Assembly: GCA_043803945.1 (NCBI GenBank)
Contig: JAZDJN010000087.1
Span: forward strand, 160,001 to 224,000
Length of the DNA stretch: 64,000 nt
Direction: 5' to 3'
From: a bacterium
GTDB taxonomy: Bacteria > Bacteroidota > Ignavibacteria > UBA10030
Part shown: piece by piece, positions 1 through 64,000 of the stretch
Numbering within the stretch: the stretch's first letter is position 1
How the letters are laid out: each line of letters opens with the position of its first letter
The notes under the pieces: model-generated
The model's database searches: none
Seen by the model: the letters and a program-made list of their open reading frames with translations, nothing else
What the model was told of the DNA's origin: nothing
Position numbers and translations under genes: made by a program

Positions 1-2
1 TC

Positions 3-1898
3 ATTCAGGATCCGGGAAATGCACTGACGCTCTATGCTGCAGCCTCGGGAAATCCATGCCGAATCTACAAATCGGTCGACTTCGGCAAGAAATGGTCGCT
101 TGTATCGATCATCGATAACAACATCCTTGGCCTCGGCTTCCACCCTCTCAAAAAATCGCTGCTCTACGCCTATTCAAGTACCTCCAATTACGATTCATCG
201 GATCCGCTGGAGCAGTCCAAATTAAAAGCACCTCTGCTTTACACAAGTGCAGATGGCGGAAAGACATGGACATCAAAGGCCCTTCCTCCATTGTATTCCG
301 TGTCGAAAATTCAATTCGATCCTGTGAATTCATCGACCATCCATGCACTTGCTTCTTCAACCGGGCTTGCGGGAAGTGTCTACCTCAAGAGCACCAATGA
401 CGGCGAGACGTGGAATGTGACTGTGATTCTCAACGAACAGTCGTACGCTTCAGCAATGGATGTTGATCCTGATGATCCCAACCACATCATCATCGGAGCA
501 TACAGTTACTCATTCACCACAACAACCAATGTCCTCTATGAAAGCACAGATGGCGGGAGCCATTTCTCTCCGATCACTTTGAAAAACAGATCGATCTCTC
601 CTCCCAATGATATTATGTTCGGCCCCAAGGGCTCCAGGTTGGTATTCTTTTCGATGTATGGAGGAATCTATAAAAGTACCGACCGTGGAAAGAACTGGGA
701 GAAGAACAAGGGAACCATCGATCTGGCACAACGGATATGGATGAATCCTACAAATGCAAATCACATGGTTGGGACACAGTATCGCGGCTTAATGCAAAGC
801 GAAGATGGCGGCGTAACGTGGAAAACGGCTCCTGGAAAATTACTGGGTAATGTTTCCGACGGACTGATTGTCGGAGCGGGAACCAAGCCGGAAATTCTCA
901 TCACCACTTCGGCAGGGATTTTCCGAACAGCGGATTATGGAAAGAGCTGGAAGGCAAGCCATAAGGGAATTGTTGCCACTCAGGTGATGTCGCTGCGTGT
1001 CGCGCCTTCGTCAACTTCTACACTGTTTGCTGCTCTGATGTCAAATGCTGTATATAAGACAAAAGCCGCTGCGGCTGGAACTGTCGGCTGGGAGCAGTTG
1101 CCGGTATTTTATACCTGTGTCAACATCAACGACATCCTCATCGACGAGAAGGACCCGAATAAAATTCTGGCCCTCGAAGGGGGCGGCTGAGGAAACTCAG
1201 GGCTCTTTATGAGCACAAGTGGCGGCGCCACTTGGAAAGAGATTGATAAAACGATGGACGATGGTTATGCACTGGCCCATGGTTCTTTCTATGCTGTGGG
1301 ATGTATGCTCGACGCAGCAACGCAGTCGAGAAAGATGGTTATCTATAAGAGTGTTGATGATGGAAAAACCTGGAAGAAGAATACGCTGGGCGACAAAGAA
1401 GGTTACCTGAAAGCCATTGCTGTGCATCCATCCGACAAGAACATTCTCCTTGCCGGCGGGCAATGCACGGTGCGCGATGGTATTCAGAGCAAGTTGTATA
1501 AAAGTACCAATGCCGGGGAAACCTGGAATGAGATACTTGCCATGGAAATTTCAAAGAACTCTATCACCGCGCTGCAGTATGATCCATTAAAGCCGGAGCG
1601 TGTACTCGCTGCAACACGAACCGGACTGTTCCTCAGCGAAGATGGGGCATCGTCATGGTCGAAGGCGAAGGAGAATATCGCTGTAACATCGTTGGTGGCC
1701 GATGCCAAAAAGCCCGGGCGCTTCTTTGCCGGAACACCAAAAGGTGTGCTGGCCAGCGAGGATGGCGGAAAATCCTGGAGCGAAATGAATAAGGGCTTGA
1801 CGGTAAAATCTGTGCTGTGCCTGGAGTTTGATTCAAAGAATTCTATTCTCTACGCAGGCACCAGCAATGGCGGCGTGATGAGGATGAATCTGAAGTAA
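3..1898 (+). CDS. BNR/Asp-box repeat beta-propeller protein (WD40/YVTN/YCF48-like), 5'-partial, with in-frame TGA at 1188-1190 (possible selenocysteine/read-through)
   Basis: Frame is open from position 3 (IQDPGNALTLYAA...YKSVDFGKKW...YTSADGGKTW). ORFs 291-1190 and 1209-1898 are in the same frame, separated only by TGA GGA AAC TCA GGG CTC TTT. S-x-D-G-G-x-T-W Asp-boxes occur on both sides. Confidence 0.8.
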
Positions 1899-1953
1899 GC
1901 TTGTCTCATGCTGGGAGGGAGCGGTGCTCCCGACCTGGATTTGTTGCGTTCAT

Positions 1954-2159
1954 ATCTAACCGTTCGCTGATACATGAAATCTATGCGAAGCGAACGGTTA
2001 GATGCAGTTTCCCATCCCCTTGCCTCCATAGCCAGATTTAATTACTTTTGGCTTACTACATTTTCTGAACTGTTCGGTTTATTCAGAAGTCCGTCTTTTT
2101 ACAAAGATTAATCACTGGCAAAAGACGGACTTCTCCACACACAACGTAGCGAACGGTTA
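1954..2159. repeat. Cluster of intergenic inverted repeats (REP/REPIN-like)
   Basis: 15-bp IR ATCTAACCGTTCGCT (1954-1968)/AGCGAACGGTTAGAT (1989-2003). 15-bp IR AGAAGTCCGTCTTTT (2085-2099)/AAAAGACGGACTTCT (2120-2134). Extra AGCGAACGGTTA arm at 2148-2159. Confidence 0.7.
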
Positions 2160-2192
2160 AACGCATTCACAAACCAGCAGATTACTCGATCT

Positions 2193-2735
2193 ATGCCAAT
2201 ACGTAGAAGTGCCGCTATCGTTCTCTTCCTTCTTCTTATAACTATCGGAGCTTTTGGACAGCAACCGGATTCCTCAAGTATGGTTCGCTCCTGGCTCGTT
2301 CTTCAAACCGTACCGAGCATAACCCTCTTTTCAAATCCATCGGATATACCGTTTGCATTCGAGTGGGAAGCGGCTCCCCTGCTCTACTCCTTTGGTATGA
2401 CGAAATTGATCTCACCCTGGCATGTATTTATCGTGATGCCCCCGGCACGATTTTCCGGTTCCATTGAACTAAAGGTCACCGGAGCTTTTCATACGCGAAA
2501 AATAGGCTCTTCGTACTTCGGCAGCTCGGTGCAGCTCATCGGACACATCCCGTTGATGGAGCGGGGCGAATATCTCGGAATGAATATCGGTGTCGCCAAA
2601 TACGCTTATGCCGGATCGTCACCCTTCTTCACTGTCATTGGTGTCTCTACGCTCTTTGGATTTGCGGAGTTCAACCTCAAACATAGCACCGATCCGGCAC
2701 TGTGGGTGGGTTCGCTGGATCTTCGTTTCTTTTAA
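2193..2735 (+). CDS. Hypothetical exported protein, possibly a small outer-membrane beta-barrel
   Basis: Signal peptide (AIVLFLLLITIGAFG), alternating amphipathic strands, C-terminal Phe. Confidence 0.6.
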   Translation: MPIRRSAAIVLFLLLITIGAFGQQPDSSSMVRSWLVLQTVPSITLFSNPSDIPFAFEWEAAPLLYSFGMTKLISPWHVFIVMPPARFSGSIELKVTGAFHTRKIGSSYFGSSVQLIGHIPLMERGEYLGMNIGVAKYAYAGSSPFFTVIGVSTLFGFAEFNLKHSTDPALWVGSLDLRFF

Positions 2736-2808
2736 TGGAGAAGATCACTGGTGACATTCTTGCAAAGCCTTCACCACAAAGGGCACTGAGAACACAAAGA
2801 ACATAGAG

Positions 2809-3891
2809 ATGTTTATAAATCCCAAGTTTAAATATCCATTATCTAATCGACGTTCCCCTTTCGCAGTTTGGCGTGCTTGCCCGCCTGCCAATGTGATTTC
2901 TTTTCGACGGGCAGGGCGATTAGAAAATTCGCGAAGGCTTTTCATCGTAAGTAACAGATATGCCATTCGGATATTACTCATTCCTCTCATACTGTTCTCT
3001 CTCTCATTTCAGGGATGCGATTCAATAGCGGGCCGTTTCTTCTCACGCACAGTTGAACGCTTTGGCGAACCTACGCTCGCTATCTCCCACAAAAACTCAA
3101 ATCCAATTCTCTCCAATGTTGAGCTCGCTGTCCTGTGGATCGGACACTCAACCATGCTCATCCAGATACACGATAAAATTTTTCTCACCGATCCTGTCTT
3201 CACGCACACCATTGGCCTCATCTCGGGACGGCAGGTGGAACCCGGCCTCGATCCGGCTTCGCTGACAAAAGTTGATTATGTTTTGATCTCCCATCTCCAT
3301 TTCGACCACTTCAACTTTGGCAGCCTGGACATGCTTCCGAAGCAGGGGTGTCTGGTACTTCCGCCGGGCGGTGCAGCTTATTCACCGGAATTCCATTTTG
3401 CAGAAACGATCGAACTGGAGCAGTGGAAACCGTACGAAGCAGATGGTGTCCGTATCACCGCCGTTCCGGTAAAACACTTCAGCGGACGGTACGGGTTTGA
3501 TGCATGGTGGTCTGGAGACCGCGGTTACACCGGATATATAATCGAATACAAAGGCAAAACCGTTTTCATCGGCGGCGATACAGCGTATAACTCGACCTTG
3601 TTCAAAACGATCGGATCACGCTATACTATCGATCTCGCGTGTCTCCCAATCGCACCGATCGAACCGCGGCAATATATGCAGCGCTTCCACACCGATCCGA
3701 ATGAAGCAATTCGCGTGATGGAGGATCTGGGGGCAAAAGTGATGGTCCCTATACACCATCGCACACTCTTCCTCGGCCTCGAAGCGAAAGAAACATCCGC
3801 ACAGGAACTGCTTCAAACACTGATTCAGCAAAAACGGTATCAAAAGCGAATAAGGATCCTCGACATTGGAGAACAGATCATTCTTGAATAG
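2809..3891 (+). CDS. MBL-fold metallo-hydrolase lipoprotein (NAPE-PLD/RomA-like); true start uncertain, probably near 2947
   Basis: WIGHST, LTDPVF, SHLHFDH, H-FSGR, GDT and PIHH motifs; lipobox FQG-C. Confidence 0.85.
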   Translation: MFINPKFKYPLSNRRSPFAVWRACPPANVISFRRAGRLENSRRLFIVSNRYAIRILLIPLILFSLSFQGCDSIAGRFFSRTVERFGEPTLAISHKNSNPILSNVELAVLWIGHSTMLIQIHDKIFLTDPVFTHTIGLISGRQVEPGLDPASLTKVDYVLISHLHFDHFNFGSLDMLPKQGCLVLPPGGAAYSPEFHFAETIELEQWKPYEADGVRITAVPVKHFSGRYGFDAWWSGDRGYTGYIIEYKGKTVFIGGDTAYNSTLFKTIGSRYTIDLACLPIAPIEPRQYMQRFHTDPNEAIRVMEDLGAKVMVPIHHRTLFLGLEAKETSAQELLQTLIQQKRYQKRIRILDIGEQIILE

Positions 3892-4831
3892 TAAGAGAGT
3901 TGTCGTACTTCCATCTTTCCTCCTGCTCATTTTGCTATTACTATCAGGCTGTGGGCCGCTCAACACAGGTTTAATGAGCCGCTTTCTGGATGGCATGTTC
4001 AACTCGGCTCAGATGGTCAAGCCAACGGTCACTCAACCAATTCTCCCGACGGTCGGCCTGTCTGCTCTCTGGATCGGGCACTCCAGTGTGCTGGTTCAGA
4101 TTGAGGACAAAGTGTTTCTCACCGACCCTGTCTTCTCCAATACCATTGGAATGCTGGCACCACGGGCATACAGCGCAGGCCTCGACCCGCGCTCCATCTC
4201 CAAGGTGGACGTTGTCCTGATCTCACACCTTCATATGGATCACTTTGCGTTTGGAAGCATCGATCAACTTCCAAAACATGGAATGCTCGTGCTGCCTCCG
4301 GGCGGTTCTGTGTACTCGCCTGATTTCGGTTTCAAAGAAACTGTTGAATTAAAGACATGGACTGTGTATGAACAGGATGGTATTCGCATTACAGCCGTGC
4401 CGGTCATGCATTTCAGCGGGCGATATGGATTCGATTCACAGTGGCAAAGCGAACCGGGGTATGGAGGCTACGTTGTAGAATATAAGGGTAGATCGTTCTT
4501 TTATCCCGGCGATACCGGCTACCGCCAAAATTTCTTTCAGGAAATCGGTGAGCGATTCAGAATTGATCTCGCAATTCTTCCGATCGGTCCAGCCGGATCT
4601 GCTGATCGGATTGCATCACGGATTCATGCGGGGCCGCTTGGCGCATTGGAAATTCTCAAGGAGGTCAAAGGAAAGTATATGATTCCGGTACACTATATGG
4701 CTTTCTTTCAGGGGTTTGAGGCAACGCCTACCCGACCAAGAGAGGTTCTTGATAAAACCGTGAAGGAGCGGGGCATGCAGGAGCGTGTCTTCATCCTGGA
4801 GATTGGAGAGCAAAAAATAATAATACCATAA
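3884..4831 (+). CDS. MBL-fold metallo-hydrolase lipoprotein, tandem paralog
   Basis: WIGHSS, LTDPVF, SHLHMDH, HFSGR, GDTGY and PVHY motifs; lipobox LSG-C; TTG start at 3884 with GGAGA upstream. Confidence 0.85.
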   Translation: MNSKRVVVLPSFLLLILLLLSGCGPLNTGLMSRFLDGMFNSAQMVKPTVTQPILPTVGLSALWIGHSSVLVQIEDKVFLTDPVFSNTIGMLAPRAYSAGLDPRSISKVDVVLISHLHMDHFAFGSIDQLPKHGMLVLPPGGSVYSPDFGFKETVELKTWTVYEQDGIRITAVPVMHFSGRYGFDSQWQSEPGYGGYVVEYKGRSFFYPGDTGYRQNFFQEIGERFRIDLAILPIGPAGSADRIASRIHAGPLGALEILKEVKGKYMIPVHYMAFFQGFEATPTRPREVLDKTVKERGMQERVFILEIGEQKIIIP

Positions 4832-4886
4832 TAAGCTGAAATGAAAGAGTAGAAAGGGACAAGAATACGTACACTATGCAGAGAAT

Positions 4887-4956
4887 GCCCCGTAAGGGGC
4901 AGAATGTTTATAGCTTAACCAAATAACGATGAATGATCTCCGTTAGGAGCGAAATA
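4887..4956. repeat. REP-like short palindrome doublet
   Basis: GCCCCGTAAGGGGC (4887-4900) and CTCCGTTAGGAG (4938-4949); related GCCCCACTAAGGGC at 7911. Confidence 0.5.
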
Positions 4957-4970
4957 CTTAAAAGGAAAAT

Positions 4971-5927
4971 TTGGCCATGCAAATATGCATGAGAATGTCT
5001 TCAACAATTATCGCGTTAAGTCTCTTCATACTGTTTACAGTACCGGCAACAGAATCGTTTTCTAAGGAGACTCGAGATCGAACATTGCAGCGTAAACTCG
5101 AGCAGCTTGTGAAGGGATTCAGGGGAGATGTTGGAATATACGTTCGGAATTTGAAGACCGGAAAAAGTGCCGCCATCAATGCCGACTCCCTTTTCCCGGC
5201 AGCAAGCCTTGTGAAGATACCAATTCTTTTTTCTCTCTTCGAGAAAATCGAAAACGGAGAACTGCAGTATGGAGCAACATTGGTATACCGTGATTCTCTT
5301 CTTTATCCTGGAGACGATATTCTCGGAGCATTCAAGGATACAGCAACAATCACCTTGAGCAAGGTGGTAATGTTGACGCTCACAACCAGCGATAATACGG
5401 CGAGCCTCTGGCTGCAGCAACTGGCTGGAACCGGGCTTGCCATCAATGCGTGGCTGGAGAAAAATAATTTCCGCCAGTCGCGTGTGAATTCAAGAACACC
5501 CGGACGGGAAGAGAACCGCAGACAATATGGCTGGGGACAGACCACACCGCGTGAAATGGCGGAGATGCTGGTAATGATTCGCCAGGGACGGGCTATCAGT
5601 AAAGCGGCGAGTGATGAGATGTACCGCTGCCTTTCCCGAACCTATTGGGACCAGGAGGCCTGTTCAGAAATACCTCCGTACATCCATGTTACATCGAAAC
5701 AGGGTGCTGTTGATCAATCGCGGTCAGAAGTTCTTCTTGTTAGTGCACCCTCAGGAGATTATGTGTTTTCTGTTATCACAAAGAACCAGCAGCATACAAG
5801 CTGGAAGGAGGACAACGAAGGATTTGTGTTGTTGCGAAGTGTCTCGAAGCTGCTCTGGAAATACTACGAGCCAAAATCGAAGTGGAAACCCGCAGAGGGG
5901 AAAGAGAAGTACGGGAAAGAATATTAA
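4971..5927 (+). CDS. Serine hydrolase, class A beta-lactamase-like fold (Beta-lactamase2 family)
   Basis: FPAASLVK (SxxK), SDN, TTPREM, KQG (KTG equivalent); signal peptide. Confidence 0.85.
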   Translation: MAMQICMRMSSTIIALSLFILFTVPATESFSKETRDRTLQRKLEQLVKGFRGDVGIYVRNLKTGKSAAINADSLFPAASLVKIPILFSLFEKIENGELQYGATLVYRDSLLYPGDDILGAFKDTATITLSKVVMLTLTTSDNTASLWLQQLAGTGLAINAWLEKNNFRQSRVNSRTPGREENRRQYGWGQTTPREMAEMLVMIRQGRAISKAASDEMYRCLSRTYWDQEACSEIPPYIHVTSKQGAVDQSRSEVLLVSAPSGDYVFSVITKNQQHTSWKEDNEGFVLLRSVSKLLWKYYEPKSKWKPAEGKEKYGKEY

Positions 5928-5974
5928 GGAAGAACATTAGCCGCCGAGACGCCAAGGATATGGTGGGTGTTTTA

Positions 5975-6421
5975 CTAGTACTGCCTAAACTTTGTTTTTG
6001 AGATCCCGCTGAGAGAAAAAAAATAGGATTTCAATGTGGCGATAAATCCAACTGAAAGGGCACAGGTCACAACGATAACCTGGATGATAACTCCGGTAGA
6101 GTTCTCTAATTGCTGAGCATACCACATCAATGCAGTTACGAGAACCATTGGAATGACAAGCTTTCGTTCAAGTTCCCACTCCAATTTCATAGGTAATTCT
6201 TCCCGTTCCTTCTCAATAGTTTTTATAGATGCGATGAGCTGCTGTGATGGTACAACAATAGGAATACTTTGAAGATCCTGATGAATCCTGAGTATCTCTT
6301 CCTTATAGAGTCCACAGTGGGCACACTCTGCCAGGTGGCTTTCCATTTCAGCGGACAAATCCTCAGAGGATTCTGATGCGAGCAAACGATTCAATTGCTC
6401 TTTAAAATCATCACAGGTCAT
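5975..6421 (-). CDS. Zinc-finger (zf-HC2/ZAS) membrane anti-sigma factor
   Basis: MTC...HLAECAHC motif, two C-terminal TM helices, overlaps the sigma stop (ATGA). Confidence 0.85.
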   Translation of the reverse strand: MTCDDFKEQLNRLLASESSEDLSAEMESHLAECAHCGLYKEEILRIHQDLQSIPIVVPSQQLIASIKTIEKEREELPMKLEWELERKLVIPMVLVTALMWYAQQLENSTGVIIQVIVVTCALSVGFIATLKSYFFSLSGISKTKFRQY

Positions 6422-6942
6422 ACCATTACCTTTCTCTTCATAACCATTGTTCTCAATCGCTCTCGGCCTCGATGAAGTGCTGTACCGACTGTACCCACTG
6501 GAATTTCTAAGATCATAGCAATTTCATTATAATCCATTCCTTCAAGATAGAAGAGCGTAATTGCAGACGCTTCACCATCTGGAAGCCGGGCAATGAGATC
6601 TGCCAGTATTTGTCTCTCCTCTTGTTGGATGAGCAGGGTCTCCGGGGTAGCGTGCTCCAGTGGAAGAGACTCTGTGTCCATGACCTGATTATTCTCAAGG
6701 GAAACAACAGGAAGCACTTTTTTTGCCCTTCTCGACAGGCAAATATTTGTGGTAATTTTCCAGATCCAGGTGGAAAGCTGTGCTTCTTGACGAAAATGAG
6801 GAAGCCCTTGATGGACACGGAGAAAGACATCGAATACCGCTTCTTCAGCGTCCAAACAGTTTCCCAACATTCTTAATGCATGGTTATAAACATGTGTAGA
6901 AAAATCATCCACAATATTTTGAAATTCCCTGGAAGCGAGCAC
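6418..6942 (-). CDS. ECF sigma-70 factor
   Basis: DAEEAVFDVFLRV, LSTWIWKITTN (region 2); YNEIAMILEIPVGTVGTALHRGRERL (region 4). Confidence 0.95.
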   Translation of the reverse strand: MLASREFQNIVDDFSTHVYNHALRMLGNCLDAEEAVFDVFLRVHQGLPHFRQEAQLSTWIWKITTNICLSRRAKKVLPVVSLENNQVMDTESLPLEHATPETLLIQQEERQILADLIARLPDGEASAITLFYLEGMDYNEIAMILEIPVGTVGTALHRGRERLRTMVMKRKVMV

Positions 6943-7008
6943 GAGTTATGTCTCACGTATTATTATTAACGCGAACCCATAGTCTGTTCTGAGCTGTTCC
7001 TCCATGAG

Positions 7009-7070
7009 TTAGACTCATCTAATATAGTATTTCTTTCAAGTGAAAGAAAAATAATCTTGATCGAGTCTAA
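7009..7070. promoter_or_regulatory. Back-to-back divergent ECF-type promoters (TGAAAGAAA-N13-GAGTCTAA on each strand)
   Basis: Minus strand 7038-7009 reads TGAAAGAAAtactatattagatGAGTCTAA; plus strand 7041-7070 reads TGAAAGAAAaataatcttgatcGAGTCTAA. Confidence 0.75.
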
Positions 7071-7098
7071 GTACATACACGAAGAAGGAGATTAATCT

Positions 7099-7461
7099 AT
7101 GGAGCTCTTCGCTCAGACTGCACAAATAACAATATTCACAGTTGCTATAACGCTTGCCACAATTTGGGAATATTCGAAACGTGAGCGTATACACAAGGAA
7201 AAAATGCTCTATCTATCGAAACTCACCGAATTGCCTGAAATACTGCCAGATATTGATCTTCCTAAAATATTAATCACAGGCCTCGTAGCGCTTTTTGCGT
7301 TTGCCGGCGGCATTAGTGTTATTGTCATGATGGTTGTGTTCATGTTGTCGACAACGTTCATTGCACTCTATATTGCATGTTCATTATTTATGATTTCACT
7401 CTTTCTTATGCTGATTGTACTCCGGGATTATCAGCTTTACTTAAAAGAACGAAAAGGGTAG
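7099..7461 (+). CDS. Small multi-pass membrane protein (DUF6249-like), likely ECF target
   Basis: AGGAG RBS; TM helix, then KRERIHKEK, then two TM helices. Confidence 0.65.
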   Translation: MELFAQTAQITIFTVAITLATIWEYSKRERIHKEKMLYLSKLTELPEILPDIDLPKILITGLVALFAFAGGISVIVMMVVFMLSTTFIALYIACSLFMISLFLMLIVLRDYQLYLKERKG

Positions 7462-7469
7462 GACACAAT

Positions 7470-7853
7470 ATGGTTACTATACTATTATTTGAAGCATTGA
7501 TCGCGGGCTGGATCCTCATGAGGCAAGAACGGCGCCATGCTATGGAAGAACGGTACTACTTAAAACAATTAGGAATGCCGGACCCGTCACCAAAACCAAC
7601 ACTTCTAGTGTTCGAATCCTGGCTGACAGTGACAACCGGGGCTGCGCTTTTTGTTGGAGGTGTCTGGTTATTATCGATTTTCCTGCCTCATCTCGGGAAA
7701 TTTATGAAGATGCCTCATGGAGCAATATCCTTGTTCATGCCGATTCTTTTGGTGGCAGTTGGTTTTGCGCTTCTATTCCTTGGAATAAAATCTCTCCTCA
7801 CCCACAAAAAAGTCCGTGAAGAATCTTTTTCCCATGTTGAACGTTATCCCTGA
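7470..7853 (+). CDS. Small multi-pass membrane protein, similar architecture to the preceding gene
   Basis: ATG at 7470 after AGGA; TM helix, then RQERRHAMEE, a Pro-rich linker and two TM helices. Confidence 0.65.
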   Translation: MVTILLFEALIAGWILMRQERRHAMEERYYLKQLGMPDPSPKPTLLVFESWLTVTTGAALFVGGVWLLSIFLPHLGKFMKMPHGAISLFMPILLVAVGFALLFLGIKSLLTHKKVREESFSHVERYP

Positions 7854-7910
7854 TTTAGAATGGACAATGAAAACCAGAATTATGGAGAATCATTTCTGCA
7901 AGGAGAAAAT

Positions 7911-7987
7911 GCCCCACTAAGGGCAGTATGTACCGCATTGAACCTTCCGAAGGTTTCTAGGATTAATCGCCGATACCTTCGGAAGGT
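7911..7987. repeat. REP-like palindromes (REPIN-like doublet)
   Basis: AACCTTCCGAAGGTT (7941-7955) inverted against ACCTTCGGAAGGT (7975-7987); GCCCCACTAAGGGC at 7911. Confidence 0.6.
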
Positions 7988-8138
7988 CACGTTTTTCTAA
8001 CCGCAGGCGATGCTAAGGATTTTAACACAATCGCATTTTCCATTTTCCTTTTTGCCTTGGTGATTCTACTGTTTTTCTAATGACTTTTTACCTTTCATTG
8101 CGTACCATCGGTAAGTAAGAATTCATCAAGGATCATCT

Positions 8139-8732
8139 ATGCCTCCGATTCTTTCATTTCTCCTTCTCATCGGCGGCACATATTTATACAGCTCCTGGCA
8201 GATGAGAAGATTGAAAGCACAGCTCACCGGGCAGGAATTCCCCAAAGAGTGGCAGCGAAACCTGTTCAATTATGGAGCATTGATTTCCATTGTCCTCGTG
8301 ATCAACGCGGTGAGCTATATGAAGATGCGAGAATTTGACATGACGATGATGATGTACCAAGAGGTCGTAATGCCGGATGGCACCATTGGTGAACCTACGT
8401 CTTCGGGATTGTTCATCGGACAGCTTGAAGTCGTCGGCGGAACACTCTCCCTGCTTGCCCTGGTCTGGGGAACCATCCAGAGAAAGGTGGAGACACTCAA
8501 TCCAAAGGATCAAACATCCACGCTCCAGGTGATGGCTGCCGTAACACAAAGTCTGCTTGCGCCATTTTGGCTTGCAACTCTCGGCATCGGATCACTGTTC
8601 GGTATCTCTTCTGGTTTCGGATTGAGGGATATTATCCGCCACGCTGAGCTTATCATGGGCCCTCCTCTCATCATGGCACTTGAACTCACCGCTATTTGGG
8701 CATTTCTGAAATTCGGTGTTACACGGGAATAG
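8139..8732 (+). CDS. Hypothetical integral membrane protein
   Basis: About 5 hydrophobic helices; AAGGA RBS. Confidence 0.65.
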   Translation: MPPILSFLLLIGGTYLYSSWQMRRLKAQLTGQEFPKEWQRNLFNYGALISIVLVINAVSYMKMREFDMTMMMYQEVVMPDGTIGEPTSSGLFIGQLEVVGGTLSLLALVWGTIQRKVETLNPKDQTSTLQVMAAVTQSLLAPFWLATLGIGSLFGISSGFGLRDIIRHAELIMGPPLIMALELTAIWAFLKFGVTRE

Positions 8733-8967
8733 AATTTACATTAGCCTTGTGGTACGGTTGGACCGTGCCACCGTACACAAGAGTGTTTATCCACTTCCAT
8801 ATAAATCAACAAAAACAGGCTTCTGACTCTCCGGATTCGCAATTAGTGGCTTGCGCTTCATTCAGCTATTTTGTTTCTTTACTACTACTGCATCCTTCAC
8901 CGAGCATCTTATGAGGGCAAATCCTCATGAGATGACTCCATCTCTCAAACTGTAAGAGGTTATCCTT

Positions 8968-10464
8968 ATGAAAGCTAAAAAACTTTTGATGACGGCATAT
9001 CTTCAACTTGGCTATACGGTCCTTTGCGCCGGCCTTGCTTTCGGGTCCTACAGACTAAGCCGGTACCTGATGAAATGTGCCGGTGGTGGCTGAGGGGCTT
9101 CCCAATTTGGGGGTCTCCCAAACTTCTTTTCAGTATTGTTCACCATTCTTGCCGTTTATTTTGTCCTAGCCGCGATACGTTCTGTATTGCTCTCCATGGC
9201 GGAGGAGAACAAACTTCCTCCTGTCATGCGAACCATCCTCCTGAGCGAGTACAGCCTCATCATTAGTAAATTTCTCGATTGGTTCCGTTTGAAGCGCCGG
9301 CATCTCGTAGTTCGTTTCCTGCTGTGGGGCGTCGGAATACTTTTTCTGGCTCAATTGCTGGCGTCGCTTGTCAGTAATTCGGGGAAGGCTGAGATCATTC
9401 CGAATTACGTTCCATGGGAAGATCCACCGTTAGTCCGTTCTCGGGTGGTAACACTTCCTCTCATGGCATCGAATTCTCCGGAAACATATTTGCCTCATTG
9501 CATTACGCTTGTGGATCAGCTCAAAGCTGCCGGAGCAAAACTTGTGGTTGTCGATTACAGAGGCATTCATCCGGATGTCAACGGTCCAGTATTTGACTAT
9601 ACAAAGCGGCTCATGGAAACCGGTATCGTCATTTTTGCAGTGGAACCTCAATGGCGCGGACTCGAATCGAATTTCCCGTTGGCTGAATTTTCAATCGATG
9701 CCGATGTCGCACGCTATGGCCGCATCCATAGATTTACACCGACCGGTGCCGGGAACCATGGAGATGTTCTCATCGAACTCCTTCGGCGAGCGCATCAATA
9801 TCCCGACAGTATGCGGGTGACCATCAAGAAAGAATTCTTCGCCTTCGGCGACTATGCTTTCCCCTGTGATTCTGAAGGCTCGTTTTATATGGATCTGAAT
9901 AATCTGCGGATTACCTCCGATGCAGAGTTGAATCCGGTTCGGGTCATTGAGAAGCCTACCACCCATGAATTGGACTATTATAGCAGTGGCAATTGGTACA
10001 CACCCGATACCACACGATCACCGCTTCTCAACAAGTATGCAAAACGATATAAAGATAAATTTGTACTGTTGCTGAACGAAAACTTCCCCGAACGGCCATA
10101 CCCATATTTTCTCAGTAGCTGCTATCCGCTCGCGTTTGCATCTCTGCAACAGGGGATGCAACCATTTGTGCAATCGAAGTGGCTGCATTATGGGTTTGCT
10201 ATACTCTTCATGCTTCTGATCGGTGTGGTGTGTTACCGGTTGCGACTGAGCTTCGCCATTCCGTTTGTGCTGATACTCACCCTCGGATCATTCTATGCAA
10301 TCGACTGGCTGCTCTACCGCCAGCACATCTTTGTCCAGATGCTGCCATTAACGTTTTCCATCGTCTTAACAACGATAGTGTTTCCTTTGCTCAAGTTTGC
10401 GTTCGATCATTCTGTACAAAAACAGGCCAGCACAAATACAAATGTCGATTCAATAACACAATAA
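8968..10464 (+). CDS. CHASE2-like membrane sensor protein (498 aa with read-through), in-frame TGA at codon 42 (9091-9093) in C-A-G-G-G-U-G; putative selenoprotein
   Basis: ATG 8968 with AGAGG RBS gives MKAKKLLMTAYLQLGYTVLCAGLAFGSYRLSRYLMKCAGGG*GASQFGGLPNFFSVLFTILAVYF..., in frame with ORF 9136-10464. QLKAAGAKLVVVD is CHASE2-like; three C-terminal TM helices. Confidence 0.75.
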
Positions 10465-10482
10465 TACTCCAAGAAGGTGCGT

Positions 10483-11967
10483 ATGAAAATCGATCACTAT
10501 GTGAAGTCAGCCTATATCCAGTTTGGGTTCTTTCTCGCAAGCGGCGGTATGGCCTACGGCACACACAAACTTGGCCGCTATCTCATGCAGTGCTCCGGCG
10601 GCGGCTGAGGATCTTCCTACTATGGGAGTCTCCCATTCAGCCTCAGAACGTTCTTTATCATTCTCACGGTCTATTTCTTCTTTGCGGCAATTCGTTCACT
10701 ACTCCTTTCACTTGCACGTGCCGGGAAACTGCCTCAATGGATGGAACTGATTCTCATCAGTGAATACAGAATCATTCTTACGAATTTTCTCAACTGGTGC
10801 AGGCGGCAGCAGCGAAAACTCTGGGTCCAGTATGTATGCTGGAGTGTGGTCATCGTAGTCTTTGCTGTGAGTATTGCAACGACTGTCAGGAACAGGAAAG
10901 TCGGCCGGTATGAACATACCGAAAGCATCGCTCTCTGGCCTGACCAACCCATCATGAACCCCTCCCTGATGAGTATCGATGTTTATGACTGCACCAATGA
11001 TGAGGCATATCTCGCTAACTGTCTCGACATGGTCGAGCAATTAAAGCAGGCGGGTACAAAAGCCGTTGTGGTCGATTGCAGATATATTTACCCGTTGGCC
11101 AGTCCCCGCATTACCGAGTATTACCGATCACTCCATGAAACCGGCGTGGTGATTTTTGGCGTAGACGGAGACTGGAGGCCAATTGATACCAATTTCACCG
11201 CTGTTGAAGTTACCGCCAATTTCGACTTGACCCGCTATGGACGAATCCACCGCTTTCTCGCAAGCGGGTATGGCGGATACCCCGACCTCCTCTTTGAGTT
11301 GCTCAGAAGACATCAGGGATATTCAAAGAATGTTTCGTTTACCGTGAAAAAGGGAATTGCTCAGCTTGGCAACTATACGATTCCTCTTGATAAAGATGAT
11401 TCATTCTCCATGGATATTGACTCCAGAAGAATCGTGGCGTATGAAAAGGTGAGTCCTGTGTATGCCATCATGAGCATAAAAACGGGTAAGCTGGAATATC
11501 ACGGATGGAATTCCTACAACGTTCCCGATCCGAAGGAAAAGCCTCTCCTTGAAACATTTGGCAAACGGTTCAAGGATAAATATGTCATGATCACGAATCA
11601 AAGTAGGTATAACTATAGTATCAACAGTAGTGAGTATGGAAAAATTTATCCTGTTGCATTTGAGAACCTGTTGGCGCACGACACCTTTTTGCCGAAACCG
11701 TGGCTAGAGTACGTCGCTATGGGTCTCTTCCTGTTGCTCTGCGCCACCGCGTGCACATGGCTGCGGTTCAGTTATGCTGTACCCTTAGTTCTTGTTCTCT
11801 ATGGTGGATCGGCATATGTGGTTGACTATCTGCAATTTTTCCAGCACTGGTATTTTCCCGGTGCAGCGTTCAACAATGCGGCAATCGCCTCTTCAATTCT
11901 TTTTCCATTATTACGCTTTCTTGCCGATCACAGGAACAACGAGGAACATCATCCGACGCCCCACTAA
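10483..11967 (+). CDS. CHASE2-like membrane sensor paralog (494 aa with read-through), in-frame TGA at codon 42 (10606-10608) in C-S-G-G-G-U-G; putative selenoprotein
   Basis: ATG 10483 with GAAGG RBS gives MKIDHYVKSAYIQFGFFLASGGMAYGTHKLGRYLMQCSGGG*GSSYYGSLPFSLRTFFIILTVYFFFAAIRSLLLSLARAGKLPQWMELILISEY, in frame with ORF 10741-11967. QLKQAGTKAVVVD and RYGRIHRF are shared with the paralog. Confidence 0.75.
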
Positions 11968-11984
11968 CCAAAAGTAAATGCAGC

Positions 11985-12013
11985 CGAGCCGTACTTTTCA
12001 TGGTTACGGCTCG
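11985..12013. terminator. Hairpin between convergent genes (putative terminator)
   Basis: CGAGCCGTA / TACGGCTCG 9-bp inverted repeat. Confidence 0.5.
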
Positions 12014-12062
12014 TTGAATATTCAACCGGTTCATCTAAGAATTTAATTTTCTTAACGACGAC

Positions 12063-12836
12063 TCACTGCTTTTCTTTAATCCACTCCAACACCCTCTCCA
12101 TTAACTCATCCGTTAAGCCGTGGCCTGCATCGAATTCCAATGTTGTCACATCGTATCCCTGCTTAGTAAAAAATTCTTTTTGAGCATTGAAGTGGTTCTT
12201 TCCAACCTGATTATCGCTTCTTCCCCGTGCGATAAACATCTTTACTCGTCGGGCGTTGGTAATATCGCCGGAATGCACAACGGCTCCCTCGTTGTCGATC
12301 TCCGGCATACTACCCGCAATGGCTGCAACACCGCGGATCAATCCTGGATTTCGCAAACCGGTCATATACGCCAGCGATGCCCCCTGGGAAAAACCAAAGA
12401 CAAACACGTTCCCGATTGAATACTGTTTGGAAATTGCGTTGATCGTTTCAAGAAGGTTCGAGATACTTAACGTGTCGAACTTCTCCCAGAGATTTTTGTT
12501 GCCGGTCTCATAGTACCATGAATATCCGCCGGAGAGCCTCGGATACTGTCCATCCAGAAATGCAACAAGGATTTGCTCTTTGGCATATCGCGCAAATGCA
12601 GATGAAAGGCCCTCCGCATTCCCCCCGTTGCCATGCAGGCCAAGCAGCAGTGTATAACTTTTGGTGGGATCATACGATTGAGGAAGTTTCAGCAGAATCC
12701 GCTGCATCCTGTGAGCCTTTGCATACACAATGACATCTTGGCCACCGCCGTGCAGAGGAGCCTCCGGCCCCGTGAAGGCACAAGCGTTAGCCGCTATCAT
12801 TCCCAGCACACATAGAATCAGCATTGAGGTTTTCAT
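12063..12836 (-). CDS. Exported alpha/beta hydrolase (phospholipase/carboxylesterase family)
   Basis: LHGNGG, GFSQG nucleophile elbow, D...GH; signal peptide from MKTSML (12836). Confidence 0.85.
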   Translation of the reverse strand: MKTSMLILCVLGMIAANACAFTGPEAPLHGGGQDVIVYAKAHRMQRILLKLPQSYDPTKSYTLLLGLHGNGGNAEGLSSAFARYAKEQILVAFLDGQYPRLSGGYSWYYETGNKNLWEKFDTLSISNLLETINAISKQYSIGNVFVFGFSQGASLAYMTGLRNPGLIRGVAAIAGSMPEIDNEGAVVHSGDITNARRVKMFIARGRSDNQVGKNHFNAQKEFFTKQGYDVTTLEFDAGHGLTDELMERVLEWIKEKQ

Positions 12837-13075
12837 AAGCTTATCCCTTCTGATGTTCACACAATCAGTTCCTGCACTACAATACTCCAGCGGAACATAG
12901 ACAATCCCGCTTTCATAAGACAGTATATTTTGATAAACAGTACGAGACTCAGGATAAGCGGTCGTTGTGAGTGATAAAACTTTCTTTTTCTTGCTTGTTT
13001 GTCGGTTTCTGCCAATATTCTTCAACGATTTTACCCTTACAGAAATCTGGCCCCCAACACTATTTGGAGAACCTC

Positions 13076-15280
13076 ATGAGACTGGCGCTCTGCGTGTACC
13101 TCGCATTCATCGTCCAACTCGCCACTTCACAGCCAACCTCTACCACCCAAGAACTGGAAGCAACATTTCGATCATTCCCAAAACCCGAGAACATCCGAAG
13201 CTATGTACAAAAGATGTCTGTCCGGCCTCATCATGTGGGTACAGCGTACACTAGAGAAATTGTTGATTGGATGAAAGCAACCATTACACAATGGGGACTG
13301 AATGCACGGGTTGACACATTCGAGGTGCTTTTTCCAACACCGAAGGAACGCATCGTTGAGTTGGTGGAGCCGACAAGGTTCAAAGCAAAACTCCAGGAAC
13401 CGATCGTTACCAAAGATCAAACATCGGTTCACCAGAACGAACAGCTTCCCACCTATAACGCCTACTCCATCGATGGAGATGTTATGGCGCCCCTGGTCTA
13501 TGTGAACTATGGAATTACCGAAGATTACCAACAGCTTGAACGCCTTGGAATCTCCGTGAAAGGCTGTATTGTCATTGCCCGCTATGGTGCCTCGTGGCGC
13601 GGCATCAAACCGAAACTTGCTGCAGAGCATGGAGCGGTCGGGTGTATCATCTATTCCGATCCTCGGGACGATGGATACTTTCAGGGCGACATGTTTCCCG
13701 ATGGACCCTTTCGACCGCGTGACGGTGTGCAGCGAGGCAGCGTGATGGATATGCCGCTCTACCCGGGCGATCCGCTCACACCCGGTATCGGTGCAACAGC
13801 CGGTGCTCAACGGCTCGATTTGAAAGAAGTGAAAACACTCACCAGAATTCCGGTGCTTCCCATTTCCTTCGCCGACGCACAACCCCTGCTTGCTGCGCTG
13901 ACAGGACCTGTTGCTCCCGAGTCGTGGCGCGGTGCGTTGCCAATAACCTATCACATCGGCGTCGGGCCGGCAAAAGTCCGGCTCAAGGTCAACTCAAACT
14001 GGGAATTGAAAAAAATCTATGACGTGATTACGACAATCCCCGGATCGGTATTTCCCAACGAATGGATTCTCCGCGGCAACCATCACGATGCATGGGTGTA
14101 CGGCACACAGGATCCGGTGTCGGGTGTGGCCGCAATGCTGGAAGAGCTGCATTCCTATTCTGAATTGATCAAGCGGGGATGGAAGCCGAAACGGACCATT
14201 ATCTACGGTGCATGGGATGGTGAAGAACCCGGATTGCTTGGTTCCACAGAATGGGCCGAGGCGCACGCCGACGAACTGCGGCAAAAGGCGGTACTGTATA
14301 TTAATACCGATTCAAACGGACGCGGTTTTCTTGGAATGTCCGGCTCACACTTGCTAGAACGGTTCATGAATGCTGTTGCCAAAGATATTGAGGATCCGGA
14401 AAAGAAGATTTCTGTTCATCAGCGAGCGCGGCACCTGCGTCTTGCTCAAGCGCAATCTACAGAAGAGCGCGCAGAGATCCGGCAGCGGGCAGACCTTCGC
14501 ATCGGCGCACTCGGATCCGGTTCCGACTACACGGTCTTTTTCGATCACCTCGGCATTGCTTCGCTCAACCTCGGCTATGGCGGCGAAGACGAGGGTGGCA
14601 TTTATCATTCTATCTATGACGATCTTTTCTGGTACCAGAATTTTTCCGATGCTGGTTATTCCTATGGCTGCACCCTTGCCCAAACGGTCGGTACTGCTGT
14701 GCTGCGTGCAGCGGACGCCGAACTCCTGCCGTTCCACTTCACGAACTTCTTGGAAACAGTCCGGCGCTATCAGGAGGAACTAAAACGATTATTGAAATCC
14801 ATGCAGGATCAGATTCACGAACGCAATACGCAACTGCAGGAAGGAGTGTTCTCCTCCATTGCCGATCCGAAGGAAGTCTCTGTTCCTCCATCATTTGAAG
14901 AGCTGCCGCCCCATCTCAACTTTTCTCCTTTGGAGAACAGCATCGACGCTCTGGCGCGAAGTGTTGAACAGCTCGAGAAACGATTATCCAGGAACGATCA
15001 TCTCTCCGTTGAGAAGATCAGAACAATCAATCGCAAACTCCTTCAGGCTGAACGTGTACTCACTCATCCGGACGGACTTATCGGAAGGCCCTGGTTTAAG
15101 CATATGATTTATGCGCCGGGATTCTACACGGGATACGGCGTAAAAACGCTGCCGGGTATACGGGAAGCAATTGAGCAGAAACGATGGAGTGAAGCAGAAC
15201 AGGAAATTTCACGCGTTGCCCTTGTGCTGAACAATGAGGCCGGCTTGATCAATTCCATTGCTGATGAACTTGAGAAATAG
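13076..15280 (+). CDS. M28 peptidase, glutamate carboxypeptidase II/PSMA-like (PA and TfR dimerisation domains)
   Basis: GNHHDAW, DPVSG, WDGEEPGLLGSTEW, GSGSDY, YHSIYDD, RPWFKHMIYAPG. Confidence 0.95.
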   Translation: MRLALCVYLAFIVQLATSQPTSTTQELEATFRSFPKPENIRSYVQKMSVRPHHVGTAYTREIVDWMKATITQWGLNARVDTFEVLFPTPKERIVELVEPTRFKAKLQEPIVTKDQTSVHQNEQLPTYNAYSIDGDVMAPLVYVNYGITEDYQQLERLGISVKGCIVIARYGASWRGIKPKLAAEHGAVGCIIYSDPRDDGYFQGDMFPDGPFRPRDGVQRGSVMDMPLYPGDPLTPGIGATAGAQRLDLKEVKTLTRIPVLPISFADAQPLLAALTGPVAPESWRGALPITYHIGVGPAKVRLKVNSNWELKKIYDVITTIPGSVFPNEWILRGNHHDAWVYGTQDPVSGVAAMLEELHSYSELIKRGWKPKRTIIYGAWDGEEPGLLGSTEWAEAHADELRQKAVLYINTDSNGRGFLGMSGSHLLERFMNAVAKDIEDPEKKISVHQRARHLRLAQAQSTEERAEIRQRADLRIGALGSGSDYTVFFDHLGIASLNLGYGGEDEGGIYHSIYDDLFWYQNFSDAGYSYGCTLAQTVGTAVLRAADAELLPFHFTNFLETVRRYQEELKRLLKSMQDQIHERNTQLQEGVFSSIADPKEVSVPPSFEELPPHLNFSPLENSIDALARSVEQLEKRLSRNDHLSVEKIRTINRKLLQAERVLTHPDGLIGRPWFKHMIYAPGFYTGYGVKTLPGIREAIEQKRWSEAEQEISRVALVLNNEAGLINSIADELEK

Positions 15281-15446
15281 AGCTAGCGGTGAAGAGTGCG
15301 GCAACAAACAATGGAGGCTCCTGAATTCACATATTGAATGCCGGAGGAACACTCTGATTCAAAATTACATTCCATAGATAGTTGATAACTGAAAACCGGC
15401 TGCGTATATTTACTCTTCAAATATTCATCTGAACGAGATACACTCT

Positions 15447-16256
15447 ATGCCATCTTCTGAATACCTTCTTGGCGTAAACCAGGCCGAACTCGAACGGCTG
15501 CGGTTTCAGCATTCGGTTTGGGGTCCGGTGACAAGAAAATTATTCGATCGAGTACAGCTCCAGCAGGGATGGCGTTGCCTTGATGCAGGAGCCGGGCCCG
15601 GATTTGCTGCCATGGATTTGCTGGGACTTGTCGGCGACCAGGGCGAAGTTGCGGTACTTGAACCGTCGGAGTTCTATCTTGACTGGTTTAAGCGTTCCTG
15701 CAGCGATCGGCAGTTGAAGAATATCAAGATTATTCAGGGTACAGCGGAGAATACTCCATTCCCTCAACGATATTACGATTTCATTTTTATCCGCTGGGTC
15801 ATCAACTTCGTTGCAGATATCGAAGCCTTTCTTACACCCCTTGTTTCCTCCCTCAAAATGGGCGGTATCCTTGCAATCCAGGATTACTATTATGAAGGGC
15901 TATCCCTCTATCCCCGCGGCGGTGCCTGGGATACCATGCCCGATATTGTTCGAGCCTACTATCGCTCCGGTGGAGGCGATCCATATGCCACGGCAAAGTT
16001 GCCGGAGTTATTTGTAAAATATAATCTCCAACTTGTCGATTTCACACCAAACTGCCTCATTGGCGGACCATTAAGTCCAGTCACTCATTGGGCTGGACAG
16101 TTTTTCACCCATCATACACCGCTTATGGCTGAACGGGGTATCATTACACAAGAAGAGAGCATCTCTCTGATGGCGGACTGGGAGGATCATCGGGAAAATC
16201 CGGAGACGATTTTCTTCTCTCCCATTGTGATGGATGTGGCGGGAAAGCTCATATAG
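15447..16256 (+). CDS. Class I SAM-dependent methyltransferase
   Basis: CLDAGAGPG motif I; YDFIFIRWV; LKMGG. Confidence 0.9.
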   Translation: MPSSEYLLGVNQAELERLRFQHSVWGPVTRKLFDRVQLQQGWRCLDAGAGPGFAAMDLLGLVGDQGEVAVLEPSEFYLDWFKRSCSDRQLKNIKIIQGTAENTPFPQRYYDFIFIRWVINFVADIEAFLTPLVSSLKMGGILAIQDYYYEGLSLYPRGGAWDTMPDIVRAYYRSGGGDPYATAKLPELFVKYNLQLVDFTPNCLIGGPLSPVTHWAGQFFTHHTPLMAERGIITQEESISLMADWEDHRENPETIFFSPIVMDVAGKLI

Positions 16257-16375
16257 ACCTTACAGAACTATGTACAAAGATTATTTTTTCAATTGCAGGA
16301 TAGAATTCCTCTCCTATTAAGCGATAATCAATGCGACATTAGAATTGTAATGATTTTTGTCTGTCGGAGAGCAAC

Positions 16376-17314
16376 TTGAGTTACGAGAGAAAAGTCTTTA
16401 GTGAGCTTGGCCTTCCTAGCCGCGATAAGGTCCTAAAACTTCTATTAACATCTTTGCTGAACCACAAAGGAGTTATTAAAGAGTTCGGATCGGGTAATCA
16501 AGAATTTGTAAATGAACTTGCTGATTCTTTATTATTATCAAAGAAGCAGCGTTCCTTTCTAATGAAAACAATTGTTAGAAAGGAAGGACGTCTCAAAACT
16601 TTTCCGGCTTGGCATCGACTCTTGTTCAGGGCCGCTGATATGGCCGCCAAACAAAAACTTCTAATTCACCCAAAAGATACACTAAAGATTACAGGGCATC
16701 GTGAATGGATGTTAACAGAAAAAGGAATCGATGAAGCACTTCGAATTTCCAAGATCCCTGTTAATCTGAAGCAGGATCTTCCTGTTATTACGTATGAGGT
16801 TTTAAAAGAAAAAAACAAGCTGGAGAAAGCTGAACGGATAGCTAATTATAATCCTATCGATGCTGGAAAAAGGGCAAGGGTGGTTACTAGAGAGTCTCTT
16901 CTACGTACAAGGGGCTTCAGACAAGCCATAATATATGCCTATAATAGTAGTTGTTGTATTTGCGGTTTAAAGCTTCCTTCCCCTTTTTCTTTAACCTGGG
17001 AAGTTGAAGCGGCTCATATAGTGCCTCACCGATTTAATGGAAAGGACGATATTTGGAACGGGATCGCCCTTTGTCGTTTTCATCATTGGTCATTTGATGT
17101 AGGTTGGTTTACTCTACGGCCCGACTTCACAATTGAAATTAACGAACATATCCATCGGGTTCCACCTAACTATGGCTATATGGGAAATTTCGATGTGTTA
17201 CGTCAATTAATAAGACCAAACCAACAAATTAAGTTACCAGAAAGAAAATCTATTGTTCCGCATGAGAATTCTATCATCTGGCACCGTAATAATATTTTTA
17301 GCAAATTGATTTGA
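16376..17314 (+). CDS. HNH endonuclease with N-terminal winged-helix (Mrr_N-like); putative modification-dependent restriction enzyme
   Basis: FRQAIIYAYNSSCCICG...EAAHIVP...NGIALCRFHHWSFD (HNH_2); WMLTEKG wing; AT-rich. Confidence 0.85.
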   Translation: MSYERKVFSELGLPSRDKVLKLLLTSLLNHKGVIKEFGSGNQEFVNELADSLLLSKKQRSFLMKTIVRKEGRLKTFPAWHRLLFRAADMAAKQKLLIHPKDTLKITGHREWMLTEKGIDEALRISKIPVNLKQDLPVITYEVLKEKNKLEKAERIANYNPIDAGKRARVVTRESLLRTRGFRQAIIYAYNSSCCICGLKLPSPFSLTWEVEAAHIVPHRFNGKDDIWNGIALCRFHHWSFDVGWFTLRPDFTIEINEHIHRVPPNYGYMGNFDVLRQLIRPNQQIKLPERKSIVPHENSIIWHRNNIFSKLI

Positions 17315-17329
17315 AAGCTTTGGTGAAAT

Positions 17330-17527
17330 ATGAATACACACAAATATCTTTACTCTATCACATTAACAGATGTCCAACACGTTGCAATGGATACTATAGG
17401 AAGAAAACTCAATCGTAAAGAAATACAACGAATTGTTGATCGATTCCCTGATAAAATTCCTTGGTACGATTCCATTCAAGATACAATTAATGAGGAAATA
17501 GAATTACCCTATATTGTGCCACGATAA
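17330..17527 (+). CDS. Small hypothetical protein
   Basis: 65-aa ORF directly after the HNH gene, plausible composition. Confidence 0.55.
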   Translation: MNTHKYLYSITLTDVQHVAMDTIGRKLNRKEIQRIVDRFPDKIPWYDSIQDTINEEIELPYIVPR

Positions 17528-17601
17528 GCGCTCAACATTGCAAAAGAGATGGCCTTTTTGACCTGGAATGTACAATACGCTCTAAAAATAAAAAGGATCC
17601 A

Positions 17602-17685
17602 GTTACTCCCGCATGCCTTAAGCGGGAATCCGGATATTTGAAAGATAAAGACACTGGACACCCGATAGAAGCATTCGAGTGAGAC
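17602..17685. repeat. Degenerate REPIN-like doublet
   Basis: Left arm GTTACTCCCGCATGCCTTAAGCGGGAATCCGG and right arm CTGGACACCCGATAGAAGCATTCGAGTGAGAC are imperfect inverted copies, each with an internal palindrome. Confidence 0.55.
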
Positions 17686-17840
17686 ATTTTTAGACGACCT
17701 CATGTAAGTGGGATCATTAATAATAATATTCGATCTCAAATGGAATCAGTGAGCAATACAGAATTAAAGAAATTATTCAGGATAATGTAAATGCTTTTTG
17801 CTCATCTTATTACAAATTATTAAGACACTAAATACTGTAA

Positions 17841-19400
17841 ATGAAATTCCTTTTCGGTCTTCTTGTATTCCCCTTTCTTCTTCACGCCCAGTCGCCAACA
17901 ATTCATTATACCATCAGCATGCCGAGGCCATGGACACACCTGTTCGAAGTGGAAGCGGTGTTTGATAATTTTCCTGCCACAGAATCGACTATTGATCTGA
18001 TGCTTCCTGTCTGGCGCTCCGGACGGTATGTGATTTTCGATTTCCCCGGCTCTGTGGTCCAATTCAAAGCGTCGAACAGCGACAATACACCCCTGGTATT
18101 TTCAAAGATCGACAAATCGACATGGCGACTACAAAAAGGAACATCCCGGAGTGTTGTTGCCCGCTATACCGTGTTCGCCAACGACTTCACAACGAGAAAA
18201 TGCGGCCTTAACGATGAGCACACATTTATCAATGGAGCAATGTGTTTCTCTATAACGAGCAGCTCCGCTAACTGCCGGTTACCTTGACAGTTGTTCCCTA
18301 TAAAGACTGGCACGTTACCACAGGCCTGAAAAATCTTCAGGGTAATCCCTTTCAGTTTGTGGCTCAGATCTATGATCATCTTCTGGATTGTCCGTTGGAG
18401 GTTGGCAAACAACAGGACATTGAATTTACTGTGGAGGGTGTTAAGCATGTTCTCTCGCTGTTCGGAAGGCATGAATGGAAGACCGATGCCCTCATTCGTG
18501 ATATGAGCAAATGGATAAAGGTTCATAAAGATTTTTGGGGAGGCTTTCCGTACAACAGATATGTGTTCTTTGTTCATATCAGCCCAAGCCGGAGCGGTGG
18601 GACAGAGTACCTCAACTCAACCATTCTCGGCAGCAGGCCTTACATTTTCACTGCACCGACTTCGCATTATGGGTTCCTGGGTCTGTTCTCGCATGAGGAT
18701 TTCCATACCTGGAATGTCAAACAGCTTAGACCCGCCGGCATGCATCCTTATGATTACAGCAAAGAAAATTATGCGAAGGAATCCTGGATCGTAGAAGGGA
18801 TGACATCATACTTCAGTCCGAAAATGATGCTCCATGCCGGTTTTCTCCGTGAGGACCAATGATGTCTTACGTACCATGCTTCAACGTTACCCTCTCACCG
18901 GACCGGAATACACTATCGATGATTTCCAGAAGGTTGTTGAAGAACTCGCTGGCAGCAGTTTTAAGAAATTCTTTGAACAGTACATTCACGGAACGACACC
19001 GCTACTCTGGGAAGAGGCGCTTGGATATGCCGGACTGCAGGTTATTCCAAGAGATTCCGCACACACGGTATAGCTTGGTGCACTCACAGCCGATCAGGGA
19101 GAAAAAACCAGGAGTACACGCCTTCTTACCGGATCTCCTGCCTACAATGCCGGGATCGACGTCGGAGACGAGATTCTTGCACTCGATGGCTTCCGTGTCC
19201 GCACAACAGATCTTATCAATCGAATAGTGACGCGGTCTGCGGGTGATGTTGTGAGGATAACGGTCTTTCGCGATGAACGCCTGAGAGAGTTTGAAATCAC
19301 TCTTCAAAAACAATCCGTGCCTTCCTATCGGATTGAGATGAGGGCAAATCCAACTCCGCTGCAAAAAAAGATGTACGAGTCCTGGCTATTGGCACAGTGA
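17841..19400 (+). pseudogene. M61 glycyl aminopeptidase (with PDZ domain) pseudogene
   Basis: Fragments in different frames: LPVWRSGRY, LLDCPLEVG, SHEDFHTWNVK, WIVEGMTSY, and PDZ GSPAYNAGIDVGDEILA. Several frameshifts and stops; internal deletion near 18860. Confidence 0.85.
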
Positions 19401-19598
19401 CAAAGGTATTATCTTCAACAATCTGAACAGTACTCTCCGGAATTTTTCTGCTGACCTCGCTCTTTCTCTTCGTCATTGAGAGAATGCTCTTCCTTTCTCC
19501 ATTTTCACATTTTTCGTTGAGATCAGAGAGAATACACTAAATTTGACGATGCATACAGAATGTATCGTTTGTCTAAATTGATGTTTTTTCAAAAAAGG

Positions 19599-19636
19599 AT
19601 TGCATAATTATACAATAATGTGTATGTTTATGCAGT
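19599..19636 (+). promoter_or_regulatory. Tandem ARG boxes (ArgR operator)
   Basis: ATTGCATAATTATACAAT (19599-19616) and TGTGTATGTTTATGCAGT (19619-19636) match the TGNAT-N4-ATNCA core, 2 bp apart, upstream of argC; argR is in the operon. Confidence 0.85.
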
Positions 19637-19649
19637 TAATGAGGAAAGA

Positions 19650-20675
19650 ATGGTAGAACAAAAACCAATTTCTATTATTGGGGCTTCGGGGTATTCAGGA
19701 GCGGAGTTGCTCAGGTTTCTGCTCAAGCACAAAGGTATTCATATCGAAAAAATCTTTGCCGCCAGTTCTGCAGGGAAGCGAGTTGATGAACTCTACCCAT
19801 GGTTTAGCGGTGCAACAGAACTTGTCTATGAACAGTACTCGCCCGATGCGATCAAATCGAGCGATCTGGTATTCATCGCACTTCCTTCTGGTGAGGCAAT
19901 GAATATTGTTCCAGAGTTGCTCAGCCGCGGCAAGCGGGTGATCGATCTTGGCGGCGATTACCGGTTGAAAGATGATTCTCTCTATACGCGGTACTACAAG
20001 CATGAGCATACATCAAAAGACCTTCTTCAGCAGGCAGTGTATGGATTGCCGGAGTGGAACCGTGAAAAAATCAAATCAGCACAATTAGTTGCCAACCCGG
20101 GATGCTACCCAACCAGCGCGATTCTTCCGCTCGCTCCTCTCTTGAAAGATGGATTCATTGAACGGAATGGTATTACAATCAACTCACTCTCCGGAACATC
20201 CGGTGCAGGGCGAAGTGCCGGTCTCGACCTTTCCTTTGCTGAAGTCAATGAAACGGTGAAGGCGTACAAAGTCGGCAATCATCAACACATTCCGGAAATC
20301 ATTTCTTTGCTTAAGGAGTTCTCCTCCGGCAGTGTGAATCTTACGTTCGTTCCTCATCTTCTCCCGATTACAAGGGGCATATACACAAGTATTTCTGCAA
20401 CACTCGTTAATGGGTCGAAGCAGCTCGACATTCTCAGCACGTACGACAAATATTATGCTTCGGATTATTTTGTTCGGTATTCCGACTCTGTTATTCCCGA
20501 GATGAAGCATGTGAATTATACCAACTTCATTAACATCGGCTTTCGCCTATATCCAGAGAGTAATCAGATTATTGTTCTCTCAGCCATCGACAACCTGATA
20601 AAAGGTGCAGCCGGACAGGCGATACAGAATATGAATATCATGTTTGGATTTACCGAAACGGAAGGATTACTGTGA
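19650..20675 (+). CDS. argC: N-acetyl-gamma-glutamyl-phosphate reductase
   Basis: IIGASGYSG, ANPGCYPT, SGTSGAGR, IDNLIKGAAGQA; GAGGA RBS before ATG 19650. Confidence 0.97.
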   Translation: MVEQKPISIIGASGYSGAELLRFLLKHKGIHIEKIFAASSAGKRVDELYPWFSGATELVYEQYSPDAIKSSDLVFIALPSGEAMNIVPELLSRGKRVIDLGGDYRLKDDSLYTRYYKHEHTSKDLLQQAVYGLPEWNREKIKSAQLVANPGCYPTSAILPLAPLLKDGFIERNGITINSLSGTSGAGRSAGLDLSFAEVNETVKAYKVGNHQHIPEIISLLKEFSSGSVNLTFVPHLLPITRGIYTSISATLVNGSKQLDILSTYDKYYASDYFVRYSDSVIPEMKHVNYTNFINIGFRLYPESNQIIVLSAIDNLIKGAAGQAIQNMNIMFGFTETEGLL

Positions 20676-21886
20676 TGACGAATTTCGTGGAATGCGGAAG
20701 CGGCGTAACTGCTCCAAAAGGATTTCTTGCTTCGGGCCTCTATTGCGGGATACGAAAAGCAAAAAAGGATATTGCTTTGATCTATTCGGAAACACCGGCA
20801 TCCGTTGCTGCGGTTTTTACGTTGAATAAAACTCAGGCCGCTCCGATTCTTGTCGACAAGATCCAATTGAAACGATCATCGCTCTGCTCTGCGGTTCTCG
20901 TCAACAGCGGCAATGCAAATGCCTGTACAGGGGAACGCGGTTTAAACGATGCCTGGCAGATGGTGCGAACAGCGGCAGAAGTACTTGCGATTCCCGAGGA
21001 ACAGGTCATGGTCTCCTCCACAGGCATCATCGGTCAATATCTTCCGATGGAAAAGATCACCGCTTCAGTACCGGAGTTGAAGAACACCCTTCGTCGTGAC
21101 GGTTCCCAGTATGCAGCGGATGCTATCATGACCACCGATACATTCTCCAAACAGGTTGCCGTTCAGTTTTCGCTTGGCAATTCCATTGTCACCATTGGCG
21201 GCATGGCAAAAGGCTCCGGAATGATTGCTCCCAATATGGCCACAATGCTCGGTTTTATCACCACCGACGCATTGATTCCTCAACTCTTATTAATGAAGGC
21301 TCTTCAATCGTCGAACAGAAAATCGTTCAACCGGATTTCTGTCGATGGTGATATGAGCACAAATGATCAGGTCATTTTGCTCGCCAATGGCATGGCTCAG
21401 AATCCGCCCATCGCTCAAGATTCTGAAGAGTACGCTCTCTTTTGCTCCGCTCTCGATTACGTTCTCATAAAGCTGGCGAAGATGATTGCCCGGGATGGCG
21501 AGGGTGCAACAAAACTCATCGAAATTATTGTCAAGGGTGCTGCCTCAGAAGGAGAGGCGGAGCAGGCGGCACGCTCGGTCGCAAATTCCAACCTTGTGAA
21601 AACTGCCATTCATGGTGCCGATGCAAACTGGGGACGTATCATTGCCGCGGTCGGTTATTCGGGGATCGAGATGGACCCGAATAATGTAGAGGTGTCATTC
21701 GGCGACCTTCAGATCCTCAAGAAAAATTATGAGATCCTGCTTGATGAAGATCGTGCAAAAGAAATCCTCACACGGGATTTCGTGGTGATTACTATCAATC
21801 TGAATAATGGCGGTCACGCCGTACGATTCTGGACATGCGATCTAACGAAAGAGTATGTTCATATCAATGCTAGTTATCGTTCGTAG
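20672..21886 (+). CDS. argJ: Bifunctional ornithine acetyltransferase/N-acetylglutamate synthase
   Basis: NSGNANACTG, KGSGMIAPNMATML, DGDMSTND, ARDGEGATK, INASYRS. Confidence 0.97.
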   Translation: MMTNFVECGSGVTAPKGFLASGLYCGIRKAKKDIALIYSETPASVAAVFTLNKTQAAPILVDKIQLKRSSLCSAVLVNSGNANACTGERGLNDAWQMVRTAAEVLAIPEEQVMVSSTGIIGQYLPMEKITASVPELKNTLRRDGSQYAADAIMTTDTFSKQVAVQFSLGNSIVTIGGMAKGSGMIAPNMATMLGFITTDALIPQLLLMKALQSSNRKSFNRISVDGDMSTNDQVILLANGMAQNPPIAQDSEEYALFCSALDYVLIKLAKMIARDGEGATKLIEIIVKGAASEGEAEQAARSVANSNLVKTAIHGADANWGRIIAAVGYSGIEMDPNNVEVSFGDLQILKKNYEILLDEDRAKEILTRDFVVITINLNNGGHAVRFWTCDLTKEYVHINASYRS

Positions 21887-21901
21887 AGGAACCTCATTGG
21901 A

Positions 21902-22780
21902 ATGATCGATTATTCAACGAAAGAAGAAGTTCTTATTGAAGCGTTGCCATACATCCAGAAGTACGAAGGAAAAACTTTTGTCATCAAGTATGGCGGCGCG
22001 GCAATGACCAACGAATTATTAAAGCACACCTTTGCCAAGGATGTCACGATCCTCCGCAAAATTGGTATCAATATCGTGATTGTCCATGGCGGCGGAAAAG
22101 AAATCACCGAGACCGCACAGGCGCTCGGTGTTGAGACTCGATTCGTCGACGGGCAGCGGTATACCGATGAAAAGATGATCCATGTTGTCCTGATGGTCCT
22201 GGCGGGAAAGGTGAATAAAGAGATTGTCAACCTTATCAATACCAACGGGGGGAATGCTGTTGGACTTTGCGGTGTTGATAACAGCCTGCTCAAAGCGCAT
22301 ATCTTAACAAGCGGTGACAAGGATCTTGGCTTGGTTGGGGAAATTACCCTGGTGAACAGTCAATACATTTCTCAAATGCTGCAGAACGGCATGATGCCGG
22401 TCATCGCACCACTGGCCATGGGTGAACAGGGGAGTATTTTAAATGTCAATGCCGATCTCGCCGCCGGCGCAATTGCAGCGTCGCTTCAGGCAGAAAAGCT
22501 GGTTTACCTCAGCGACATCGAGGGTGTTCTGGTAAACAAGGAGCTTGTCTCTACGTTGACACGCCAAAATGCGCACGAGATGATTCAACAGAGTGCAATC
22601 TCTGGAGGGATGATTCCCAAGGTGACCTCCGCATTCGAGACACTTGAATCCGGAGTAAACAAGGTGCACATTATTGACGGTCGCATCAAACACTCCCTGT
22701 TACTCGAAATTTTCACCGACGAGGGCATCGGTACACAAATAGTACACGATGAAGACATACTGCTTGCTGGACAAGCTTGA
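21902..22780 (+). CDS. argB: Acetylglutamate kinase
   Basis: EALPYI, VIKYGG, VHGGG, NVNAD, GGMIPK, LLLEIFTDEGIGT. Confidence 0.97.
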   Translation: MIDYSTKEEVLIEALPYIQKYEGKTFVIKYGGAAMTNELLKHTFAKDVTILRKIGINIVIVHGGGKEITETAQALGVETRFVDGQRYTDEKMIHVVLMVLAGKVNKEIVNLINTNGGNAVGLCGVDNSLLKAHILTSGDKDLGLVGEITLVNSQYISQMLQNGMMPVIAPLAMGEQGSILNVNADLAAGAIAASLQAEKLVYLSDIEGVLVNKELVSTLTRQNAHEMIQQSAISGGMIPKVTSAFETLESGVNKVHIIDGRIKHSLLLEIFTDEGIGTQIVHDEDILLAGQA

Positions 22781-22842
22781 AACAACGGAGTGTCGATGCG
22801 TGAGAACTTGACACGAAAATCTCACGAACACTCCAGGTACGT

Positions 22843-23304
22843 ATGAAAAAACAAGGTCGACAATTTTCCATCAAAGAGATCATCACCAAACAGGTGATCG
22901 CAAACCAGGAAGAGCTCTGCAGAGCCCTTCAGAAGGCCGGGTATGATGTGACGCAAGCGACCCTTTCGCGCGACCTCAAGGAGCTTGGAATTGCCCGGGT
23001 GAATACATCGGATGGTCTGCGGTATATGCTCCACGGCGAGAGTGAAGAGCAGCGGCTCAAACCGTTCATCGGTCGGGAAGTCGAGACAATCGATGCGAAC
23101 GAAACGATGGTTGTCATTAAAACACTGCCTGGGCGAGCACAGGGCGTTGCCGAGATTATCGACAGCATGCATCATATGGCGATCCTCGGAACGCTTGCCG
23201 GCGACAATACAATTTTTGTCACACCCTCATCGGTTAACAGAACCGATGAGGTACTCAAGCTCCTCCACAGCTTAATGACCGAGAAGAAACAGGAAATCGC
23301 CTGA
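22843..23304 (+). CDS. argR: Arginine repressor
   Basis: TQATLSRDLKELG; KTLPGRAQ; GTLAGDNTIF. Confidence 0.97.
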   Translation: MKKQGRQFSIKEIITKQVIANQEELCRALQKAGYDVTQATLSRDLKELGIARVNTSDGLRYMLHGESEEQRLKPFIGREVETIDANETMVVIKTLPGRAQGVAEIIDSMHHMAILGTLAGDNTIFVTPSSVNRTDEVLKLLHSLMTEKKQEIA

Positions 23305-23441
23305 TCGTTGCCCTTGAATGGGATTGAGGTTTTGACGATCGATGCGGTGCGAAGAGTGGTTCCCGGTTTTGTGAAGAGGAAAAAGACGATCGAAAACCCA
23401 TGGTATTATTTATCTCATTCACGGAAGGCAAGGATTAGAAA

Positions 23442-24713
23442 TTGAAGAAAGAACGAATTGCTGTTGCTTACTCCGGAGGCCTTGATACTTCTGTTATTGT
23501 GAAGTGGCTTCAGGAACACCACAATGCCGAAATTATTACCGTCACCGGAAATCTCGGTCAGAAAAAAGAACTGATCGGCGTACCGGAAAAAGCATACAAA
23601 ACTGGTGCAAAAAAAGTCTATGTGCAGGATCTCCGCAAGGAGTTTGTTGAAGAGTATATCTTCCCTGCGTTGAAGGCGGGAGCGTTGTATGAACACTCTT
23701 ACCCCATGGCCACCTCTATTGGCCGGCCGTTATTGGCAAAAGCTCTTGTGGATGTTGCACTGCGTGAGAATTGTACAGCCGTAGCGCATGGCTGCACGGG
23801 AAAAGGAAACGATCAGGTACGGTTCGAAGCCTCGGTGGCTGCGCTTGCTCCTCACTTAAAGGTGATCGCTCCCCTCAGGGAGTGGGAGTTTAAATCACGT
23901 GAAGACGAAATCGCATACTGCGAACAACACGATATCCCGGTAAAGGCAACAAAAGAAAGCCCGTACTCAATTGATGAAAATCTTTGGGGGACAGCCATCG
24001 AGTGCGGTATTTTGGAAGACCCAACGGTTGAGCCTCCCGAGGATGCTTTTTTGAGAACCGTCTCACCGTTGGATGCCCCGGATTCTCCCGCGTATGTGAG
24101 TATCGGATTTCACGAAGGCGTTCCTGTAGCTCTTAATGGAAAAAAGATGGGCGGTGTTGAACTTATCGAATCATTGAATGACCTTGCTGGCGCGAACGGT
24201 ATCGGCCGTCTCGATCTTATTGAGAACCGTCTCGTCGGTATTAAGTCCCGCGAAATTTACGAAGCCCCGGCCGCCACGGCCCTTCATTTTGCTCATCGTG
24301 AACTTGAACGCCTCACACTGGACAAGGAAGTTTCTCACTACAAGGCAAAAGTCTCCCACGATTATGCCGATCTCATTTATAATGGGCTCTGGTTTACACC
24401 GCTCCGCGAAGCATTGGATTCATTTATCAATGAAACACAGAAGTGTGTTACTGGTACTGTCAAGCTGAAGTTTTACAAAGGAAACATCGACATCTCTTCC
24501 CGCACATCGCCATATTCCCTTTATGATACAAAGCTTGCAACTTACACCAGTGAAGATACGTTCGATCACCGTGCCAGTGCAGGATTTATCAAGATATATT
24601 CTCTGCCAATGAAAACTTTTTATCAGGTCAACAGGAAGCGATTCTTAAAGAATGGCAAGTCGAAACACAACGGTAACCGGATACAGAAAGTGTTCAAAAA
24701 GGTAAAGGCATAG
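23442..24713 (+). CDS. argG: Argininosuccinate synthase
   Basis: [40 protein letters not shown]. Confidence 0.98.
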
Positions 24714-24738
24714 ATCAGACGCTCTGTTCTCAATTGTC

Positions 24739-24767
24739 AAAGCCGGTGCTAACGTGCCGGCTTTTTT
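24739..24767 (+). terminator. Rho-independent terminator after argG
   Basis: AGCCGGTGC-TAAC-GTGCCGGCT hairpin followed by a T run. Confidence 0.8.
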
Positions 24768-25023
24768 ATTTGATAACTGACGTTATGCTAGACGACGACT
24801 CTACTTGGACAAAGTGATTAAATGGTTGAAAGGGGCCAAACGATTTTCCAGGAATCGTTACCCTCGAAACTAGTCTAAACACCTCAATTTTCTCTATCTT
24901 AACACCGTTACTTGCCATTATCACCGGAATCTCGTAATATTGTTCGAGAAATCTGAATACACGGCAAGTAGAACTTGCTAATCCTTTCTATCTCTCATAG
25001 AAATAGTCGATAAACAAACGAAA

Positions 25024-25833
25024 ATGGCAAGTAGCGATAAAAAAATAATTGTGTTTTTAGAAACGCATCCTTTATTTACCATTGAAGAATTGCGAGAATA
25101 TTTTTCACTTCCTAGTGGAAGCCGGGAAGCTTCCGATATTCTTCTACACAATAAACGGATGGGACGAATAGGTGTCGTAAAGACTGGGTTGTATTATGTC
25201 GTTCGTCCTGGAAGCACGGACATTTCAACACAAGTCGATCCATTTCTTTTAGCGGCTAAATTAGCAATTGATGCGGTGTTGTCTTTTCACACGGCATTGA
25301 ATCTATTAGGATTCGGTCATAGTATGTTCAACTCCTATTATTACTATTCCCATCGTTTCCGTCCGGCCATACGATTTCGAAACGATCATTTCCGTTGTGT
25401 TCTCCTGCCAGAAACAATGCAAAAGAAGTCATCGGCAATGCTTGGCACGGAAAAACTTGAGCGGTCCGGTGTCAAGGTTGTTGTAACCGGAAAAGAACGA
25501 ACGCTTGTCGATGTGCTTGAGCGACCGCAGTATTGCGGCGGTTTTGAGGAGATGTTCCGCTCTCTTGAAAAAATGCCTTATGTCCAAACGGAACTCATTC
25601 TGAAATATTTGAATTTGCGTGGACAGAAAAATCTCTTCGCACGCGTTGGCTTCTTTCTCGAACAGCATCGCGAACAGTTTCACATCGAAGAATCATTTTT
25701 GCAAACACTTGAGCGCCATAAGCCAGCACAGCCTCTGTATTGGGATCGCTCTCGGAAAGGTGGAGTAATCAAGAACCGTTGGAATCTTATCGTTCCGGAA
25801 GCAGTCGACCAGCGTAAGTGGGAGGAGTTTTAA
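25024..25833 (+). CDS. Type IV TA antitoxin, AbiEi family
   Basis: N-terminal wHTH (FTIEEL...KTGLYY), SFHTAL, TGKERTLVDVLERPQYCGG, RVGFFLE, RWNLIVP. Confidence 0.88.
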   Translation: MASSDKKIIVFLETHPLFTIEELREYFSLPSGSREASDILLHNKRMGRIGVVKTGLYYVVRPGSTDISTQVDPFLLAAKLAIDAVLSFHTALNLLGFGHSMFNSYYYYSHRFRPAIRFRNDHFRCVLLPETMQKKSSAMLGTEKLERSGVKVVVTGKERTLVDVLERPQYCGGFEEMFRSLEKMPYVQTELILKYLNLRGQKNLFARVGFFLEQHREQFHIEESFLQTLERHKPAQPLYWDRSRKGGVIKNRWNLIVPEAVDQRKWEEF

Positions 25834-26794
25834 TGTTTTCAAAGGAATACCTCACTAAGCTTGCCGAACAAACGGGTTTTCGTGTTGATAGCTTGCAGAA
25901 GCAGATGACCTTGCTCGACCTTCTTCGAGAGATCTATCGCCATCCGCTTCTTAAAAAGCAATTTGCACTGAAGGGCGGAAGCGCCATTAACCTGTTTTGG
26001 TTTCAGTTGCCCCGCTTGTCTGTCGATATCGATTTGAATTACATCGGCAGCGAAGACCGCGAGACGATGGTAAAGGACCGTCTGAAATTAGAACAAGAGA
26101 TGAAGAAACTTATTGAGTCCAGAGGCATATCAGTAAGGAATGCTCCGGCAGAACATGTTGCGCAAAGTGGCGATTACAGGCACCGAGCGCTTTTGGCGGG
26201 ACATTCAGTCTTGAAATCGATCTCAATTTTATTATGAGAATTCCGGTGTGGGGTGTCGAATCCAAATCTCCGTTTCCCCTGGATGAAGATTATCTCTTTG
26301 AATGCAATATGTTATCATTTGAAGAACTATTCGGAGGAAAAATCAAGGCATTGATGGATCGCTCTACAGCGAGAGACCTCTATGATGTCTACAAGTTGTC
26401 TCAAGTGCGCGACTCGTTTGATATGTCAAAACTAAGGAAAAACTTAATTCTTTTCGGAATCACCTGTGATGATGATTGGAGAAAGAAGGATTTACGCACG
26501 GTAGATGGTATCGATCAGAAAATGGTCGACGAACAACTATCACCATTGCTACGCTCCACTGATTCCGTCGATTTAAAATCAATGAAGAAAACCGTAAAAG
26601 ACTTTCTTGCTGAATTAATAAAATATAGCAAAGATGATAAGCGTTTTATTAACAGATTTTTAGATGACGGCATTTACGAATCCTCACTATTATTCACTGA
26701 TAAGAAACAGGCAAAACTTCTTGAGAAACATCCAGCCGTTCTCTGGAAATTGCAGAATCACCGTCAGTATTTAGGACTTGATAAAAAACCCTAG
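25833..26794 (+). pseudogene. AbiEii nucleotidyltransferase toxin, split by a single frameshift near 26160
   Basis: LKGGSAIN and PRLSVDIDL in the first part. The second frame reads AKWRLQ...LEIDLNFIMRIP, then GKIKALMDRSTARDLYD. Confidence 0.85.
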
Positions 26795-26799
26795 TCATT

Positions 26800-27172
26800 A
26801 TGAAACAAACCAGGATTACGCTCTCACAACTCGAAGGCTTTCTAGCCAAAGCGGCCGATTTGCTCTACGGCAAAATAGATGCATCTGATTATAAAGAATA
26901 CATTTTCGGAATGCTGTTCCTCAAACGTTTGTCGGATGTATTCGATGAGAAACGTGATCAATTACGCAAGCAAGATTACAAGCATCTCAATACGGGTAAG
27001 CCGGAAGACGAACAACTTCTTGCAGATATTCTTGAGGATAAACAAAGCTATGGTGTGATTTTTTTTCGTTCCAAAACGAGCGCGATGGAACGAGGGCTTT
27101 AAGGATGAAAATGGTGACCTGCAGCCGCCAATCTGTAATCTAAACGAAAATATCGGAGAAATGCTCAAGTAA
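26800..27172 (+). pseudogene. hsdM: Type I R-M methyltransferase HsdM, N-terminal stub
   Basis: ITLSQLE...[27 protein letters not shown]. Frameshift in a T8 run (27059-27066), then FFVPKRARW...NIGEML*. No catalytic domain. Confidence 0.85.
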
Positions 27173-27266
27173 ATAATCTACAAATTCGAGCATCGGCACA
27201 TCTTGCACCTTACCTCATTTCTTAATTCCTTTGTTCAGCTATCATTCACCTTATGGACTCCATACA

Positions 27267-29051
27267 ATGAAAAATTCTGCCTTCTTGCTGCTGTCTCTCC
27301 TGTTTCCAGTGCAACTCTTCGGACAACTCTTTATCCGGTCGGAAAAGGATACAACATTCTTTCTTCGGATTATTGTACCGGAAAAAGACACCGTTCGCAC
27401 CGGAGCGCCGCGCTATCGGGTTTCCGCCAGCACAACACCGACTGCAAAAGCTTTCATCAATGAGAAGGAGGTCAAAGTCTATGCCTCTGGTGCATTTGCA
27501 GGATTTCCGCAGATTGGTACGGGCGCAAGCACCATACGATTAACAGTGATCTCGGCAGCAGGTGATTCGCTCACAAAAGAATTTATCTTTGTCCGGCCTG
27601 AAGCTGGAAAATCAATCCCGCGAGATCCTGTGACAATCAATGCCGGTTCTGTTTCACCTTCTCAGGATCTTTGGCTGGGGAAGGATGATATCCTTGAGGT
27701 TAGTTTCAAGGGAAGCGCAGGTTATGATGCCTCCTTTTCCATCGACGGCGTTGAATCTGGAATTCCGATGAAAGAGCAAAGCGAAGGAATGTATATCGGG
27801 CGATATCAGATGAAAGAGACCGATGAAGCGAAGGAAGTGCCGATCAAAGTTCGGTTGCGAAAAAGTTTCTGGAGCAGCGAGGTGGCGTATTCAAAAGGGA
27901 AAGTCTCCCTCCTTCCCCAAGAGCTTCCACGGGTTGCTGAGATTACCGGCCGGAGACCATTTCTCAATGCCGGGCTCGGTGCCGATCGCCTCGGCGGTGC
28001 AAAGCTTGGATTTCTCTCTGCAGGTGTGAAGGTGGTTGTTACCGGAAAAACAGGAAGGCAGTACCGTGTCCGCCTTTCCGAATCGATGAGTGGTTGGCTG
28101 CCTGAAGATTTTGCCAAACTGCTTCCGATAGAAACACCGTTACCCCGTTCTCTCGTCGGTTCTATTCTTGTGACCGGAAGCGGTGGAGAAGATATCATTA
28201 CCGTCTCACTGAGTCAGCGGCTTCTTTATCTCTCCGATCAGGTTGTCGAGCCTGCTGCAATTATTGTGGACATCTTTGGAGCAACATCGAATACCAACTG
28301 GATTACCCATCATCTGACAGCAAAGGGAATTGAGAGTGTGATCTGGGATCAGGTTGGAACCGAGCATTACCGTCTGAGCATATCGTTGGCATCCGATCAG
28401 CATTGGGGGTATGATGTCGGTTACGATGCCGGAACAACGTTGCGCATTCGCGTACGGCGGCCACCCCTGATCAAAGAGCCTGACCAGGTACTCAAGGGAA
28501 TGATCTTTGCCGTCGATGCTGGCCATGGCGGGAATTCCGATGGCGCTCTTGGCTCAACCGGTGTACGGGAGAAAGATGTCAACATGGCAATTGTCAGGCA
28601 TCTCGATTCGCTCCTCCTGCAACGGGGTGCCAAGGTGGTGCTGACACGCAGTAACGATTCCGATATTTCTATGGCAACCCGCACCGATACGATTATCAAT
28701 TCCGGCGCAAGGATTCTCATCAGTGTCCATTGTAACTCGATCGGCGAAACATCCAATCCCGAGACTGTCAACGGAACTAGCACCTACTATCGGCATCTGG
28801 GGTTTAAGACGCTTGCGGACATTATGTATGGCAAGATGCTTTCCCTGGGATTGGATCAATTCGGTGTTGTGGGGAGCTTCAATTTTTCACTGAGTGCGCC
28901 GACACAATTGCCGAACGTTTTGGTTGAGACTGCCTTTCTCTCCAACCCGGAAGATGAAATGAAATTGCTTAATGACGGATTCCGGAGATCGGTAGCAGAG
29001 AAGATAGTAGAGGGATTGGAGGAGTTTATCCTTGCTTCTGGGATTCGATAG
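27267..29051 (+). CDS. N-acetylmuramoyl-L-alanine amidase (Amidase_3) with N-terminal extra domains
   Basis: VDAGHGG, EKDVN, ISVHCNS, NVLVETAFLSNPEDE; signal peptide from 27267. Confidence 0.92.
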   Translation: MKNSAFLLLSLLFPVQLFGQLFIRSEKDTTFFLRIIVPEKDTVRTGAPRYRVSASTTPTAKAFINEKEVKVYASGAFAGFPQIGTGASTIRLTVISAAGDSLTKEFIFVRPEAGKSIPRDPVTINAGSVSPSQDLWLGKDDILEVSFKGSAGYDASFSIDGVESGIPMKEQSEGMYIGRYQMKETDEAKEVPIKVRLRKSFWSSEVAYSKGKVSLLPQELPRVAEITGRRPFLNAGLGADRLGGAKLGFLSAGVKVVVTGKTGRQYRVRLSESMSGWLPEDFAKLLPIETPLPRSLVGSILVTGSGGEDIITVSLSQRLLYLSDQVVEPAAIIVDIFGATSNTNWITHHLTAKGIESVIWDQVGTEHYRLSISLASDQHWGYDVGYDAGTTLRIRVRRPPLIKEPDQVLKGMIFAVDAGHGGNSDGALGSTGVREKDVNMAIVRHLDSLLLQRGAKVVLTRSNDSDISMATRTDTIINSGARILISVHCNSIGETSNPETVNGTSTYYRHLGFKTLADIMYGKMLSLGLDQFGVVGSFNFSLSAPTQLPNVLVETAFLSNPEDEMKLLNDGFRRSVAEKIVEGLEEFILASGIR

Positions 29052-29139
29052 ACAAATATCAGCACATCAACTGTGGACACCATGACCAATTACCATGTCG
29101 TGACCCCATGCTAAGCCATCTCTCCACAGCATGGAAAGA

Positions 29140-29171
29140 GCTTCAATCCACGCTCCCACGTGGAGTACAAC
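29140..29171. repeat. Single degenerate type I-C-like CRISPR repeat
   Basis: 32-bp GCTTCAATCCACGCTCCCACGTGGAGTACAAC; reverse complement GTTGTACTCCACGTGGGAGCGTGGATTGAAGC resembles the I-C consensus ending GCGTGGATTGAAAC. Confidence 0.65.
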
Positions 29172-29179
29172 ACTATCTA

Positions 29180-29757
29180 CGGTTCATCCCCGCACGCACG
29201 GGGAACACTAACATCTACAAAATCGAACTTTTAGTGCGGACGGTTCATCCCCGCACGCACGGGGAACACTATCATTTCCATAATCAATTGCCGTTGGAAC
29301 ACGGTTCATCCCCGCACGCACGGGGAACACAGTAGAACGCTTGCGCTCTGAAATAAGGAAGGCGGTTCATCCCCGCACGCACGGGGAACACGCATAGATG
29401 GAAATGACCATCAATATATTCTTCGGTTCATCCCCGCACGCACGGGGAACACCATGCGAATTTCTCAGAGACGGTTTCATAGGACGGTTCATCCCCGCAC
29501 GCACGGGGAACACTACTATCGTCACCGTCGCTCCGGTGAGCTTGTCGGTTCATCCCCGCACGCACGGGGAACACAATATCCCAGGGGATAGGCACGCCTT
29601 TCCAAACGGTTCATCCCCGCACGCACGGGGAACACAATGAATTGGTATTCATGCCCCGAGTGACTATCGGTTCATCCCCGCACGCACGGGGAACACGAAA
29701 TCGAAAATCTCGACCTATCTGATGATCCCGGTTCATCCCCGCACGCACGGGGAACAC
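29180..29757 (-). CRISPR. Type I-E CRISPR array: 10 identical 29-bp repeats, 9 spacers of 32 bp
   Basis: Repeat GTGTTCCCCGTGCGTGCGGGGATGAACCG (minus strand) at plus-strand starts 29180, 29241, 29302, 29363, 29424, 29485, 29546, 29607, 29668, 29729; 61-bp period. Confidence 0.99.
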
Positions 29758-29825
29758 ACTTCTTCCACTGCCCTGTAACTATTGTACAAAATCGATGTTC
29801 CTCAACCTACCAATAAAAAATTCTC
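29758..29825 (-). promoter_or_regulatory. CRISPR leader
   Basis: AT-rich non-coding segment between the cas2 remnant and the first repeat; TTGGTAG motif like other I-E leaders. Confidence 0.65.
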
Positions 29826-30927
<1,102 letters not shown>

Positions 30928-30954
30928 TCGTATGTCTCCTCTCTGTTCAACAAG

Positions 30955-31022
30955 TTACTTGATACGCCTAACCATCATCAGTCCGCAACCGAAGCCTTTG
31001 GCAGGGCCGATGCTGAAATCAT
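30955..31022 (-). pseudogene. cas6e: Relic of a second cas6e (C-terminal Gly-loop only)
   Basis: IGPAKGFGCGLMMVRRIK* immediately after the cas5 stop, the canonical cas6e position. Confidence 0.7.
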
Positions 31023-31027
31023 GTATC

Positions 31028-31708
31028 CTAACGATTCTCGGATGCTTGCCACGTTCGCACTCTTCTTGGCGAAAATAATCTCCGCTCCGTGGCGAAGGAT
31101 ACCGGTGTATCAGGAATAGAATCGCGCCCCTCGGCAAAGTCTTCGACCTCCTCTTGCCGAGTGAAAGATTCAAGCGGCTTTTCTCCAATGAGGAGGCGAA
31201 GCGCATCGTCCCGATTGTCCTTCAAACCGGCAAGAACCGGCGCCGACGGAATACAGGTCTTGCGTCCCAACCAAATCCCCCATTTTGGCTCAGCAAGACC
31301 AGCGGCAATTCCACTCAACAACATTGACTCTCCTTTCAGGAGTACGCCGAAGGCTGCGTCCGTTAAGTACTGGCGATGAGTTAAGACGCAATCATTGTTG
31401 ATCGTACCGCTCGCACGTCTTGTATTCTGAACGGTATGATAATCCTGCAACCGTTTAACCGGAAGTTCTTTTTCCCTTACGTATCGAGGTATGGCAATCG
31501 CAGTCATCTGCACTTTTTGAAACAATGCAAGAAAATTCTGCTCCTGTTCGCTTCCACGCGGATAGCCAAGCGCAGCACAGCATATGCCCGCGATGGCGCT
31601 CTTCGTCGGCATCAGGCCCGTATTGCGGCGGTTGTATTGGCTGTCGAACCCCCAGGATTGAAGAGGACCCTCTAGACGAAGAGCCAGAAATTTGTTATCA
31701 GATGACAT
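31028..31708 (-). CDS. cas5e: Type I-E Cas5 (CasD)
   Basis: LRLEGPLQSWG, PTKSAIAG, LQDYHTV, RQYLTDA, WLGRKTCIPS. Confidence 0.96.
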   Translation of the reverse strand: MSSDNKFLALRLEGPLQSWGFDSQYNRRNTGLMPTKSAIAGICCAALGYPRGSEQEQNFLALFQKVQMTAIAIPRYVREKELPVKRLQDYHTVQNTRRASGTINNDCVLTHRQYLTDAAFGVLLKGESMLLSGIAAGLAEPKWGIWLGRKTCIPSAPVLAGLKDNRDDALRLLIGEKPLESFTRQEEVEDFAEGRDSIPDTPVSFATERRLFSPRRVRTWQASENR

Positions 31709-32993
31709 GGGCCACCATCCCGTCGATGAGGTCATTCAAAGAAACAACTTCTAGTCCATCAACAGTCTTGGCGTCAGTTGTGTTCGGTTCAGGTTTCTTG
31801 TTCAGATGCTCGCTCAAAGACTTTCTGATTGTCGCCTTCGCAGTTCCTTCAATACCCCAAGTTTCTTTCAGGTCCGCATACTCAGCGTTCAGCCGTCTTA
31901 TCGCTTCTACTGCATGGCCTTGACTCGACCTGATTGGGCTCTCAAAGGCATTCACCAGTTGAACGGGATGCCCTTTTTCTCGGACAACCCCAAGTACATA
32001 ATCGGGAATCGTACTGCCGTTCATAGTGTTCTTGCGTGCTGCGGGAATGGCCTTGATCGTTGCCTCCAAGAAAGTGTGCACGACACCTTGTCGCTCTTCC
32101 TTCGTCATACTTTTAAGGTGATCTTTGTCAGCAAGCATGTCGAGGTTGAGAGCAGCAAATCGGTAATATGTTGCGGAATTGAATTCCAGCGTACTCGTCA
32201 TTCCGGCGCCAGATTCTTCCTTGGGCTGCAGATCATCCACAGCGGCAAAGAAATCGATTTCATTGTCGACTTTATGTGTGGATAACGCGTGAGAGAACAT
32301 TGAAGCCGCCTCGACAGTCAAAGAGTGATCGTTGGCAACCATGCGTCCGAACAGAGCAATGTCGGCGGCATCCTTAGGAAGGCTTTTTGCCTCCTTCTTT
32401 TCGCCTTTGAATGCTTTTTGCACAGGTAACTTAAGGATCTTGGCTACAAGTTTGCTAAAAGCTTTAGCAGACAGTTTCTCCTCGCCCCGTTTGGGTTTTT
32501 CAACCTCCTCCTCTGCCTCATCCTCGCCGTCTTCCTCATTTGACAACTTTGCCGTGTCGACCGACTGGATTGCATCCATCAACTTCTGCTTGTCACTTTT
32601 TGGCAGGGAGTGAAGGAGGTTAGCGAAAATCTCGTATTCTAGAGGTGAGAGAAAAACGAGAGTCTTAACTTTCCCAACCTGCTTTGGATCGAGTTTGGCC
32701 AGATAATGTCCAGCACAGAGAGAAAGAGCATTCGCGGTTTCTTCGGCCTCGCCGAGTTCTCTGAGCGCTGAAGAAATCCTCTCTATGAACAGACGGCTTC
32801 GCTTTCCTTTGAATTGGCCCGACGTGTCCAGTTCTTTTTCAGCCAACTCTCGAATCGCTCTCTTCCACGATTGGCTCGAAACCCGAGCCCGCTGAACACC
32901 GCCAAAGATTGCTGTCTTGGGAGAATTAAGATCGTCTCGATTGAGGCATGCGACGGGAACGGATTGAATGATATGCAATTCCAAATGTCTCAT
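31698..32993 (-). CDS. cas7e: Type I-E Cas7 (Cse4/CasC)
   Basis: LHIIQSVPVACLNRDD..PKTA.FGG..RARVSSQSWKRAIR; DIALFGRMVA; DFFAAVDD; SATYYRFA. Confidence 0.97.
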   Translation of the reverse strand: MRHLELHIIQSVPVACLNRDDLNSPKTAIFGGVQRARVSSQSWKRAIRELAEKELDTSGQFKGKRSRLFIERISSALRELGEAEETANALSLCAGHYLAKLDPKQVGKVKTLVFLSPLEYEIFANLLHSLPKSDKQKLMDAIQSVDTAKLSNEEDGEDEAEEEVEKPKRGEEKLSAKAFSKLVAKILKLPVQKAFKGEKKEAKSLPKDAADIALFGRMVANDHSLTVEAASMFSHALSTHKVDNEIDFFAAVDDLQPKEESGAGMTSTLEFNSATYYRFAALNLDMLADKDHLKSMTKEERQGVVHTFLEATIKAIPAARKNTMNGSTIPDYVLGVVREKGHPVQLVNAFESPIRSSQGHAVEAIRRLNAEYADLKETWGIEGTAKATIRKSLSEHLNKKPEPNTTDAKTVDGLEVVSLNDLIDGMVAHVI

Positions 32994-33004
32994 GGGAAAT
33001 CTCC

Positions 33005-33721
33005 TTATGGATTAGTGTTGTTTTCTTTCAAATCAATTGGTGCAAGCAACAGCAGACCGAAACCAAATCCCTTAGCGCTGCCGATGCCGCATTGATATGA
33101 TTCGATGAACTTCTCGTGGTCGGTCACTTCCAGCATCCCCCGAAACTGCACACCGCCATGGTATGCGGCATCCACTTTGCGGCGAAAATGGTTTTCCACC
33201 ATTGGGCTGATTTCGAGAGGCCTTTCTTCCACGATTCGAAATCCGCCGGGTGCATCCACTCCTGCTTTTTCATCTCGACATCGGATTTTTCCTTTCCGAA
33301 CAAGCCATGCTCGCAGTTCTTCAGGCTTGACAAGCGGTACGCGTTTCCCCTTCGTTCGCTTTCGATTTTGTCGGAGCAATATTGCTCCGTCTGGGCCTCG
33401 TTGGTCAATACATTTGGTGGGGTTGGCTCGCAAGTCAAAAGCATAGTACCTATGATTGAGAAACGAAGCAGAGATCTCTTTGAGATCGAAGCCTTCAGCG
33501 GGACACCATTTCGGACGTACGGGCCTTCTCTTGGACAAGATCCAAAGTCGAAAAGCCCCTTCAAGAACATCGATTCGGGTAAGAAAACCAATCTCCTTAC
33601 GCTTCTGATCTGGCACGTCGGGAAAACACTCCCAGAGTTTCTTGTGCCAAGCGTAGCTGTCTGAAATGCGTTCAGCTCGAGCGGTTTCTCTATCAACTTC
33701 TAAACGGGCAAGCCAGTTCAT
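33005..33721 (-). CDS. cas6e: Type I-E Cas6e (Cse3/CasE)
   Basis: YAWHKKLW, FDLRANPTK, V.F.G.L.V.D, GIGSAKGFGFGLL; GAGGA RBS before ATG 33721. Confidence 0.95.
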   Translation of the reverse strand: MNWLARLEVDRETARAERISDSYAWHKKLWECFPDVPDQKRKEIGFLTRIDVLEGAFRLWILSKRRPVRPKWCPAEGFDLKEISASFLNHRYYAFDLRANPTKCIDQRGPDGAILLRQNRKRTKGKRVPLVKPEELRAWLVRKGKIRCRDEKAGVDAPGGFRIVEERPLEISPMVENHFRRKVDAAYHGGVQFRGMLEVTDHEKFIESYQCGIGSAKGFGFGLLLLAPIDLKENNTNP

Positions 33722-34209
33722 GTTTCCTCCTCGGTCGTAGAGGCAGGCACAGTACCTGGTGCCCAGAAAGCGGCTGCCCATTTGGTTTTAATCCGGTCGT
33801 TCCAAAACTTGAGATCAATCTGCAGTTGTTCATAGTTGACTGGAACATCTTGTGATTTTGCCATAAGAACCATCCGCATTACGCGGGAGTGCAACTCTTC
33901 TCTTTCCGCCGCCATCAAATGCTGAAACCTACGTTCCGTTGGGGTCAACTTGTTGTCATCGCCTGTTTTTTCACCTCGCCTTAGTTCAATTGCTTTACAG
34001 GTTGTACCAAAGTTTCCTATGGACGTTTCTTCAGGATGGGTAGCGAAGAGTCCGGCGATGAATGTTAGAACTTCATCGTTGATTGGCACCCCGAGTCGGT
34101 TTAGTGCCGGCCACGCACGGTGTTTCTTGTTGTCCACAAGTATGCAGCGAAGGTTGGCCCTGATCCCTCGATCATCTTTATGTTTGCGGAGTTCGTGAAA
34201 CCAGCTCAT
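33718..34209 (-). CDS. cse2: Type I-E small subunit Cse2 (Cas11/CasB)
   Basis: DRGIRANLR, ERRFQHL, VNYEQLQIDL..W...WA..FW; position after cse1. Confidence 0.92.
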   Translation of the reverse strand: MSWFHELRKHKDDRGIRANLRCILVDNKKHRAWPALNRLGVPINDEVLTFIAGLFATHPEETSIGNFGTTCKAIELRRGEKTGDDNKLTPTERRFQHLMAAEREELHSRVMRMVLMAKSQDVPVNYEQLQIDLKFWNDRIKTKWAAAFWAPGTVPASTTEEET

Positions 34210-35858
34210 ACGTTGTCCTCCTTTAATTGGTTTTTATCAGATTCGCGTTCTTCACGCGTTGATGTCAACTTCTGCCACCCTTTAGCAAAGGCGCGCATCT
34301 GTCGCGGTGTCTCTTGTCCACAGGCGATCTTGTAAGCCTCCTTGGCGGCAAAGAAAAGCATTCTTCGCCAGGCATCCCGCGTTGGGATTGCGGTATCGGT
34401 TCCGATGGCTTCTATGTGAGTCATAAGAAAGGGTAATTGTTTCTCGACGGTGGTCCAGTATGAAAGGAAGGCAGCTTCAGCTAATCTGTCTCTTAGGGCA
34501 CTTTGCTCTTTTGCTTTCGTTCTCTTGATGCGAGGTTTCCAATCCGCGTCGATCGTCTGGCGATAATCTTCTATTGCCCATCTTAGTTTTCTGGAAAAAC
34601 CCTCTGCACCTATTATCTTCTCCGCCCTATCACCCTGAATCTCTGTCTGATATGTGGACAAATGGTTTTGGAATACCGGGCTGATGTGGAAGACGGATTC
34701 GAGTGCGATGTCCATTGAAGCTTTATCGCGAGTCATAGCACAGACATGAAAATCGAATTCAGAATCAGAAGGGGCATTCGACATTGCCAATGGTCCGCCA
34801 AGACCATAGGCTGAACGAATTACGAGTAGTGAAGACAATTCACGCCATAACGCTTTCTTTGGATCGACTCTGAACACCCTCCGCTCACTCGTTTCTCTGC
34901 CATTCTTATCTTTGCTCGTGACCACACGAACAGCGGCAGTCGGTTCCGCAGCAAACCCATTCTTGAATGTGTCATATTTGAAGCCATTGCAGCAATACAT
35001 TTGGTCTGTCCCATGAACAAGGCGAATCCAACGCGATATCGGTACTAGCCTCCCAAGGTATGTGCTTGTTGCGTTTACCGCTTCATCGGACTGCTTGTCC
35101 GGTGAGTCAGGAAAGAACTCCCATACTGGTCGACCTAATTCCACATTCGTGTAAGTGTCACCCTTTTTCTTGTCAGTAGTGAATATTCGATAGGTGTTTT
35201 GAACTGTTTCAAATGTTGGAATATTCAAGTGAATAGTCTCCAACAACGACATTCCACGAAAAAGGCAGTGCGCCATCGATTGTGACAAGCAAGGAGCATC
35301 TGGGTTTCCGACTTGTGAGGTTTTTACGGTTTTCCATTGAGCGATGGGTGAACCACCACCGGAGGAGAAATTTTGAAAAGTCAGCAGGTTCAATGCAATT
35401 CGCTCGGGTTCGAGATTGCGTGAAGCCCTTTGTCCGCCGTGATCGTTGAGAGTTGAATTGTGCCCGGTTGCTAACTCAAAATCAAGAAGGGCTACCGGAG
35501 ATGTTTTCCCAGAATCACTACGGTTCCTTCTCACACCTTTCAAATCTGCCACCTGCAACCAGGGCTTCTTCTTGTGAAACAACTCAAACGAGTCCTTCCA
35601 ATCCGTCAGATACTTCCGTACTTCTTTAGGCAAGTTTATCGGCACTTCGCGCCACTCGTTGTAATCTTTCGGGCCGTCAAGCGCCGCGTGAGCAACACAG
35701 AGAAAGAGGCGCATCAAGGAAACCCGCTCGTGTGGCCGTACCGCCAAGTCGGCGTATCGGGATCCATTCGACAGAACTTCCAAGAGGCTGACACCGCCTA
35801 GAATCCTATGTCCGTTGAGATTAACAACGGGTATCCACGGGTCAAATGCTATGTTCAT
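34206..35858 (-). CDS. cse1: Type I-E large subunit Cse1 (Cas8e/CasA)
   Basis: DPWIPV, RLFL, FELFH..KPWLQ, G.SLLETI.LN, ALWREL; position after cas3. Confidence 0.92.
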   Translation of the reverse strand: MNIAFDPWIPVVNLNGHRILGGVSLLEVLSNGSRYADLAVRPHERVSLMRLFLCVAHAALDGPKDYNEWREVPINLPKEVRKYLTDWKDSFELFHKKKPWLQVADLKGVRRNRSDSGKTSPVALLDFELATGHNSTLNDHGGQRASRNLEPERIALNLLTFQNFSSGGGSPIAQWKTVKTSQVGNPDAPCLSQSMAHCLFRGMSLLETIHLNIPTFETVQNTYRIFTTDKKKGDTYTNVELGRPVWEFFPDSPDKQSDEAVNATSTYLGRLVPISRWIRLVHGTDQMYCCNGFKYDTFKNGFAAEPTAAVRVVTSKDKNGRETSERRVFRVDPKKALWRELSSLLVIRSAYGLGGPLAMSNAPSDSEFDFHVCAMTRDKASMDIALESVFHISPVFQNHLSTYQTEIQGDRAEKIIGAEGFSRKLRWAIEDYRQTIDADWKPRIKRTKAKEQSALRDRLAEAAFLSYWTTVEKQLPFLMTHIEAIGTDTAIPTRDAWRRMLFFAAKEAYKIACGQETPRQMRAFAKGWQKLTSTREERESDKNQLKEDNV

Positions 35859-38431
35859 TCATCCTCCTTATCACCTGTTTTTTCGATAACCACACCTAAC
35901 TGAATGTCCCAGCGCAGAACAACGCCTTTCTTCAAATCCCTCACTGCAATAGCTCCATCGCCCTGAACAAGACCAACGCACTGGCGACCGCGCAAGTATC
36001 GTGCAATTAAAGGATTCCCCTCAGTCCTTTCAAAATGGTAATCCGGTATCTTCACGAGATTGCGGTGTATTCCCTGCGCCGTTGTCAGTTGAAATTCCTC
36101 GCCTCCAAGCGTACAACTTGTTTTATCAATAAATTTGACCTTGGTTTCTGATAATGAGCGGCACAAGACCAAAGAGAGGTGAGGTAGTTCGTTGATACGG
36201 GTCTGCACACCTTCCTCATCCTCAAGAGCAACCTGCCATAGGTTGCTACTCATGAGAGCTTTTCCTTTCAGTGCCAATGCTTTGCCATACGTATCGTTCA
36301 GAAGCTGATGCCAACCGCTTGGTTCTTTCCTGCGTTCCTTGTAGGTTGCTTCGATTAGCTTCCTGATGTCGAAGGGGATGCTTACCTTCTTACGCTTTTT
36401 CCACTGCTCAAGTGATCGTAATAGTACATACGGATCATAGACAAACGCTTTCTTGCCGAGTGCCCTTACAATGTCCTTCTTTTTCAACTTCCGAAACTCC
36501 TGGATGTTTTTCTCTTCCTCGAGAATGCACGTTCGGGGTTTCGAAAGAGGCCTGTTCTCCCGATCATGACGCCATAGCCGACCCATGCGCTGGAACAACA
36601 TATCGGTGGGAGCTAATTCTGTAATAAGGAAATCCGCATCAAGATCTACACTCTGCTCAACAATCTGGGTTGAAATGAGAAGTGAGCCACAGCGCGTAGG
36701 GCTGTCTTTCTCCAACCGATCCATCCATTCTTTTTCCAATTGTTCCCGACGCCAGAACGGGAACCGGGAGTGCAGCAGGCCGATAGGAAAATCCACGTTG
36801 TTCTGACTGCCGAAGTAACGATAGACTCGTTGAGCAGCATCTACCGTATCGCAAACCCACAGAACACACCCTCCCTTTAGTGCCACCTTGATCGCTTCAG
36901 CTATTGCATCTCTTTCGGATTTAAAAACGATTTCAACGTTTCGTGAATCCGGCGGGGTTACAGCAACCGGCTTAGCGATTTTTTCTTGCCGTCGCCCCGT
37001 GATGAGCGGATACGGTTCTCGAGCTCGAGTGTTGACGTTGTCTTCATGAATTGAAATTATCTGCCCGCGCCTTTTTCGTGATAGTGTAGCTGAGAGCACA
37101 ATGACTGTGCAACCAAGCCCCTCAAGTGTCTCAATCAAACGATCGATTAATGTGCCGGTATAGAGATCGTAAGAATGGATTTCGTCGAGGATTACCACCT
37201 TGCCGGCGAGGGCAAAATGGCGCACAAAAAAGTGTTTTGCAGCCACAATGCCCAGCAGAGCCTGGTCAATCGTACCGACCCCAAATGGTGCGATGAGTGC
37301 TCGCTTTGCTGAAGAGAACCAATCTCGTCCGATCTCAGCATTTTCCTCTACCCCCTGTGCTGTTGACGCGGGAGATAGAGCAAGTTTCTGATCCAGAAGC
37401 CACGAATTGCCATGAATGATCTTGCTTCCCACGGCGTCTGGTGCAATACGTTTGACAAATTCCGCCATCCGAAGATGCATTCGGTTGCTGGTAGCTTGAG
37501 TCGGTAATGCGAAATAAATGCCATGTGCTTTTCCGACTGTAAGAAGGTTGTAAGCCGAGCCCAACGCTGCTTCCGTTTTGCCCATCCCCATAGGCGCCTC
37601 AATAACATAAACACCGCGGTCAGTAATTGTGGAGAGAGCTGCTGATTGCATCTTGTTAGGGGCGAATTGAATATACGGTTTTTGTGGATCGTGAAAGAGG
37701 TCGTGGAATGAAAGGCCGCGAACAATTTGTGGGCGAACGCAACCGATTCCATCAAGACATCTGCCGGCTGCTTCGACAGCCTTGGGAGGCTCCATTCCCC
37801 CTTCAACGGGGAAGTAACGCTCATCGGATCCGATCCAATCGGCGACAGAGGTTAATCCTGCGAGCCACCAAAGCGCGGGGGACACATCATCGATCAGAAG
37901 CCCTTTCAAGTCTACCTCGAACTGCGATAGTATATAATCAGCAGCCTTGTTCCGTTCCTTATCCCACTCTATCCCGCTTCGCTGTTCTGTAATTGCTTTC
38001 CGTGGCGTGAATTCCCTGTCATTCGGTGGGCTAAGTCTTCCGTGATGGCCACCCAGCACAGCAGAGAGAAATTTACTGGTTCTCTGATCCACCCCATTGT
38101 TGTTAAAAAACTTCTGCACTGCAGAATGGGTTACCTTTCCATGGTCGGATTCCATCGCAGTATCCCAAACACTATTTCGAGCAATCTCCAAAAGTCTTCT
38201 TTCTTCAAGCCACGCCTCACACTTACGTTGGAACCCAGGAGATATCTTGCCCAAATCATGAAGCGCTGCGAGTGCACCAACCAATGATTGCTTAAGTTGA
38301 AAAAGGTTTAACAATTCCGGGACATCCCTCACCATCGAACGAGCAACACACCCAACATTCATCATGTGTTCAACAACGGAGATTCCCGGTCGAAAATCTT
38401 TCGTGGTTTTGGCCCAGAAGTCAACCATCAT
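35855..38431 (-). CDS. cas3: CRISPR-associated helicase/HD nuclease Cas3
   Basis: WAKT, LHDLGK, HHG, ADWIGS, APMGMGKT, LPTQAT, DEIH, SAT, LHSRF, TQIVEQSVD, QRMGRLWRH. Confidence 0.98.
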   Translation of the reverse strand: MMVDFWAKTTKDFRPGISVVEHMMNVGCVARSMVRDVPELLNLFQLKQSLVGALAALHDLGKISPGFQRKCEAWLEERRLLEIARNSVWDTAMESDHGKVTHSAVQKFFNNNGVDQRTSKFLSAVLGGHHGRLSPPNDREFTPRKAITEQRSGIEWDKERNKAADYILSQFEVDLKGLLIDDVSPALWWLAGLTSVADWIGSDERYFPVEGGMEPPKAVEAAGRCLDGIGCVRPQIVRGLSFHDLFHDPQKPYIQFAPNKMQSAALSTITDRGVYVIEAPMGMGKTEAALGSAYNLLTVGKAHGIYFALPTQATSNRMHLRMAEFVKRIAPDAVGSKIIHGNSWLLDQKLALSPASTAQGVEENAEIGRDWFSSAKRALIAPFGVGTIDQALLGIVAAKHFFVRHFALAGKVVILDEIHSYDLYTGTLIDRLIETLEGLGCTVIVLSATLSRKRRGQIISIHEDNVNTRAREPYPLITGRRQEKIAKPVAVTPPDSRNVEIVFKSERDAIAEAIKVALKGGCVLWVCDTVDAAQRVYRYFGSQNNVDFPIGLLHSRFPFWRREQLEKEWMDRLEKDSPTRCGSLLISTQIVEQSVDLDADFLITELAPTDMLFQRMGRLWRHDRENRPLSKPRTCILEEEKNIQEFRKLKKKDIVRALGKKAFVYDPYVLLRSLEQWKKRKKVSIPFDIRKLIEATYKERRKEPSGWHQLLNDTYGKALALKGKALMSSNLWQVALEDEEGVQTRINELPHLSLVLCRSLSETKVKFIDKTSCTLGGEEFQLTTAQGIHRNLVKIPDYHFERTEGNPLIARYLRGRQCVGLVQGDGAIAVRDLKKGVVLRWDIQLGVVIEKTGDKEDE

Positions 38432-38451
38432 TCAAGCCTTCTTCGTCATTT

Positions 38452-39225
38452 TCAAAACAACCTCTTCTCCATCACTCCCAGCCTCAGATCCTCAATCCGA
38501 ATTATTGCAGCAGAGCGGCTCACGCCGAACCGCTTCATCAGCGCAACAGTAAGCTCCCCCTGACTAGCACCCTCGTACTCATGCTCGATCCGCTTGCAGT
38601 CCTCCATCGGCAGCAGCAGCTCGGCGGCAAAGAAATTTGCTTTGATCTCCTTGAACTTCTCTTTCTGCTCCCGCCGCAATTCGATAAGCAACTGTTCGTT
38701 CTCTTTATTATTGATTTCTGCAAGCTCCGGTTCATCCGCTCCGAAGATATCGCGCTTCGTGCATCTTGCCGATACGACCTGTCGCGACTGCGCTGTTTCT
38801 TCCTCCTGGAAAAGGGGAATCGTGTTGTTGTTTTCATACTTGAGATGAACTGGTTTATAGTAGTCGTTGATAAAATGTCCAAGCTCGTGGGCGAGCGAGA
38901 ATTTCCGCCTCTCCTCAGGATCTGTCTCTTCGATGAAGATAATACCTCCACCGTGGTACGCGTAAAGAAAGCCGGCCAACGCGGAGTAGCGGTCGAGAAC
39001 CTCCTCCTCAAAGGGGAGTTGGAGCCGCTTCAACGTAGCGGTGACCTTATCTATCTCAAGGCCCTCGATCCGCTGGATCGCGATCTGAAATGTTCCACCT
39101 ATCATCGTGCAGAGAGAGCTGAACGTAATGGGATAGCTGGCCAGATTCTCCCCGGTTATCCTCGCGTGTTCCAGGAACCAGATCACTACGTCTCGCGTGA
39201 TTAGATGGCGTTGCTCGTGCTTCAT
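38452..39225 (-). CDS. ImmA/IrrE family metallo-endopeptidase (DUF955)
   Basis: ERRKFSLAHELGH (HExxH); EIKANFFAAELLLP; C-terminal RFGVSRSAAIIR HTH. Confidence 0.92.
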   Translation of the reverse strand: MKHEQRHLITRDVVIWFLEHARITGENLASYPITFSSLCTMIGGTFQIAIQRIEGLEIDKVTATLKRLQLPFEEEVLDRYSALAGFLYAYHGGGIIFIEETDPEERRKFSLAHELGHFINDYYKPVHLKYENNNTIPLFQEEETAQSRQVVSARCTKRDIFGADEPELAEINNKENEQLLIELRREQKEKFKEIKANFFAAELLLPMEDCKRIEHEYEGASQGELTVALMKRFGVSRSAAIIRIEDLRLGVMEKRLF

Positions 39226-39749
39226 TTGTGCTTCTTTCTACGCAAGTGCGTGTCTGGATGTAATTCCTTGGGCCGTGCCGCAAACCGAATCGATCCCGAT
39301 TTATCTTGAGGGTGCTGTAGCTCCCAAAAGCGCAATCCATTCAGCAACCATTCAGCTAGCAGTTTAGAAGTTTCGTCCGGCAACCTATATTCACTACAGA
39401 TAAATCCCGCTACTCCGCGCACCGTGCTGGTGGACAGAGGCATCATCTCGGTAAGTAGGTGTTGCATTACCGCTCCCGAGACTCCAGCTCTGTGCGCTGC
39501 ATCTGTTTCACTCCATCCATTTGCCTCGAGTGTTTTGCCCATCGCTTCGCCAACTGAGCAGGGTGCTTTATCAACATCGCTGGATTGCACAACCCCGTAA
39601 GGGATTGATTGCTCCTTAACCGCTGTTGTACTTTCACTCGCTATCGGTTTATTGGTTTTGCATATTTCCCGTAGAGCTTCCAAAAACTTTTCGTCATTCT
39701 CATCTGCTGCTTGAAAGAAGTTTTCTATCAAGGGGTTTTTCGGCTTCAT
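39222..39749 (-). CDS. Hypothetical protein with degenerate XRE-like HTH
   Basis: GWSETDAAHRAGVSGAVMQHL resembles an HTH; C-terminal IRFAAR; ATGA overlaps on both sides. Confidence 0.6.
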   Translation of the reverse strand: MKPKNPLIENFFQAADENDEKFLEALREICKTNKPIASESTTAVKEQSIPYGVVQSSDVDKAPCSVGEAMGKTLEANGWSETDAAHRAGVSGAVMQHLLTEMMPLSTSTVRGVAGFICSEYRLPDETSKLLAEWLLNGLRFWELQHPQDKSGSIRFAARPKELHPDTHLRRKKHK

Positions 39750-40294
39750 TGTTGTTTTTCCCATTTAGCTTTCAATTTATTGCATGCACGTCTGAGCCGC
39801 TTCATCAGATTTCGGCATTCTTTAATAGAAAGACCAAGTTGTTGCGCTGTTTCCCGATAGATATGTTTTGAATTTGTCTTCTGTAGAATTGAGATAAGGA
39901 CTTCCAGCGTTGTGGCCAGGTCATCAGGCAGGTGCTTCTGAAGAAATCCAGTTAAGAGATCGGCTTCGTGTGTAGGTTGACTTTCTTCCAACACTGGATG
40001 GTCGTCTGGATTCTCATCGGCAGAGAAGTATTCATGTTTAAACTTTTTCTTCTTTCGGCCACGATCCGGCAGCATGTTGTGTTGCAGTAACCACCATGCC
40101 CACTGAACTTCTGATATGTGCTTTGATTCGTCAAAGGTTTGCATTGCCTTCAACCAGGCGTCATTAATAAGATCATGGGATTCGTCTTCCGAAATGCCGC
40201 GACTAAAAAGAAATTTGACCATCCGTTTATATTGATTCGGATATTCAGCTTCCACGATCGAAAATACTGCAGATTGTGTTTTAAGTTTAGTCAT
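39746..40294 (-). CDS. Sigma-70/ECF-like protein
   Basis: SHDLINDAWLKAMQTFD (region 2-like); YRETAQQLGLSIKECRNLMKRLRR (region 4 HTH). Confidence 0.75.
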   Translation of the reverse strand: MTKLKTQSAVFSIVEAEYPNQYKRMVKFLFSRGISEDESHDLINDAWLKAMQTFDESKHISEVQWAWWLLQHNMLPDRGRKKKKFKHEYFSADENPDDHPVLEESQPTHEADLLTGFLQKHLPDDLATTLEVLISILQKTNSKHIYRETAQQLGLSIKECRNLMKRLRRACNKLKAKWEKQQ

Positions 40295-40931
40295 GACCTT
40301 TATCTAAATATATGCAGTCACCCCCCCAATTTGCCATTATCCTTCAGCCGGGCAGCGAGATAAAATAGCAGCCGGGATTGTCCCAAAGGTGCGAATGACC
40401 TGACCAATTCGATAGTGTGCAGAATGTGGTAGGTAAGATTATGTTTTTCACCCCGGTCATTTTCCGAATGCGCAAAGAACATAGAAAACCCTCCCTCAGT
40501 AGTTAGAGTTATATGTATCCATCCTTCGTGTGCTAATTTTTATCATTGATGTAATAACCAGCGATCGCAATGGATGCGTTCAAGTCGGCACTGTGCGCTG
40601 GTTATACAGTGGTGTGATGGGATAATGTTATCCTTTTCAGACTTCAATAGCAATGCAAGGATTCCTATGATAAAGGTTTCCTTCTCCCCCGATCTCACTT
40701 GGATGAAGGAAACCTTTTACTCATGCCCTCGTGCTCTCTCCACGCAATGTATACCCAATCCTGTTCATCCTGTCTATCGATGTTCTCACCCCCTCACTCT
40801 TTCTCCCCCTCTCCCCCTCGTACACTCACACCCTCTTACCCTCTATCTACTCCCCTCATTGCCCTCTTCTTCAATTTTCTGTATCTTCTTATTATTACTA
40901 TTGGCCGAACATCAATAATTGGATATTCCGT

Positions 40932-42323
40932 ATGACACCTGAACAACTCTGGAGCGGACGTTTTAAGGAATTGCTCTCTGCCACCGCTTTGAATTTCTCT
41001 TCCTCCATCGATCTCGATAAAAAACTCTACCATGAAGATATCGCCGGCAGTATTGCGCATGTCGAAATGCTTGCGGCAACACATATCCTTTCCGCTACCG
41101 AAGCAAGAAAGATCCGCACAGCACTGAAGCAGATTCAGAAAGATATCGAACTCGGGAAATTCAAGCTGACCAGTGAGTATGAAGATGTGCACAGCGCCAT
41201 CGAGCTGAAGCTGATCCAAAAAATTGGACCGCTGGGCGGCAAGCTTCATACCGGACGCAGCCGCAACGATCAAATCGCCCTCGATGAGCGATTGTACCTC
41301 CGTTCGGCCATCAAAGATATCTGCCGGCTTCTTGTGCAGCTCCAGAGGGTCCTTCTGTTCAAATCGGAAAAATATTTTGGCGTATTGATGCCTGGATATA
41401 CGCATCTCCAGCGTGCACAGCCGATCCTTCTTTCACATCACTTGCTGGCTTATCTGTGGATGCTTGAGCGCGACTATGAACGTCTGCAAGATTGTCAGAA
41501 GCGTTTGAATAAGTCTCCCCTTGGCGCAGCCGCATTGGCAGGAACCTCGTTTCCGATCGATCGTGCAAGGGTCGCCAAGAAATTAAATTTTGCCGGTATC
41601 GTCGAAAACAGTATCGATGCCGTGAGTGATCGTGATTATCTTATCGAGTTTGTCGCCGCATGCTGCATCTTGCTAACACACCTGAGCCGGTTTGCTGAAG
41701 AACTGGTCTTGTGGACATCCAAGGAGTTTGGATATGCTCATATGAGCGATGCTTACACGACAGGCAGCAGTATCATGCCGCAAAAAAAGAATCCCGACAT
41801 GGCCGAGCTTGTCCGGGGAAAGACAGGCCGGGTCTATGGCGCCCTTGTCAACCTTCTTACCCTTATGAAGGGATTGCCGCTGGCCTATAACCGGGATATG
41901 CAAGAAGATAAATTTCCAATGTTTGAAACGGTGAGCACAACGCGTCACTGCCTGGCAATCTTCGCACAGATCCTCGTTCATACAACGTTTAACAAGAGAA
42001 AAATGGAGGAGGAGCTACAAAATGATTTCCTCACGGCAACCGATCTCGCTGATTATTTGGCAAGAAAAGGAATCCCGTTCCGTGAAGCATACGCGATCAC
42101 CGGAAAAATTGTCTCCTACTGTATCGAGCGCCGGATGTACTTCGGCAATCTCGATCTCGAAGCGCTGCGGATATTCTCCCCTGCTTTTGGACCGGATGTC
42201 TTCGAAGTGCTCCTCCCACACAACAGCGTGGAGCAGAAAAAATCAGCAGGAAGCACATCACCGCAGGAAGTAAAGAAGCAGATTATTCATTGGATTCGGG
42301 TGCTTAAAGGACGGAAGGGATAA
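40932..42323 (+). CDS. argH: Argininosuccinate lyase
   Basis: LWSGRF, HTGRSRNDQ, MPGYTHLQRAQP, GSSIMPQKKNPD, YNRDMQEDK. Confidence 0.98.
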   Translation: MTPEQLWSGRFKELLSATALNFSSSIDLDKKLYHEDIAGSIAHVEMLAATHILSATEARKIRTALKQIQKDIELGKFKLTSEYEDVHSAIELKLIQKIGPLGGKLHTGRSRNDQIALDERLYLRSAIKDICRLLVQLQRVLLFKSEKYFGVLMPGYTHLQRAQPILLSHHLLAYLWMLERDYERLQDCQKRLNKSPLGAAALAGTSFPIDRARVAKKLNFAGIVENSIDAVSDRDYLIEFVAACCILLTHLSRFAEELVLWTSKEFGYAHMSDAYTTGSSIMPQKKNPDMAELVRGKTGRVYGALVNLLTLMKGLPLAYNRDMQEDKFPMFETVSTTRHCLAIFAQILVHTTFNKRKMEEELQNDFLTATDLADYLARKGIPFREAYAITGKIVSYCIERRMYFGNLDLEALRIFSPAFGPDVFEVLLPHNSVEQKKSAGSTSPQEVKKQIIHWIRVLKGRKG

Positions 42324-42433
42324 CTCAAGATAAGGTATATATGCAGATTTACTTACCCCTAGTTTGTTGATTCCTGTATTGTTTTACTATCACAAATTGC
42401 CGATATTTTATCCGAATCAATTACGGACTCTCC

Positions 42434-42640
42434 ATGAACGAAATTATTTTTCTTGTAGAAGATGCCCTCGAAGGAGGGTTTACTGCGCGTGCTCTTGGTG
42501 TCTCTATTTTCACCCAGGGTGATAGTCTTGAGGTTCTTTATAACAATATTCGTGAAGCAGTGCTCTGCCATTTTGACGAATCTGATACACCAAAAATAGT
42601 CCGGGTGCACTATGTCCGCGATGAAATTCTGGCCCTATGA
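42434..42640 (+). CDS. hicB: HicB-like antitoxin (short form)
   Basis: IIFLVEDALEGGFTARALGVSIFTQGDS.E.L..NIREAV.CHF; overlaps hicA. Confidence 0.8.
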   Translation: MNEIIFLVEDALEGGFTARALGVSIFTQGDSLEVLYNNIREAVLCHFDESDTPKIVRVHYVRDEILAL

Positions 42641-42879
42641 AACTCCCACGCGATATTTCAGGTGAGGAGCTTTGCCGCACGCTGAGTATATTCGGGTATA
42701 AAGTCACTCGACAGAGCGGAAGCCACGTCCGTCTGACCACGAGCCAGCATGGAGAACACCATCTCACAATTCCACTTCATAGGTCACTTCGCATAGGTAC
42801 ACTTGCTGCTATCCTCTCTGATGTGGCAAACCATTTTGACATTCCTCGTGATGAATTGGTTCATAAACTGTTTCAATAG
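42637..42879 (+). CDS. hicA: HicA family mRNA interferase toxin
   Basis: MKLPRDISG...GY..TRQSGSHVRL...TIP.H..L.IGTL..IL. Confidence 0.9.
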   Translation: MKLPRDISGEELCRTLSIFGYKVTRQSGSHVRLTTSQHGEHHLTIPLHRSLRIGTLAAILSDVANHFDIPRDELVHKLFQ

Positions 42880-42917
42880 TCTGTGAAATAAATTCCGCAT
42901 TCAACATTCGCCATTCC

Positions 42918-44585
42918 TCATTTTCCAAATCCCGGTCCCCGAATCACTCGGCCCGGCCGATTCTCTGTTACCTTTCCCTGTTCCCAAACAATCGATCCGT
43001 TGACGAACACATGTTCAATTCCAACGGAGTACTGGTGGGGATCAATAAATGTTGCTTTATCAATAACGGTGTTTGGATCGAAGATCACAACGTCGGCGAA
43101 GAACCCGGTTTTTACCAATCCGCGCTCCTGAATACCGAATCGTGCAGCAGGAAGCGAGGTCATCTTTCGGACTGCTTCTTCAAGTGAGAGAAGTTTTTCC
43201 TCGCGGACATATTTTCCGAGGATGCGCGGGAAGCTCCCGTAAGCGCGGGGATGTGGTTTTCCCTTGCTCAGCGGGCCGTCGGTTGCCCGCGCAGAGGCAT
43301 CTGTACAGAAACTGATCCACGGCTGCCCCATGCCCATTTTTAAATCCTCCTCGTTCATCGCAAAGACAACGCGTGAGGTTCGAGCCGAATCAGCAAGGAG
43401 CAAATCGAACACCGTCTCAATTGGGTCTTTCTTCCAGAGTGCGGAGAGTTCGGTGATGCGTTTTCCTTCAAACTGTTTCAACTCGGGATTGTTAATGGTC
43501 GATAGCATCATGCTCTGAAAGTCGGGACCTTTGTTACGGTTACGCGCCTGAATTTCCTTCCGCATTTTTACCCGTGTTTGAGGATCCTTAAGTCGTTCAA
43601 GAATTTTCTCGGTTCCACCTTCGCGGGCCCAGCTGGGAAGAAGCGAACCGACATCATTCCCAAACGCTGTATATGGATATTGATCTGCTGTGATATCGAG
43701 GCCTTGCTCACGCTGGTGTTGAAGCAATCGAACAACTTCGGACATGCGTCCCCAATTCTGTTGTTCTGCAACTTTCAAGTGCCAGATTTCAACAGGAATG
43801 TTTGCCGCGCGGCCAATATCTGCCGCCTCGTGCACAGCTTCGATGATCTTCTCCTGTTCACTGCGGAGGTGCACAAAAAATGTCCCTCCATATTCTGCTG
43901 CCGCCTTTGCCAGTTCGATCAGTTCAGGAGTTTTCGCATACATTGCAGGAGCATACTCCAGCGCGGTGCTAAGCCCCATAGCGCCTTGTTTCATCGCATC
44001 TCGTACAAGCTGTTTCATCTGTTCCAATTCCTGCGGTGTTGGCGCACGATCTTCAAAGCCTATGACATATTCCCTTACCTGAGCTGCCCCAACCAACGAA
44101 CCAAGATTCAATGTAGATTTTGTTTGTTCAACCCGTTTGAAATACCCTTCGTAATCTTTCCAATCAACCGTAAGGTTGTATTCATCCAGGAATGGTTTCA
44201 TTTCTTTCACAATGCGTTCATTGACCGGCGCTGGAGATTCCCCTTCGCCATTTACTTCAGTGGTAATGCCCTGGGATATCTTGCTCATGGCACGGTTATC
44301 AATGAGGATATAGTATTCCGACTGCCCGAGAATATCGATAAATCCAGGGCAGACAATTTTTCCGGCGGCATCGATTGTTTTCTTCGCCTGTGCGGCGCTG
44401 AGTTTTCCAATACTGACAATTCTATCACCGCGGATACCAACGTCACCCCGGTACCATGGATTGCCGGTTCCATCAACGATGGTTCCATTGGTAATGAGAA
44501 TGTCGAACTGGTCACGGTCTGAAGACTGACATGCAGCAAAGAGAATGGCGAAAAGCGCAAGAAAAATCCGAGGCGTGCTGTTCAT
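42918..44585 (-). CDS. N-acyl-D-amino-acid deacylase (D-aminoacylase) lipoprotein
   Basis: IVDGTG, PGFID, QGITTE, HLRSE, KPHPRAYGSFPR, FADVVIFDP; lipobox FAA-C from 44585. Confidence 0.92.
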   Translation of the reverse strand: MNSTPRIFLALFAILFAACQSSDRDQFDILITNGTIVDGTGNPWYRGDVGIRGDRIVSIGKLSAAQAKKTIDAAGKIVCPGFIDILGQSEYYILIDNRAMSKISQGITTEVNGEGESPAPVNERIVKEMKPFLDEYNLTVDWKDYEGYFKRVEQTKSTLNLGSLVGAAQVREYVIGFEDRAPTPQELEQMKQLVRDAMKQGAMGLSTALEYAPAMYAKTPELIELAKAAAEYGGTFFVHLRSEQEKIIEAVHEAADIGRAANIPVEIWHLKVAEQQNWGRMSEVVRLLQHQREQGLDITADQYPYTAFGNDVGSLLPSWAREGGTEKILERLKDPQTRVKMRKEIQARNRNKGPDFQSMMLSTINNPELKQFEGKRITELSALWKKDPIETVFDLLLADSARTSRVVFAMNEEDLKMGMGQPWISFCTDASARATDGPLSKGKPHPRAYGSFPRILGKYVREEKLLSLEEAVRKMTSLPAARFGIQERGLVKTGFFADVVIFDPNTVIDKATFIDPHQYSVGIEHVFVNGSIVWEQGKVTENRPGRVIRGPGFGK

Positions 44586-44637
44586 AGAAAAGAATCCCCT
44601 GTGATGTGAAAATGAATGGGTTGTCCTGCTTTTGAGC

Positions 44638-45219
44638 TTATGAGAAGAGATTCGAGTTATAAATTTCCAATCCAGCAAATATGAAAAAGAGGAAGAGTGT
44701 AACAATGCTTGCTTTGGTAGAATCGAGCCGCTCTGCATTCTTCATTCCAAAATAACAGACGACACCGGGCATACCCCACGCCATGCCGATCACTTTGGAC
44801 CCAAGATTGACATATTGAATGATCTCTGCATATTCAGCAAGAAGCCCTGTGATGGTAACTAGCGTGAGGACGAATGAAAGGAGGGAGACAACTACCAAAG
44901 GGGCCGCTGCGATCCCAACATAGCCGAACGCATGAGGAAACTCCCCGTGTCCGCCCAGCGGGATGGAAAGAAGATGGAACAGTAGAGAGACGAAGACCCA
45001 GGTAAGATAGATAATTAATGCGGCAGCAATGAAGGCAACAATACCAACCATAAAGGATTGAGCGGCAAAATAGCCGGAGACAGAAGAATTTACTCCAGAA
45101 ATCGCGGCATACAGTGAGACAATGAGAAACGCTTCGCCGACATGGGGAGAGTCATGAAGGTCATGCGTTGCGTAGTCCGGTTCAAGGAGTATAACAAAAA
45201 AACGTCGAAGGAAATTCAT
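44638..45219 (-). CDS. Yip1 family membrane protein
   Basis: ILLEP.. start, five TM helices, LGG.G.F...GY...AP pattern. Confidence 0.75.
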   Translation of the reverse strand: MNFLRRFFVILLEPDYATHDLHDSPHVGEAFLIVSLYAAISGVNSSVSGYFAAQSFMVGIVAFIAAALIIYLTWVFVSLLFHLLSIPLGGHGEFPHAFGYVGIAAAPLVVVSLLSFVLTLVTITGLLAEYAEIIQYVNLGSKVIGMAWGMPGVVCYFGMKNAERLDSTKASIVTLFLFFIFAGLEIYNSNLFS

Positions 45220-45288
45220 GTATGTGTTAATACTTTGAGTGTTTCAATGAAGCATTCTCATTTATGGTACTTCAATTGATGCTGATAA

Positions 45289-46206
45289 TCAAGCTACCCC
45301 TGTTCTTCGCGTGGAACGATCGACAACCTTTTCCCATACTCTTGTCAGCATCGGTGTCAATGCCAGGGCAACAAATGCAACAGCTACTCCAATAACCGCA
45401 TCGGTGACATAGTGATACCGACCATAGAATGTGGAAACGTACAGCGATATGACGACGGGTGCCAACAAATAAAACGATGGTCGATGATACCGATATGCCA
45501 TCATCCACATGATGGTTGCTGCTGCGCAATGGGGACTTGGTATGGTTCCACCCACATAGTGGAGTTGTGAGCGCATAAGCTCACCAAGGTACGTAAAGAC
45601 ATATCCATTGAGGGGGACCGTATAGAGCGATCCGATGGTTGGAAGCGGGCCTGCCACGGGAAACAGAATGAAGCCAATGTCGCAGAGGATATTGGTAAAT
45701 CCAAGTGTGAAGAAATATTCCTCCATCGGCAATTCGCCTCTGAGATAATAAATAATACCGCAAAGCACAGGGTACATTGGCACATAAATGACATACGAAA
45801 ACATCATCCACTCTGTAAGCCCCGGTGAGATAAACCGTTCAAGCCAGAGCGTCGGTTGGACACCGAAGATGGCTTCTTCGGCATGAAGTACTGTCGAATC
45901 AAGCCACCGGCCATGAAGAATAAGTTGAAGCTTGTCGACCGCACCGAATAGATATGCGTAGGTGAGTGTTATAGCGGCAACGCGAAGAAAAAATTTCCAA
46001 AATTTGTGATTCACCCGCTGGGCAAAGTAGTTGAAGGCAAGATAAGCGCCGGCAACGGCAATATTTTTCAGAATCAGAATCCACCACTGCTCGACCCTTG
46101 CTGCAAACAGCAATGCAAGGATACTGAAAAAGGCCAAGGTTGCAAGTATGAGTCCATCTGTTGCTTTTAACTGCAGTGTTCCGTGTTGTATCGTTTTATT
46201 TGTCAT
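45289..46206 (-). CDS. PAP2 superfamily protein (Aur1/IPC-synthase-like, PAP2_3)
   Basis: FPVAGP, IPSPHCA, STFYGRYHYVTD catalytic motifs; multi-TM. Confidence 0.85.
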   Translation of the reverse strand: MTNKTIQHGTLQLKATDGLILATLAFFSILALLFAARVEQWWILILKNIAVAGAYLAFNYFAQRVNHKFWKFFLRVAAITLTYAYLFGAVDKLQLILHGRWLDSTVLHAEEAIFGVQPTLWLERFISPGLTEWMMFSYVIYVPMYPVLCGIIYYLRGELPMEEYFFTLGFTNILCDIGFILFPVAGPLPTIGSLYTVPLNGYVFTYLGELMRSQLHYVGGTIPSPHCAAATIMWMMAYRYHRPSFYLLAPVVISLYVSTFYGRYHYVTDAVIGVAVAFVALALTPMLTRVWEKVVDRSTRRTGVA

Positions 46207-46232
46207 ATTCTTCTATCAGGAACTTGAGTGCT

Positions 46233-46967
46233 TTAATGAACATAACAGATGTAGAAGTCGAGCGAGATACCGAGCAGCCAGTGTGTTATGATAAGTACCA
46301 GAAGAGAACGTGTACGAAAAGCAACCACGCCCCATACCAACGCCCCAAGAATCGAACTGTAAATTTCCCCGCTGGGCTTTCCAATATGCAGAATGCATGA
46401 AAAAGCAGTCTGGATAAGAAGAGCATTCCAATCGCCAAGCTTTTCTCTCAGCCCGAATTGCATAAACCCGCGGAAATAGGTTTCCCACCCGATATAGAAA
46501 AAGAGATAGGCAAATGCGTGGGAGAGAAACATTGCCGGAGAAGAGCCTGCTGTTTTATTCAATGGATATTCAGCAAGAAAGTCGGGCATCTTCGACGAAG
46601 GGTATGTTGCCAGAACCATTATCGGCCCGAGGACCAATAACGCCTTGAGCCCATACCGCCAATCGCCAAGCTGAATACCGTAGGCACTGAGCGGTTCCTT
46701 GAAACCATACTTAATGATCAGGAGAGGAATAACGCCCAGAAGAAAAAAGCTGCTGAAAAATGTGTAGAGGGCTGCTGTCTGTTCGGGATTTTGAAACAAG
46801 GTAATTGATGACGATAACTGTTCCATGTAGAACGGTTTTGTCCCGTAATACTTGTAGGTCGTAAGCAGAATTGGTGTCAGCAGCAAAATCAGGGTAGGCT
46901 TCCGGTTGTCTCCGCTGAATAATCCGGAAAAAGAAGCCGGGGTCAATGACTGTTCAAAGCGGTTCAT
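46233..46967 (-). CDS. CPBP (CAAX/Abi) intramembrane glutamic protease
   Basis: WETYFRG, LHIGKP..E, RTRS....THW. Confidence 0.85.
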   Translation of the reverse strand: MNRFEQSLTPASFSGLFSGDNRKPTLILLLTPILLTTYKYYGTKPFYMEQLSSSITLFQNPEQTAALYTFFSSFFLLGVIPLLIIKYGFKEPLSAYGIQLGDWRYGLKALLVLGPIMVLATYPSSKMPDFLAEYPLNKTAGSSPAMFLSHAFAYLFFYIGWETYFRGFMQFGLREKLGDWNALLIQTAFSCILHIGKPSGEIYSSILGALVWGVVAFRTRSLLVLIITHWLLGISLDFYICYVH

Positions 46968-46975
46968 GGAATTCC

Positions 46976-47989
46976 CTATGATCGTTTGGTGCGCTGTTCA
47001 AGAATCCATCGATAGGTAATGCGAACCCCCTCCCGGAGCGGTGTAATCTTATAGCCAAGCTCGCTCTCCGCTTTCGCACACGAATAGGCCCAGTCCTGTA
47101 AAAATGTTTCAACCCACCCCGGTGTGATTTGCGGATAGAAACCAAGCCATTCCGCTTTTTTCTTCTCAATCCTTCCATAGAGCAGAGCTGCCCAGGGAGG
47201 GAGGTTAAATTGCACATGCCGTTTACCGCTGACCTCGTCAACAATTCTGAATAACTGTGCGAGTGTGGCATTTTCTCCGCCAAGGATGTACCGTTCACCA
47301 ACCCTTCCCTTCTCCATTGCCAGAATTTGTCCCTGTACCAGATCGTCGACCAGCACGTAATTACCAACATCTTTGCCGCCGTTCAGTAACACTGGCACCT
47401 TGCCCCGGTCGTACATATCGATCATCAGGCTAACGGAGTTGCCCTCGGTCAGTTTTCCGGGACCATAGACCCGTGCCGGATTTACAATAACAACTGGCAA
47501 GCCATTTGCGGCATAGTTGAGCGCTTCTTTTTCTGCCAGCGCTTTACTGTGTTCATATTCGGTGTAATAGTGCTGCGTAATGCGGGGCATGTCTTCATTG
47601 CCGATGACACCCGGCGCTGTCGGCCCGAATGTCACAATCGTTGAGGTAAAAACAATTCTTTGCACACCGGCCATTTTCGCGGCTTCGAATACATTCTTCA
47701 TACCATCGACATTATGTCGGAAAAAGACCGATGGATCCTTCGCCCAATTCTTTGCATAGGCGGCAAGATGGTAGACTTGCTGGCAACCCTTCATCCCTTT
47801 CAGCAATGATTCACGGTCCATAATATCGCCTGAGACAAAATGAATACGTTCATGCGATAGACCTTCCTTGTTGCTCGTACTCCGGGTTAATGCATGGACA
47901 GTATGCCCCTGCCGAACAAGCTCATTGACAAGTTTTGTGCCGATAAACCCTGTAGCACCGGTTACGAACACCGTTGATGGATTTGCCAT
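46976..47989 (-). CDS. Extended SDR / NAD-dependent epimerase-dehydratase (HpnA/DFR-like)
   Basis: VTGATGFIG, YHLAA, YEHSK, VNPARVYGPG, GRVGERYILGGEN. Confidence 0.9.
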   Translation of the reverse strand: MANPSTVFVTGATGFIGTKLVNELVRQGHTVHALTRSTSNKEGLSHERIHFVSGDIMDRESLLKGMKGCQQVYHLAAYAKNWAKDPSVFFRHNVDGMKNVFEAAKMAGVQRIVFTSTIVTFGPTAPGVIGNEDMPRITQHYYTEYEHSKALAEKEALNYAANGLPVVIVNPARVYGPGKLTEGNSVSLMIDMYDRGKVPVLLNGGKDVGNYVLVDDLVQGQILAMEKGRVGERYILGGENATLAQLFRIVDEVSGKRHVQFNLPPWAALLYGRIEKKKAEWLGFYPQITPGWVETFLQDWAYSCAKAESELGYKITPLREGVRITYRWILEQRTKRS

Positions 47990-48116
47990 GGTACTCTGCG
48001 ATTGGTATAAAGATGCTCATCGTTGCGGATGATTGGGTTTCAACATAGGGAAAAATCCTCTGAGTCTCAAATCAGACGATTGAATCGGCAAAGTTGGCTT
48101 TAATGGATTTCCCTTC

Positions 48117-50255
48117 TCAAAAGAGATATCGAATATCAATTCCTCCAAAGAAATTTCTTGGCAGGCCCGGTTCAAGATAGAGCGGAACACCGCCAACGAT
48201 ATCAGGGTTCACAAACGCAGAAGCCGCATATCGTTGATTGGTCAGGTTGTTCACGCCCGCATGGAGACTTGCACCAATATGGCGGGAAATCTTGATAAGG
48301 TCAGTCGATCCTATCGTGAGATTCACCAGAGTATAGGACGGCACATTCACCTGGTTGGCATCATCAACAAAGTACTCTCCTACCTGCTGCAAGCCACCTT
48401 CGAAAAACATGCCGGGAAGAAATTCAGGCTGCAACCGTATCTTGCCGGAATAAAAGATGCCGGGGATGCCAGCGACCTCGTTGTTCTCATAATTCGCATA
48501 ACGTCCGGCCTTCGAAAGGCTGTAGTGGACAGAGTCAACCAGGTAGGAGATATAGGTATTCTTCGAATAGGTAATTGCTGCCTGGAACGACAAGCCATAG
48601 GCCAGCTTTGCCTGCATGCCGGCTTCAACACCGGTTCTTCTTGTTTTCCCCGCTGTAAAATAAAAGCGGCCGCCGCGATAGGGAATAATATCGTTCTCAA
48701 GCGAAATAGTATAAAGTGCCAAATCGTAGGAGAGTGAGCGTACGAAGGATTGTTCGCCGAATCCGAGTACTTGCCTTATACCGATCTCGTAGGTTGTCGA
48801 TCGGATCGGCTCAAGCAGTGGATTCAGAGCAAAGACTGTATCCTTGCCGTACGTGCTTATCGGATCGGTTTCGTTACCGGCAGGGACTTCAATTCCCCCG
48901 CCGATATTCGCATAGATGCTCCAGGAAGGCGAGAGCCGGACCATGAATCCAATTTTCGGTGTGATCCGGTCAAAGACTTTTGTATCGTGTAATTTCATAT
49001 TGATGAAACTTTCGCTGTAGTACGTCACCGCATCGTAGCGTGCACCCATGGAAAAAAGCACAAACTCGTTCCACCACAGGTCATCCTGAACGAAGAATCC
49101 AAAATTGTTTGCTCCTTCCCGTTTATTGTCGCGGAGCGTTGTACCGCGATCATTCATCGGTGACAATGAGTAAAAGAGAATGGCACCGTCTTGATACGCC
49201 TCATCCCAGCCCATCGTGAAATTGTTTTTCAACTCCGCCGAGAGCAACGATCTGTTTTTATACAGCATGCTTCCGCCGATGTGGTAGCGATTGAAATCGC
49301 GAAATGTTCCCCGTTCCGAGCGCTGAAGAAATTTCGGATTCACATAGACCGTCGCGGTAATTTCATTGAAGGGATCAAACTGATGATCGAATGCAACACC
49401 GAGTCGGCCCAGTCGATTCTCTCGGCGCTCCAGCCGGCTGAGATAGGTTGGGTTAGCCTGTTCCGGCTGTGAGTTGAACTGCACCTGTGAGAGAGGGCCG
49501 GGAATAAAAAATTTGCTCACTGCCCCGACAAGAAACACGCCCAACCGTGTGCGTTCATCGAAGGGTGTTTGGATTCCAATGCTGAGATGTGTTTTCTCGC
49601 TTGAAGAATTCGCCCGCCAACCATCAAAGGAAGAGCGCATAAGCGTTGCATAGAGCTTCCCTTTTCCCAGCACGGTTGCGGTTTGGAGAGAAAGTTTTTG
49701 AAGGCCGTAATCACCTGCAGTGGTTTGAAGCGAGAGAACGGGCTCTGAAATCACGGGAACCGTGCTGATGCTGACGAGTCCGCCGGAGGCGTTGCCCCAT
49801 AGTGCAGAGGCATTGGAGCGGATGACTTCAATCCGTTGTGTCGATGTCAGATCAACAAGATCAAACGACGTTCTTCCGTCAGGTTCGGTCTCAGGAAAAT
49901 TATCGATGAGTACACGAATGCCCCGCGAGGTGCCGGCATTGGACCGATCGCCTGCTCCCCGCGCACCGAAACCTCGAATTGTTATCCTCAGGTCCTGGCT
50001 TCCTGCGCGACTCTGCGCAAGAATGCCCGGCAGGTTGATTAACGCGTCGTCCAGCGAAAGCCGGCGGCTTTGGTTATAGTGGAGTGGTGTGACGACATCG
50101 GCGGCCATGGGTAAAGTCATAAGCGTACTCCCGCCGCGTGCGGCATTCACGACCACTTCGTCGAGGATAACTGTCTTCACTGTGTCATCTTGTGCCGTCT
50201 GAGAAAGGACAACGGTAGGAAGCAGGATGAGCAAAGATAAGAATATTCTATACAT
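48117..50255 (-). CDS. TonB-dependent receptor
   Basis: LDEVVVNA TonB box, IRGFG plug, IEVIRS..SALWGNASGG, GVNNL, PRNFFGGIDIRYLF; start at MYRIF. Confidence 0.93.
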   Translation of the reverse strand: MYRIFLSLLILLPTVVLSQTAQDDTVKTVILDEVVVNAARGGSTLMTLPMAADVVTPLHYNQSRRLSLDDALINLPGILAQSRAGSQDLRITIRGFGARGAGDRSNAGTSRGIRVLIDNFPETEPDGRTSFDLVDLTSTQRIEVIRSNASALWGNASGGLVSISTVPVISEPVLSLQTTAGDYGLQKLSLQTATVLGKGKLYATLMRSSFDGWRANSSSEKTHLSIGIQTPFDERTRLGVFLVGAVSKFFIPGPLSQVQFNSQPEQANPTYLSRLERRENRLGRLGVAFDHQFDPFNEITATVYVNPKFLQRSERGTFRDFNRYHIGGSMLYKNRSLLSAELKNNFTMGWDEAYQDGAILFYSLSPMNDRGTTLRDNKREGANNFGFFVQDDLWWNEFVLFSMGARYDAVTYYSESFINMKLHDTKVFDRITPKIGFMVRLSPSWSIYANIGGGIEVPAGNETDPISTYGKDTVFALNPLLEPIRSTTYEIGIRQVLGFGEQSFVRSLSYDLALYTISLENDIIPYRGGRFYFTAGKTRRTGVEAGMQAKLAYGLSFQAAITYSKNTYISYLVDSVHYSLSKAGRYANYENNEVAGIPGIFYSGKIRLQPEFLPGMFFEGGLQQVGEYFVDDANQVNVPSYTLVNLTIGSTDLIKISRHIGASLHAGVNNLTNQRYAASAFVNPDIVGGVPLYLEPGLPRNFFGGIDIRYLF

Positions 50256-50365
50256 AGGTTGTACCGTGTTTGGGTATAAAGAATATATCTCTATTGCCAC
50301 TGCAAAGGAGCGCACGACGTGGCATAGCGTGTTATGTGCCGCTGCCAATTCGTTTCGATTATTGG

Positions 50366-53300
50366 TCACAACGACACTTCAAGAAGATTCGACTCAACTC
50401 TCTTAAACAAATCGTCGAGTGATTCTTGAATCTTGATTGTCTCTGCGATTGCGGTAACGACATTTGCGTATGTTGTTATCTCCTCGGATGAGAGCATCCT
50501 GCCCTTGCGGTCTTTCAGCCACTTCTCAGCAACCTGATAACCTCCGATGTGATACTCCCATACTTCGGATGGTACGCCCGCAAAATACTTTTCAGGATTG
50601 ATGTAGACACGATGCTTCTTTTCATCGTAGGACACCTTAACGACTCGCAAGTCGCCAGAGCCCTCACACTTGGCAATCGGTTTATTAAGTTTCTTGGATT
50701 TGAGCAAGTGCAACTCAACGAGTTGCTCACCTTTGTCAGCGAGTTTCTGGAAGAGCTTGTAATCCTTTGTAAATGGAACGCGAGGGAACTCGGACTTCAA
50801 GAGTCCACCATATTTTTTGCGATAAGCGTTCGAGTAAAGGACTCCATAGATGTAGTTGAAGATGTCTTCAGGGATTGGCTGATTTTTGTACGCCAGTTTA
50901 AGAGATTCTTTGAGTTTCGGTGCAAAATTGGTGACGCGGTATTTTGCACCGTACGGAACCTCCGGTTCAAAAAGCATCATTGTCAAACCACTACTTCGTT
51001 TCTTCTTAGTCGTGTCTTGATATAAATACAGAGGAAAGAAATAGGAACGTTCCTTTGTCTCAGGTGATACAACACAGTCATTAATAATAAATTCAGAACA
51101 TAGAACATGTTGGAAAGTCTTGTTCACAAACCGGTTTGTTATTAAACCAACATTTTTCCTTTCAACAAAATTCGACATCACTTCTCTTCTTCCACGCTCT
51201 ATCATTGCGTCATGATAGAATAGATGTCGGACATCAAAAGGACGGTATAGAATTTTTTCAAAGTATTGGTCTATCTCTCCTTCGTCAGAAAGTGTTTTGC
51301 GCGCTTCCTTGCTTTTCCATGCTCCAGTATCATTGAGCTTGAACGCCTTACCGAGTAGATCATCATCAAACGAGCTTGTTATAAATTGCCGGATGCGGTT
51401 CTTCAAACTTTTTTCATCAAAATCAATTACAAAATGATCCCTCGCCGTAACAATTCCTACACTATTCACCGGAAATATGGCAGGTATACTTGGATATGAT
51501 TGAAATCGTTTGGTTAACCTCTCATCTCTCGGGACAAAAAAGTAAAAGGGTGAAATCGGTTTGAGTTCAGTCCATTTGACTTTCTTGAGATCAAGCTTCA
51601 ACAATTGTTCATATTTCTTCTCTCTTAATCCCCAAAGCTCGCTATGCCTCACAGCCTTTTGCTTTACCTTTTTTTGTTTAACAAATAAAGCTATTGCAAC
51701 ACCTTGCTGTATATCAAAAACATTTTCGTCTTTTGAACCGTCTGGTGCTTTCTCTTTCTTGAGTGAATTGCCGTGAAGGTCAAGTATGTAGATTTCATCA
51801 AACGAAGTCATTAACGATTGACGCATACCCCGAAATGTGGGGTTATCAAGGTAACTGTGGTTTGTGATGAAGCCGAGAACACCCTCGCCAACCTGATCGA
51901 TCTTCCACTGCGCAAACCTAATGAACTTGACATAGTCATCTTGGAGCCACTTTGGATTCTTCTCTCCGAGAGGCTTCCCGTCAATTGTTTTGTAATTCTC
52001 AATCTGTTGTGTAATCCAATCGCCCTTGTTCGTTGACTGACCTGAATAAGGAGGATTTCCGAGGATAACAAGAACCGGTTTATCCCTCTTAACTTTGCCT
52101 GCAAGGTGCGATTCCTCGGAGAGGGAAGCCATCCCGGGAAGTGATGTTTGGGTAAGCTCCTCCATTTCGAGTGTATTGGTGAGATAGAATTGGAAACGCT
52201 CGTCACCGGAGAGCTTATACCCAAGTTCCTCCAAGAGATATCCCATCTTTAGATGGCCCGCTGCATACGGAGCCATCATAAGCTCAAAGGCAAAGAAATG
52301 TGGCAAAATGTGGTCTTCAATGAATTTCGCTTTTGCGCCTTCACCATACTTGGCGACAAACTCTTGCACGGCGAGTTTAACAGCCTCGGCAATAAAGGTG
52401 AGTGTACCGCCAGCAGGATCGAGAACGGTCACCGAATGAGAAGCAAAACCATCTTTTCGTCCGAATAGTTCCTTAAGAATGATGTTGAGCGAGCGAACGA
52501 TATAGGAGACGCCGGGCTCAGGCGTATAGTAAACGCCTCGACGCTCACGTTCTTGCGGATTGTAATCCGAAAGAAAGGTCTCGTAGAAGTGGAAAATGGG
52601 ATCGGTTCCTTTGCCTTCCTTAAAGTACTGATGAAGAATGTTCTTGACATCAGCAACGGCGAGGACTTCGGCAATATCGTCGACGGTGGCTTGCAGTTGA
52701 TCGGGTGGGTCGAAGGAAATGAAATGAAAAATATCTCTGAGAATGCCAATAGTCTTTGGAATAAGATCGTAAGCAAGTTTACGATTGAATGCTCCATTCG
52801 CCCGGGTTCTCGCAGCAAAGAGACCGTAAGTTATTGTTTGCGCGTAGAGGTCGGCGAATTCATCGGGCTTCAGGTTTGGAATAAGATGTTTTTGGAATGC
52901 CTCATAGAAACCAAGAATCTTCCTCCCGCCTGCACCGGAAGCCTCTCGAAGTTCCTCTTTGATGATCTGATCTCTAAGGAAGCGAGTCCGTGTAGCAAGC
53001 TCTTTGGCAAGACTTTCGGCGGTAAACTTTGGCGGTAGAGAAAACTGAAAGAACTTTTCCAGCAATGCAAAGAATTCTGCGGTGTGCTCAACCGGTGGAA
53101 TTGTTTTGAGCTTTATCGGAATGTATGGCCGGGCAAGAAGAACATTATCTACACGCTGTCCGTTGCGGTAAAGACGGAACTCATAAAAGTTTGTAAGAAT
53201 GAGATTAGGGAACGTTTTTATGTAACGCTTAAGTTGCTCTGAGGTTTCAATGTCATCAAGGTTTGTGTTCGGCGCTTTTGCTTCAACATAGCCAACTTGA

Positions 53301-53500
53301 GAATGTTTGCCATCCCAAACTCGGAAATCGGGATTACCAGCCTCGGTCTTCTTCGGAAGGACGGTGACGTGAACTTTCTTGTGCCTCTCGGTTTCCGAAA
53401 ACTGTTCAAGGAGCTCGGCAAGGGCAGAATAGTAGGATTCCTCACGGGCATCGCCACGTTTGGTGCTGGATGCTATTTTGTTGATGTATGTCTCGATCAT
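50366..53500 (-). CDS. Type IIG (LlaBIII/ISP-like C-terminus) restriction-modification enzyme
   Basis: N-terminal PD..VEAK nuclease; GVYYTP, VLDPAGGT, GNPPY, TFRGMR; C-terminal TRD with FPRVP and WEYHIGGYQV..KWLKDRK. Confidence 0.9.
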   Translation of the reverse strand: MIETYINKIASSTKRGDAREESYYSALAELLEQFSETERHKKVHVTVLPKKTEAGNPDFRVWDGKHSQVGYVEAKAPNTNLDDIETSEQLKRYIKTFPNLILTNFYEFRLYRNGQRVDNVLLARPYIPIKLKTIPPVEHTAEFFALLEKFFQFSLPPKFTAESLAKELATRTRFLRDQIIKEELREASGAGGRKILGFYEAFQKHLIPNLKPDEFADLYAQTITYGLFAARTRANGAFNRKLAYDLIPKTIGILRDIFHFISFDPPDQLQATVDDIAEVLAVADVKNILHQYFKEGKGTDPIFHFYETFLSDYNPQERERRGVYYTPEPGVSYIVRSLNIILKELFGRKDGFASHSVTVLDPAGGTLTFIAEAVKLAVQEFVAKYGEGAKAKFIEDHILPHFFAFELMMAPYAAGHLKMGYLLEELGYKLSGDERFQFYLTNTLEMEELTQTSLPGMASLSEESHLAGKVKRDKPVLVILGNPPYSGQSTNKGDWITQQIENYKTIDGKPLGEKNPKWLQDDYVKFIRFAQWKIDQVGEGVLGFITNHSYLDNPTFRGMRQSLMTSFDEIYILDLHGNSLKKEKAPDGSKDENVFDIQQGVAIALFVKQKKVKQKAVRHSELWGLREKKYEQLLKLDLKKVKWTELKPISPFYFFVPRDERLTKRFQSYPSIPAIFPVNSVGIVTARDHFVIDFDEKSLKNRIRQFITSSFDDDLLGKAFKLNDTGAWKSKEARKTLSDEGEIDQYFEKILYRPFDVRHLFYHDAMIERGRREVMSNFVERKNVGLITNRFVNKTFQHVLCSEFIINDCVVSPETKERSYFFPLYLYQDTTKKKRSSGLTMMLFEPEVPYGAKYRVTNFAPKLKESLKLAYKNQPIPEDIFNYIYGVLYSNAYRKKYGGLLKSEFPRVPFTKDYKLFQKLADKGEQLVELHLLKSKKLNKPIAKCEGSGDLRVVKVSYDEKKHRVYINPEKYFAGVPSEVWEYHIGGYQVAEKWLKDRKGRMLSSEEITTYANVVTAIAETIKIQESLDDLFKRVESNLLEVSL

Positions 53501-53667
53501 TCTCTTTCCGTTTGGGAATTGAAGTTAATCAGAACGAGCAGTTGTACATAACTTCAAGATAAAAGCACGGTAGCATCCACGGCTCTCATAATAGTACTGA
53601 TTGAGTATCAAACAAGAAGCCCGTTGAGTACAACTCAGGTGGGCTTCTTTCTTCAATAGAACTAATA

Positions 53668-55314
53668 TTAAAATCCCCGACTGAACATACTCCAGAACTG
53701 GTCCCCAAGCTCCCACCAACGTTCCATTGTTGCCCGTGCGAAGTCATTGGTGTACCGGGTGACATATTCCCGTGCTTTCTTGTGCCCTTCCGGTGAGTTA
53801 TCAGCTTTGAGAAGATATTGAACTTTCTTCTCCAGCATCGGCAGATCATCAAAACCTTTTTCTTCATATTCCATTATGGATTTTTCCAGGATATCGCGGG
53901 TCTGCCCCCAGCGAACCTGAGCAAGCCGGTTGGCCCTTCTGAACCACCAGCCGGCAGCATCGGTGCGGAATTTTTTCTGCATGCAAATCTCGAAACTCTT
54001 CGGCAGCTCAAGTGCTCCCGAGAAAATTGGTATACGCGGACTCTGCGCAGGATTGTCGAATGAGAACCACGCAACAGCGCCAATCTCTTCCGGCAGCCAG
54101 TCACGGCACTGGATTATCTGTGAGTACGAGCAGCCGGTAATCGCGATTGTGCGTTTTGCCTCAATGGTTCCCGGCTTCAGGGTATTGATCAAGCGGATTA
54201 AATCATAATTCATCCAGGGCTGGGCTGCCGTACTTTTTACCATCTCTTGTTTTTCACCCTCTTTTGGCTGTTGCCCGCGCGGCGCCATTTTCAGCACCAG
54301 AAGGTTCTTCATCGCATCGAGATCGGTGCCTTCATAGGTGTTCCGATAGAACTTGATAACATCGCGGACCGAAACTTTCTTCTCCGGCTTTACAAAGAAG
54401 GGAAGTTCTTCTGCATCCAGGCTGAGATTGAGTGATGGTGCAAATGTGCTGAGAATAAAGAACTCGCGAGTGGAAAATGGTTTCCGTCCGCTGTAAGCTT
54501 TCCAGAATTTAAACGGTTCCTTCTCCGAATCCCACCAGCCCATTTCCTTCGCCAGGGAATGTACATTCTTCGAAGCCATGTAGTAATTCGAGTCCTCGAG
54601 TTTCAATTCGCTGATGCGGGGAATATTTGCCGAGACACCGACGTGATCGTCGGGAATGCGCACGGCAGCCCAGACTGCGCCAACCTGTGTTGGCCCGGCT
54701 CCCATAATTTCAAAGTGCCACACCTCTTTGGTATCGGCAACAGTCAGGCATTCGCCCGAATCACCATAACCATATTGCTCAGCCAGGCTTCCCATTAGCT
54801 TGATGGCATCACGCGCTGTGGAGCAGCGCTCAAGAGCGATGGCTTGAAGTTCTTCAATGAGGAAGAGGCCGTCACCGTTTTCTAATTCCTGCCGGCCGCC
54901 GATGGTTGTTTCACCGAACGCCAGTTGTTTTTCATTCAAACATGGGTAGGCAGTATTCAGATAGGAATATGTCTCTTCAACCTGGGGAATATCTCCTTTC
55001 AGGATTTTCCGCGCCATATCGTTTGGTGTTTCCGTATGAAGATTGCCCCACCAGATTTGCCGTTTTGCACCCTTGTCATATTTTTTGTGAGGAATGACAT
55101 TAAGCCACGTACGATAATTCCCATCGCACGAATGGCAGGTAATAACAGAACCGTCCGTCGTTGCCAACTTCCCCACCATGATACTGGTACAGCTTTCAAG
55201 TTTCTCTTCACGGCTCATGACATCCTGTGCCGTGGCTATTGACCACAGTACAACAAGCAGTACCGACTGCAGAAGAATAAACCGACGCAGCGTTAGTTCA
55301 ACCGTTCGCTTCAT
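53668..55314 (-). CDS. C69 family dipeptidase
   Basis: SCTSIMVG (N-terminal nucleophile Cys), NEKQL..GETT, ALERC.TARDAI, AVRIPDD...SAN. Confidence 0.9.
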   Translation of the reverse strand: MKRTVELTLRRFILLQSVLLVVLWSIATAQDVMSREEKLESCTSIMVGKLATTDGSVITCHSCDGNYRTWLNVIPHKKYDKGAKRQIWWGNLHTETPNDMARKILKGDIPQVEETYSYLNTAYPCLNEKQLAFGETTIGGRQELENGDGLFLIEELQAIALERCSTARDAIKLMGSLAEQYGYGDSGECLTVADTKEVWHFEIMGAGPTQVGAVWAAVRIPDDHVGVSANIPRISELKLEDSNYYMASKNVHSLAKEMGWWDSEKEPFKFWKAYSGRKPFSTREFFILSTFAPSLNLSLDAEELPFFVKPEKKVSVRDVIKFYRNTYEGTDLDAMKNLLVLKMAPRGQQPKEGEKQEMVKSTAAQPWMNYDLIRLINTLKPGTIEAKRTIAITGCSYSQIIQCRDWLPEEIGAVAWFSFDNPAQSPRIPIFSGALELPKSFEICMQKKFRTDAAGWWFRRANRLAQVRWGQTRDILEKSIMEYEEKGFDDLPMLEKKVQYLLKADNSPEGHKKAREYVTRYTNDFARATMERWWELGDQFWSMFSRGF

Positions 55315-55441
55315 ATACAGATTCCTTTCAATAAAAATGAATAGTCAGTAATATATTCCGTTGTTCTCATCTCTCATTGATCTTCATACCCGCGATCTGC
55401 CGGTGTATAGTTTTGAAGAGTCTATGACCGGTATAACACTT

Positions 55442-56617
55442 TTACTCATACAATAGTTGTTTTGAATTCACCGTCGCCGGATTCTTAAGATAGAACCCGA
55501 CACCGTTCTTGATCACATCAGCATAGCGGGGCACATCGATGCACTCCAATGGCTTGTCCGGATGGAGTTCCGTCCAGTTCGTCATTGTTTGCAATACCGC
55601 TGAAGTGTGCCGCCCGACCCGCACAGCGATCGGCCATCCGTTCTCATCGATTTTCTCAAACAACAGTCCATGCTCCCCGGCTTTTCTGACAAAATCATCT
55701 TTCCCTGTGAGCAGTTGTTCAACTGTCGTTCTTCCACGCGTGGCATCGAGAAAGGGCTCTGGAGCCTCAAAGAGGAGCGAGGCTGCTTGTGAGTGATCTC
55801 CTATCTCGCGATGCGATAAGCCATGGAGATTCTTCGGTGAGAACTCCATGCCCATTTTAAATCCTTCCATATCCGTCAGCATCATTGAAACAAGTGTGGC
55901 GAGATCTTGCCCCTTCTCATGGGCCACGATGGTGCTGATAACGGGATACTGCAACTCTGCTTCATGAAGATCGATGACCAGATCGACATTCTCTTTCTTG
56001 ATCATCTCAATCATTGCATAGCAGGTCTTTTCCGTCAATGTCCCGTTTACTCTTCCCGGCCAGCAGCGATTGAGATTGCGAACATCCATATACGCCAGGT
56101 ATTGGCCGCTCGGATAATGGATATAGACTTCCGGATCGGGCCATTGATCCAGGGCATTCGACCAGCGATCGCCCATGCGAAAGCGCTGTCCGCCCCAGGA
56201 GGTGGGAATTGTAAACTCGGGAGGGTATGCCCCGCCAAACCGCGTCGCCGTCGATCCACTTCGATTAGCTGTAGGGATCACAATCAGCCGGCCCTTCTGC
56301 ATCGTTGCATGTTCTGCAAAGAGCCACGCGGCAAGCCGGCCGGCCGGTTCTTCGGGGTGCGTTCCGCCAATCAGAAGCAGTGTTGCGCCCGGCTCTTTCC
56401 CTTCAAAGAAATAAATATTGCAATCGTTTATCGTGCCTACGATATCGGTGAAATAGCTTCCCAGCTTCTTCACCGATGTGACCCCATCGCTTGCAACCAG
56501 CGGCTCCTGGAGATTTCTGCTTTGATAGAAATCAATCCCCGCGAACACAAAGACGAGAAGGCCAAGCAGGATAATGATGGTTTTTCTGACTCCGATGTAT
56601 TGTTCTCTCATGGCCAT
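55442..56617 (-). CDS. Succinylglutamate desuccinylase/aspartoacylase (M14-like) family protein
   Basis: GGTHPEE, RNLNR..PG, IDLHEA; N-terminal membrane anchor. Confidence 0.85.
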   Translation of the reverse strand: MAMREQYIGVRKTIIILLGLLVFVFAGIDFYQSRNLQEPLVASDGVTSVKKLGSYFTDIVGTINDCNIYFFEGKEPGATLLLIGGTHPEEPAGRLAAWLFAEHATMQKGRLIVIPTANRSGSTATRFGGAYPPEFTIPTSWGGQRFRMGDRWSNALDQWPDPEVYIHYPSGQYLAYMDVRNLNRCWPGRVNGTLTEKTCYAMIEMIKKENVDLVIDLHEAELQYPVISTIVAHEKGQDLATLVSMMLTDMEGFKMGMEFSPKNLHGLSHREIGDHSQAASLLFEAPEPFLDATRGRTTVEQLLTGKDDFVRKAGEHGLLFEKIDENGWPIAVRVGRHTSAVLQTMTNWTELHPDKPLECIDVPRYADVIKNGVGFYLKNPATVNSKQLLYE

Positions 56618-56620
56618 TTC

Positions 56621-56785
56621 TCATTTGAGTCGGAATAATCGCAGGAGAAAGGGAAGGATAACAATGACGCAAAGGATTTCTTTTTCCCATGATTTATCCC
56701 TCAACATGTTGGAGACCATCAAGACAACCGCATATGCAACCAGCGCATAGTACAGGATGGTAATTACTGTCGTTAGAATATCCAT
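56621..56785 (-). CDS. Small 54-aa two-TM membrane protein (below the ORF-track cutoff)
   Basis: MDILTTVITILYYALVAYAVVLMVSNMLRDKSWEKEILCVIVILPFLLRLFRLK*; fills the operon gap; AGGGA RBS. Confidence 0.75.
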   Translation of the reverse strand: MDILTTVITILYYALVAYAVVLMVSNMLRDKSWEKEILCVIVILPFLLRLFRLK

Positions 56786-56846
56786 GTCATTTCCCTTGAT
56801 ACATGATTTCGCATCGCTCGTGGATACAGTTCTACAATTCCCGGAC

Positions 56847-58139
56847 TCACCATTCCGTCAAGAATGCCAGCTTGCTGCTAAAGATCACCATCAATGTCCC
56901 CATGATTGCTATGATCACGGCGGGGACAATGCAGGTTTTCAGAAACTTCATATATGATTCCTTATGGCCAACCACATCAACGGTCAATCGGCCAATGATT
57001 GCTGTGGGCGGCAGCGCATCGCCAAGCGGCCAGATGATGCTCATTCCGGCCAGCGCAACGATAGGATTCAAACCAATGGTGTTGAACAACAACACTAGTG
57101 GCACCCCAATCACCGGAGCCGCTCCCCACATAAGCACGGCTTCGGAAACGGGAAGTAGAAAAAACAAAAGACCAAACACCACACTCACGGGAAGCGTTAC
57201 TGTTGTGATGGCGAGCAATCCCCGCACACCGGTCAGTGTCATCATTTGAACAAGAATACCGACACACGTCAACGTACCGATTAACGGAAGCAATTGATCA
57301 ATCGTCTCCCGTGAAATTTTGAAAAAACTAAGTTTCGAAGGCGAAAGGAAAAAGGAGGCTGCTGCCGCACAGATAAACATGAGGGGAAGGCCGACAATCG
57401 GCGTTGAGTGGGGCCAAAGCCTTCCGATAATCACAAATCCCAGAAAAACGACAAAAGGAATTATCACTCGAATCCAGTTCATTCTCTCCGGCGGCGTGGG
57501 CAATTCAGTAAGTGCCTGTTCAAGATTCGTCGATTCTCCTTTCCACCCGAGAATGAACGTTGTTGCAAGGCTTCCGATGATGCATGGAATCAGGAGCGGC
57601 CAGAAAAACCCGACATACGGCATGTTGACACCTGCAGCAGTCATCATCGCCCAGAGGCTCACCGGCGGGGCGGCAGCACTGAGGCCCGCATTAATAAATA
57701 CGATTGCGGCAACTTTGTGCTTCGGTATCCCCATATAAACCAGCACTGTTGCCACAAGACTGCCGGCGATGAGTACTGTGACACTGCCGGCACCCGTTAA
57801 TGCCCCGGGAATAAGCAGGATAATCGTCAGAAGTATCAGGAGAATCGCTCTGTGCTTGAAAAACCGGGAGAGAATCCTTCTTACCACAAACAACACACCG
57901 CCCGATTCTTTCAGGATATTCATGAAAAGCGTCGCGGTGATAAAAATGAGATTGATGTCGAGGTATGTTATGGCACCTTCGGCAATGTGCCGCGGCGGAA
58001 CACCAAAGCCTCCTGCAAGGCCGCCGGCGATGGCAGCCGCAACCATCGAGAGTTCGGCTGAGACCTTGAACACCTTGGCAATGATATAGACAACTATCAT
58101 AACGCCAAGAATAATTTGAGTAGAGGTAAACAGATCCAT
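56847..58139 (-). CDS. TRAP large-permease/IT-superfamily transporter
   Basis: About 12 TM helices; PGALTGAG, AAAPPV, GDALPPTA motifs. Confidence 0.8.
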   Translation of the reverse strand: MDLFTSTQIILGVMIVVYIIAKVFKVSAELSMVAAAIAGGLAGGFGVPPRHIAEGAITYLDINLIFITATLFMNILKESGGVLFVVRRILSRFFKHRAILLILLTIILLIPGALTGAGSVTVLIAGSLVATVLVYMGIPKHKVAAIVFINAGLSAAAPPVSLWAMMTAAGVNMPYVGFFWPLLIPCIIGSLATTFILGWKGESTNLEQALTELPTPPERMNWIRVIIPFVVFLGFVIIGRLWPHSTPIVGLPLMFICAAAASFFLSPSKLSFFKISRETIDQLLPLIGTLTCVGILVQMMTLTGVRGLLAITTVTLPVSVVFGLLFFLLPVSEAVLMWGAAPVIGVPLVLLFNTIGLNPIVALAGMSIIWPLGDALPPTAIIGRLTVDVVGHKESYMKFLKTCIVPAVIIAIMGTLMVIFSSKLAFLTEW

Positions 58140-58177
58140 TTCGAGTTGTGCCGGGTTTAGTCGTTAATCGATGAACC

Positions 58178-58780
58178 TTATTTCCCAAAGAGCGTTTTCA
58201 TAGCCCCTTCCAATTCGGATACTTTCGTATACGCAACAATCGGGATATTCTTGTTCTGCGCAATTGTTGTAAAACGCCCATCCTGATTTCCTTCCTGACG
58301 AACAAGAAGAACATCGGCAAGCGGGCACACCGCATCAATGCTCAGCTCGTCGGTATTATCACCACCGCCGGCGCCCTGAGCGCGTCGGACCATTCCCTCG
58401 ATATGCGCACCAACAACCTTAATGCCCTGCTTCTTGGCCTCGGCAATCAATTTCCTTGTCCGTTCAATCTCATCCTGAATGGAGACTCCTGCAGCACCCA
58501 TGCCCTTTAAGCTGGATCCCGTGACAATGATCAAGCACTTGTAGGATTTGCCTTCTTTCTTCTTTGCTCCCAGGTCATCGGCCGTCACTTGAGCTGCATA
58601 GGTATGTTCAAGCTTCAACCGAACGGCAAACAATTTTACCTGGAGCGGGCCCGGGCTTTGACCACACGATGTAATCAGCACCGGTGTCTGGAGTTTTGGG
58701 GTTTGTTGTGCCGGAACCGATACCGTTGTTATACAAAGAGTGACAAGAAGGACGATGAAGAGTAGACCAAGGTGTTTCAT
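58178..58780 (-). CDS. DUF6305-like exported protein
   Basis: PVLITSCGQS, GSSLKGMGAAG, HIEG..RR, GN.DG.FT; signal peptide from 58780 with AGGAG RBS. Confidence 0.7.
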   Translation of the reverse strand: MKHLGLLFIVLLVTLCITTVSVPAQQTPKLQTPVLITSCGQSPGPLQVKLFAVRLKLEHTYAAQVTADDLGAKKKEGKSYKCLIIVTGSSLKGMGAAGVSIQDEIERTRKLIAEAKKQGIKVVGAHIEGMVRRAQGAGGGDNTDELSIDAVCPLADVLLVRQEGNQDGRFTTIAQNKNIPIVAYTKVSELEGAMKTLFGK

Positions 58781-59040
58781 AATATTCTCCTTAGTAAGAA
58801 TAGTGACAATCTGGTCCGGTAGAACCGGAAAATAGTAAAGACCGACTTGCTTTGCAGATTTTCGTGGCATCCGGTAATTGTCCGATACGGACTTTTTATC
58901 TGACAATTACTTGTTGATATTTAGCAGAAAATATTCTCGAAAGCAACGGTAAGGCTTGAGAAAGAGAGAAATATTGATTCAATACTATATAATTCCTACA
59001 TATTTTCTTCCCAAGGAAGAAGCATCATCGACGAATAAGG

Positions 59041-59376
59041 TTATGGATTTGGATTTTTCGGTATCAAGTGTTCCGGTACCTGTACAGCAACAACTTCACC
59101 CCGTGCACAGAGTACGCCCTTTGCAGAGACCGTCACGCTGGTAATAACTTTTCGCCCCCTCACCTCTTTAACGATGCCCCGGACTTCAAGGGGTACACCG
59201 AGGGGAGTCGGCTTGAGATAATCGACATGCAATGAAGCAGTCAGAAATCGCAACGCCGGAAGTGAATCCATCGCGCGTCCCTCGGAGCGATAGGTCGCCG
59301 CTGCGGCTGTTCCCGTTCCATGGCAATCGATGATCGATGCAATGAATCCGCCGTAGACAAAACCGGGAATTGCCAT
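59041..59376 (-). pseudogene. PaaI family thioesterase, N-terminally truncated
   Basis: AIPGFVYGG.IASIIDCHG and TASLHVDYLKPTP present; the usual N-terminal C-x-G-C-G segment is absent. Confidence 0.65.
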
Positions 59377-59483
59377 AAGGAAATTTGTGTGGCTCTTGAC
59401 GATGAGGAAGAGTTTCAACATCTTGCATCACAATTCCTGTTGAACGTATCTGCTGTCGGCCTTCTGTCACTACGGAGAGAAGC

Positions 59484-61058
59484 ATGGTTAACGCTGTCTC
59501 ATTCAAGGTCATTGGCTTCTGGTTGGGTCTCATGCTGTTCATACTGCTTTTAGTTCTTCCAACCTTTTCCGTGTTTACCAATGAAGCGCTTACTCTGCTC
59601 GGGAACAGCACCCTCGAAGTACCGCCAGAACAACTCGCAGGCTCCATCCAGATTGTGTTTGCATTGTTTCTTCTCATGGTAATTTGGTGGATCACTGAAG
59701 CCGTACCCTTGCCGGTGACCGCATTATTACCGCCGGTCGTGTTGCCTATATTTCATGTTGTAGGCGTTCAGGGAGCGGCACCATTTGAGTATACTGCAAA
59801 AAATGTCCTTGTCAATTACGCAAATCCCGTCATCTATCTCTTCCTGGGAGGATTTCTCCTCGCTGCCGCAATGCAAAAGTGGCGGCTTGATCGCCGCATG
59901 ACACTTGCCTTGCTCACGCGCCGCAATCTCGCTCAGAGCCCTAAAGCGATTCTCCTTGGCATCATGTCGGTTACAGCGTTCATTTCAATGTGGATTTCAA
60001 ACACTGCCACCGCTGCGATGATGCTTCCTCTCGGAATCGGTATATTACACCTCCTTCGCACGCAGCCGGGCGAGAGCCGTTTCGGTACAGCATTGATGTT
60101 GGGCATTGCATGGGCGGCATCCATCGGCGGTGTCGGAACAATCATCGGCACACCTCCGAACGGCATTGCCCTTGGGATTTTGAATTCCTTCTTCGCCAAC
60201 GACCCCAACTATCACCGGATTACGTTCCTCGATTGGATGACGTTTGGAGTTCCTTTTGTCCTCTGTATGATCCCTGTTGCATGGCGGCTTCTTCTGCTTT
60301 TGCATCCACCGGAGATTACGGTGATTCATGGCGGCAAAGAGCGGTTGTTGCAGGAACGATCATTGCTTGGTGCACTCACAAGAGAAGAGAAACTGGTTAT
60401 TGGTGTGTTTCTGCTCGCTGTGGTACTCTGGGTCTCCAATCCATTCTGGAATTCTCTCCTGCCATCGGCAATTGTATATCGCATCGCCTGGATCGATGAG
60501 TATCACATCGGATTGTTTGTCGGGATTCTCTGTTTTCTGATTCCCGTAAACATGCGCAATGGAGCGATGCTCTTAAGCTGGAGTGACACAAAATTTGTCG
60601 ATTGGGGGACACTGATTCTGTTCGGCGGCGGGATCGCGCTCTCCGATGCAATGTTTAAAACAGGACTCGCCTCATGGATTGCGCACTCATTTATTGCTTT
60701 GCTTGGAACACCTTCAACGTTTATCCTCGTCGTGGGTGTGGTCCTTCTTGTAGACTTCCTCACAGAAGTAACATCCAACACAGCAGTCACATCCATGATG
60801 GTACCGATTGTAATCTCTATTAGTATCTCGACAGGCGGAAATGCCGTGACATTATCGATTGCTGCCGCCGTCGCTGCTTCAATGGCTTTTATGCTGCCGG
60901 TCGCCACTCCGCCGAATGCCCTGGTGTATGGCACGGGCTACGTTCGGCTGAAAGATATGGTGAAGTCCGGTTTTTGGCTCGATATCCTCGGTTGGTGTGT
61001 AACAGTGGGAATTCTTTATATCGTTGGAGATTGGATCTTTGGTGTTTTAGATTTTTAG
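59484..61058 (+). CDS. SLC13/DASS family sodium:dicarboxylate/sulfate symporter
   Basis: WITEAVPLPVTALLP, SMWISNTAT, IGTPPN, TEVTSNTA, FMLPVATPPNA. Confidence 0.93.
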   Translation: MVNAVSFKVIGFWLGLMLFILLLVLPTFSVFTNEALTLLGNSTLEVPPEQLAGSIQIVFALFLLMVIWWITEAVPLPVTALLPPVVLPIFHVVGVQGAAPFEYTAKNVLVNYANPVIYLFLGGFLLAAAMQKWRLDRRMTLALLTRRNLAQSPKAILLGIMSVTAFISMWISNTATAAMMLPLGIGILHLLRTQPGESRFGTALMLGIAWAASIGGVGTIIGTPPNGIALGILNSFFANDPNYHRITFLDWMTFGVPFVLCMIPVAWRLLLLLHPPEITVIHGGKERLLQERSLLGALTREEKLVIGVFLLAVVLWVSNPFWNSLLPSAIVYRIAWIDEYHIGLFVGILCFLIPVNMRNGAMLLSWSDTKFVDWGTLILFGGGIALSDAMFKTGLASWIAHSFIALLGTPSTFILVVGVVLLVDFLTEVTSNTAVTSMMVPIVISISISTGGNAVTLSIAAAVAASMAFMLPVATPPNALVYGTGYVRLKDMVKSGFWLDILGWCVTVGILYIVGDWIFGVLDF

Positions 61059-61234
61059 TAACTGCACAACCTAAAAAGTATTTTTTTACCCACCTCTGCC
61101 CGACTGCTGATGCAATCAAGCAGGCGGGGATGGCACACTGATAATCACCGAGAGAATTACCTAGTGTGACATCCTGTTCGAAGCACTATCATATAAAATA
61201 ATTATCTGTTCTATAATAAGAACGAGGCAACACT

Positions 61235-62332
61235 ATGGGATTTACATGTGGTATTGTTGGTCTGCCGAATGTCGGCAAGTCCACCCTCTTCAACGCAATT
61301 ACGGCTGCACAGGCTCATGTTGCAAACTATCCTTTCTGCACGATTGACCCCAATATGGGTGTGGTGGCTGTGCCTGATCGACGGCTGGAACGGTTAACGG
61401 AAATTTTTAAACCAGCGACAACAATCCCGACAACAATCGAATTTCTCGACATCGCCGGGCTCGTCAAGGGGGCCAGTAAAGGTGAAGGCCTGGGCAATCA
61501 ATTTCTTTCCCATATTCGTACGGTCGACGCCATTGCTCATATTGTCCGCTGTTTCGATGATGCCAATGTTGTTCATGTGGATGGCAGTATCAACCCTCGC
61601 CGCGATATTGAAGTTGTTGAGACAGAGTTGATTTTAAAAGACCTGGAGACGGTGGAGAAGAAGTTTTCAGAAGCCGAAAAGCATGTTCGTACCGGAGAAA
61701 AGAAGTTCAAGGCAGAGGCAGATTTTTATACCCGTGTTAAGCATCACCTTGCCGAAGGGCGGCTGGCCCGCTATCTGACGGTAACACATGATGAGGAACT
61801 TCCCTGGCTGCGCGACCTCCACCTTCTGACCAACAAACCTGTTTTGTATGTGTGTAACATTCACGAGCAGGACATTGGAAAAGAGATTGCCCCGGTGCAG
61901 GAGGTTCGGACTGTCGCGGCCAAAGAGAACGCTCAAGTGGCAATCATCAGCGCCGAGGTTGAGGCAGAGATTGCCCAACTCCCCGTCGAAGAACGCGAGG
62001 GATTTCTTGAGGGGCTTGGCTTGGCCGAATCGGGATTAACCAGGCTCATTCACAACGGTTACACATTGCTGCAGCTTATCACCTTCTTCTCCGTCAATCC
62101 CAAAGAGCTCCATGCCTGGACGGTTCGGAAAGGAACACATGCACCGGAGGCAGCGGGTGTCATCCACACAGATTTTCAAAAAGGATTCATCAAAGTTGAG
62201 GTAATGAAGCAAGCCGACCTCGATCGATTCGGCTCAGAGCATGCTCTCCGGGAGCATGGCCTTCTGCATATTCATGGGAAGGAATATGTTATCGAAGATG
62301 GCGACGTAACGCTGTTCCGGTTCCACGTGTAG
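61235..62332 (+). CDS. ychF: Redox-regulated ATPase YchF
   Basis: GIVGLPNVGKSTLFNA, ANYPFCTI, DIAGLVKGASKGEGLGNQFL, IHTDF.KGFI. Confidence 0.98.
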   Translation: MGFTCGIVGLPNVGKSTLFNAITAAQAHVANYPFCTIDPNMGVVAVPDRRLERLTEIFKPATTIPTTIEFLDIAGLVKGASKGEGLGNQFLSHIRTVDAIAHIVRCFDDANVVHVDGSINPRRDIEVVETELILKDLETVEKKFSEAEKHVRTGEKKFKAEADFYTRVKHHLAEGRLARYLTVTHDEELPWLRDLHLLTNKPVLYVCNIHEQDIGKEIAPVQEVRTVAAKENAQVAIISAEVEAEIAQLPVEEREGFLEGLGLAESGLTRLIHNGYTLLQLITFFSVNPKELHAWTVRKGTHAPEAAGVIHTDFQKGFIKVEVMKQADLDRFGSEHALREHGLLHIHGKEYVIEDGDVTLFRFHV

Positions 62333-62335
62333 CGA

Positions 62336-63310
62336 TCAATGCGGCGGCGGAGTTCTGTGTTCCCCCGGCCATTGACGATCGCTCCGGCGTTTCTTCGTTC
62401 TTCTGATATTTCTGACGACTCGGTTCACCACGAAGCGTGCCGGTGAAATAAGGATACTGAGTGCCTGGGTCAGGCCGGCATACACATCGATACTCCTGAT
62501 CGGATTCAGAATGCCAATGACTCGCATCAGAGGCGCCGACTGAGGCTCCTGAACCCGTTTCAGAAAATAAAATGTTACGATCCTCAGAAAAATTACCACA
62601 AGAAAAAGAACATGAAAGTGTTTCCACTCGAACGGTCCAACCGTCAACGACCAATTTAAACATCCAACGGCGATAGCGCCTCCGATCAAAGGAGCAATTG
62701 TTGCCGCAATCCCCACCATCGTTCCATCGACGGTAATGTAGTTTGTCTTCCGATCGGCCGGAGCAATTTTGTAGATGAGGTTTGGAATTGCCAGGTTGTT
62801 TCCCGCATCGAAGACGCCGAATGCATGAATAATACTATAGAAATTATGGTAAAAAGAATAAGAAAAAACCAGATGCGGTATGACGCGAAGGGTTGAACGG
62901 TGATGAAGACTGTGGCACAGATCGGAATCCAGAGAAGCCGCGAGAGGGCCGCGTAGCGGACGGCAATTTCTTTTCGTGTGCCGCGCCGTTCAATCATGCG
63001 ATAGGCCCGCATCTGGAAGAGGTGTGCCCCGGATTGAATCGCGGCAATGATGCCGATAACGAAATCATTGGCACCAAGTGAGAGTGCAAATCCGGTGAGG
63101 ATTACTCCACCAATGAACACCGCCATGATCCCCGAAAAGGCCCCCTCCGCGACAGCATATTGCATGCTCCGGTGTACCTCCTCCGGCACCTGTGTTTCAA
63201 CACGGCGGATATTAAAATGAAACGGAGAAAAATTCTTCAAGAGGGCAATAAATGCTCTGCCTTCGCTTTCCGGCGCAGGTTGATGCGGCAGAGGTTGAGG
63301 GGTGCTGTTC
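62336..63310 (-). pseudogene. MFS transporter with internal deletion and frameshift near 62840
   Basis: N-terminal EGAFS...GFALSLGA TMs 1-4 are joined out of frame to FDAGNNLA..NLIYKIAP...Y......VGIAATIAPLIGG (late MFS helices); the middle TMs are missing. Confidence 0.7.
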
Positions 63311-63313
63311 ATG

Positions 63314-64000
63314 CTAAGGCTTCTTGGATACTTTCAATTGTTGTAGCGCCTTTAACCGGTATTGATCTTCAATAAGTGCCCCATAAAGATCCGGTCGGCG
63401 GGAGGCCTGAATGGCAAGTGTTCTATCGTAATGCTGGTTAAAGAAAAACGATGTCCGGCGTTTCTCATCCAGATCAATTTCACGGATGATTGAGCCGATC
63501 GATCGTCCCATATCGGCAAGAATTATTCCATCCCGCCCGACAACACCGCTGCGGCCCAGCATCATTCCCTGCCGCCAAACACCCGGAGGATACCCATAGC
63601 ATGCCGAGACCAGGTACAATCCTGTATCGATCGCACGGCTGCGATAGCGGATCTCCCATTCCACTTCTCCCCAACCGGCCTGCACATGTGGAAAGAGCAG
63701 CAGGTCCGCGCCCTTCAACATCAACACCTGCGCAACTTCGGGATATTCAATATCCATACATGTCATAATGCCGACTGTACCAAAGTCCAGCCTGACCGGC
63801 TGCAGCAGTGCGCCCGGGAGAACTCCCAGTTCTTGTTCTGGCATTGTAGGATGGGCCTTTTGATAACAATCGACAATTTCACCTTGACGATTCAGGAGAA
63901 GGACATAGCTTGAGAGCGCCCCTTTCCATCTCGCAAACATTGGTAGTGCAATATTCATTTTGAATCGCTTTGCGAGCATAGCCACCTGGCGTGTCCGCGG
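63314..64000 (-). CDS. Carbon-nitrogen hydrolase (nitrilase) family protein, 5'-partial
   Basis: YQKAHP, GIMTCMDIEYPE, GADLLLFP, RSRAID, RRPDLY; runs off the window edge. Confidence 0.85.
   Translation of the reverse strand, partial: PRTRQVAMLAKRFKMNIALPMFARWKGALSSYVLLLNRQGEIVDCYQKAHPTMPEQELGVLPGALLQPVRLDFGTVGIMTCMDIEYPEVAQVLMLKGADLLLFPHVQAGWGEVEWEIRYRSRAIDTGLYLVSACYGYPPGVWRQGMMLGRSGVVGRDGIILADMGRSIGSIIREIDLDEKRRTSFFFNQHYDRTLAIQASRRPDLYGALIEDQYRLKALQQLKVSKKP

What the first reader, a model, noticed from the sequence alone, without database searches (positions are those of the whole stretch)
1182..10611. One shared recoding context, GGY-GGC-TGA-GG, in three genes from two unrelated families
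Seen: the three in-frame stops read GGG GGC GGC TGA GGA (1188), GGT GGT GGC TGA GGG (9091) and GGC GGC GGC TGA GGA (10606). All give Gly-Gly-Gly-stop-Gly, in exported or membrane proteins within 10 kb. TGA is an ordinary terminator elsewhere (argC, argB, argR) and Trp is TGG, so the genome is not recoded. Independent nonsense mutations are unlikely to share this context. Inference: a lineage-specific GGG-U-G selenocysteine motif or read-through signal on envelope proteins. An alternative is that the stops are real and yield polypeptides ending in Gly-Gly-Gly, a potential conjugation handle.
Basis: partly seen in the sequence, partly recalled or inferred. Interest (0 to 1): 0.85.

Follow-up and report, generated by a model that had tools for sequence, protein, structure and literature searches.

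The report
Two new envelope selenoprotein families
The three in-frame TGA codons are real and almost certainly encode selenocysteine in two apparently undescribed families of exported or membrane proteins; the shared Gly-Gly-Gly-stop-Gly wording is a glycine-rich protein loop, not the signal that recodes the stop.

Summary
I read all five TGAs as selenocysteine (Sec) codons.

- **Machinery:** selA, selB, selD and tRNA-Sec lie 30-45 kb upstream on the same contig. tRNA-Sec is the only tRNA with anticodon UCA.
- **Family 1:** a GH74-like double beta-propeller (BNR/Asp-box) protein. I saw 30 genes with TGA at the same column, in at least four phylum-level groups, one with GGA and none with Cys. 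All 9 host genomes tested have SelA. In the window's own family, 0 of 81 SelA-negative genomes have such a gene.
- **Family 1 hairpin:** an 8-bp hairpin 26 nt after the UGA overlaps the next Asp-box. It is 97% paired and 4 of its 8 pairs show compensatory changes. It forms 7-8 of 8 pairs at this Asp-box, against a mean of 3.5 at 70 others.
- **Family 2:** a membrane protein with a C-x-G-G-G-U-G loop, seen in 4 genes of 3 genomes, each with its own hairpin 12 nt after the UGA.
- **Context:** GGC-TGA-GG is not obligatory. Relatives read Q-U-T or G-U-S, and three neighbouring selenoprotein genes use other contexts.
- **Neighbours:** the propeller genes sit between two exported thioredoxin-fold U-x-x-C selenoprotein genes.

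No selenium incorporation has been shown.

The parts
3..1898 (+). Third of three paralogous exported BNR/Asp-box double-propeller selenoprotein genes (P0004, 685 aa). Its start codon lies 160 nt before the window, at G000:C87:159841.
   Evidence: Pfam Sortilin-Vps10 and BNR. AF2 pLDDT 85.2, pTM 0.83. Best fold matches are GH74 xyloglucanases.
1188..1190 (+). In-frame TGA read as selenocysteine (U450 of P0004), in the loop E-G-G-G-U-G-N-S between two strands of one blade.
   Evidence: TGA at this column in 30 genes seen. A DNA contig about 91% identical bridges the site with no change at 1188-1190.
1202..1214 (+). First small hairpin after the UGA (GCUC / GAGC, 5-nt loop). The stem is nearly invariant, so covariation says little about it.
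   Evidence: 98.5% of cells paired in 17 sequences. Leu is always CTC and Ser always AGC in the 10 sequences of A1.
1216..1234 (+). Proposed SECIS hairpin: 8-bp stem (1216-1223 with 1227-1234) and GGC loop, 26 nt after the UGA. It is built from the codons of the next Asp-box (S-T-S-G-G-A-T-W).
   Evidence: Folds at -21.8 kcal/mol, z -4.06. In 17 sequences, 97.1% paired and 4 of 8 pairs with compensatory changes; on the whole two-helix structure no shuffle of 500 reaches the observed score. 7-8 of 8 pairs at this Asp-box in 10 genes, against a mean of 3.49 (max 7) at 70 other Asp-boxes of the same genes.
8968..10464 (+). Membrane selenoprotein gene 1 (P0002, 498 aa): TM helix, Sec loop, further helices, a soluble alpha/beta domain, and three C-terminal TM helices.
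   Evidence: No Pfam family. No PDB fold match at E <= 0.001.
9091..9093 (+). In-frame TGA read as selenocysteine (U42), motif C-A-G-G-G-U-G-A-S.
   Evidence: TGA at the same place in the paralogue and in G098 and G099 homologues.
9106..9122 (+). Proposed SECIS hairpin: UUUGGG / CCCAAA with loop GGUCU, starting 12 nt after the UGA.
   Evidence: 95.8% paired in 4 sequences, 2 of 6 pairs with compensatory changes, loop N-G-U-N-U. Weak on its own: the fold z-score is +0.72 and 30 of 500 shuffles reach the score.
10483..11967 (+). Membrane selenoprotein gene 2 (P0003, 494 aa), tandem paralogue of gene 1.
   Evidence: 38% identity to P0002 with 1 TGA.
10606..10608 (+). In-frame TGA read as selenocysteine (U42), motif C-S-G-G-G-U-G-S-S.
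10621..10637 (+). Proposed SECIS hairpin: (U)AUGGG / CCCAU(U) with loop AGUCU, 12 nt after the UGA.

Best explanation
All five GGN-TGA-GG sites of this genome are selenocysteine codons: three propeller genes, one of them in the window, and two membrane genes. They are decoded by the ordinary bacterial route of tRNA-Sec, SelA, SelB and SelD, guided by a hairpin in the coding sequence just downstream of each UGA.

They define two selenoprotein families that I could not find described.

Family 1 is an exported tandem beta-propeller with a GH74-like fold, and many members carry a T9SS sorting domain. Sec sits in a Gly-rich loop (E-G-x-G-U-G) between two strands of one blade. An invariant Cys lies 24 residues before it.

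Its SECIS is the mRNA of the next Asp-box, whose flanking codons are chosen to be mutually complementary (S..T, T..S, D..V).

Family 2 is a multi-pass membrane protein with Sec in an inserted C-x-G-G-G-U-G loop between the first two helices. From the positive-inside pattern I infer that this loop faces outwards.

The shared wording is therefore a protein-level feature, a flexible glycine loop presenting the selenol next to a partner Cys. It is not the recoding signal.

Inferred, not shown: both are redox or metal-handling proteins of the cell envelope, and the propeller works with the two exported thioredoxin-fold U-x-x-C selenoproteins that flank its gene.
For: Sec machinery:
- tRNA-Sec scores 62.9 bits, over the Rfam cut-off, and ARAGORN calls it tRNA-SeC with anticodon tca.
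- selA, selB and selD are present, and selD itself has 1 TGA. All are on contig C87, 30-45 kb upstream of the window.
- Only 1 of 47 tRNAs has anticodon UCA, and it is tRNA-Sec.

Conservation of the TGA:
- In 86 genomes of the window's family, 10 propeller matches carry exactly 1 TGA (G000 x3, G097 x4, G098 x2, G099 x1). One weak match (G095, 28% identity) has none.
- TGA is at the same column in 6 of 20 top loci from a scan of all species genomes. These are two unnamed bacteria, two Ca. Fermentibacteraceae, one WOR-3 and one Zixibacteria, with a second tandem copy in L052.
- 13 of the 14 metagenome loci that matched the motif also have TGA.
- Database proteins end exactly at ...EG.G: P0009, P0182 and P0185 were read.

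Link to Sec use:
- SelA is over the cut-off in 5 of 86 family genomes. 4 of those 5 hold TGA-propeller genes, and 0 of 81 SelA-negative genomes do.
- SelA is present in 5 of 5 distant host genomes.

Hairpins: and the Asp-box control.

One polypeptide is needed:
- Confident model with the TGA inside a blade.
- Por_Secre_tail after the TGA in P0006, L036, L053 and L054.
- Invariant residues on both sides of the TGA.
- In a contig about 91% identical, 17 of the 23 listed differences after the TGA are at third codon positions of the read-through frame (my count).

Context is not a signal.

Neighbours: AhpC/TSA-fold genes with T-U-x-x-C and K-U-x-E-C span their TGA over the Pfam cut-off. They flank the propeller gene in G000, G097, G098 and G099.
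Against: - No selenium incorporation, protein or ribosome data exist here.
- No Cys-containing homologue was found, which is the usual hallmark of a selenoprotein family. The exhaustive profile search was swamped by generic repeat proteins and could not test this.
- One close relative (L132) has GGA (Gly) at the column. So Gly can stand there, although that gene's N-terminal half is out of frame.
- The membrane-family hairpin rests on 4 sequences and does not fold better than shuffles (z +0.72 and -0.33; 30 of 500 shuffles reach its score).
- The propeller hairpin has a 3-nt GGN loop 34 nt after the UGA, unlike the textbook E. coli fdhF element as I recall it. No Rfam family matched the window.
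- One SelA-positive genome of the family (G094, 95% complete) has no TGA-propeller gene with this query.
- Kin are not independent, so the co-occurrence counts overstate the support.
Confidence: 0.85

Rival explanations
1. The G-U-G flank (GGN-UGA-GGN) is itself an mRNA-level helper of recoding. It would weaken termination by release factor 2 or favour tRNA-Sec, acting on top of the hairpin, which would explain why two unrelated families share it.
For: 27 of the 30 propeller genes seen and 4 of 4 membrane genes have GGN before and GGN after the TGA. selD also has GGT before its TGA. The context is rare at ordinary stops: 1 of about 1,300.
Against: The third bases of both flanking codons vary freely (GGC, GGT, GGG / GGA, GGT, GGG, GGC), as expected for selection on glycine rather than on bases. 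Three propeller genes with the same hairpin read CAG TGA ACG or GGG TGA AGC. The two thioredoxin-fold selenoprotein genes next door use ACC TGA CTG and AAG TGA AGA. Gly codons are all GGN, so the protein and RNA levels cannot be fully separated from sequence alone.
Confidence: 0.12
2. The UGA is read through without the Sec machinery, as Gly, Trp or Cys by a near-cognate or suppressor tRNA, with the Gly-rich context as the stimulator.
For: One relative carries GGA (Gly) at the column. The loop is otherwise all glycine, and no Cys form was found.
Against: No tRNA other than tRNA-Sec has anticodon UCA, and tRNA-Trp is CCA. TGA closes 1,303 long frames. TGA-bearing genes were found only in SelA-positive genomes: 9 of 9 tested, and 0 of 81 SelA-negative family genomes. 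There is a conserved, covarying hairpin at the spacing expected for SelB. The GGA variant sits in a gene whose N-terminal half is out of frame.
Confidence: 0.04
3. The stops are real. The genes make short products ending in Gly-Gly-Gly, and the downstream parts are separate genes or dead remnants.
For: Gene callers split them this way: P0007, P0008, P0009, P0180, P0182 and P0185. An ATG follows the TGA by 7 codons in the window's propeller gene.
Against: - The same TGA occurs in 30 genes at 27-60% protein identity, with invariant residues on both sides.
- Most relatives have no start codon near the TGA, for example ...U-GNAELFKSTDGGSVW.
- The cut would fall between two strands of one blade.
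- It would separate the signal peptide from the T9SS sorting domain.
- Differences after the TGA are biased to third codon positions.
- An independent DNA contig keeps the TGA.
Confidence: 0.02

Closest known systems
Bacterial SelB/SECIS-dependent selenoprotein genes (e.g. fdhF and selD, and thioredoxin-fold U-x-x-C selenoproteins)
   Same: In-frame UGA, a hairpin within the coding sequence just downstream, a full sel gene set and tRNA-Sec in the genome, and Sec next to a candidate partner Cys. The genome's own selD has a comparable GC-rich stem with a GGU triloop after its UGA (my reading of the sequence printed; no fold was run).
   Different: - The folds are new for Sec: a GH74-like double propeller and an orphan membrane protein.
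- No Cys-containing homologue was found, whereas the deep-Sep paper states that all known selenoproteins now seem to have them (PMC12013277, passages read).
- The propeller SECIS is built from a protein repeat motif, the Asp-box.
- Many members are T9SS cargo, so they are secreted or on the cell surface.
GH74 xyloglucanases (e.g. 6p2n, 5fkq, 2cn3)
   Same: Tandem seven-bladed beta-propellers with Asp-box repeats. Foldseek E 2.7e-25 to 1e-22, TM 0.59-0.66. Profile hits E 1e-37 to 1e-27.
   Different: Only 15-18% identity. The GH74 loop motifs seen, ARTDIGGAYR and SALGDLGGF, are not kept. The family consensus reads LYAAxYGYPxxIFKSTD near the first and ALEGxG-U-G at what looks like the second. 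That correspondence is my reading, not a structural alignment. No glycoside hydrolase activity can be assumed.
CHASE2-type membrane sensor architecture
   Same: An N-terminal helix or helices, a large domain I infer to be extracytoplasmic, then three C-terminal TM helices.
   Different: The Pfam CHASE2 match is far below its cut-off (13.2 vs 26.3 bits, E 0.068, and only for P0003). There is no output domain. The Sec loop is an insertion absent from the non-Sec paralogues.
Selenoprotein gene neighbourhoods such as the SAO locus (Haft and Gwadz, bioRxiv 10.1101/2022.07.06.499078; abstract and outline read)
   Same: Several different selenoprotein genes clustered together, including membrane and exported proteins and a thioredoxin-like member. 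They are typically truncated in databases at the Sec codon.
   Different: Different families and motifs (CU dipeptides there, E-G-x-G-U-G and C-x-GGG-U-G here) and different taxa. None of the section headings of that paper names a propeller or this membrane family.

Membership tests
Bacterial selenoprotein gene (SelB/SECIS route) | Sec machinery (tRNA-Sec, SelA, SelB, SelD) in the same genome | tested here: met
   Also SelA in G097, G098, G099 and G102-G106.
Bacterial selenoprotein gene (SelB/SECIS route) | In-frame UGA conserved at one column in orthologues, with conserved coding sequence on both sides | tested here: met
   Propeller: 30 genes. Membrane: 4 genes. Alignments A3, A5, A6, A7.
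Bacterial selenoprotein gene (SelB/SECIS route) | Stem-loop shortly downstream of the UGA with G in the apical loop | tested here: met
   Propeller: 8-bp stem with GGN loop, with covariation and the Asp-box control. Membrane: 6-bp stem with N-G-U-N-U loop, 12 nt after the UGA, thin support from 4 sequences. The spacing rule (16-37 nt to the loop) is recalled, not from a call.
Bacterial selenoprotein gene (SelB/SECIS route) | Cys-containing homologues aligning Cys with Sec | tested here: not met
   None seen: 30 TGA, 1 GGA, 0 TGY. The 11 generic BNR proteins that aligned at that column have other residues there. The word-index search found only truncated forms plus the Gly form. The exhaustive profile search was uninformative. 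Absence is not proven.
Bacterial selenoprotein gene (SelB/SECIS route) | Selenium shown in the protein | not testable with these tools
   Needs 75Se labelling or mass spectrometry.
GH74 glycoside hydrolase | Two seven-bladed beta-propellers forming a cleft | tested here: met
   AF2 model plus Foldseek, TM 0.59-0.66 to about 20 GH74 chains.
GH74 glycoside hydrolase | The pair of catalytic Asp residues in the two cleft loops | tested here: inconclusive
   HMMER alignments are out of register because of the repeats. The GH74 loop motifs are not recognisable in the family consensus. No structure-based alignment was available. Which residues are catalytic is recalled.
NF045728 F510_1955 family glycosylhydrolase (NCBIfam) | Score over the curated cut-off | tested here: inconclusive
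   192.1 vs 175 bits, but summed over 7 stretches of a 246-position repeat profile. This says BNR repeats, not orthology.
T9SS cargo | N-terminal signal peptide and C-terminal Por_Secre_tail domain | tested here: met
   P0006 35.1 bits, L036 31.5, L054 36.2 and L053 27.0, against a cut-off of 27. The copy in the window (P0004) and P0005 end without this domain. Signal peptides were judged by eye.
CHASE2 domain protein (membrane family) | Pfam PF05226 over its cut-off | tested here: not met
   13.2 bits vs 26.3 for P0003; nothing for P0002.
Genetic code 25-like reassignment (UGA = Gly) | tRNA-Gly with anticodon UCA and TGA no longer used as a stop | tested here: not met
   Gly tRNAs are ccc, gcc and tcc only. 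TGA closes 1,303 of 3,637 long frames.
Thioredoxin-fold U-x-x-C selenoproteins (the two neighbours, outside the window) | AhpC/TSA or Redoxin domain spanning the TGA, with Sec at the first position of the CxxC site | tested here: met
   PF00578 at 71.3 and 65.5 bits, profile positions 2-122 of 124. Motifs HFWKSK-U-REC and FEHT-U-LEC.

The most novel reading that the evidence does not exclude
These genes are parts of one selenium-based redox system of the cell envelope, made of four pieces:
- a secreted or surface GH74-like propeller whose active site uses an obligate selenocysteine (no Cys form exists in nature), paired with an invariant Cys;
- two exported thioredoxin-fold U-x-x-C selenoproteins that recycle it;
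- in this lineage, membrane proteins with an outward C-x-GGG-U-G loop that pass reducing power or a selenium or metal ligand across the membrane;
- a SECIS that evolved out of the Asp-box repeat itself.
Probability: 0.2. Interest if true: 0.8.

Novelty: new member of a known kind. Interest (0 to 1): 0.62.

Why it matters
- **Missed by current methods.** Selenoprotein catalogues are built mostly by looking for Cys/Sec pairs. The deep-Sep authors say their method may not identify families without Cys homologues (PMC12013277). A widespread Sec-only family would be a blind spot of that approach. [quoted passage not shown]
- **Unusual location.** Secreted or surface selenoproteins carried by the type IX system, and a glycoside-hydrolase-like fold carrying Sec, are not in the 2026 review's text under any name I searched.
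- **Dual coding.** The Asp-box/SECIS overlap is a clean example. The residues flanking G-G in the repeat are chosen as antisense codon pairs.
- **Annotation.** All these genes are split or truncated in public protein sets, so they are mis-annotated wherever they occur.

Tried and rejected
- **Rfam.** The gathering-threshold scan of the window gave no match and no SECIS family.
- **Codon-usage ranking.** My simple ranking of all read-through candidates was too noisy to define the selenoproteome. I used it only to list candidates on C87.
- **P0002 homologue search.** The search for homologous proteins with P0002 returned only the window's own truncated product.
- **Exhaustive profile search.** The search of protein representatives with profile A5 gave 104,936 hits, and the best 150 were all large multi-repeat BNR proteins. 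My regex for a Cys form found two unrelated C-containing Asp-box neighbours (P0071, P0159) and no protein ending in EG.G. This is uninformative for the Cys question.
- **PDB profile search.** It aligned the repeats out of register, so the Sec loop could not be mapped onto the GH74 catalytic loops.
- **Membrane model.** It had no PDB fold match (0 hits at E <= 0.001).
- **P0002 in distant genomes.** It was not found in the five distant genomes that carry the propeller gene. The tool itself warns that an empty answer shows nothing.
- **Cluster names.** The listing of cluster members gave no names.
- **Sequencing runs.** An RNA-library contig (X1) lies on 1290-1498 only and does not bridge the TGA. 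The tool notes that DNA can be present in such libraries, so I claim no transcription. X5 gave a 38-nt partial match and X6 nothing.
- **Complex prediction.** Not used. A transient redox contact is a poor case for it.
- **Not measured.** The Cys426-Sec450 distance, because no model coordinates were in the script box.
- **Literature not seen.**
  - Haft and Tolstoy 2025 (mSystems, 'Novel selenoprotein neighborhoods...') is cited in two papers I searched, but it is not held.
  - The supplementary family lists of deep-Sep and BSepDB are closed.
  - Any of these could already name these families.
- **Literature searches that found nothing relevant.**
  - selenocysteine + 'BNR repeat'.
  - selenoprotein + beta-propeller + SECIS + bacterial.
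  - selenoprotein + Ignavibacteria.
  - selenocysteine + 'type IX secretion'.
  - selenoprotein + GH74.
  - selenoprotein + Asp-box.
  - Term searches inside PMC12013277, PMC13326102, PMC9312934 and PMC13188914.

Full report
**1. Observation**

Their contexts are GGG GGC GGC TGA GGA, GGT GGT GGC TGA GGG and GGC GGC GGC TGA GGA.

Each joins two long open stretches in one frame:
- 3..1898, a BNR/Asp-box repeat protein that runs off the window's 5' end.
- 8968..10464 and 10483..11967, two tandem paralogous membrane proteins with the TGA at codon 42 in both (38% identity).

The three sites are therefore two independent cases. The window is G000:C87:160001-224000.

A scan of the whole genome found 7 TGAs with GGN-GGN-TGA-GG and at least 40 open codons on both sides. 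Five are on C87: the three above plus two more paralogues of the propeller gene 4 and 11 kb upstream of the window, all reading ALEGGG-U-GNSGL. The other two (C69, C16) look like chance in non-coding frames.

Among 1,303 TGAs that close a frame of at least 200 codons, the context occurs 4 times, and 3 of those are the propeller genes.

TGA is a normal stop. Long frames end in TAA 1,564, TGA 1,303 and TAG 770 times.

**2. Sec machinery**

- The genome has a tRNA-Sec at 62.9 bits, over the Rfam cut-off, and ARAGORN calls it tRNA-SeC with anticodon tca.
- It also has selA, selB and selD, and selD itself carries one TGA.
- All of these lie on contig C87 between 116.5 and 129.6 kb, 30-45 kb before the window.
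- Of 47 tRNAs, tRNA-Sec is the only one with a UCA anticodon. tRNA-Trp is CCA and the Gly tRNAs are CCC, GCC and UCC.

**3. The propeller family**

*Fold.*
- Pfam sees Sortilin-Vps10, BNR and PSII_BNR repeats.
- An AlphaFold model from a 10-sequence alignment is confident: pLDDT 85.2, pTM 0.83.
- Its best PDB matches are about 20 GH74 xyloglucanase chains, which are tandem seven-bladed propellers: E 1e-25 to 1e-22, TM 0.59-0.66, 15-18% identity.

*Conservation within the window's family.*
- In the 86 genomes of the window's taxonomic family, a 181-residue query around the TGA found 10 matches with exactly one TGA (G000 x3, G097 x4, G098 x2, G099 x1).
- One weak match had no TGA (G095, 28% identity).

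*Conservation beyond the family.*
- A scan of one genome per species returned 80 loci. I examined the top 20.
- 6 have TGA at the aligned column: two unnamed bacteria, two Ca. Fermentibacteraceae, one WOR-3 and one Zixibacteria.
- 11 are generic BNR proteins with R, V, T, F, L, Y, K or A there, and 3 did not align at that column.
- L052 holds two tandem copies, both with TGA.
- A metagenome scan returned 28 loci. 14 matched my motif pattern: 13 with TGA and one (L132) with GGA. The other 14 were not examined further. L132's N-terminal half is out of frame.

*Totals.* I saw 30 genes with TGA, 1 with Gly and 0 with Cys. Public protein sets hold the N-terminal pieces ending ...EG.G.

*Invariant residues.* Across 17 aligned sequences the invariants include a Cys 24 residues before the Sec, the Sec column itself and the following S-T-x-G-G-x-x-W. 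An E-G just before the Sec is nearly invariant. In the full-length alignment, Y109, C426, E446 and U450 are the invariants that are not repeat-structural.

*Position in the model.* The Sec lies in the loop between strands 442-446 and 453-458. C426 lies just before strand 429-434 of the same blade. That the two are close enough to bond is my inference.

**4. Link to Sec use**

- SelA is over its cut-off in only 5 of the 86 family genomes: G000, G094, G097, G098 and G099.
- 4 of these 5 hold TGA-propeller genes. None of the 81 SelA-negative genomes does.
- G094 has none with profile A5.
- The five distant host genomes all have SelA (5 of 5).
- In G098 the propeller gene is 2 kb from selA.
- Related genomes are not independent, so these counts are descriptive.

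**5. The recoding signal**

*Propeller family.* After the UGA come two hairpins (-21.8 kcal/mol, z -4.06).
- The first (GCUC/GAGC) hardly varies.
- The second is an 8-bp stem beginning 26 nt after the UGA, with a GGN loop.
- On the 17-sequence alignment it is 97.1% paired.
- 4 of its 8 pairs show changes on both sides, for example A-U/G-C, G-C/C-G/A-U and U-A/C-G.
- Over the whole two-helix structure, 29 cells show double changes and no shuffle of 500 reaches the observed score. Slid registers drop to 27-39% paired.

The stem is made of the codons around the G-G of the next Asp-box. The residue pairs S..T (AGU/ACU), T..S (ACU/AGU) and D..V (GAC/GUC) are antisense pairs.

As a control, in 10 full genes this Asp-box forms 7-8 of 8 pairs. 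The other 70 Asp-boxes of the same genes average 3.49 pairs, with a maximum of 7.

*Comparison with selD.* The genome's selD has a similar GC-rich stem with a GGU loop after its UGA. This is my reading of the sequence printed; no fold was run.

*Membrane family.*
- It has a different element: a 6-bp stem 12 nt after the UGA with a 5-nt N-G-U-N-U loop.
- It is 95.8% paired in 4 sequences, and 2 pairs show compensatory change.
- Its support is thin: 30 of 500 shuffles reach the score, and the folds are no better than shuffles.

**6. The shared context is not the signal**

- In G097 and G098 paralogues the Sec column is flanked by GGT TGA GGG (A-G-U-G), GGG TGA AGC (G-U-S) and CAG TGA ACG (Q-U-T), with the same hairpin.
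- selD reads GGT TGA GCC.
- Two thioredoxin-fold selenoprotein genes beside the propeller genes read ACC TGA CTG and AAG TGA AGA.
- Third bases of the flanking Gly codons vary freely.
- G-U-G is nevertheless the rule: 27 of 30 propeller genes and 4 of 4 membrane genes. I read it as a glycine loop that presents the selenol. A helper role of the bases cannot be excluded from sequence alone.

**7. The membrane family**

- P0002 and P0003 have no Pfam family. CHASE2 scores 13.2 bits for P0003 against a cut-off of 26.3.
- Homologues with one TGA at the same place occur in G098 (YLECAGGG-U-GRAEFGRVP) and G099 (YLECEGGG-U-GSAVFGRVP).
- Non-Sec paralogues in G000, G018, G095, G097 and G098 lack the C-x-GGG-U-G segment, which is an insertion in the loop between the first two helices.
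- The model (pLDDT 73.6) shows helices 2-38 and 52-79 with a disordered Sec loop at 36-50. Two more helices follow, then an alpha/beta domain (about 160-403) and three C-terminal helices.
- It has no PDB match.
- From the K/R-rich segment after the second helix, I infer that the Sec loop and the large domain face outwards.
- The family was not found in the five distant genomes.

**8. Neighbourhood**

C87 carries a selenium island of about 55 kb. In order:

| Position (kb) | Gene |
|---|---|
| 116.5-122 | selA, selB, selD |
| 129.5 | tRNA-Sec |
| 148.5 | AhpC/TSA-fold gene, FEHT-U-LEC |
| 150.1 | propeller 1 |
| 155.2 | signal-peptide AhpC/TSA-fold gene, HFWKSK-U-REC |
| 157.1 | propeller 2 |
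| between propellers 2 and 3 | 636-aa protein with a thioredoxin-like domain reading W-S-E-P-S |
| 161.2 | propeller 3 |
| 169.1 and 170.6 | the two membrane genes |

- Both thioredoxin-fold products match PF00578 end to end across their TGA.
- The same two genes flank TGA-propeller genes in G097, G098 and G099.
- In the WOR-3-like clade the neighbours differ: a T9SS protein with AHT-C-U-GAS, and a protein with ET-U-PTC.

**9. One polypeptide is needed**

- Four members have the T9SS sorting domain after the TGA and the signal peptide before it.
- A DNA contig about 91% identical (run X3) bridges 1064-1258 with no change at the TGA.
- Of the 23 listed differences after the TGA, 17 fall on third positions of the read-through frame. 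This is my count.

**10. What is known**

- Sec recoding is textbook, and thioredoxin-fold U-x-x-C selenoproteins are a known kind.
- I found no mention of a BNR, propeller or GH74-like selenoprotein, or of this membrane family. The searches are listed under Tried and rejected.
- That includes term searches of a 2026 review whose text holds a table of families. There the only G-U-G motif is the short selenobacteriocin peptide.
- I did not see Haft and Tolstoy 2025 or any supplementary tables, so prior description cannot be excluded.

**11. Verdict**

- The finding is real, and Sec is the best reading (about 0.85).
- The 'shared recoding context' is a protein motif, not a signal.
- The interest lies elsewhere: two apparently new envelope selenoprotein families, one widespread and so far without any Cys form, with a SECIS built from an Asp-box, inside a conserved three-selenoprotein gene cluster.
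- Function is inferred only.

Noticed in passing
G000:C87:116500-171000 (upstream of and into window 1-12000): A roughly 55-kb 'selenium island'. It holds selA, selB, selD (with its own TGA) and tRNA-Sec, followed by seven selenoprotein genes of three kinds. SelA is patchy in the taxonomic family (5 of 86 genomes), so the trait and its client genes may travel or be lost together.
   Followed up: partly
L016:5935-6825 and L016:12981-13514 (G000:C87, upstream of the window): Two exported AhpC/TSA-fold selenoprotein genes (FEHT-U-LEC and HFWKSK-U-REC) flank the propeller genes. The same trio occurs in G097, G098 and G099.
   Followed up: yes
L016:15859-17769 (P0029), between propeller genes 2 and 3: A 636-aa protein whose C-terminal thioredoxin-like domain reads W-S-E-P-S where a C-x-x-C would be expected. 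It looks like a redox-dead relative sitting in the slot of a redox partner.
   Followed up: no
L053:5-1933; also L132, L133, L135, L138, L139 (about 960-980): In the WOR-3-like clade the gene before the propeller gene is a T9SS-tailed protein with an in-frame TGA in the motif AHT-C-U-GAS (a C-U dipeptide). It is conserved in 6 loci and is another candidate selenoprotein family.
   Followed up: partly
L132:4950, L135:4844, L139:4857: The gene after the propeller gene in the same clade has an in-frame TGA in EEFYQET-U-P[TS]C (U-x-x-C), with about 300 codons after it.
   Followed up: no
L165 (G098:C28) about 16106, minus strand: In-frame TGA in VDFFSPT-U-GGC, with 63 codons before and 450 after, close to the propeller gene and selA/selD of G098. 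Possibly a further thioredoxin-like selenoprotein.
   Followed up: no
L132:3672: The only non-TGA member seen has GGA (Gly) at the Sec column. Its N-terminal half is in another frame, so it is either a decaying copy or an assembly error. The public protein P0181 comes from it.
   Followed up: partly
G000:C85, plus strand, about 24187: In-frame TGA in EDAVIEGG-U-CIGFDPQV (GGC TGA TGC), with 118 and 226 open codons and good codon scores on both sides. It lies 2.5 kb from a non-Sec paralogue of the membrane family (C85:26694-27884). A possible further selenoprotein with Gly before Sec.
   Followed up: no
window 1064-1617: A freshwater-sediment DNA run (X3) holds contigs about 91% identical to the propeller gene, with the TGA kept. 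Relatives of this organism therefore occur in other samples.
   Followed up: partly

Follow-up and report, generated by a model that had tools for sequence, protein, structure and literature searches.

Tandem CHASE2-like membrane proteins sharing an in-frame UGA at codon 42: a candidate bacterial selenoprotein family

The 64-kb window analysed here, by which we mean the whole stretch of DNA of 64,000 nucleotides, contains two adjacent genes, A and B, whose reading frames are both interrupted by TGA at codon 42. This raises the question of whether the triplet terminates translation, is bypassed in some other way, or is decoded as selenocysteine (Sec). Our comparison of the sequences makes it very probable that A and B are true selenoproteins in which UGA-42 is read as Sec, and proteins of this type would then constitute a previously uncatalogued bacterial selenoprotein family. 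Such a candidate family had been put forward in an original prediction made from the DNA alone, and it is now supported by conservation of the UGA, the presence of sel genes, selection on both sides of the triplet and a SECIS-type hairpin.

Gene layout and conservation of the UGA

The original prediction described two paralogs with a ribosome-binding site and an ATG, a TGA at exactly codon 42 of each, and a run of 44 codons behind the TGA of gene B that contains no start, and all three features were found in the sequence (Table 1), with the TGA in a C-x-G-G-G-U-G context in both genes. The TAA of gene A and the ATG of gene B are separated by 18 nt. When the TGA is read through, the two products (498 and 494 aa) can be aligned over their whole length with 39% identity (E=4e-115), and identity over residues 1-86, at 49%, is above the whole-protein value. 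The earliest ATG, GTG or TTG downstream of the TGA in gene B lies at 10741, so that the 44 preceding codons are translatable only by decoding the UGA. The codons around the TGA differ synonymously between A and B (Gly codons GGT versus GGC), which argues against recent gene conversion. Just two matches to the pattern TGY-NNN-GGN-GGN-GGN-TGA-GGN exist in the 5.54-Mb genome, one in gene A and one in gene B, and this rarity, together with the recurrence of the TGA in three loci from other sources (see below), indicates that the shared triplet is not due to chance.

Table 1. Positions of the features discussed, in window coordinates.
Feature	Position	Strand	Remarks
Shine-Dalgarno-like TAAGAGG	8953..8959	+	8 nt 5' of gene A ATG; read from sequence
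Gene A	8968..10464	+	498-codon frame; ATG 8968, UGA = codon 42, TAA end; predicted selenoprotein
Cys37 codon (TGT), gene A	9076..9078	+	
Candidate bacterial SECIS, gene A	9090..9131	+	lower stem takes in UGA; also flagged by terminator-like scan
In-frame TGA, codon 42 of gene A	9091..9093	+	proposed selenocysteine; homologous TGA in L045, L046, L047
Apical hairpin, gene A	9106-9122	+	UUUGGG[GGUCU]CCCAAA
CHASE2-like extracytoplasmic domain, gene A	9343..10212	+	divergent; ~residues 126-415; hhalign
Shine-Dalgarno-like AAGAAGG	10471..10477	+	5 nt 5' of gene B ATG; read from sequence
Gene B	10483..11967	+	494-codon frame; ATG 10483, UGA = codon 42, TAA end; paralog of A; predicted selenoprotein
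Cys37 codon (TGC), gene B	10591..10593	+	
Candidate bacterial SECIS, gene B	10605..10646	+	lower stem takes in UGA
In-frame TGA, codon 42 of gene B	10606..10608	+	proposed selenocysteine
UGA-to-first-start stretch, gene B	10609..10740	+	44 codons, encode TM2; no in-frame ATG/GTG/TTG
Apical hairpin, gene B	10622-10636	+	AUGGG[AGUCU]CCCAU
CHASE2-like domain, gene B	10858..11721	+	placed via alignment with A; boundaries inferred; faint Pfam match E=0.068

If the TGA is functional, it should be retained in homologues or replaced there by a Cys codon, and the first of these expectations is borne out. Three metagenome loci (L045, L046 and L047), whose identity to A is 31-35% in the best tblastn segments and 33% over a full-length alignment, carry TGA at the homologous codon within the motif Y-L-x-C-x-G-G-G-U-G-S, bringing the number of sequences with the same TGA in this motif to five, from at least three sources. 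Cys37 is invariant in all four complete N-termini. A tree of 30 family members places the six rows that bear the TGA or correspond to truncated gene calls in one clade with 100/100 support; this clade splits into (P0003,(A,B)) and (P0007,(L045,L046)), with branches longer than 0.5 substitutions per site, and the TGA thus occurs on either side of its deepest division. At the DNA level the evidence for the UGA is limited to A, B and the L045/L046/L047 group, which count as three lineages; a further one (P0038 and P0003) is seen only at the protein level, where the P0038 peptide terminates immediately 5' of the homologous codon 42. Among 401 genomes of the class, three match at E<=1e-20 and only the source genome (G000) has the TGA form; among 100 relatives of a second host (G437), six match at E<=1e-30 and only G437 itself has it. 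The two sets overlap and their counts are not additive.

The second expectation, TGC or TGT in some homologues, was disappointed. A search with residues 1-110 of P0001 returned 304 candidates, none at E<=0.001; in an exhaustive phmmer search with P0002 the motif was covered by nothing but the window's own 41-aa peptide; and an N-terminal profile gave no match at E<=1 to longer proteins, which is weak evidence. Cys-containing homologues at the Sec position are a classical supporting criterion for selenoproteins, though not a strictly defining one. The distant, stop-free paralogs have the TM1-loop-TM2 region as one continuous protein, with an unrelated loop that has no Cys and lacks the entire C-x-G-G-G-U-G motif. 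The source genome holds several further paralogs, one of them with an in-frame TAA.

Genes A and B are flanked by an ECF sigma/anti-sigma pair, two unannotated membrane proteins, an esterase and an M28 peptidase. No conserved operon partner was found and these neighbours give no functional clue; an alpha/beta-hydrolase beside the metagenome copies proved not to be the same protein as the hydrolase next to B (E=0.026). A promoter scan remained at background level (7 found versus 8.8 expected).

Selenocysteine machinery and a candidate SECIS hairpin

Confirmation of sel genes in the genome had been proposed as a check, and selA, selB, a Sec-type selD and tRNA-Sec are all present above cut-offs in the source genome, on the same contig as gene A and 38-53 kb upstream of it; the selD gene itself carries one in-frame TGA. 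The second host of the TGA form has selA, selB and tRNA-Sec above cut-offs. No Sec-type FdhA was found in the source genome, and scripted genome-wide scans for selenoproteins returned largely noise, without any additional convincing candidate.

These observations bear on the possibility that the UGA is passed without selenium, either through leaky termination that depends on context or with the help of a near-cognate or suppressor tRNA inserting Trp, Cys, Arg or Gly. The signs that translation continues past the UGA do not by themselves say which residue is inserted, and the hairpin energies given below are modest. Against such a bypass, both hosts of the TGA form possess the Sec machinery, while selA was detected in only 1 of 61 genomes of a family/order sample, that one being the source genome, and in none of the 60 other relatives. 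TGA is moreover a frequent true stop. It terminates 488 of 1571 long open frames in the source genome, which has therefore not reassigned it globally, and even the L046 gene itself ends in TGA. The Cys five residues upstream of the UGA is also typical of redox selenoproteins, as far as these appear in the parts of Table 1 of PMC13188914 that we compared.

The geometry of the RNA downstream of the UGA is a further argument against a selenium-free bypass. A hairpin lies at the same offset in all four sequences available (A, B, L045 and L046), with stems of 5-7 bp and a 5-nt apical loop that begins 18 nt past the UGA and follows the pattern N-G-U-N-U (GGUCU, AGUCU, CGUGU and CGUGU, respectively). 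In these four sequences 89.3% of the pair cells are able to pair, compared to 18-64% when the 3' partners are slid. Compensatory changes occur at two pairs, U-A/C-G (at partly synonymous third positions) and U-A/A-U, and RNAalifold independently recovers the same hairpin; with only four sequences, 23 of 500 shuffles reach the observed covariation score, and the conserved codons for Gly and Pro partly dictate the three G-C stem pairs. Although 221 of 1491 nt (15%) distinguish L045 from L046, the two share every base from +14 to +55 relative to the TGA. Only one stretch of identity in the gene is longer, and the differences nearby fall in the unpaired spacer.

The apical hairpins have energies of -6.4, -5.6 (-6.3 with an inner A-U pair), -9.2 and -9.2 kcal/mol in A, B, L045 and L046, and the minimum free energies (MFEs) of the 48-nt segments are -12.5, -11.3, -17.2 and -19.3, the MFE fold of gene A being a competing structure; the energy criterion for a SECIS was an MFE of -7.5 kcal/mol or lower. 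Since the single-sequence folds are no better than those of shuffled sequences (Z-scores of +0.29 to -0.79), we rest no claim on energies. Searches of the 64-kb window with Rfam and ARAGORN returned nothing, including no bacterial SECIS family at gathering score.

The loop G-U occupies positions 23/24, numbering from the U of the UGA, the same positions as the essential loop bases (G23/U24) of E. coli fdhF. Like classical bacterial SECIS (bSECIS) elements, the four hairpins combine a small apical loop, with G followed by G/U, with a spacing inside 16-37 nt, and they fit the geometry given in the part of PMC13188914 that we compared (a loop of 3-9 nt with G within its first two positions, a stem of 4 bp or more, and a distance to the UGA of 16-37 nt). 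A loose form of these criteria combined with a nearby Cys selects 136 mostly non-coding frames in the source genome, and the criteria alone therefore prove little. The genome's own selD offers another comparison, with a GGU-loop hairpin 22 nt past its UGA; the family stems are shorter and weaker than its seven G/C-rich pairs, and the sequence of the family hairpin codes for a conserved G-x-(L/V)-P peptide motif. Taken with the distribution of the Sec machinery, the hairpin makes a selenium-free bypass of the UGA improbable in our view.

Coding selection and public gene calls

According to a second alternative the UGA is a true stop, and each locus encodes a 41-residue TM1 micropeptide followed by a separate, shortened CHASE2-like protein starting at about Met87. 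Gene callers yield exactly such products: the public calls P0004, P0006 and P0007 begin at the Met87 position, P0008, P0036, P0037 and P0038 are orphan peptides of 41-42 aa, and every public call found for the TGA clade is either such a peptide or a protein cut short at its N-terminus. The warning that standard annotation would truncate these genes has thus come true in public data. Position 87 is, in addition, a conserved methionine in A, B, L045, L046, P0006 and P0007, but P0003 has Val there.

Selection speaks against such a split. The ratio omega, calculated by the Nei-Gojobori method for the L045/L046 pair, is 0.138 before the TGA (11.5 synonymous and 6.5 non-synonymous differences), 0.065 between the TGA and the Met87 position (9 synonymous and 2 non-synonymous) and 0.204 in the remainder of the gene. 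The proposed comparison of dN/dS on the two sides of the stop therefore reveals purifying selection on both, and the stretch that would be non-coding in a split gene is the most constrained part. This stretch encodes TM2, which has no start in gene B and is continuous with TM1 in the stop-free paralogs. A split gene also leaves the conserved hairpin and the exclusive co-occurrence with the Sec machinery unexplained, and we give it very little credence.

That A and B are decaying pseudogenes sharing a nonsense mutation, or products of a sequencing or assembly error, would be compatible with the paralogs in the genome, whose redundancy could permit gene loss and one of which has the in-frame TAA, but is effectively refuted, as the original prediction had argued from a stop kept despite heavy divergence, by the TGA of L045-L047, its presence on both sides of the deepest split, the omega values and the lack of any further stop or frameshift within ~495 codons.

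A divergent CHASE2 domain and comparison with known systems

The label CHASE2-like, also part of the original prediction, stands at the level of profiles and not at that of the Pfam threshold. Alignment of the family profile with a CHASE2 profile by hhalign gave a probability of 98.7% (E=1.7e-16, 275 columns), whereas against Pfam CHASE2 (PF05226) P0002 scored 13.2 bits, below the gathering threshold of 26.3, P0001 had no match, and only 1 of 30 family members matched at E<=0.01. On the basis of the profile alignment, the central extracytoplasmic domain of ~270 residues is a divergent CHASE2 homolog. The AlphaFold2 model of the gene A product has a mean pLDDT of 85.2 and a pTM of 0.75; Foldseek found nothing in the PDB at E<=0.001, and there is thus no structural analogue to lean on.

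The predicted order of elements is TM1, a Gly-rich outer-face loop with Cys37 and Sec42, TM2, a basic cytoplasmic helix and TM3, followed by the CHASE2-like domain and three C-terminal TM helices. CHASE2 proteins usually have a TM helix before the domain and three after it, and the family shares this arrangement, to which it adds the N-terminal TM1-loop-TM2 module and an amphipathic helix. CHASE2 receptors are typically linked to a cytoplasmic output domain (kinase, cyclase or GGDEF), and the open frames of the top 12 bona fide CHASE2 matches are 709-754 aa long; the family proteins, in contrast, end soon after the last TM helix and lack such an output domain, and Pfam detected no other domain in them. 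No Cys/Sec motif of this type is known from canonical CHASE2 proteins, and neither a ligand nor a solved structure is known for the CHASE2 domain.

In the model that we favour, the ribosome would decode UGA-42 as Sec with the help of SelA, SelB, SelD and tRNA-Sec, directed by the putative SECIS hairpin within the coding sequence, to produce membrane proteins of ~495 residues; under selenium shortage, synthesis would stop at the 41-residue TM1 peptide. The Cys37/Sec42 pair would lie on the periplasmic face, adjoining the CHASE2-like domain, and may act as a redox-active selenenylsulfide switch or as a ligand of a soft metal or chalcogen, altering the packing of the TM1-TM2 hairpin. This specific redox or metal-sensing role, which the original prediction had also proposed, is one that we can only infer, and we would put it at somewhat below an even chance.

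If the Sec reading is correct, Sec would occur in CHASE2-type membrane modules and on the outer face of the cytoplasmic membrane, both uncatalogued for Sec in the portions of the literature compared below, and in a host lineage where the Sec trait is very rare. A systematic annotation error would be corrected for the TGA clade, the Cys/Sec handle beside the CHASE2 domain would provide an experimental entry point for that domain, and the missing Cys forms would make a useful case for why Sec, and not Cys, is required. A broader proposal is more doubtful: that this Sec-only clade, with no Cys counterpart and with an outer-face Cys-x4-Sec turn on an output-less CHASE2-type module, represents the first case of selenium dependence among the members of a family of bacterial extracytoplasmic sensor domains, and that its UGA could tie production of the full-length protein to the selenium supply. 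The A/B-type genes, together with selD, may on this proposal be a main reason why the two hosts have kept or acquired the Sec machinery, given the single selA among the 61 genomes and the lack of a Sec-type formate dehydrogenase.

A 2026 catalogue lists 119 prokaryotic selenoprotein families (PMC13188914 Table 1); neither a CHASE2 entry nor a C-x4-U or CxGGGU motif appears in the first two of the three parts of that table. The texts of this catalogue, of deep-Sep and of BSepDB (PMC12013277, PMC13326102), in the portions compared, contain no mention of CHASE or Ignavibacteria. NCBIfam release 20 gave no selenoprotein-family match at E<=1. The membrane and transport selenoproteins in the compared parts of PMC13188914 include YeeE/YedE (GUxSG), a putative mercuric transport protein (C/SxxU) and the SO_0444 Cu/Zn efflux transporter (UxC), which are thought to handle sulfur/selenium compounds or soft metals. 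Like the present family, with its G-U-G-[SA]-[SA], they are membrane proteins with Sec in a short Gly/Ser/Cys-rich motif, but the family has no NCBIfam or Pfam match to them and differs in fold and topology. With the thioredoxin-like thiol/selenol redox selenoproteins of the CxxU/UxxC type the family shares a Cys near the Sec and thus the possibility of a selenenylsulfide; it differs from them in not having a thioredoxin fold, in the four residues, three of them Gly, that separate Cys from Sec, and in the position of its motif in an outer-face inter-helix turn of a membrane protein.

Genes A and B and their TGA-bearing homologues

Genes A and B are neighbouring paralogues encoding candidate CHASE2-like membrane selenoproteins, each with a purine-rich ribosome-binding stretch before its ATG, 41 sense codons, a TGA within C-x-G-G-G-U-G (U being the proposed selenocysteine, Sec) and a frame that then stays open down to a TAA. 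In B, the earliest ATG, GTG or TTG after the TGA lies at 10741, 44 codons on. The original prediction of a new CHASE2-like selenoprotein family was accurate in each detail it described, and its main reading is supported by the conserved TGA, the coding constraint around it, the hairpin behind it and the Sec genes of the host. The read-through products (498 residues for A, 494 for B) align end to end with 39% identity (E=4e-115), and with 49% over residues 1-86; the DNA motif for C-x-G-G-G-TGA-G has two sites in the 5.54-Mb genome, namely A and B.

An exhaustive phmmer search with B against 1.84 billion cluster representatives returned 31 proteins at E<=0.001, seven at E<=1e-10 and five at E<=1e-30; the family is rare. 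Every one of the nearest matches is a truncated gene call: P0004 corresponds to gene A with its start called at Met87, P0006 and P0007 begin at the same Met, P0003 begins within TM2, and P0008 is the orphan 41-aa peptide of B. Pattern scans of metagenome contigs (543 stretches matched, 3 confirmed) and genome contigs (at least 598 matched, at least one confirmed) led to three further loci, L045, L046 and L047, the last being the same contig as L048, from an Ignavibacteria MAG. In all three the TGA is kept at the homologous codon, within Y-L-E-C-E-G-G-G-U-G-S, at 31-35% identity to A over the best tblastn segments and 33% for the full-length proteins. A profile of the N-terminal peptide, with seven candidates scored, found four small proteins. 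The 41-aa ORF P0038 is 66% identical to A's peptide and its last residues are exactly C-S-G-G-G; for both P0038 and P0003 the records give one 29,909-bp JGI contig, and together they very probably make up a fourth interrupted gene. In L046 a terminal TGA (5480-5482), about 1.4 kb past the internal one, is the true stop, and context must therefore distinguish both UGAs of one mRNA.

Thirty rows went into a maximum-likelihood tree: 26 of the 31 phmmer hits plus A, B and the proteins of L045 and L046. Left off were the fragments P0005 and P0020, the peptide P0008, P0004, and P0006, which is almost identical to the protein from L045. The six TGA-bearing or truncated-call rows form a single branch (support 100/100, stem of 1.04 changes per column) with the subclades (P0003,(A,B)) and (P0007,(L045,L046)); the TGA is present on both sides of its deepest split, and thus by parsimony was already there in the ancestor. 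The gap-free alignment of L045 with L046 (85.2% nucleotide identity) gives a Nei-Gojobori omega of 0.138 for the 41 codons ahead of the TGA, 0.065 for the 44 codons between it and the position of Met87, and 0.204 for the other 409. Selection thus acts on both sides of the stop, in line with the original prediction, and within the gene constraint is strongest in the stretch dropped by standard annotation. The longest run without differences between the two, synonymous sites included, is 45 nt long (L045:908-952 and its L046 counterpart, +141 to +185 from the TGA) and falls in the Met87 region, M-G-T-L-L-I-V-D-F-E-Q-I-V; a second RNA element there, or a signal for internal initiation, might account for it.

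Among 61 related genomes, 10 have a match at E<=0.001, and the only matches with an in-frame TGA are A and B. The others, 22-39% identical over the matched segments, align from residue 55 on only; their upstream frames retain the TM1-loop-TM2 layout in one continuous protein, with a loop of unrelated sequence and no Cys. At class level, 3 of 401 genomes match at E<=1e-20, with the TGA form in the source genome only; among relatives of G437, a second host of this form, 6 of 100 match at E<=1e-30, with the TGA form in G437 only. The source genome holds six more distant, output-less CHASE2-like paralogues (loci L038-L044), some paired on one contig and none with an in-frame TGA. One of these matches (C18:6936-7622) contains an in-frame TAA, and may represent a pseudogene or a gene boundary.

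Features of the source genome and, in the last row, of L045 and L046. Bare coordinates refer to the window, which spans C87:160001-224000; prefixed ones refer to contigs (C87 carries A and B).
Feature	Coordinates	Strand	Remarks
Gene A	8968-10464	+	ATG; TGA 9091-9093 (codon 42); TAA
Gene B	10483-11967	+	adjoins A; ATG; TGA 10606-10608 (codon 42); TAA
ECF sigma and zf-HC2 anti-sigma factors with the facing run of small membrane-protein ORFs	5975-6942 and 7099-8732	- and +	divergent
selA	C87:116333-117694
selB	C87:117744-119609
selD	C87:121270-122193		one in-frame TGA
tRNA-Sec	C87:129548-129642
Distant paralogue	C12:83118-84473
Distant paralogue	C12:89976-90614
Distant paralogue	C85:26694-27884
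Distant paralogue	C18:3693-4658
Distant paralogue	C18:6936-7622		in-frame TAA
Distant paralogue	C72:17452-18060
Apical hairpin, A			UUUGGG[GGUCU]CCCAAA
Apical hairpin, B			AUGGG[AGUCU]CCCAU
Apical hairpin, L045/L046			CUUCGGG[CGUGU]CCCGAAG

Selenocysteine machinery and a candidate SECIS hairpin

The sel genes that a Sec reading calls for were all found: selA, selB, selD and tRNA-Sec (loci L001, L009, L010 and L015), each scoring above its curated cut-off, make up a complete set at C87:116333-129642, on the contig that carries A and B, 30-44 kb before the start of the window. The organism is able to insert selenocysteine, and its selD has an in-frame TGA of its own, within S-A-C-A-G-U-A-G-K and followed by a 7-bp G/C-rich hairpin. 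TGA is not reassigned in this genome, because it closes 488 of 1571 long open frames (TAA 715, TAG 368). G437 has selA, selB (broken by a contig end) and tRNA-Sec, all above cut-offs. In the family/order sample selA occurs in 1 of 61 genomes, the source genome, and in none of the other 60, which include nine with stop-free paralogues. Related genomes are not independent and two hosts are few, but the association between TGA form and Sec trait runs as the selenocysteine reading predicts. The source genome is 5.5 Mb in size vs 1.5-4.9 Mb for its relatives; the Sec trait in this lineage may reflect horizontal acquisition, or loss almost everywhere else. The commonest bacterial selenoprotein is the Sec-type formate dehydrogenase. 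Its alpha subunit has no match at the family cut-off, and none with an internal TGA, in the whole genome, and therefore it is not what sustains the Sec trait there.

All four distinct sequences (A, B, L045, L046) have a hairpin at one common offset, its loop beginning 18 nt past the UGA. This geometry agrees with the bacterial SECIS model as set out in a recent review (spacing of 16-37 nt, stem of no fewer than 4 bp, loop of 3-9 nt with G in its first two positions; PMC13188914). The organism's own selD has its GGU loop 22 nt past the UGA. Standard pairs fill 89.3% of the 28 pair cells, vs 18-64% with the 3' partners slid by 1-3 columns, and RNAalifold recovered the hairpin unprompted, plus a lower stem taking in the UGA. 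Two-sided changes affect 2 of the 7 pairs, one of them between the third positions of a Phe/Tyr codon and of the Pro codon; 23 of 500 shuffles scored at or above the observed covariation. From +14 to +55, counted from the TGA, L045 and L046 show no difference (42 nt, the gene's second-longest invariant run), the closest differences, at +8, +9, +11 and +13, all being in the spacer; if divergence were uniform, the chance of finding 37 nt free of differences at a given position would be about P=0.003. The apical stems alone have energies of -5.6 to -9.2 kcal/mol. Since single-sequence fold energies of the hairpin regions were not better than those of shuffles, and 136 mostly non-coding frames of the genome satisfy loose SECIS criteria with a nearby Cys, the weight lies on conservation and covariation. 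In A, a T-rich tail (CTTCTTTTCA) follows the hairpin (9106-9131) and was flagged by an intrinsic-terminator scan; it is absent in B and the metagenome copies, and could signify transcription attenuation during ribosome stalling at the UGA, or coincidence.

Computation shows that translation must pass the UGA in A and B, and finds in sequence and genome the signatures of SelB/SECIS-dependent Sec insertion. We consider it highly likely that both are true selenoproteins.

Domain, topology and possible role

Neither protein matches Pfam or NCBIfam above threshold; the sole Pfam lead was a faint CHASE2 match of B (E=0.068), and among 30 family members one reaches E=3.8e-4 against CHASE2. The family profile aligns with a profile built from 12 bona fide CHASE2 domains, drawn from the source genome and its relatives, over 275 columns, A residues 126-415 (probability 98.7%, E=1.7e-16). 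A confident AlphaFold2 model from the 30-row alignment (mean pLDDT 85.2, pTM 0.75) has a helix at 2-40, a low-confidence turn at 40-42, helices at 43-47, 49-79, 85-109 and 113-137, an alpha/beta domain and three long helices; a Foldseek search returned no solved structure at E<=0.001. The L046 protein has no Lys/Arg in the TM1-TM2 loop vs seven in the segment past TM2, which by the positive-inside rule would place the Cys/Sec loop and the CHASE2-like domain together on the outer face. In another genome of the order (G038), a short bona fide CHASE2 match (C36:29799-30185, profile positions 5-101) contains one in-frame TGA.

In a flexible turn, with x-G-G-G between them, Cys37 and Sec42 might form either a selenenylsulfide with redox activity or a soft-ligand site; this site would lie on the periplasmic face and modulate the TM1-TM2 hairpin beside the CHASE2-like domain. 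Selenium supply might gate how much full-length protein is made relative to the 41-aa peptide. A specific sensing role is possible rather than probable. The proteins have no output domain. The gene neighbourhoods of A, B and their homologues revealed no conserved partner gene. Near A and B, the divergent ECF sigma and anti-sigma factor genes are faced by a run of small unannotated membrane-protein ORFs (120, 158 and 197 aa), which continues up to A and B; the anti-sigma factor has a weak RsrA-like match (E=7e-4, under cut-off). This neighbourhood may indicate a regulatory link to envelope or thiol stress.

Relation to known selenoproteins

A 2026 review catalogues 119 selenoprotein families and subfamilies (PMC13188914), and parts 1-2 of its table list no CHASE2 domain or C-x4-U motif. 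Searched by term, the main texts of this review, deep-Sep and BSepDB gave no mention of CHASE, membrane or Ignavibacteria. Our literature search found nothing linking selenoproteins with CHASE2, and papers joining selenoproteins and Ignavibacteria deal with other topics, going by their titles and abstract openings. Neither A nor B matches the NCBIfam selenoprotein models. Reports of further bacterial selenoprotein families continue to appear regularly; what is distinctive in this one, besides the lack of any Cys form among the homologues found, is its protein class and its location.

Follow-up and report, generated by a model that had tools for sequence, protein, structure and literature searches.

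A possible protease/anti-sigma/ECF-sigma switch at the head of a type I-E CRISPR interference operon

Introduction

What are three small genes doing at the head of a type I-E CRISPR interference operon? In the 64,000-nucleotide stretch of Ignavibacteria DNA analysed here (the window), a sigma-like gene, a gene of obscure kind and a gene for an M78 peptidase follow one another on the minus strand and run straight towards cas3. A first-pass annotation had proposed that the peptidase cleaves the middle protein, a repressor or an anti-sigma, and thereby releases sigma-driven cas transcription. Here we examine what each of the three proteins may be, where else such triads occur and whether the cas genes are likely to be under their control.

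Results

Three overlapping genes lead into cas3

The three open reading frames, all full length, lie at 40294-39746 (182 aa), 39749-39222 (175 aa) and 39225-38452 (257 aa) on the minus strand. Their junctions are -4 and -4, both ATGA overlaps, followed by 20 bp to the cas3 ATG at 38431, exactly the coupling and same-strand gap first described. The spacer to cas3 (38432..38451, minus strand) holds no terminator-like hairpin (fold z +0.63; no terminator site). A five-codon mini-ORF lies inside it (38432-38449, minus strand), with its stop abutting the cas3 ATG, and may be a translation relay or chance. At the other end, just past argH, a strong hairpin (40672..40717, minus strand; z -4.2, equalled in 0 of 200 shuffles) is a putative terminator that likely ends argH transcription ahead of the triad. 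The intergenic region between the two (40295..40670, minus strand) is the expected home of the triad promoter, and promoter searches there gave nothing above chance. Rfam returned no match in the sequence examined. That the three genes form one module, as had been supposed, is borne out by comparison: 17 other loci have the three genes in this order, in most cases overlapping or abutting, and the arrangement is therefore not chance.

A complete interference set in a patched locus

Downstream lies a complete type I-E interference set, cas3-cas8e-cas11-cas6e-cas7-cas5, together with an array, which places the system in type I-E. The first gene, cas3 (35855..38431, minus strand), encodes an HD nuclease and helicase (TIGR01587 and TIGR01596 above cut-off; Cas3e 1.6e-160). 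It is followed on the same strand by a tightly coupled block (31028..35858) made up of cas8e (34206-35858), cas11 (33718-34209), cas6e (33005-33721), cas7 (31698-32993) and cas5 (31028-31708), each above its NCBIfam cut-off. The CRISPR array (29180..29757, minus strand) consists of 10 identical 29-nt repeats and nine 32-nt spacers, and it has no extended match elsewhere in the window.

The rest of the locus is less orderly. There is no cas1 gene here: the adaptation pair cas1/cas2 has been deleted save for half of cas2, left as an 85-aa remnant (29826..30083, minus strand) that keeps only the C-terminal half (residues 23-64 correspond to model positions 45-87) and whose first 26 residues may be the start of cas1. 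The first-pass annotation had passed over this reduction. Right after cas5, the sequence of a second Cas6e-like C-terminus with a glycine-rich loop (30955-31026, minus strand) suggests that another cas6 was deleted and that the locus is a mosaic. A Bro-N gene split over two frames (30086-30927, minus strand; PF02498; PADLOC PDC-S13 1.7e-87) sits between cas5 and the cas2 remnant. Past the last I-E repeat, at about 29139-29170 on the minus strand, lies a sequence that we take to resemble a type I-C repeat; it had no counterpart in Rfam and is perhaps a relic of an earlier array.

Further defence genes are scattered over the window. On the plus strand, AbiEi with AbiEii split into two ORFs and then a 100-aa fragment of a type I methyltransferase (25024-27102) are decayed defence genes. 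Likely defence genes are an HNH-type nuclease (16376-17314, plus strand) and a large restriction-modification-like methyltransferase (50366-53500, minus strand), both read from sequence only, as well as a HicA toxin gene (PF07927; 42359-42879, minus strand). An argC-J-B-R-G run occupies the plus strand at 19620-24713, with argH 16 kb on and on the minus strand (40731-42323; names read from translations), and this split of the arg genes around defence genes makes an inversion possible.

The peptidase is CapP-like and lacks a GAF domain

The third gene of the triad (38452..39225, minus strand) encodes a zinc peptidase of the M78 (ImmA/IrrE/CapP-like) family, 257 aa long, with the HExxH motif at 38875-38889. 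It belongs to PF06114 (2.5e-17, 63.3 bits against a cut-off of 22), and the capP model of PADLOC matches it at 6e-18. The HELGH and E..AN.FAA motifs noticed at first reading are indeed kept, as H113-E114-L-G-H117 and E193-I-K-A-N-F-F-A-A, and H113, E114, H117 and E193 are invariant in 18 of 18 sequences. A structure model built from 109 sequences reached a pLDDT of 82.5 (an 18-sequence version, with pLDDT 51, was unusable); its top match in a fold search was CapP 7t5t (E 5.6e-5), and IrrE was also matched.

Only 64 residues follow the third ligand, compared with 139-161 in the ten GAF-type triad proteases scored, and the GAF domain is absent: the model stops after the HTH helices, and the match to CapP ends at CapP residue 178 of 291. 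In the covered parts of the literature, ssDNA is bound by CapP and IrrE in the groove between peptidase and GAF domain (PMC13228613, PMC12828697, PMC8072749), whereas no ssDNA binding is seen for IrrE without its GAF domain and no stimulation by ssDNA for ImmA (PMC12828697, PMC8072749). The DNA-damage or ssDNA trigger suggested by the first-pass annotation is therefore doubtful for the window protease, which, like the unresponsive ImmA, has no GAF domain. Another kind of switch may be present. A 75-residue insertion between HExxH and the Glu ligand holds C155-x3-D159, a C-x3-D arrangement found in 18 of 18 close homologs and in 3 of 90 distant ones; C155 is placed on a predicted strand (151-155), where pLDDT is only about 50-60. 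CapP has been described as carrying a cysteine switch (C114, D117/D118), with the loop in a third of CapP proteins (PMC13228613, in part), and by analogy the C155/D159 insertion recalls that device and may serve as a switch.

A sigma-like protein and its modelled partner

The first gene (39746..40294, minus strand) encodes an ECF-type, sigma-70-like factor of 182 aa with sigma2 and sigma4 regions, to judge from profile alignment to RpoE and from Atlas features. The match to TIGR02937 (6e-7) is below cut-off, as is every sigma family score of the window protein when set against the curated cut-offs. Its family profile aligns with RpoE over residues 21-172, covering both regions (E 0.0024), its Atlas features match sigma-70 clusters at 0.97, and one of its 14 close homologs (48-65%), P0033, carries PF04542. 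Profile-profile comparison of the window sigma family with the sigmas of six triads described below gave a weak match (probability 20%, E 0.0011), so the two are only distantly related.

The middle protein (39222..39749, minus strand; 175 aa) is a predicted anti-sigma composed of N-terminal helices, an XRE-like core at about 66-120 and a C-terminal tail lying outside the predicted interface. It has no Pfam match, its homologs (three were found) stay below cut-off, and PADLOC's capH does not match it at E values up to 1; by inspection, it has no obvious membrane segment. In structure modelling of the kind advocated in the first-pass annotation, the complex of sigma with middle protein scored 0.81 (runs 0.71, 0.86 and 0.81), while the best of three controls scored 0.00. 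The mark for this score, which is reached by 116 of 157 solved pairs and by 2 of 215 mismatched ones, applies roughly, as our own alignments were used, and the value may stem from resemblance to sigma/anti-sigma complexes of known structure. The runs share at least 90% of contacts, with partner pLDDT of at least 69. Partner residues 2-33, 54-65 and 101-120 are modelled in contact with sigma residues 17-28, 58-71, 107-115, 133-145 and 161-182, such that the partner touches both sigma2 and sigma4, including helix 161-175, with no interface residue beyond 120; contact with both regions is also what has been reported for DdvA (PMC11506125). On this model, the middle protein fits an anti-sigma, and a sigma/anti-sigma pair appears quite probable. 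Of the two roles first offered for it, repressor or anti-sigma, the complex model favours the latter.

DNA binding nevertheless enters the picture through a profile of four sequences that matches HipB-type XRE domains (E 0.003); the XRE-like core, known from this match, could bind DNA. The putative recognition helix (about 79-98) is poorly conserved among the four family members and lies outside the modelled interface, which makes a dual role as sigma clamp and DNA-binding protein possible. Among more distant triads, the partners at three loci (L046, L049 and L055) have no Pfam HTH match and, aligned by eye with ten plasmid partners, no HTH-like block, and are therefore unlikely to be DNA-binding repressors.

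An Ala-Ala-Arg motif follows the sigma gene

In the tail of the middle protein, after residue 120 and outside the modelled interface, residues 156-159 read FAAR, the codons of A157-A158-R159 occupying 39273..39281 on the minus strand. These may mark an AA|R cut site with a cryptic C-terminal degron, conservation being the observed part. AAR is invariant in four of four members of the window family. Of 17 triad partners, 15 carry it in their C-terminal half, as against 1 of 21 partners from sigma-less loci. Kinship inflates these counts, since a single tight branch holds 12 of the 17 triads; the motif nevertheless occurs across both triad branches and the window family. The 21 comprise the separately encoded partners that could be picked among 51 sigma-less loci (the other loci having upstream genes that are fused, missing or unrelated); 19 of them carry a Pfam HTH, and none of these 19 has AAR. 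The residue before AAR varies (F, I, H, A, L, M or Q), so that AAR rather than Phe is the kept feature. Of the FAAR near which a cleavage site had been proposed, the AAR portion is thus the conserved one, and the Phe changes among relatives. Two loci with a sigma gene and a partner gene and no protease gene (L066, 5908-6752; L069, 5860-6841) also have no AAR at the conserved place.

Cleavage at AA|R would produce C-termini such as IRFAA, LTLAA and FMMAA. According to the portions of the reports covered here, CalpT is released through a cut-exposed LAA degron in which the terminal AA is crucial (bioRxiv 10.1101/2024.05.08.593097), and RseA through a cut-exposed VAA degron (as cited in the same preprint). 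Known M78 cuts fall at F82|R83 for CapP (Lau et al., bioRxiv 10.1101/2022.04.27.489752), L106|R107 for IrrE and F95|M96 for the GAF-less ImmA (PMC12828697, PMC8072749, for the latter two; all from partial coverage). By analogy with these cases, the CapP and IrrE cuts both lying in front of Arg, a cut at AA|R leading the middle protein into a degron route is slightly favoured. On the other hand, all P1 residues known are large (F, L, F), and ImmA cleaves between F and M, so a cut at F156|A157, which would give no AA end, is possible. We propose that AAR tracks sigma because a sigma clamp must be destroyed, whereas a repressor need only lose its dimer.

Triads recur beside defence genes

The close family comprises 20 other proteases at 48-81% identity, 14 sigmas and 3 middle proteins, the named close homologs coming from Ignavibacteria; the only hint of linkage among them is equal-sized contigs (21322 for P0006/P0037; 2128 for P0025/P0028). 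The neighbourhood survey covers distant protease loci and plasmid records. A genome scan with a widened protease alignment and generic patterns yielded at least 57 distant loci, a background sample with no close relative among the matches listed. By gene maps, at least six of the 57 hold a full triad, whose first genes match TIGR02937 weakly; a sigma profile revealed no triads beyond these six, which are a minimum since several contigs end close upstream. Plasmid searches with two triad sigmas returned 17 distinct records; 11 of the 14 examined hold the full triad and the remaining three have no protease. No match came from plasmid searches with the window protease, the window sigma, the L006 protease or the L001 sigma, and a phage search gave only one weak partial match.

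By raw neighbour counts, the 17 full triads adjoin CBASS (4), ubiquitin-like/ThiF operons (3), DUF2188 or DUF3892 genes (3), a 411-424-aa gene (3), a retron-Shedu-OLD cluster 2-6 kb downstream (1) or unclear cargo (3). On the question raised at the outset, whether the triad keeps turning up next to cas or other defence genes, the survey thus gives a divided answer: the tie to defence genes is repeated, and the tie to cas is not, as gene maps and annotation place cas directly beside 0 of the 17 other triads. A phmmer search of the 57 loci for cas was insensitive and missed a cas3g found by PADLOC in L006, about 5 kb from the triad on the opposite strand. Nor was a triad present upstream of cas3 in the three examined plasmid loci with the closest cas3 proteins (36-38%). 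Given the varied defence neighbours and a cas link seen once, the triad appears to be a general defence regulator rather than a CRISPR-specific one, and with none of the 17 adjoining cas, the capture of cas may be a single event.

A quick protease tree separates two layouts. Triads of the CBASS/ubiquitin type have GAF-length, CapP-like proteases, and most of them are oriented divergently to the cargo. The window protease falls into one group (SH-aLRT 90) with those of L001, L002 and L006, which are GAF-less and have the long insertion. At these loci, as in the window, the triad heads co-oriented cargo, here at a distance of 16-48 bp. That cargo (L001, 6774-9880; L002, 10635-11870; L006, 10568-13777) is a conserved 411-424-aa protein followed, where the contig allows, by HerA. 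The protein has no match in Pfam, PADLOC or, for the one tested, NCBIfam; with HerA, it makes a candidate unlisted defence system, in which a NurA-like role would be our guess.

A promoter motif marks the divergent triads

In 12 loci of divergent layout (11 full triads and one without protease), a motif TGTCCG-N16/17-GCATA was found. In 11 of these 12 loci it faces the sigma gene, and in 11 it faces the cargo (leave-one-locus-out, p up to 0.05, 200 dinucleotide shuffles), counts inflated by the kinship noted above, and it occurs in three held-out loci (L060, L066 and L072). The two-box shape and the variable spacing of the copies fit putative back-to-back ECF promoters, and for the divergent branch only, the motif supports sigma-driven defence expression.

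The motif was not found in the window, L001, L002, L006 or L046. Within the window, sigma, cas3 and the array had no upstream box in common, as 39 and 36 of 40 shuffles did as well. The GCATA box that lies 15 nt ahead of the sigma start codon was rejected as a promoter element, scoring no better than shuffles. Near cas3 there is a single sigma-70-like site, which ends within the reading frame, and such sites occur at chance frequency (5 found, 4.0 expected). For the sigma-driven cas transcription of the first-pass annotation, a promoter was thus sought in the window and none located. We consider it fairly probable that the cas genes are on the triad's transcript, the case being one of operon geometry only: an insulated start, tight coupling and no terminator.

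Discussion

The explanation that we tentatively prefer, at a little under an even chance, is a protease/anti-sigma/ECF-sigma switch heading the I-E interference operon. In the resting state, as modelled, the middle protein would clamp sigma2 and sigma4 and keep the sigma factor inactive. Upon a signal, the M78 peptidase, possibly gated by its Cys155 switch, would cut the free tail at A158|R159, and the new Ala-Ala C-terminus would act as a ClpXP-type degron, by analogy with CalpT and RseA, so that the anti-sigma is destroyed and the sigma freed. None of the window's listed ORFs was recognised as clpX or clpP, and their presence in the host is assumed. The freed sigma would then fire its own promoter upstream of 40294 and give one transcript through the triad into cas3-cas5, with positive feedback and inducible interference as the outcome. 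A broader reading is more speculative, and we hold it with correspondingly less assurance: M78/anti-sigma/ECF-sigma triads would be widespread, hitherto unrecognised immune switches, in which an AA|R cut unmasks a ClpXP degron and the freed sigma transcribes the adjoining defence operon from a promoter of its own; many sigma-linked 'capH' proteins would be anti-sigmas; and a GAF-less, cysteine-gated version would here have captured I-E Cascade-Cas3, making it inducible by a signal other than ssDNA.

It is somewhat unlikely, to our mind, that the triad is a working switch and yet a mere neighbour of cas, although this is the main rival. The triad would have arrived with other cargo (such as a HerA operon, as seen in its relatives) and been joined later by cas3, with cas driven from a promoter concealed in the protease gene's 3' end. 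Such a history would sit well with the lack of cas at the 17 other triads, with related I-E plasmid loci that have no triad and with the patched, decayed state of the locus (cas1/cas2 deleted, second cas6 tail, split Bro-N, different repeat-like sequence). Nor is the triad linked to cas by codon usage, whose uninformative values (-0.012, +0.074 and -0.019) fall between those of host and cas. On the other hand, the triad genes are full length, the 20-bp same-strand gap without hairpin resembles the cargo gaps of L001, L002 and L006, and sigma-70-like sites near cas3 are at chance level, all of which speaks against such a history.

A distinctly less probable alternative follows the logic of CapH or ImmR, the middle protein being an XRE repressor that sits on the operon promoter until the cut inactivates it, with the sigma as an accessory activator or only loosely involved. 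The XRE profile match, the position of the predicted recognition helix clear of the modelled interface and the PADLOC capH match to the L049 partner (5.9e-6) are all compatible with it, and Lau et al., in the portion covered, class sigma-linked loci as capH+capP. However, the poor conservation of that helix in the four family members, the complex model with sigma and the many triad partners without HTH speak against a repressor, and AAR follows the presence of sigma, not of HTH, being absent from all 19 sigma-less partners with a Pfam HTH. Very improbable, in our estimate, is an abortive-infection or toxin-antitoxin unit independent of cas, in which the freed sigma diverts RNA polymerase and arrests growth. 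Released CalpS does arrest growth of E. coli (bioRxiv 10.1101/2024.05.08.593097, covered in part), and there are weak PADLOC matches to the two-gene candidate PDC-M69 (A 0.038, B 4e-7); yet in 11 of 12 related loci the promoter-like motif is turned towards the neighbouring defence cargo, which suggests specific local activation.

Should the preferred switch prove real, its interest would reach beyond this locus. M78 peptidases are known for cutting repressors, and one that destroys an anti-sigma would merge the logic of CapP/CapH with that of CalpL/CalpT/CalpS, the product being a switch that activates and feeds back positively on itself. The sigma genes that have been noted, without mechanism, at CBASS loci would then have an explanation as well. 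If cas lies on the triad transcript, a dedicated, protease-gated sigma would control a type I-E system. Testing would be inexpensive, as the predictions concern one cut site, one degron mutation and, for the alphaproteobacterial triads, such as those of Bradyrhizobium or Paracoccus, one promoter motif in culturable strains.

The presence of a sigma gene beside the protease pair is not new in itself. A total of 24 CBASS loci with capH, capP and a sigma-70 gene have been counted, the sigma receiving one sentence and no mechanism in the portion covered (Lau et al., bioRxiv 10.1101/2022.04.27.489752), and the distant triads beside CBASS are probably these sigma-linked loci. The part of the earlier novelty claim that stands is the link to type I-E, for which we found no description in the sources covered. 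Among the best-ranked results of a literature search that included few subscription papers, none had an M78 peptidase acting on an anti-sigma or a triad at type I-E, and a word search of the main text and one supplement of an ECF re-classification paper (PMC7826278) found no DUF955, M78, ImmA or IrrE.

Several known systems share parts of this design, as far as the sections of the cited reports covered here describe them. ImmA/ImmR and IrrE/DdrO have the M78 family, an XRE-like partner and a cut near the partner's C-terminus, in the window a predicted one, in common with the window triad, and ImmA is likewise GAF-less; unlike it, they inactivate a dimeric repressor and involve no sigma (PMC12828697, PMC8072749). 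Anti-sigmas bound to sigma2 and sigma4 of their ECF sigma factors are found in RpoE/RseA (as cited in bioRxiv 10.1101/2024.05.08.593097), and in DdvS/DdvA of Myxococcus, where DdvS drives a CBASS and CRISPR island (PMC11506125). RseA and DdvA, however, are membrane anti-sigmas freed by intramembrane proteolysis, while the window protein has no obvious membrane segment and a dedicated M78 protease.

Similar in composition are two CRISPR-linked units of protease, anti-sigma and ECF sigma: CalpL-CalpT-CalpS of type III (bioRxiv 10.1101/2024.05.08.593097) and Csx29-Csx30-CASP-sigma of type III-E, whose CASP-sigma has motifs in its own locus (PMC10028731). There, a SAVED-Lon or CHAT protease responds to the type III effector once the target has been recognised; in the window, the protease is of the M78 family, all cas genes are of type I-E, with neither cOA nor Cas7-11, and the switch would come into play ahead of interference. 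CapH/CapP resembles the triad in its M78 peptidase, the partner gene upstream, the neighbouring defence operon and the possible cysteine switch (Lau et al.; PMC13228613). It differs in that the window triad lacks the GAF domain and is co-oriented with its cargo rather than divergent, that the cargo is a type I-E cas operon and that the partner models as an anti-sigma with an AAR tail. With no GAF domain, no capH match and no divergent layout, the triad is therefore not CapH/CapP as defined, nor is it CalpLTS; it would appear to work like a hybrid of both.
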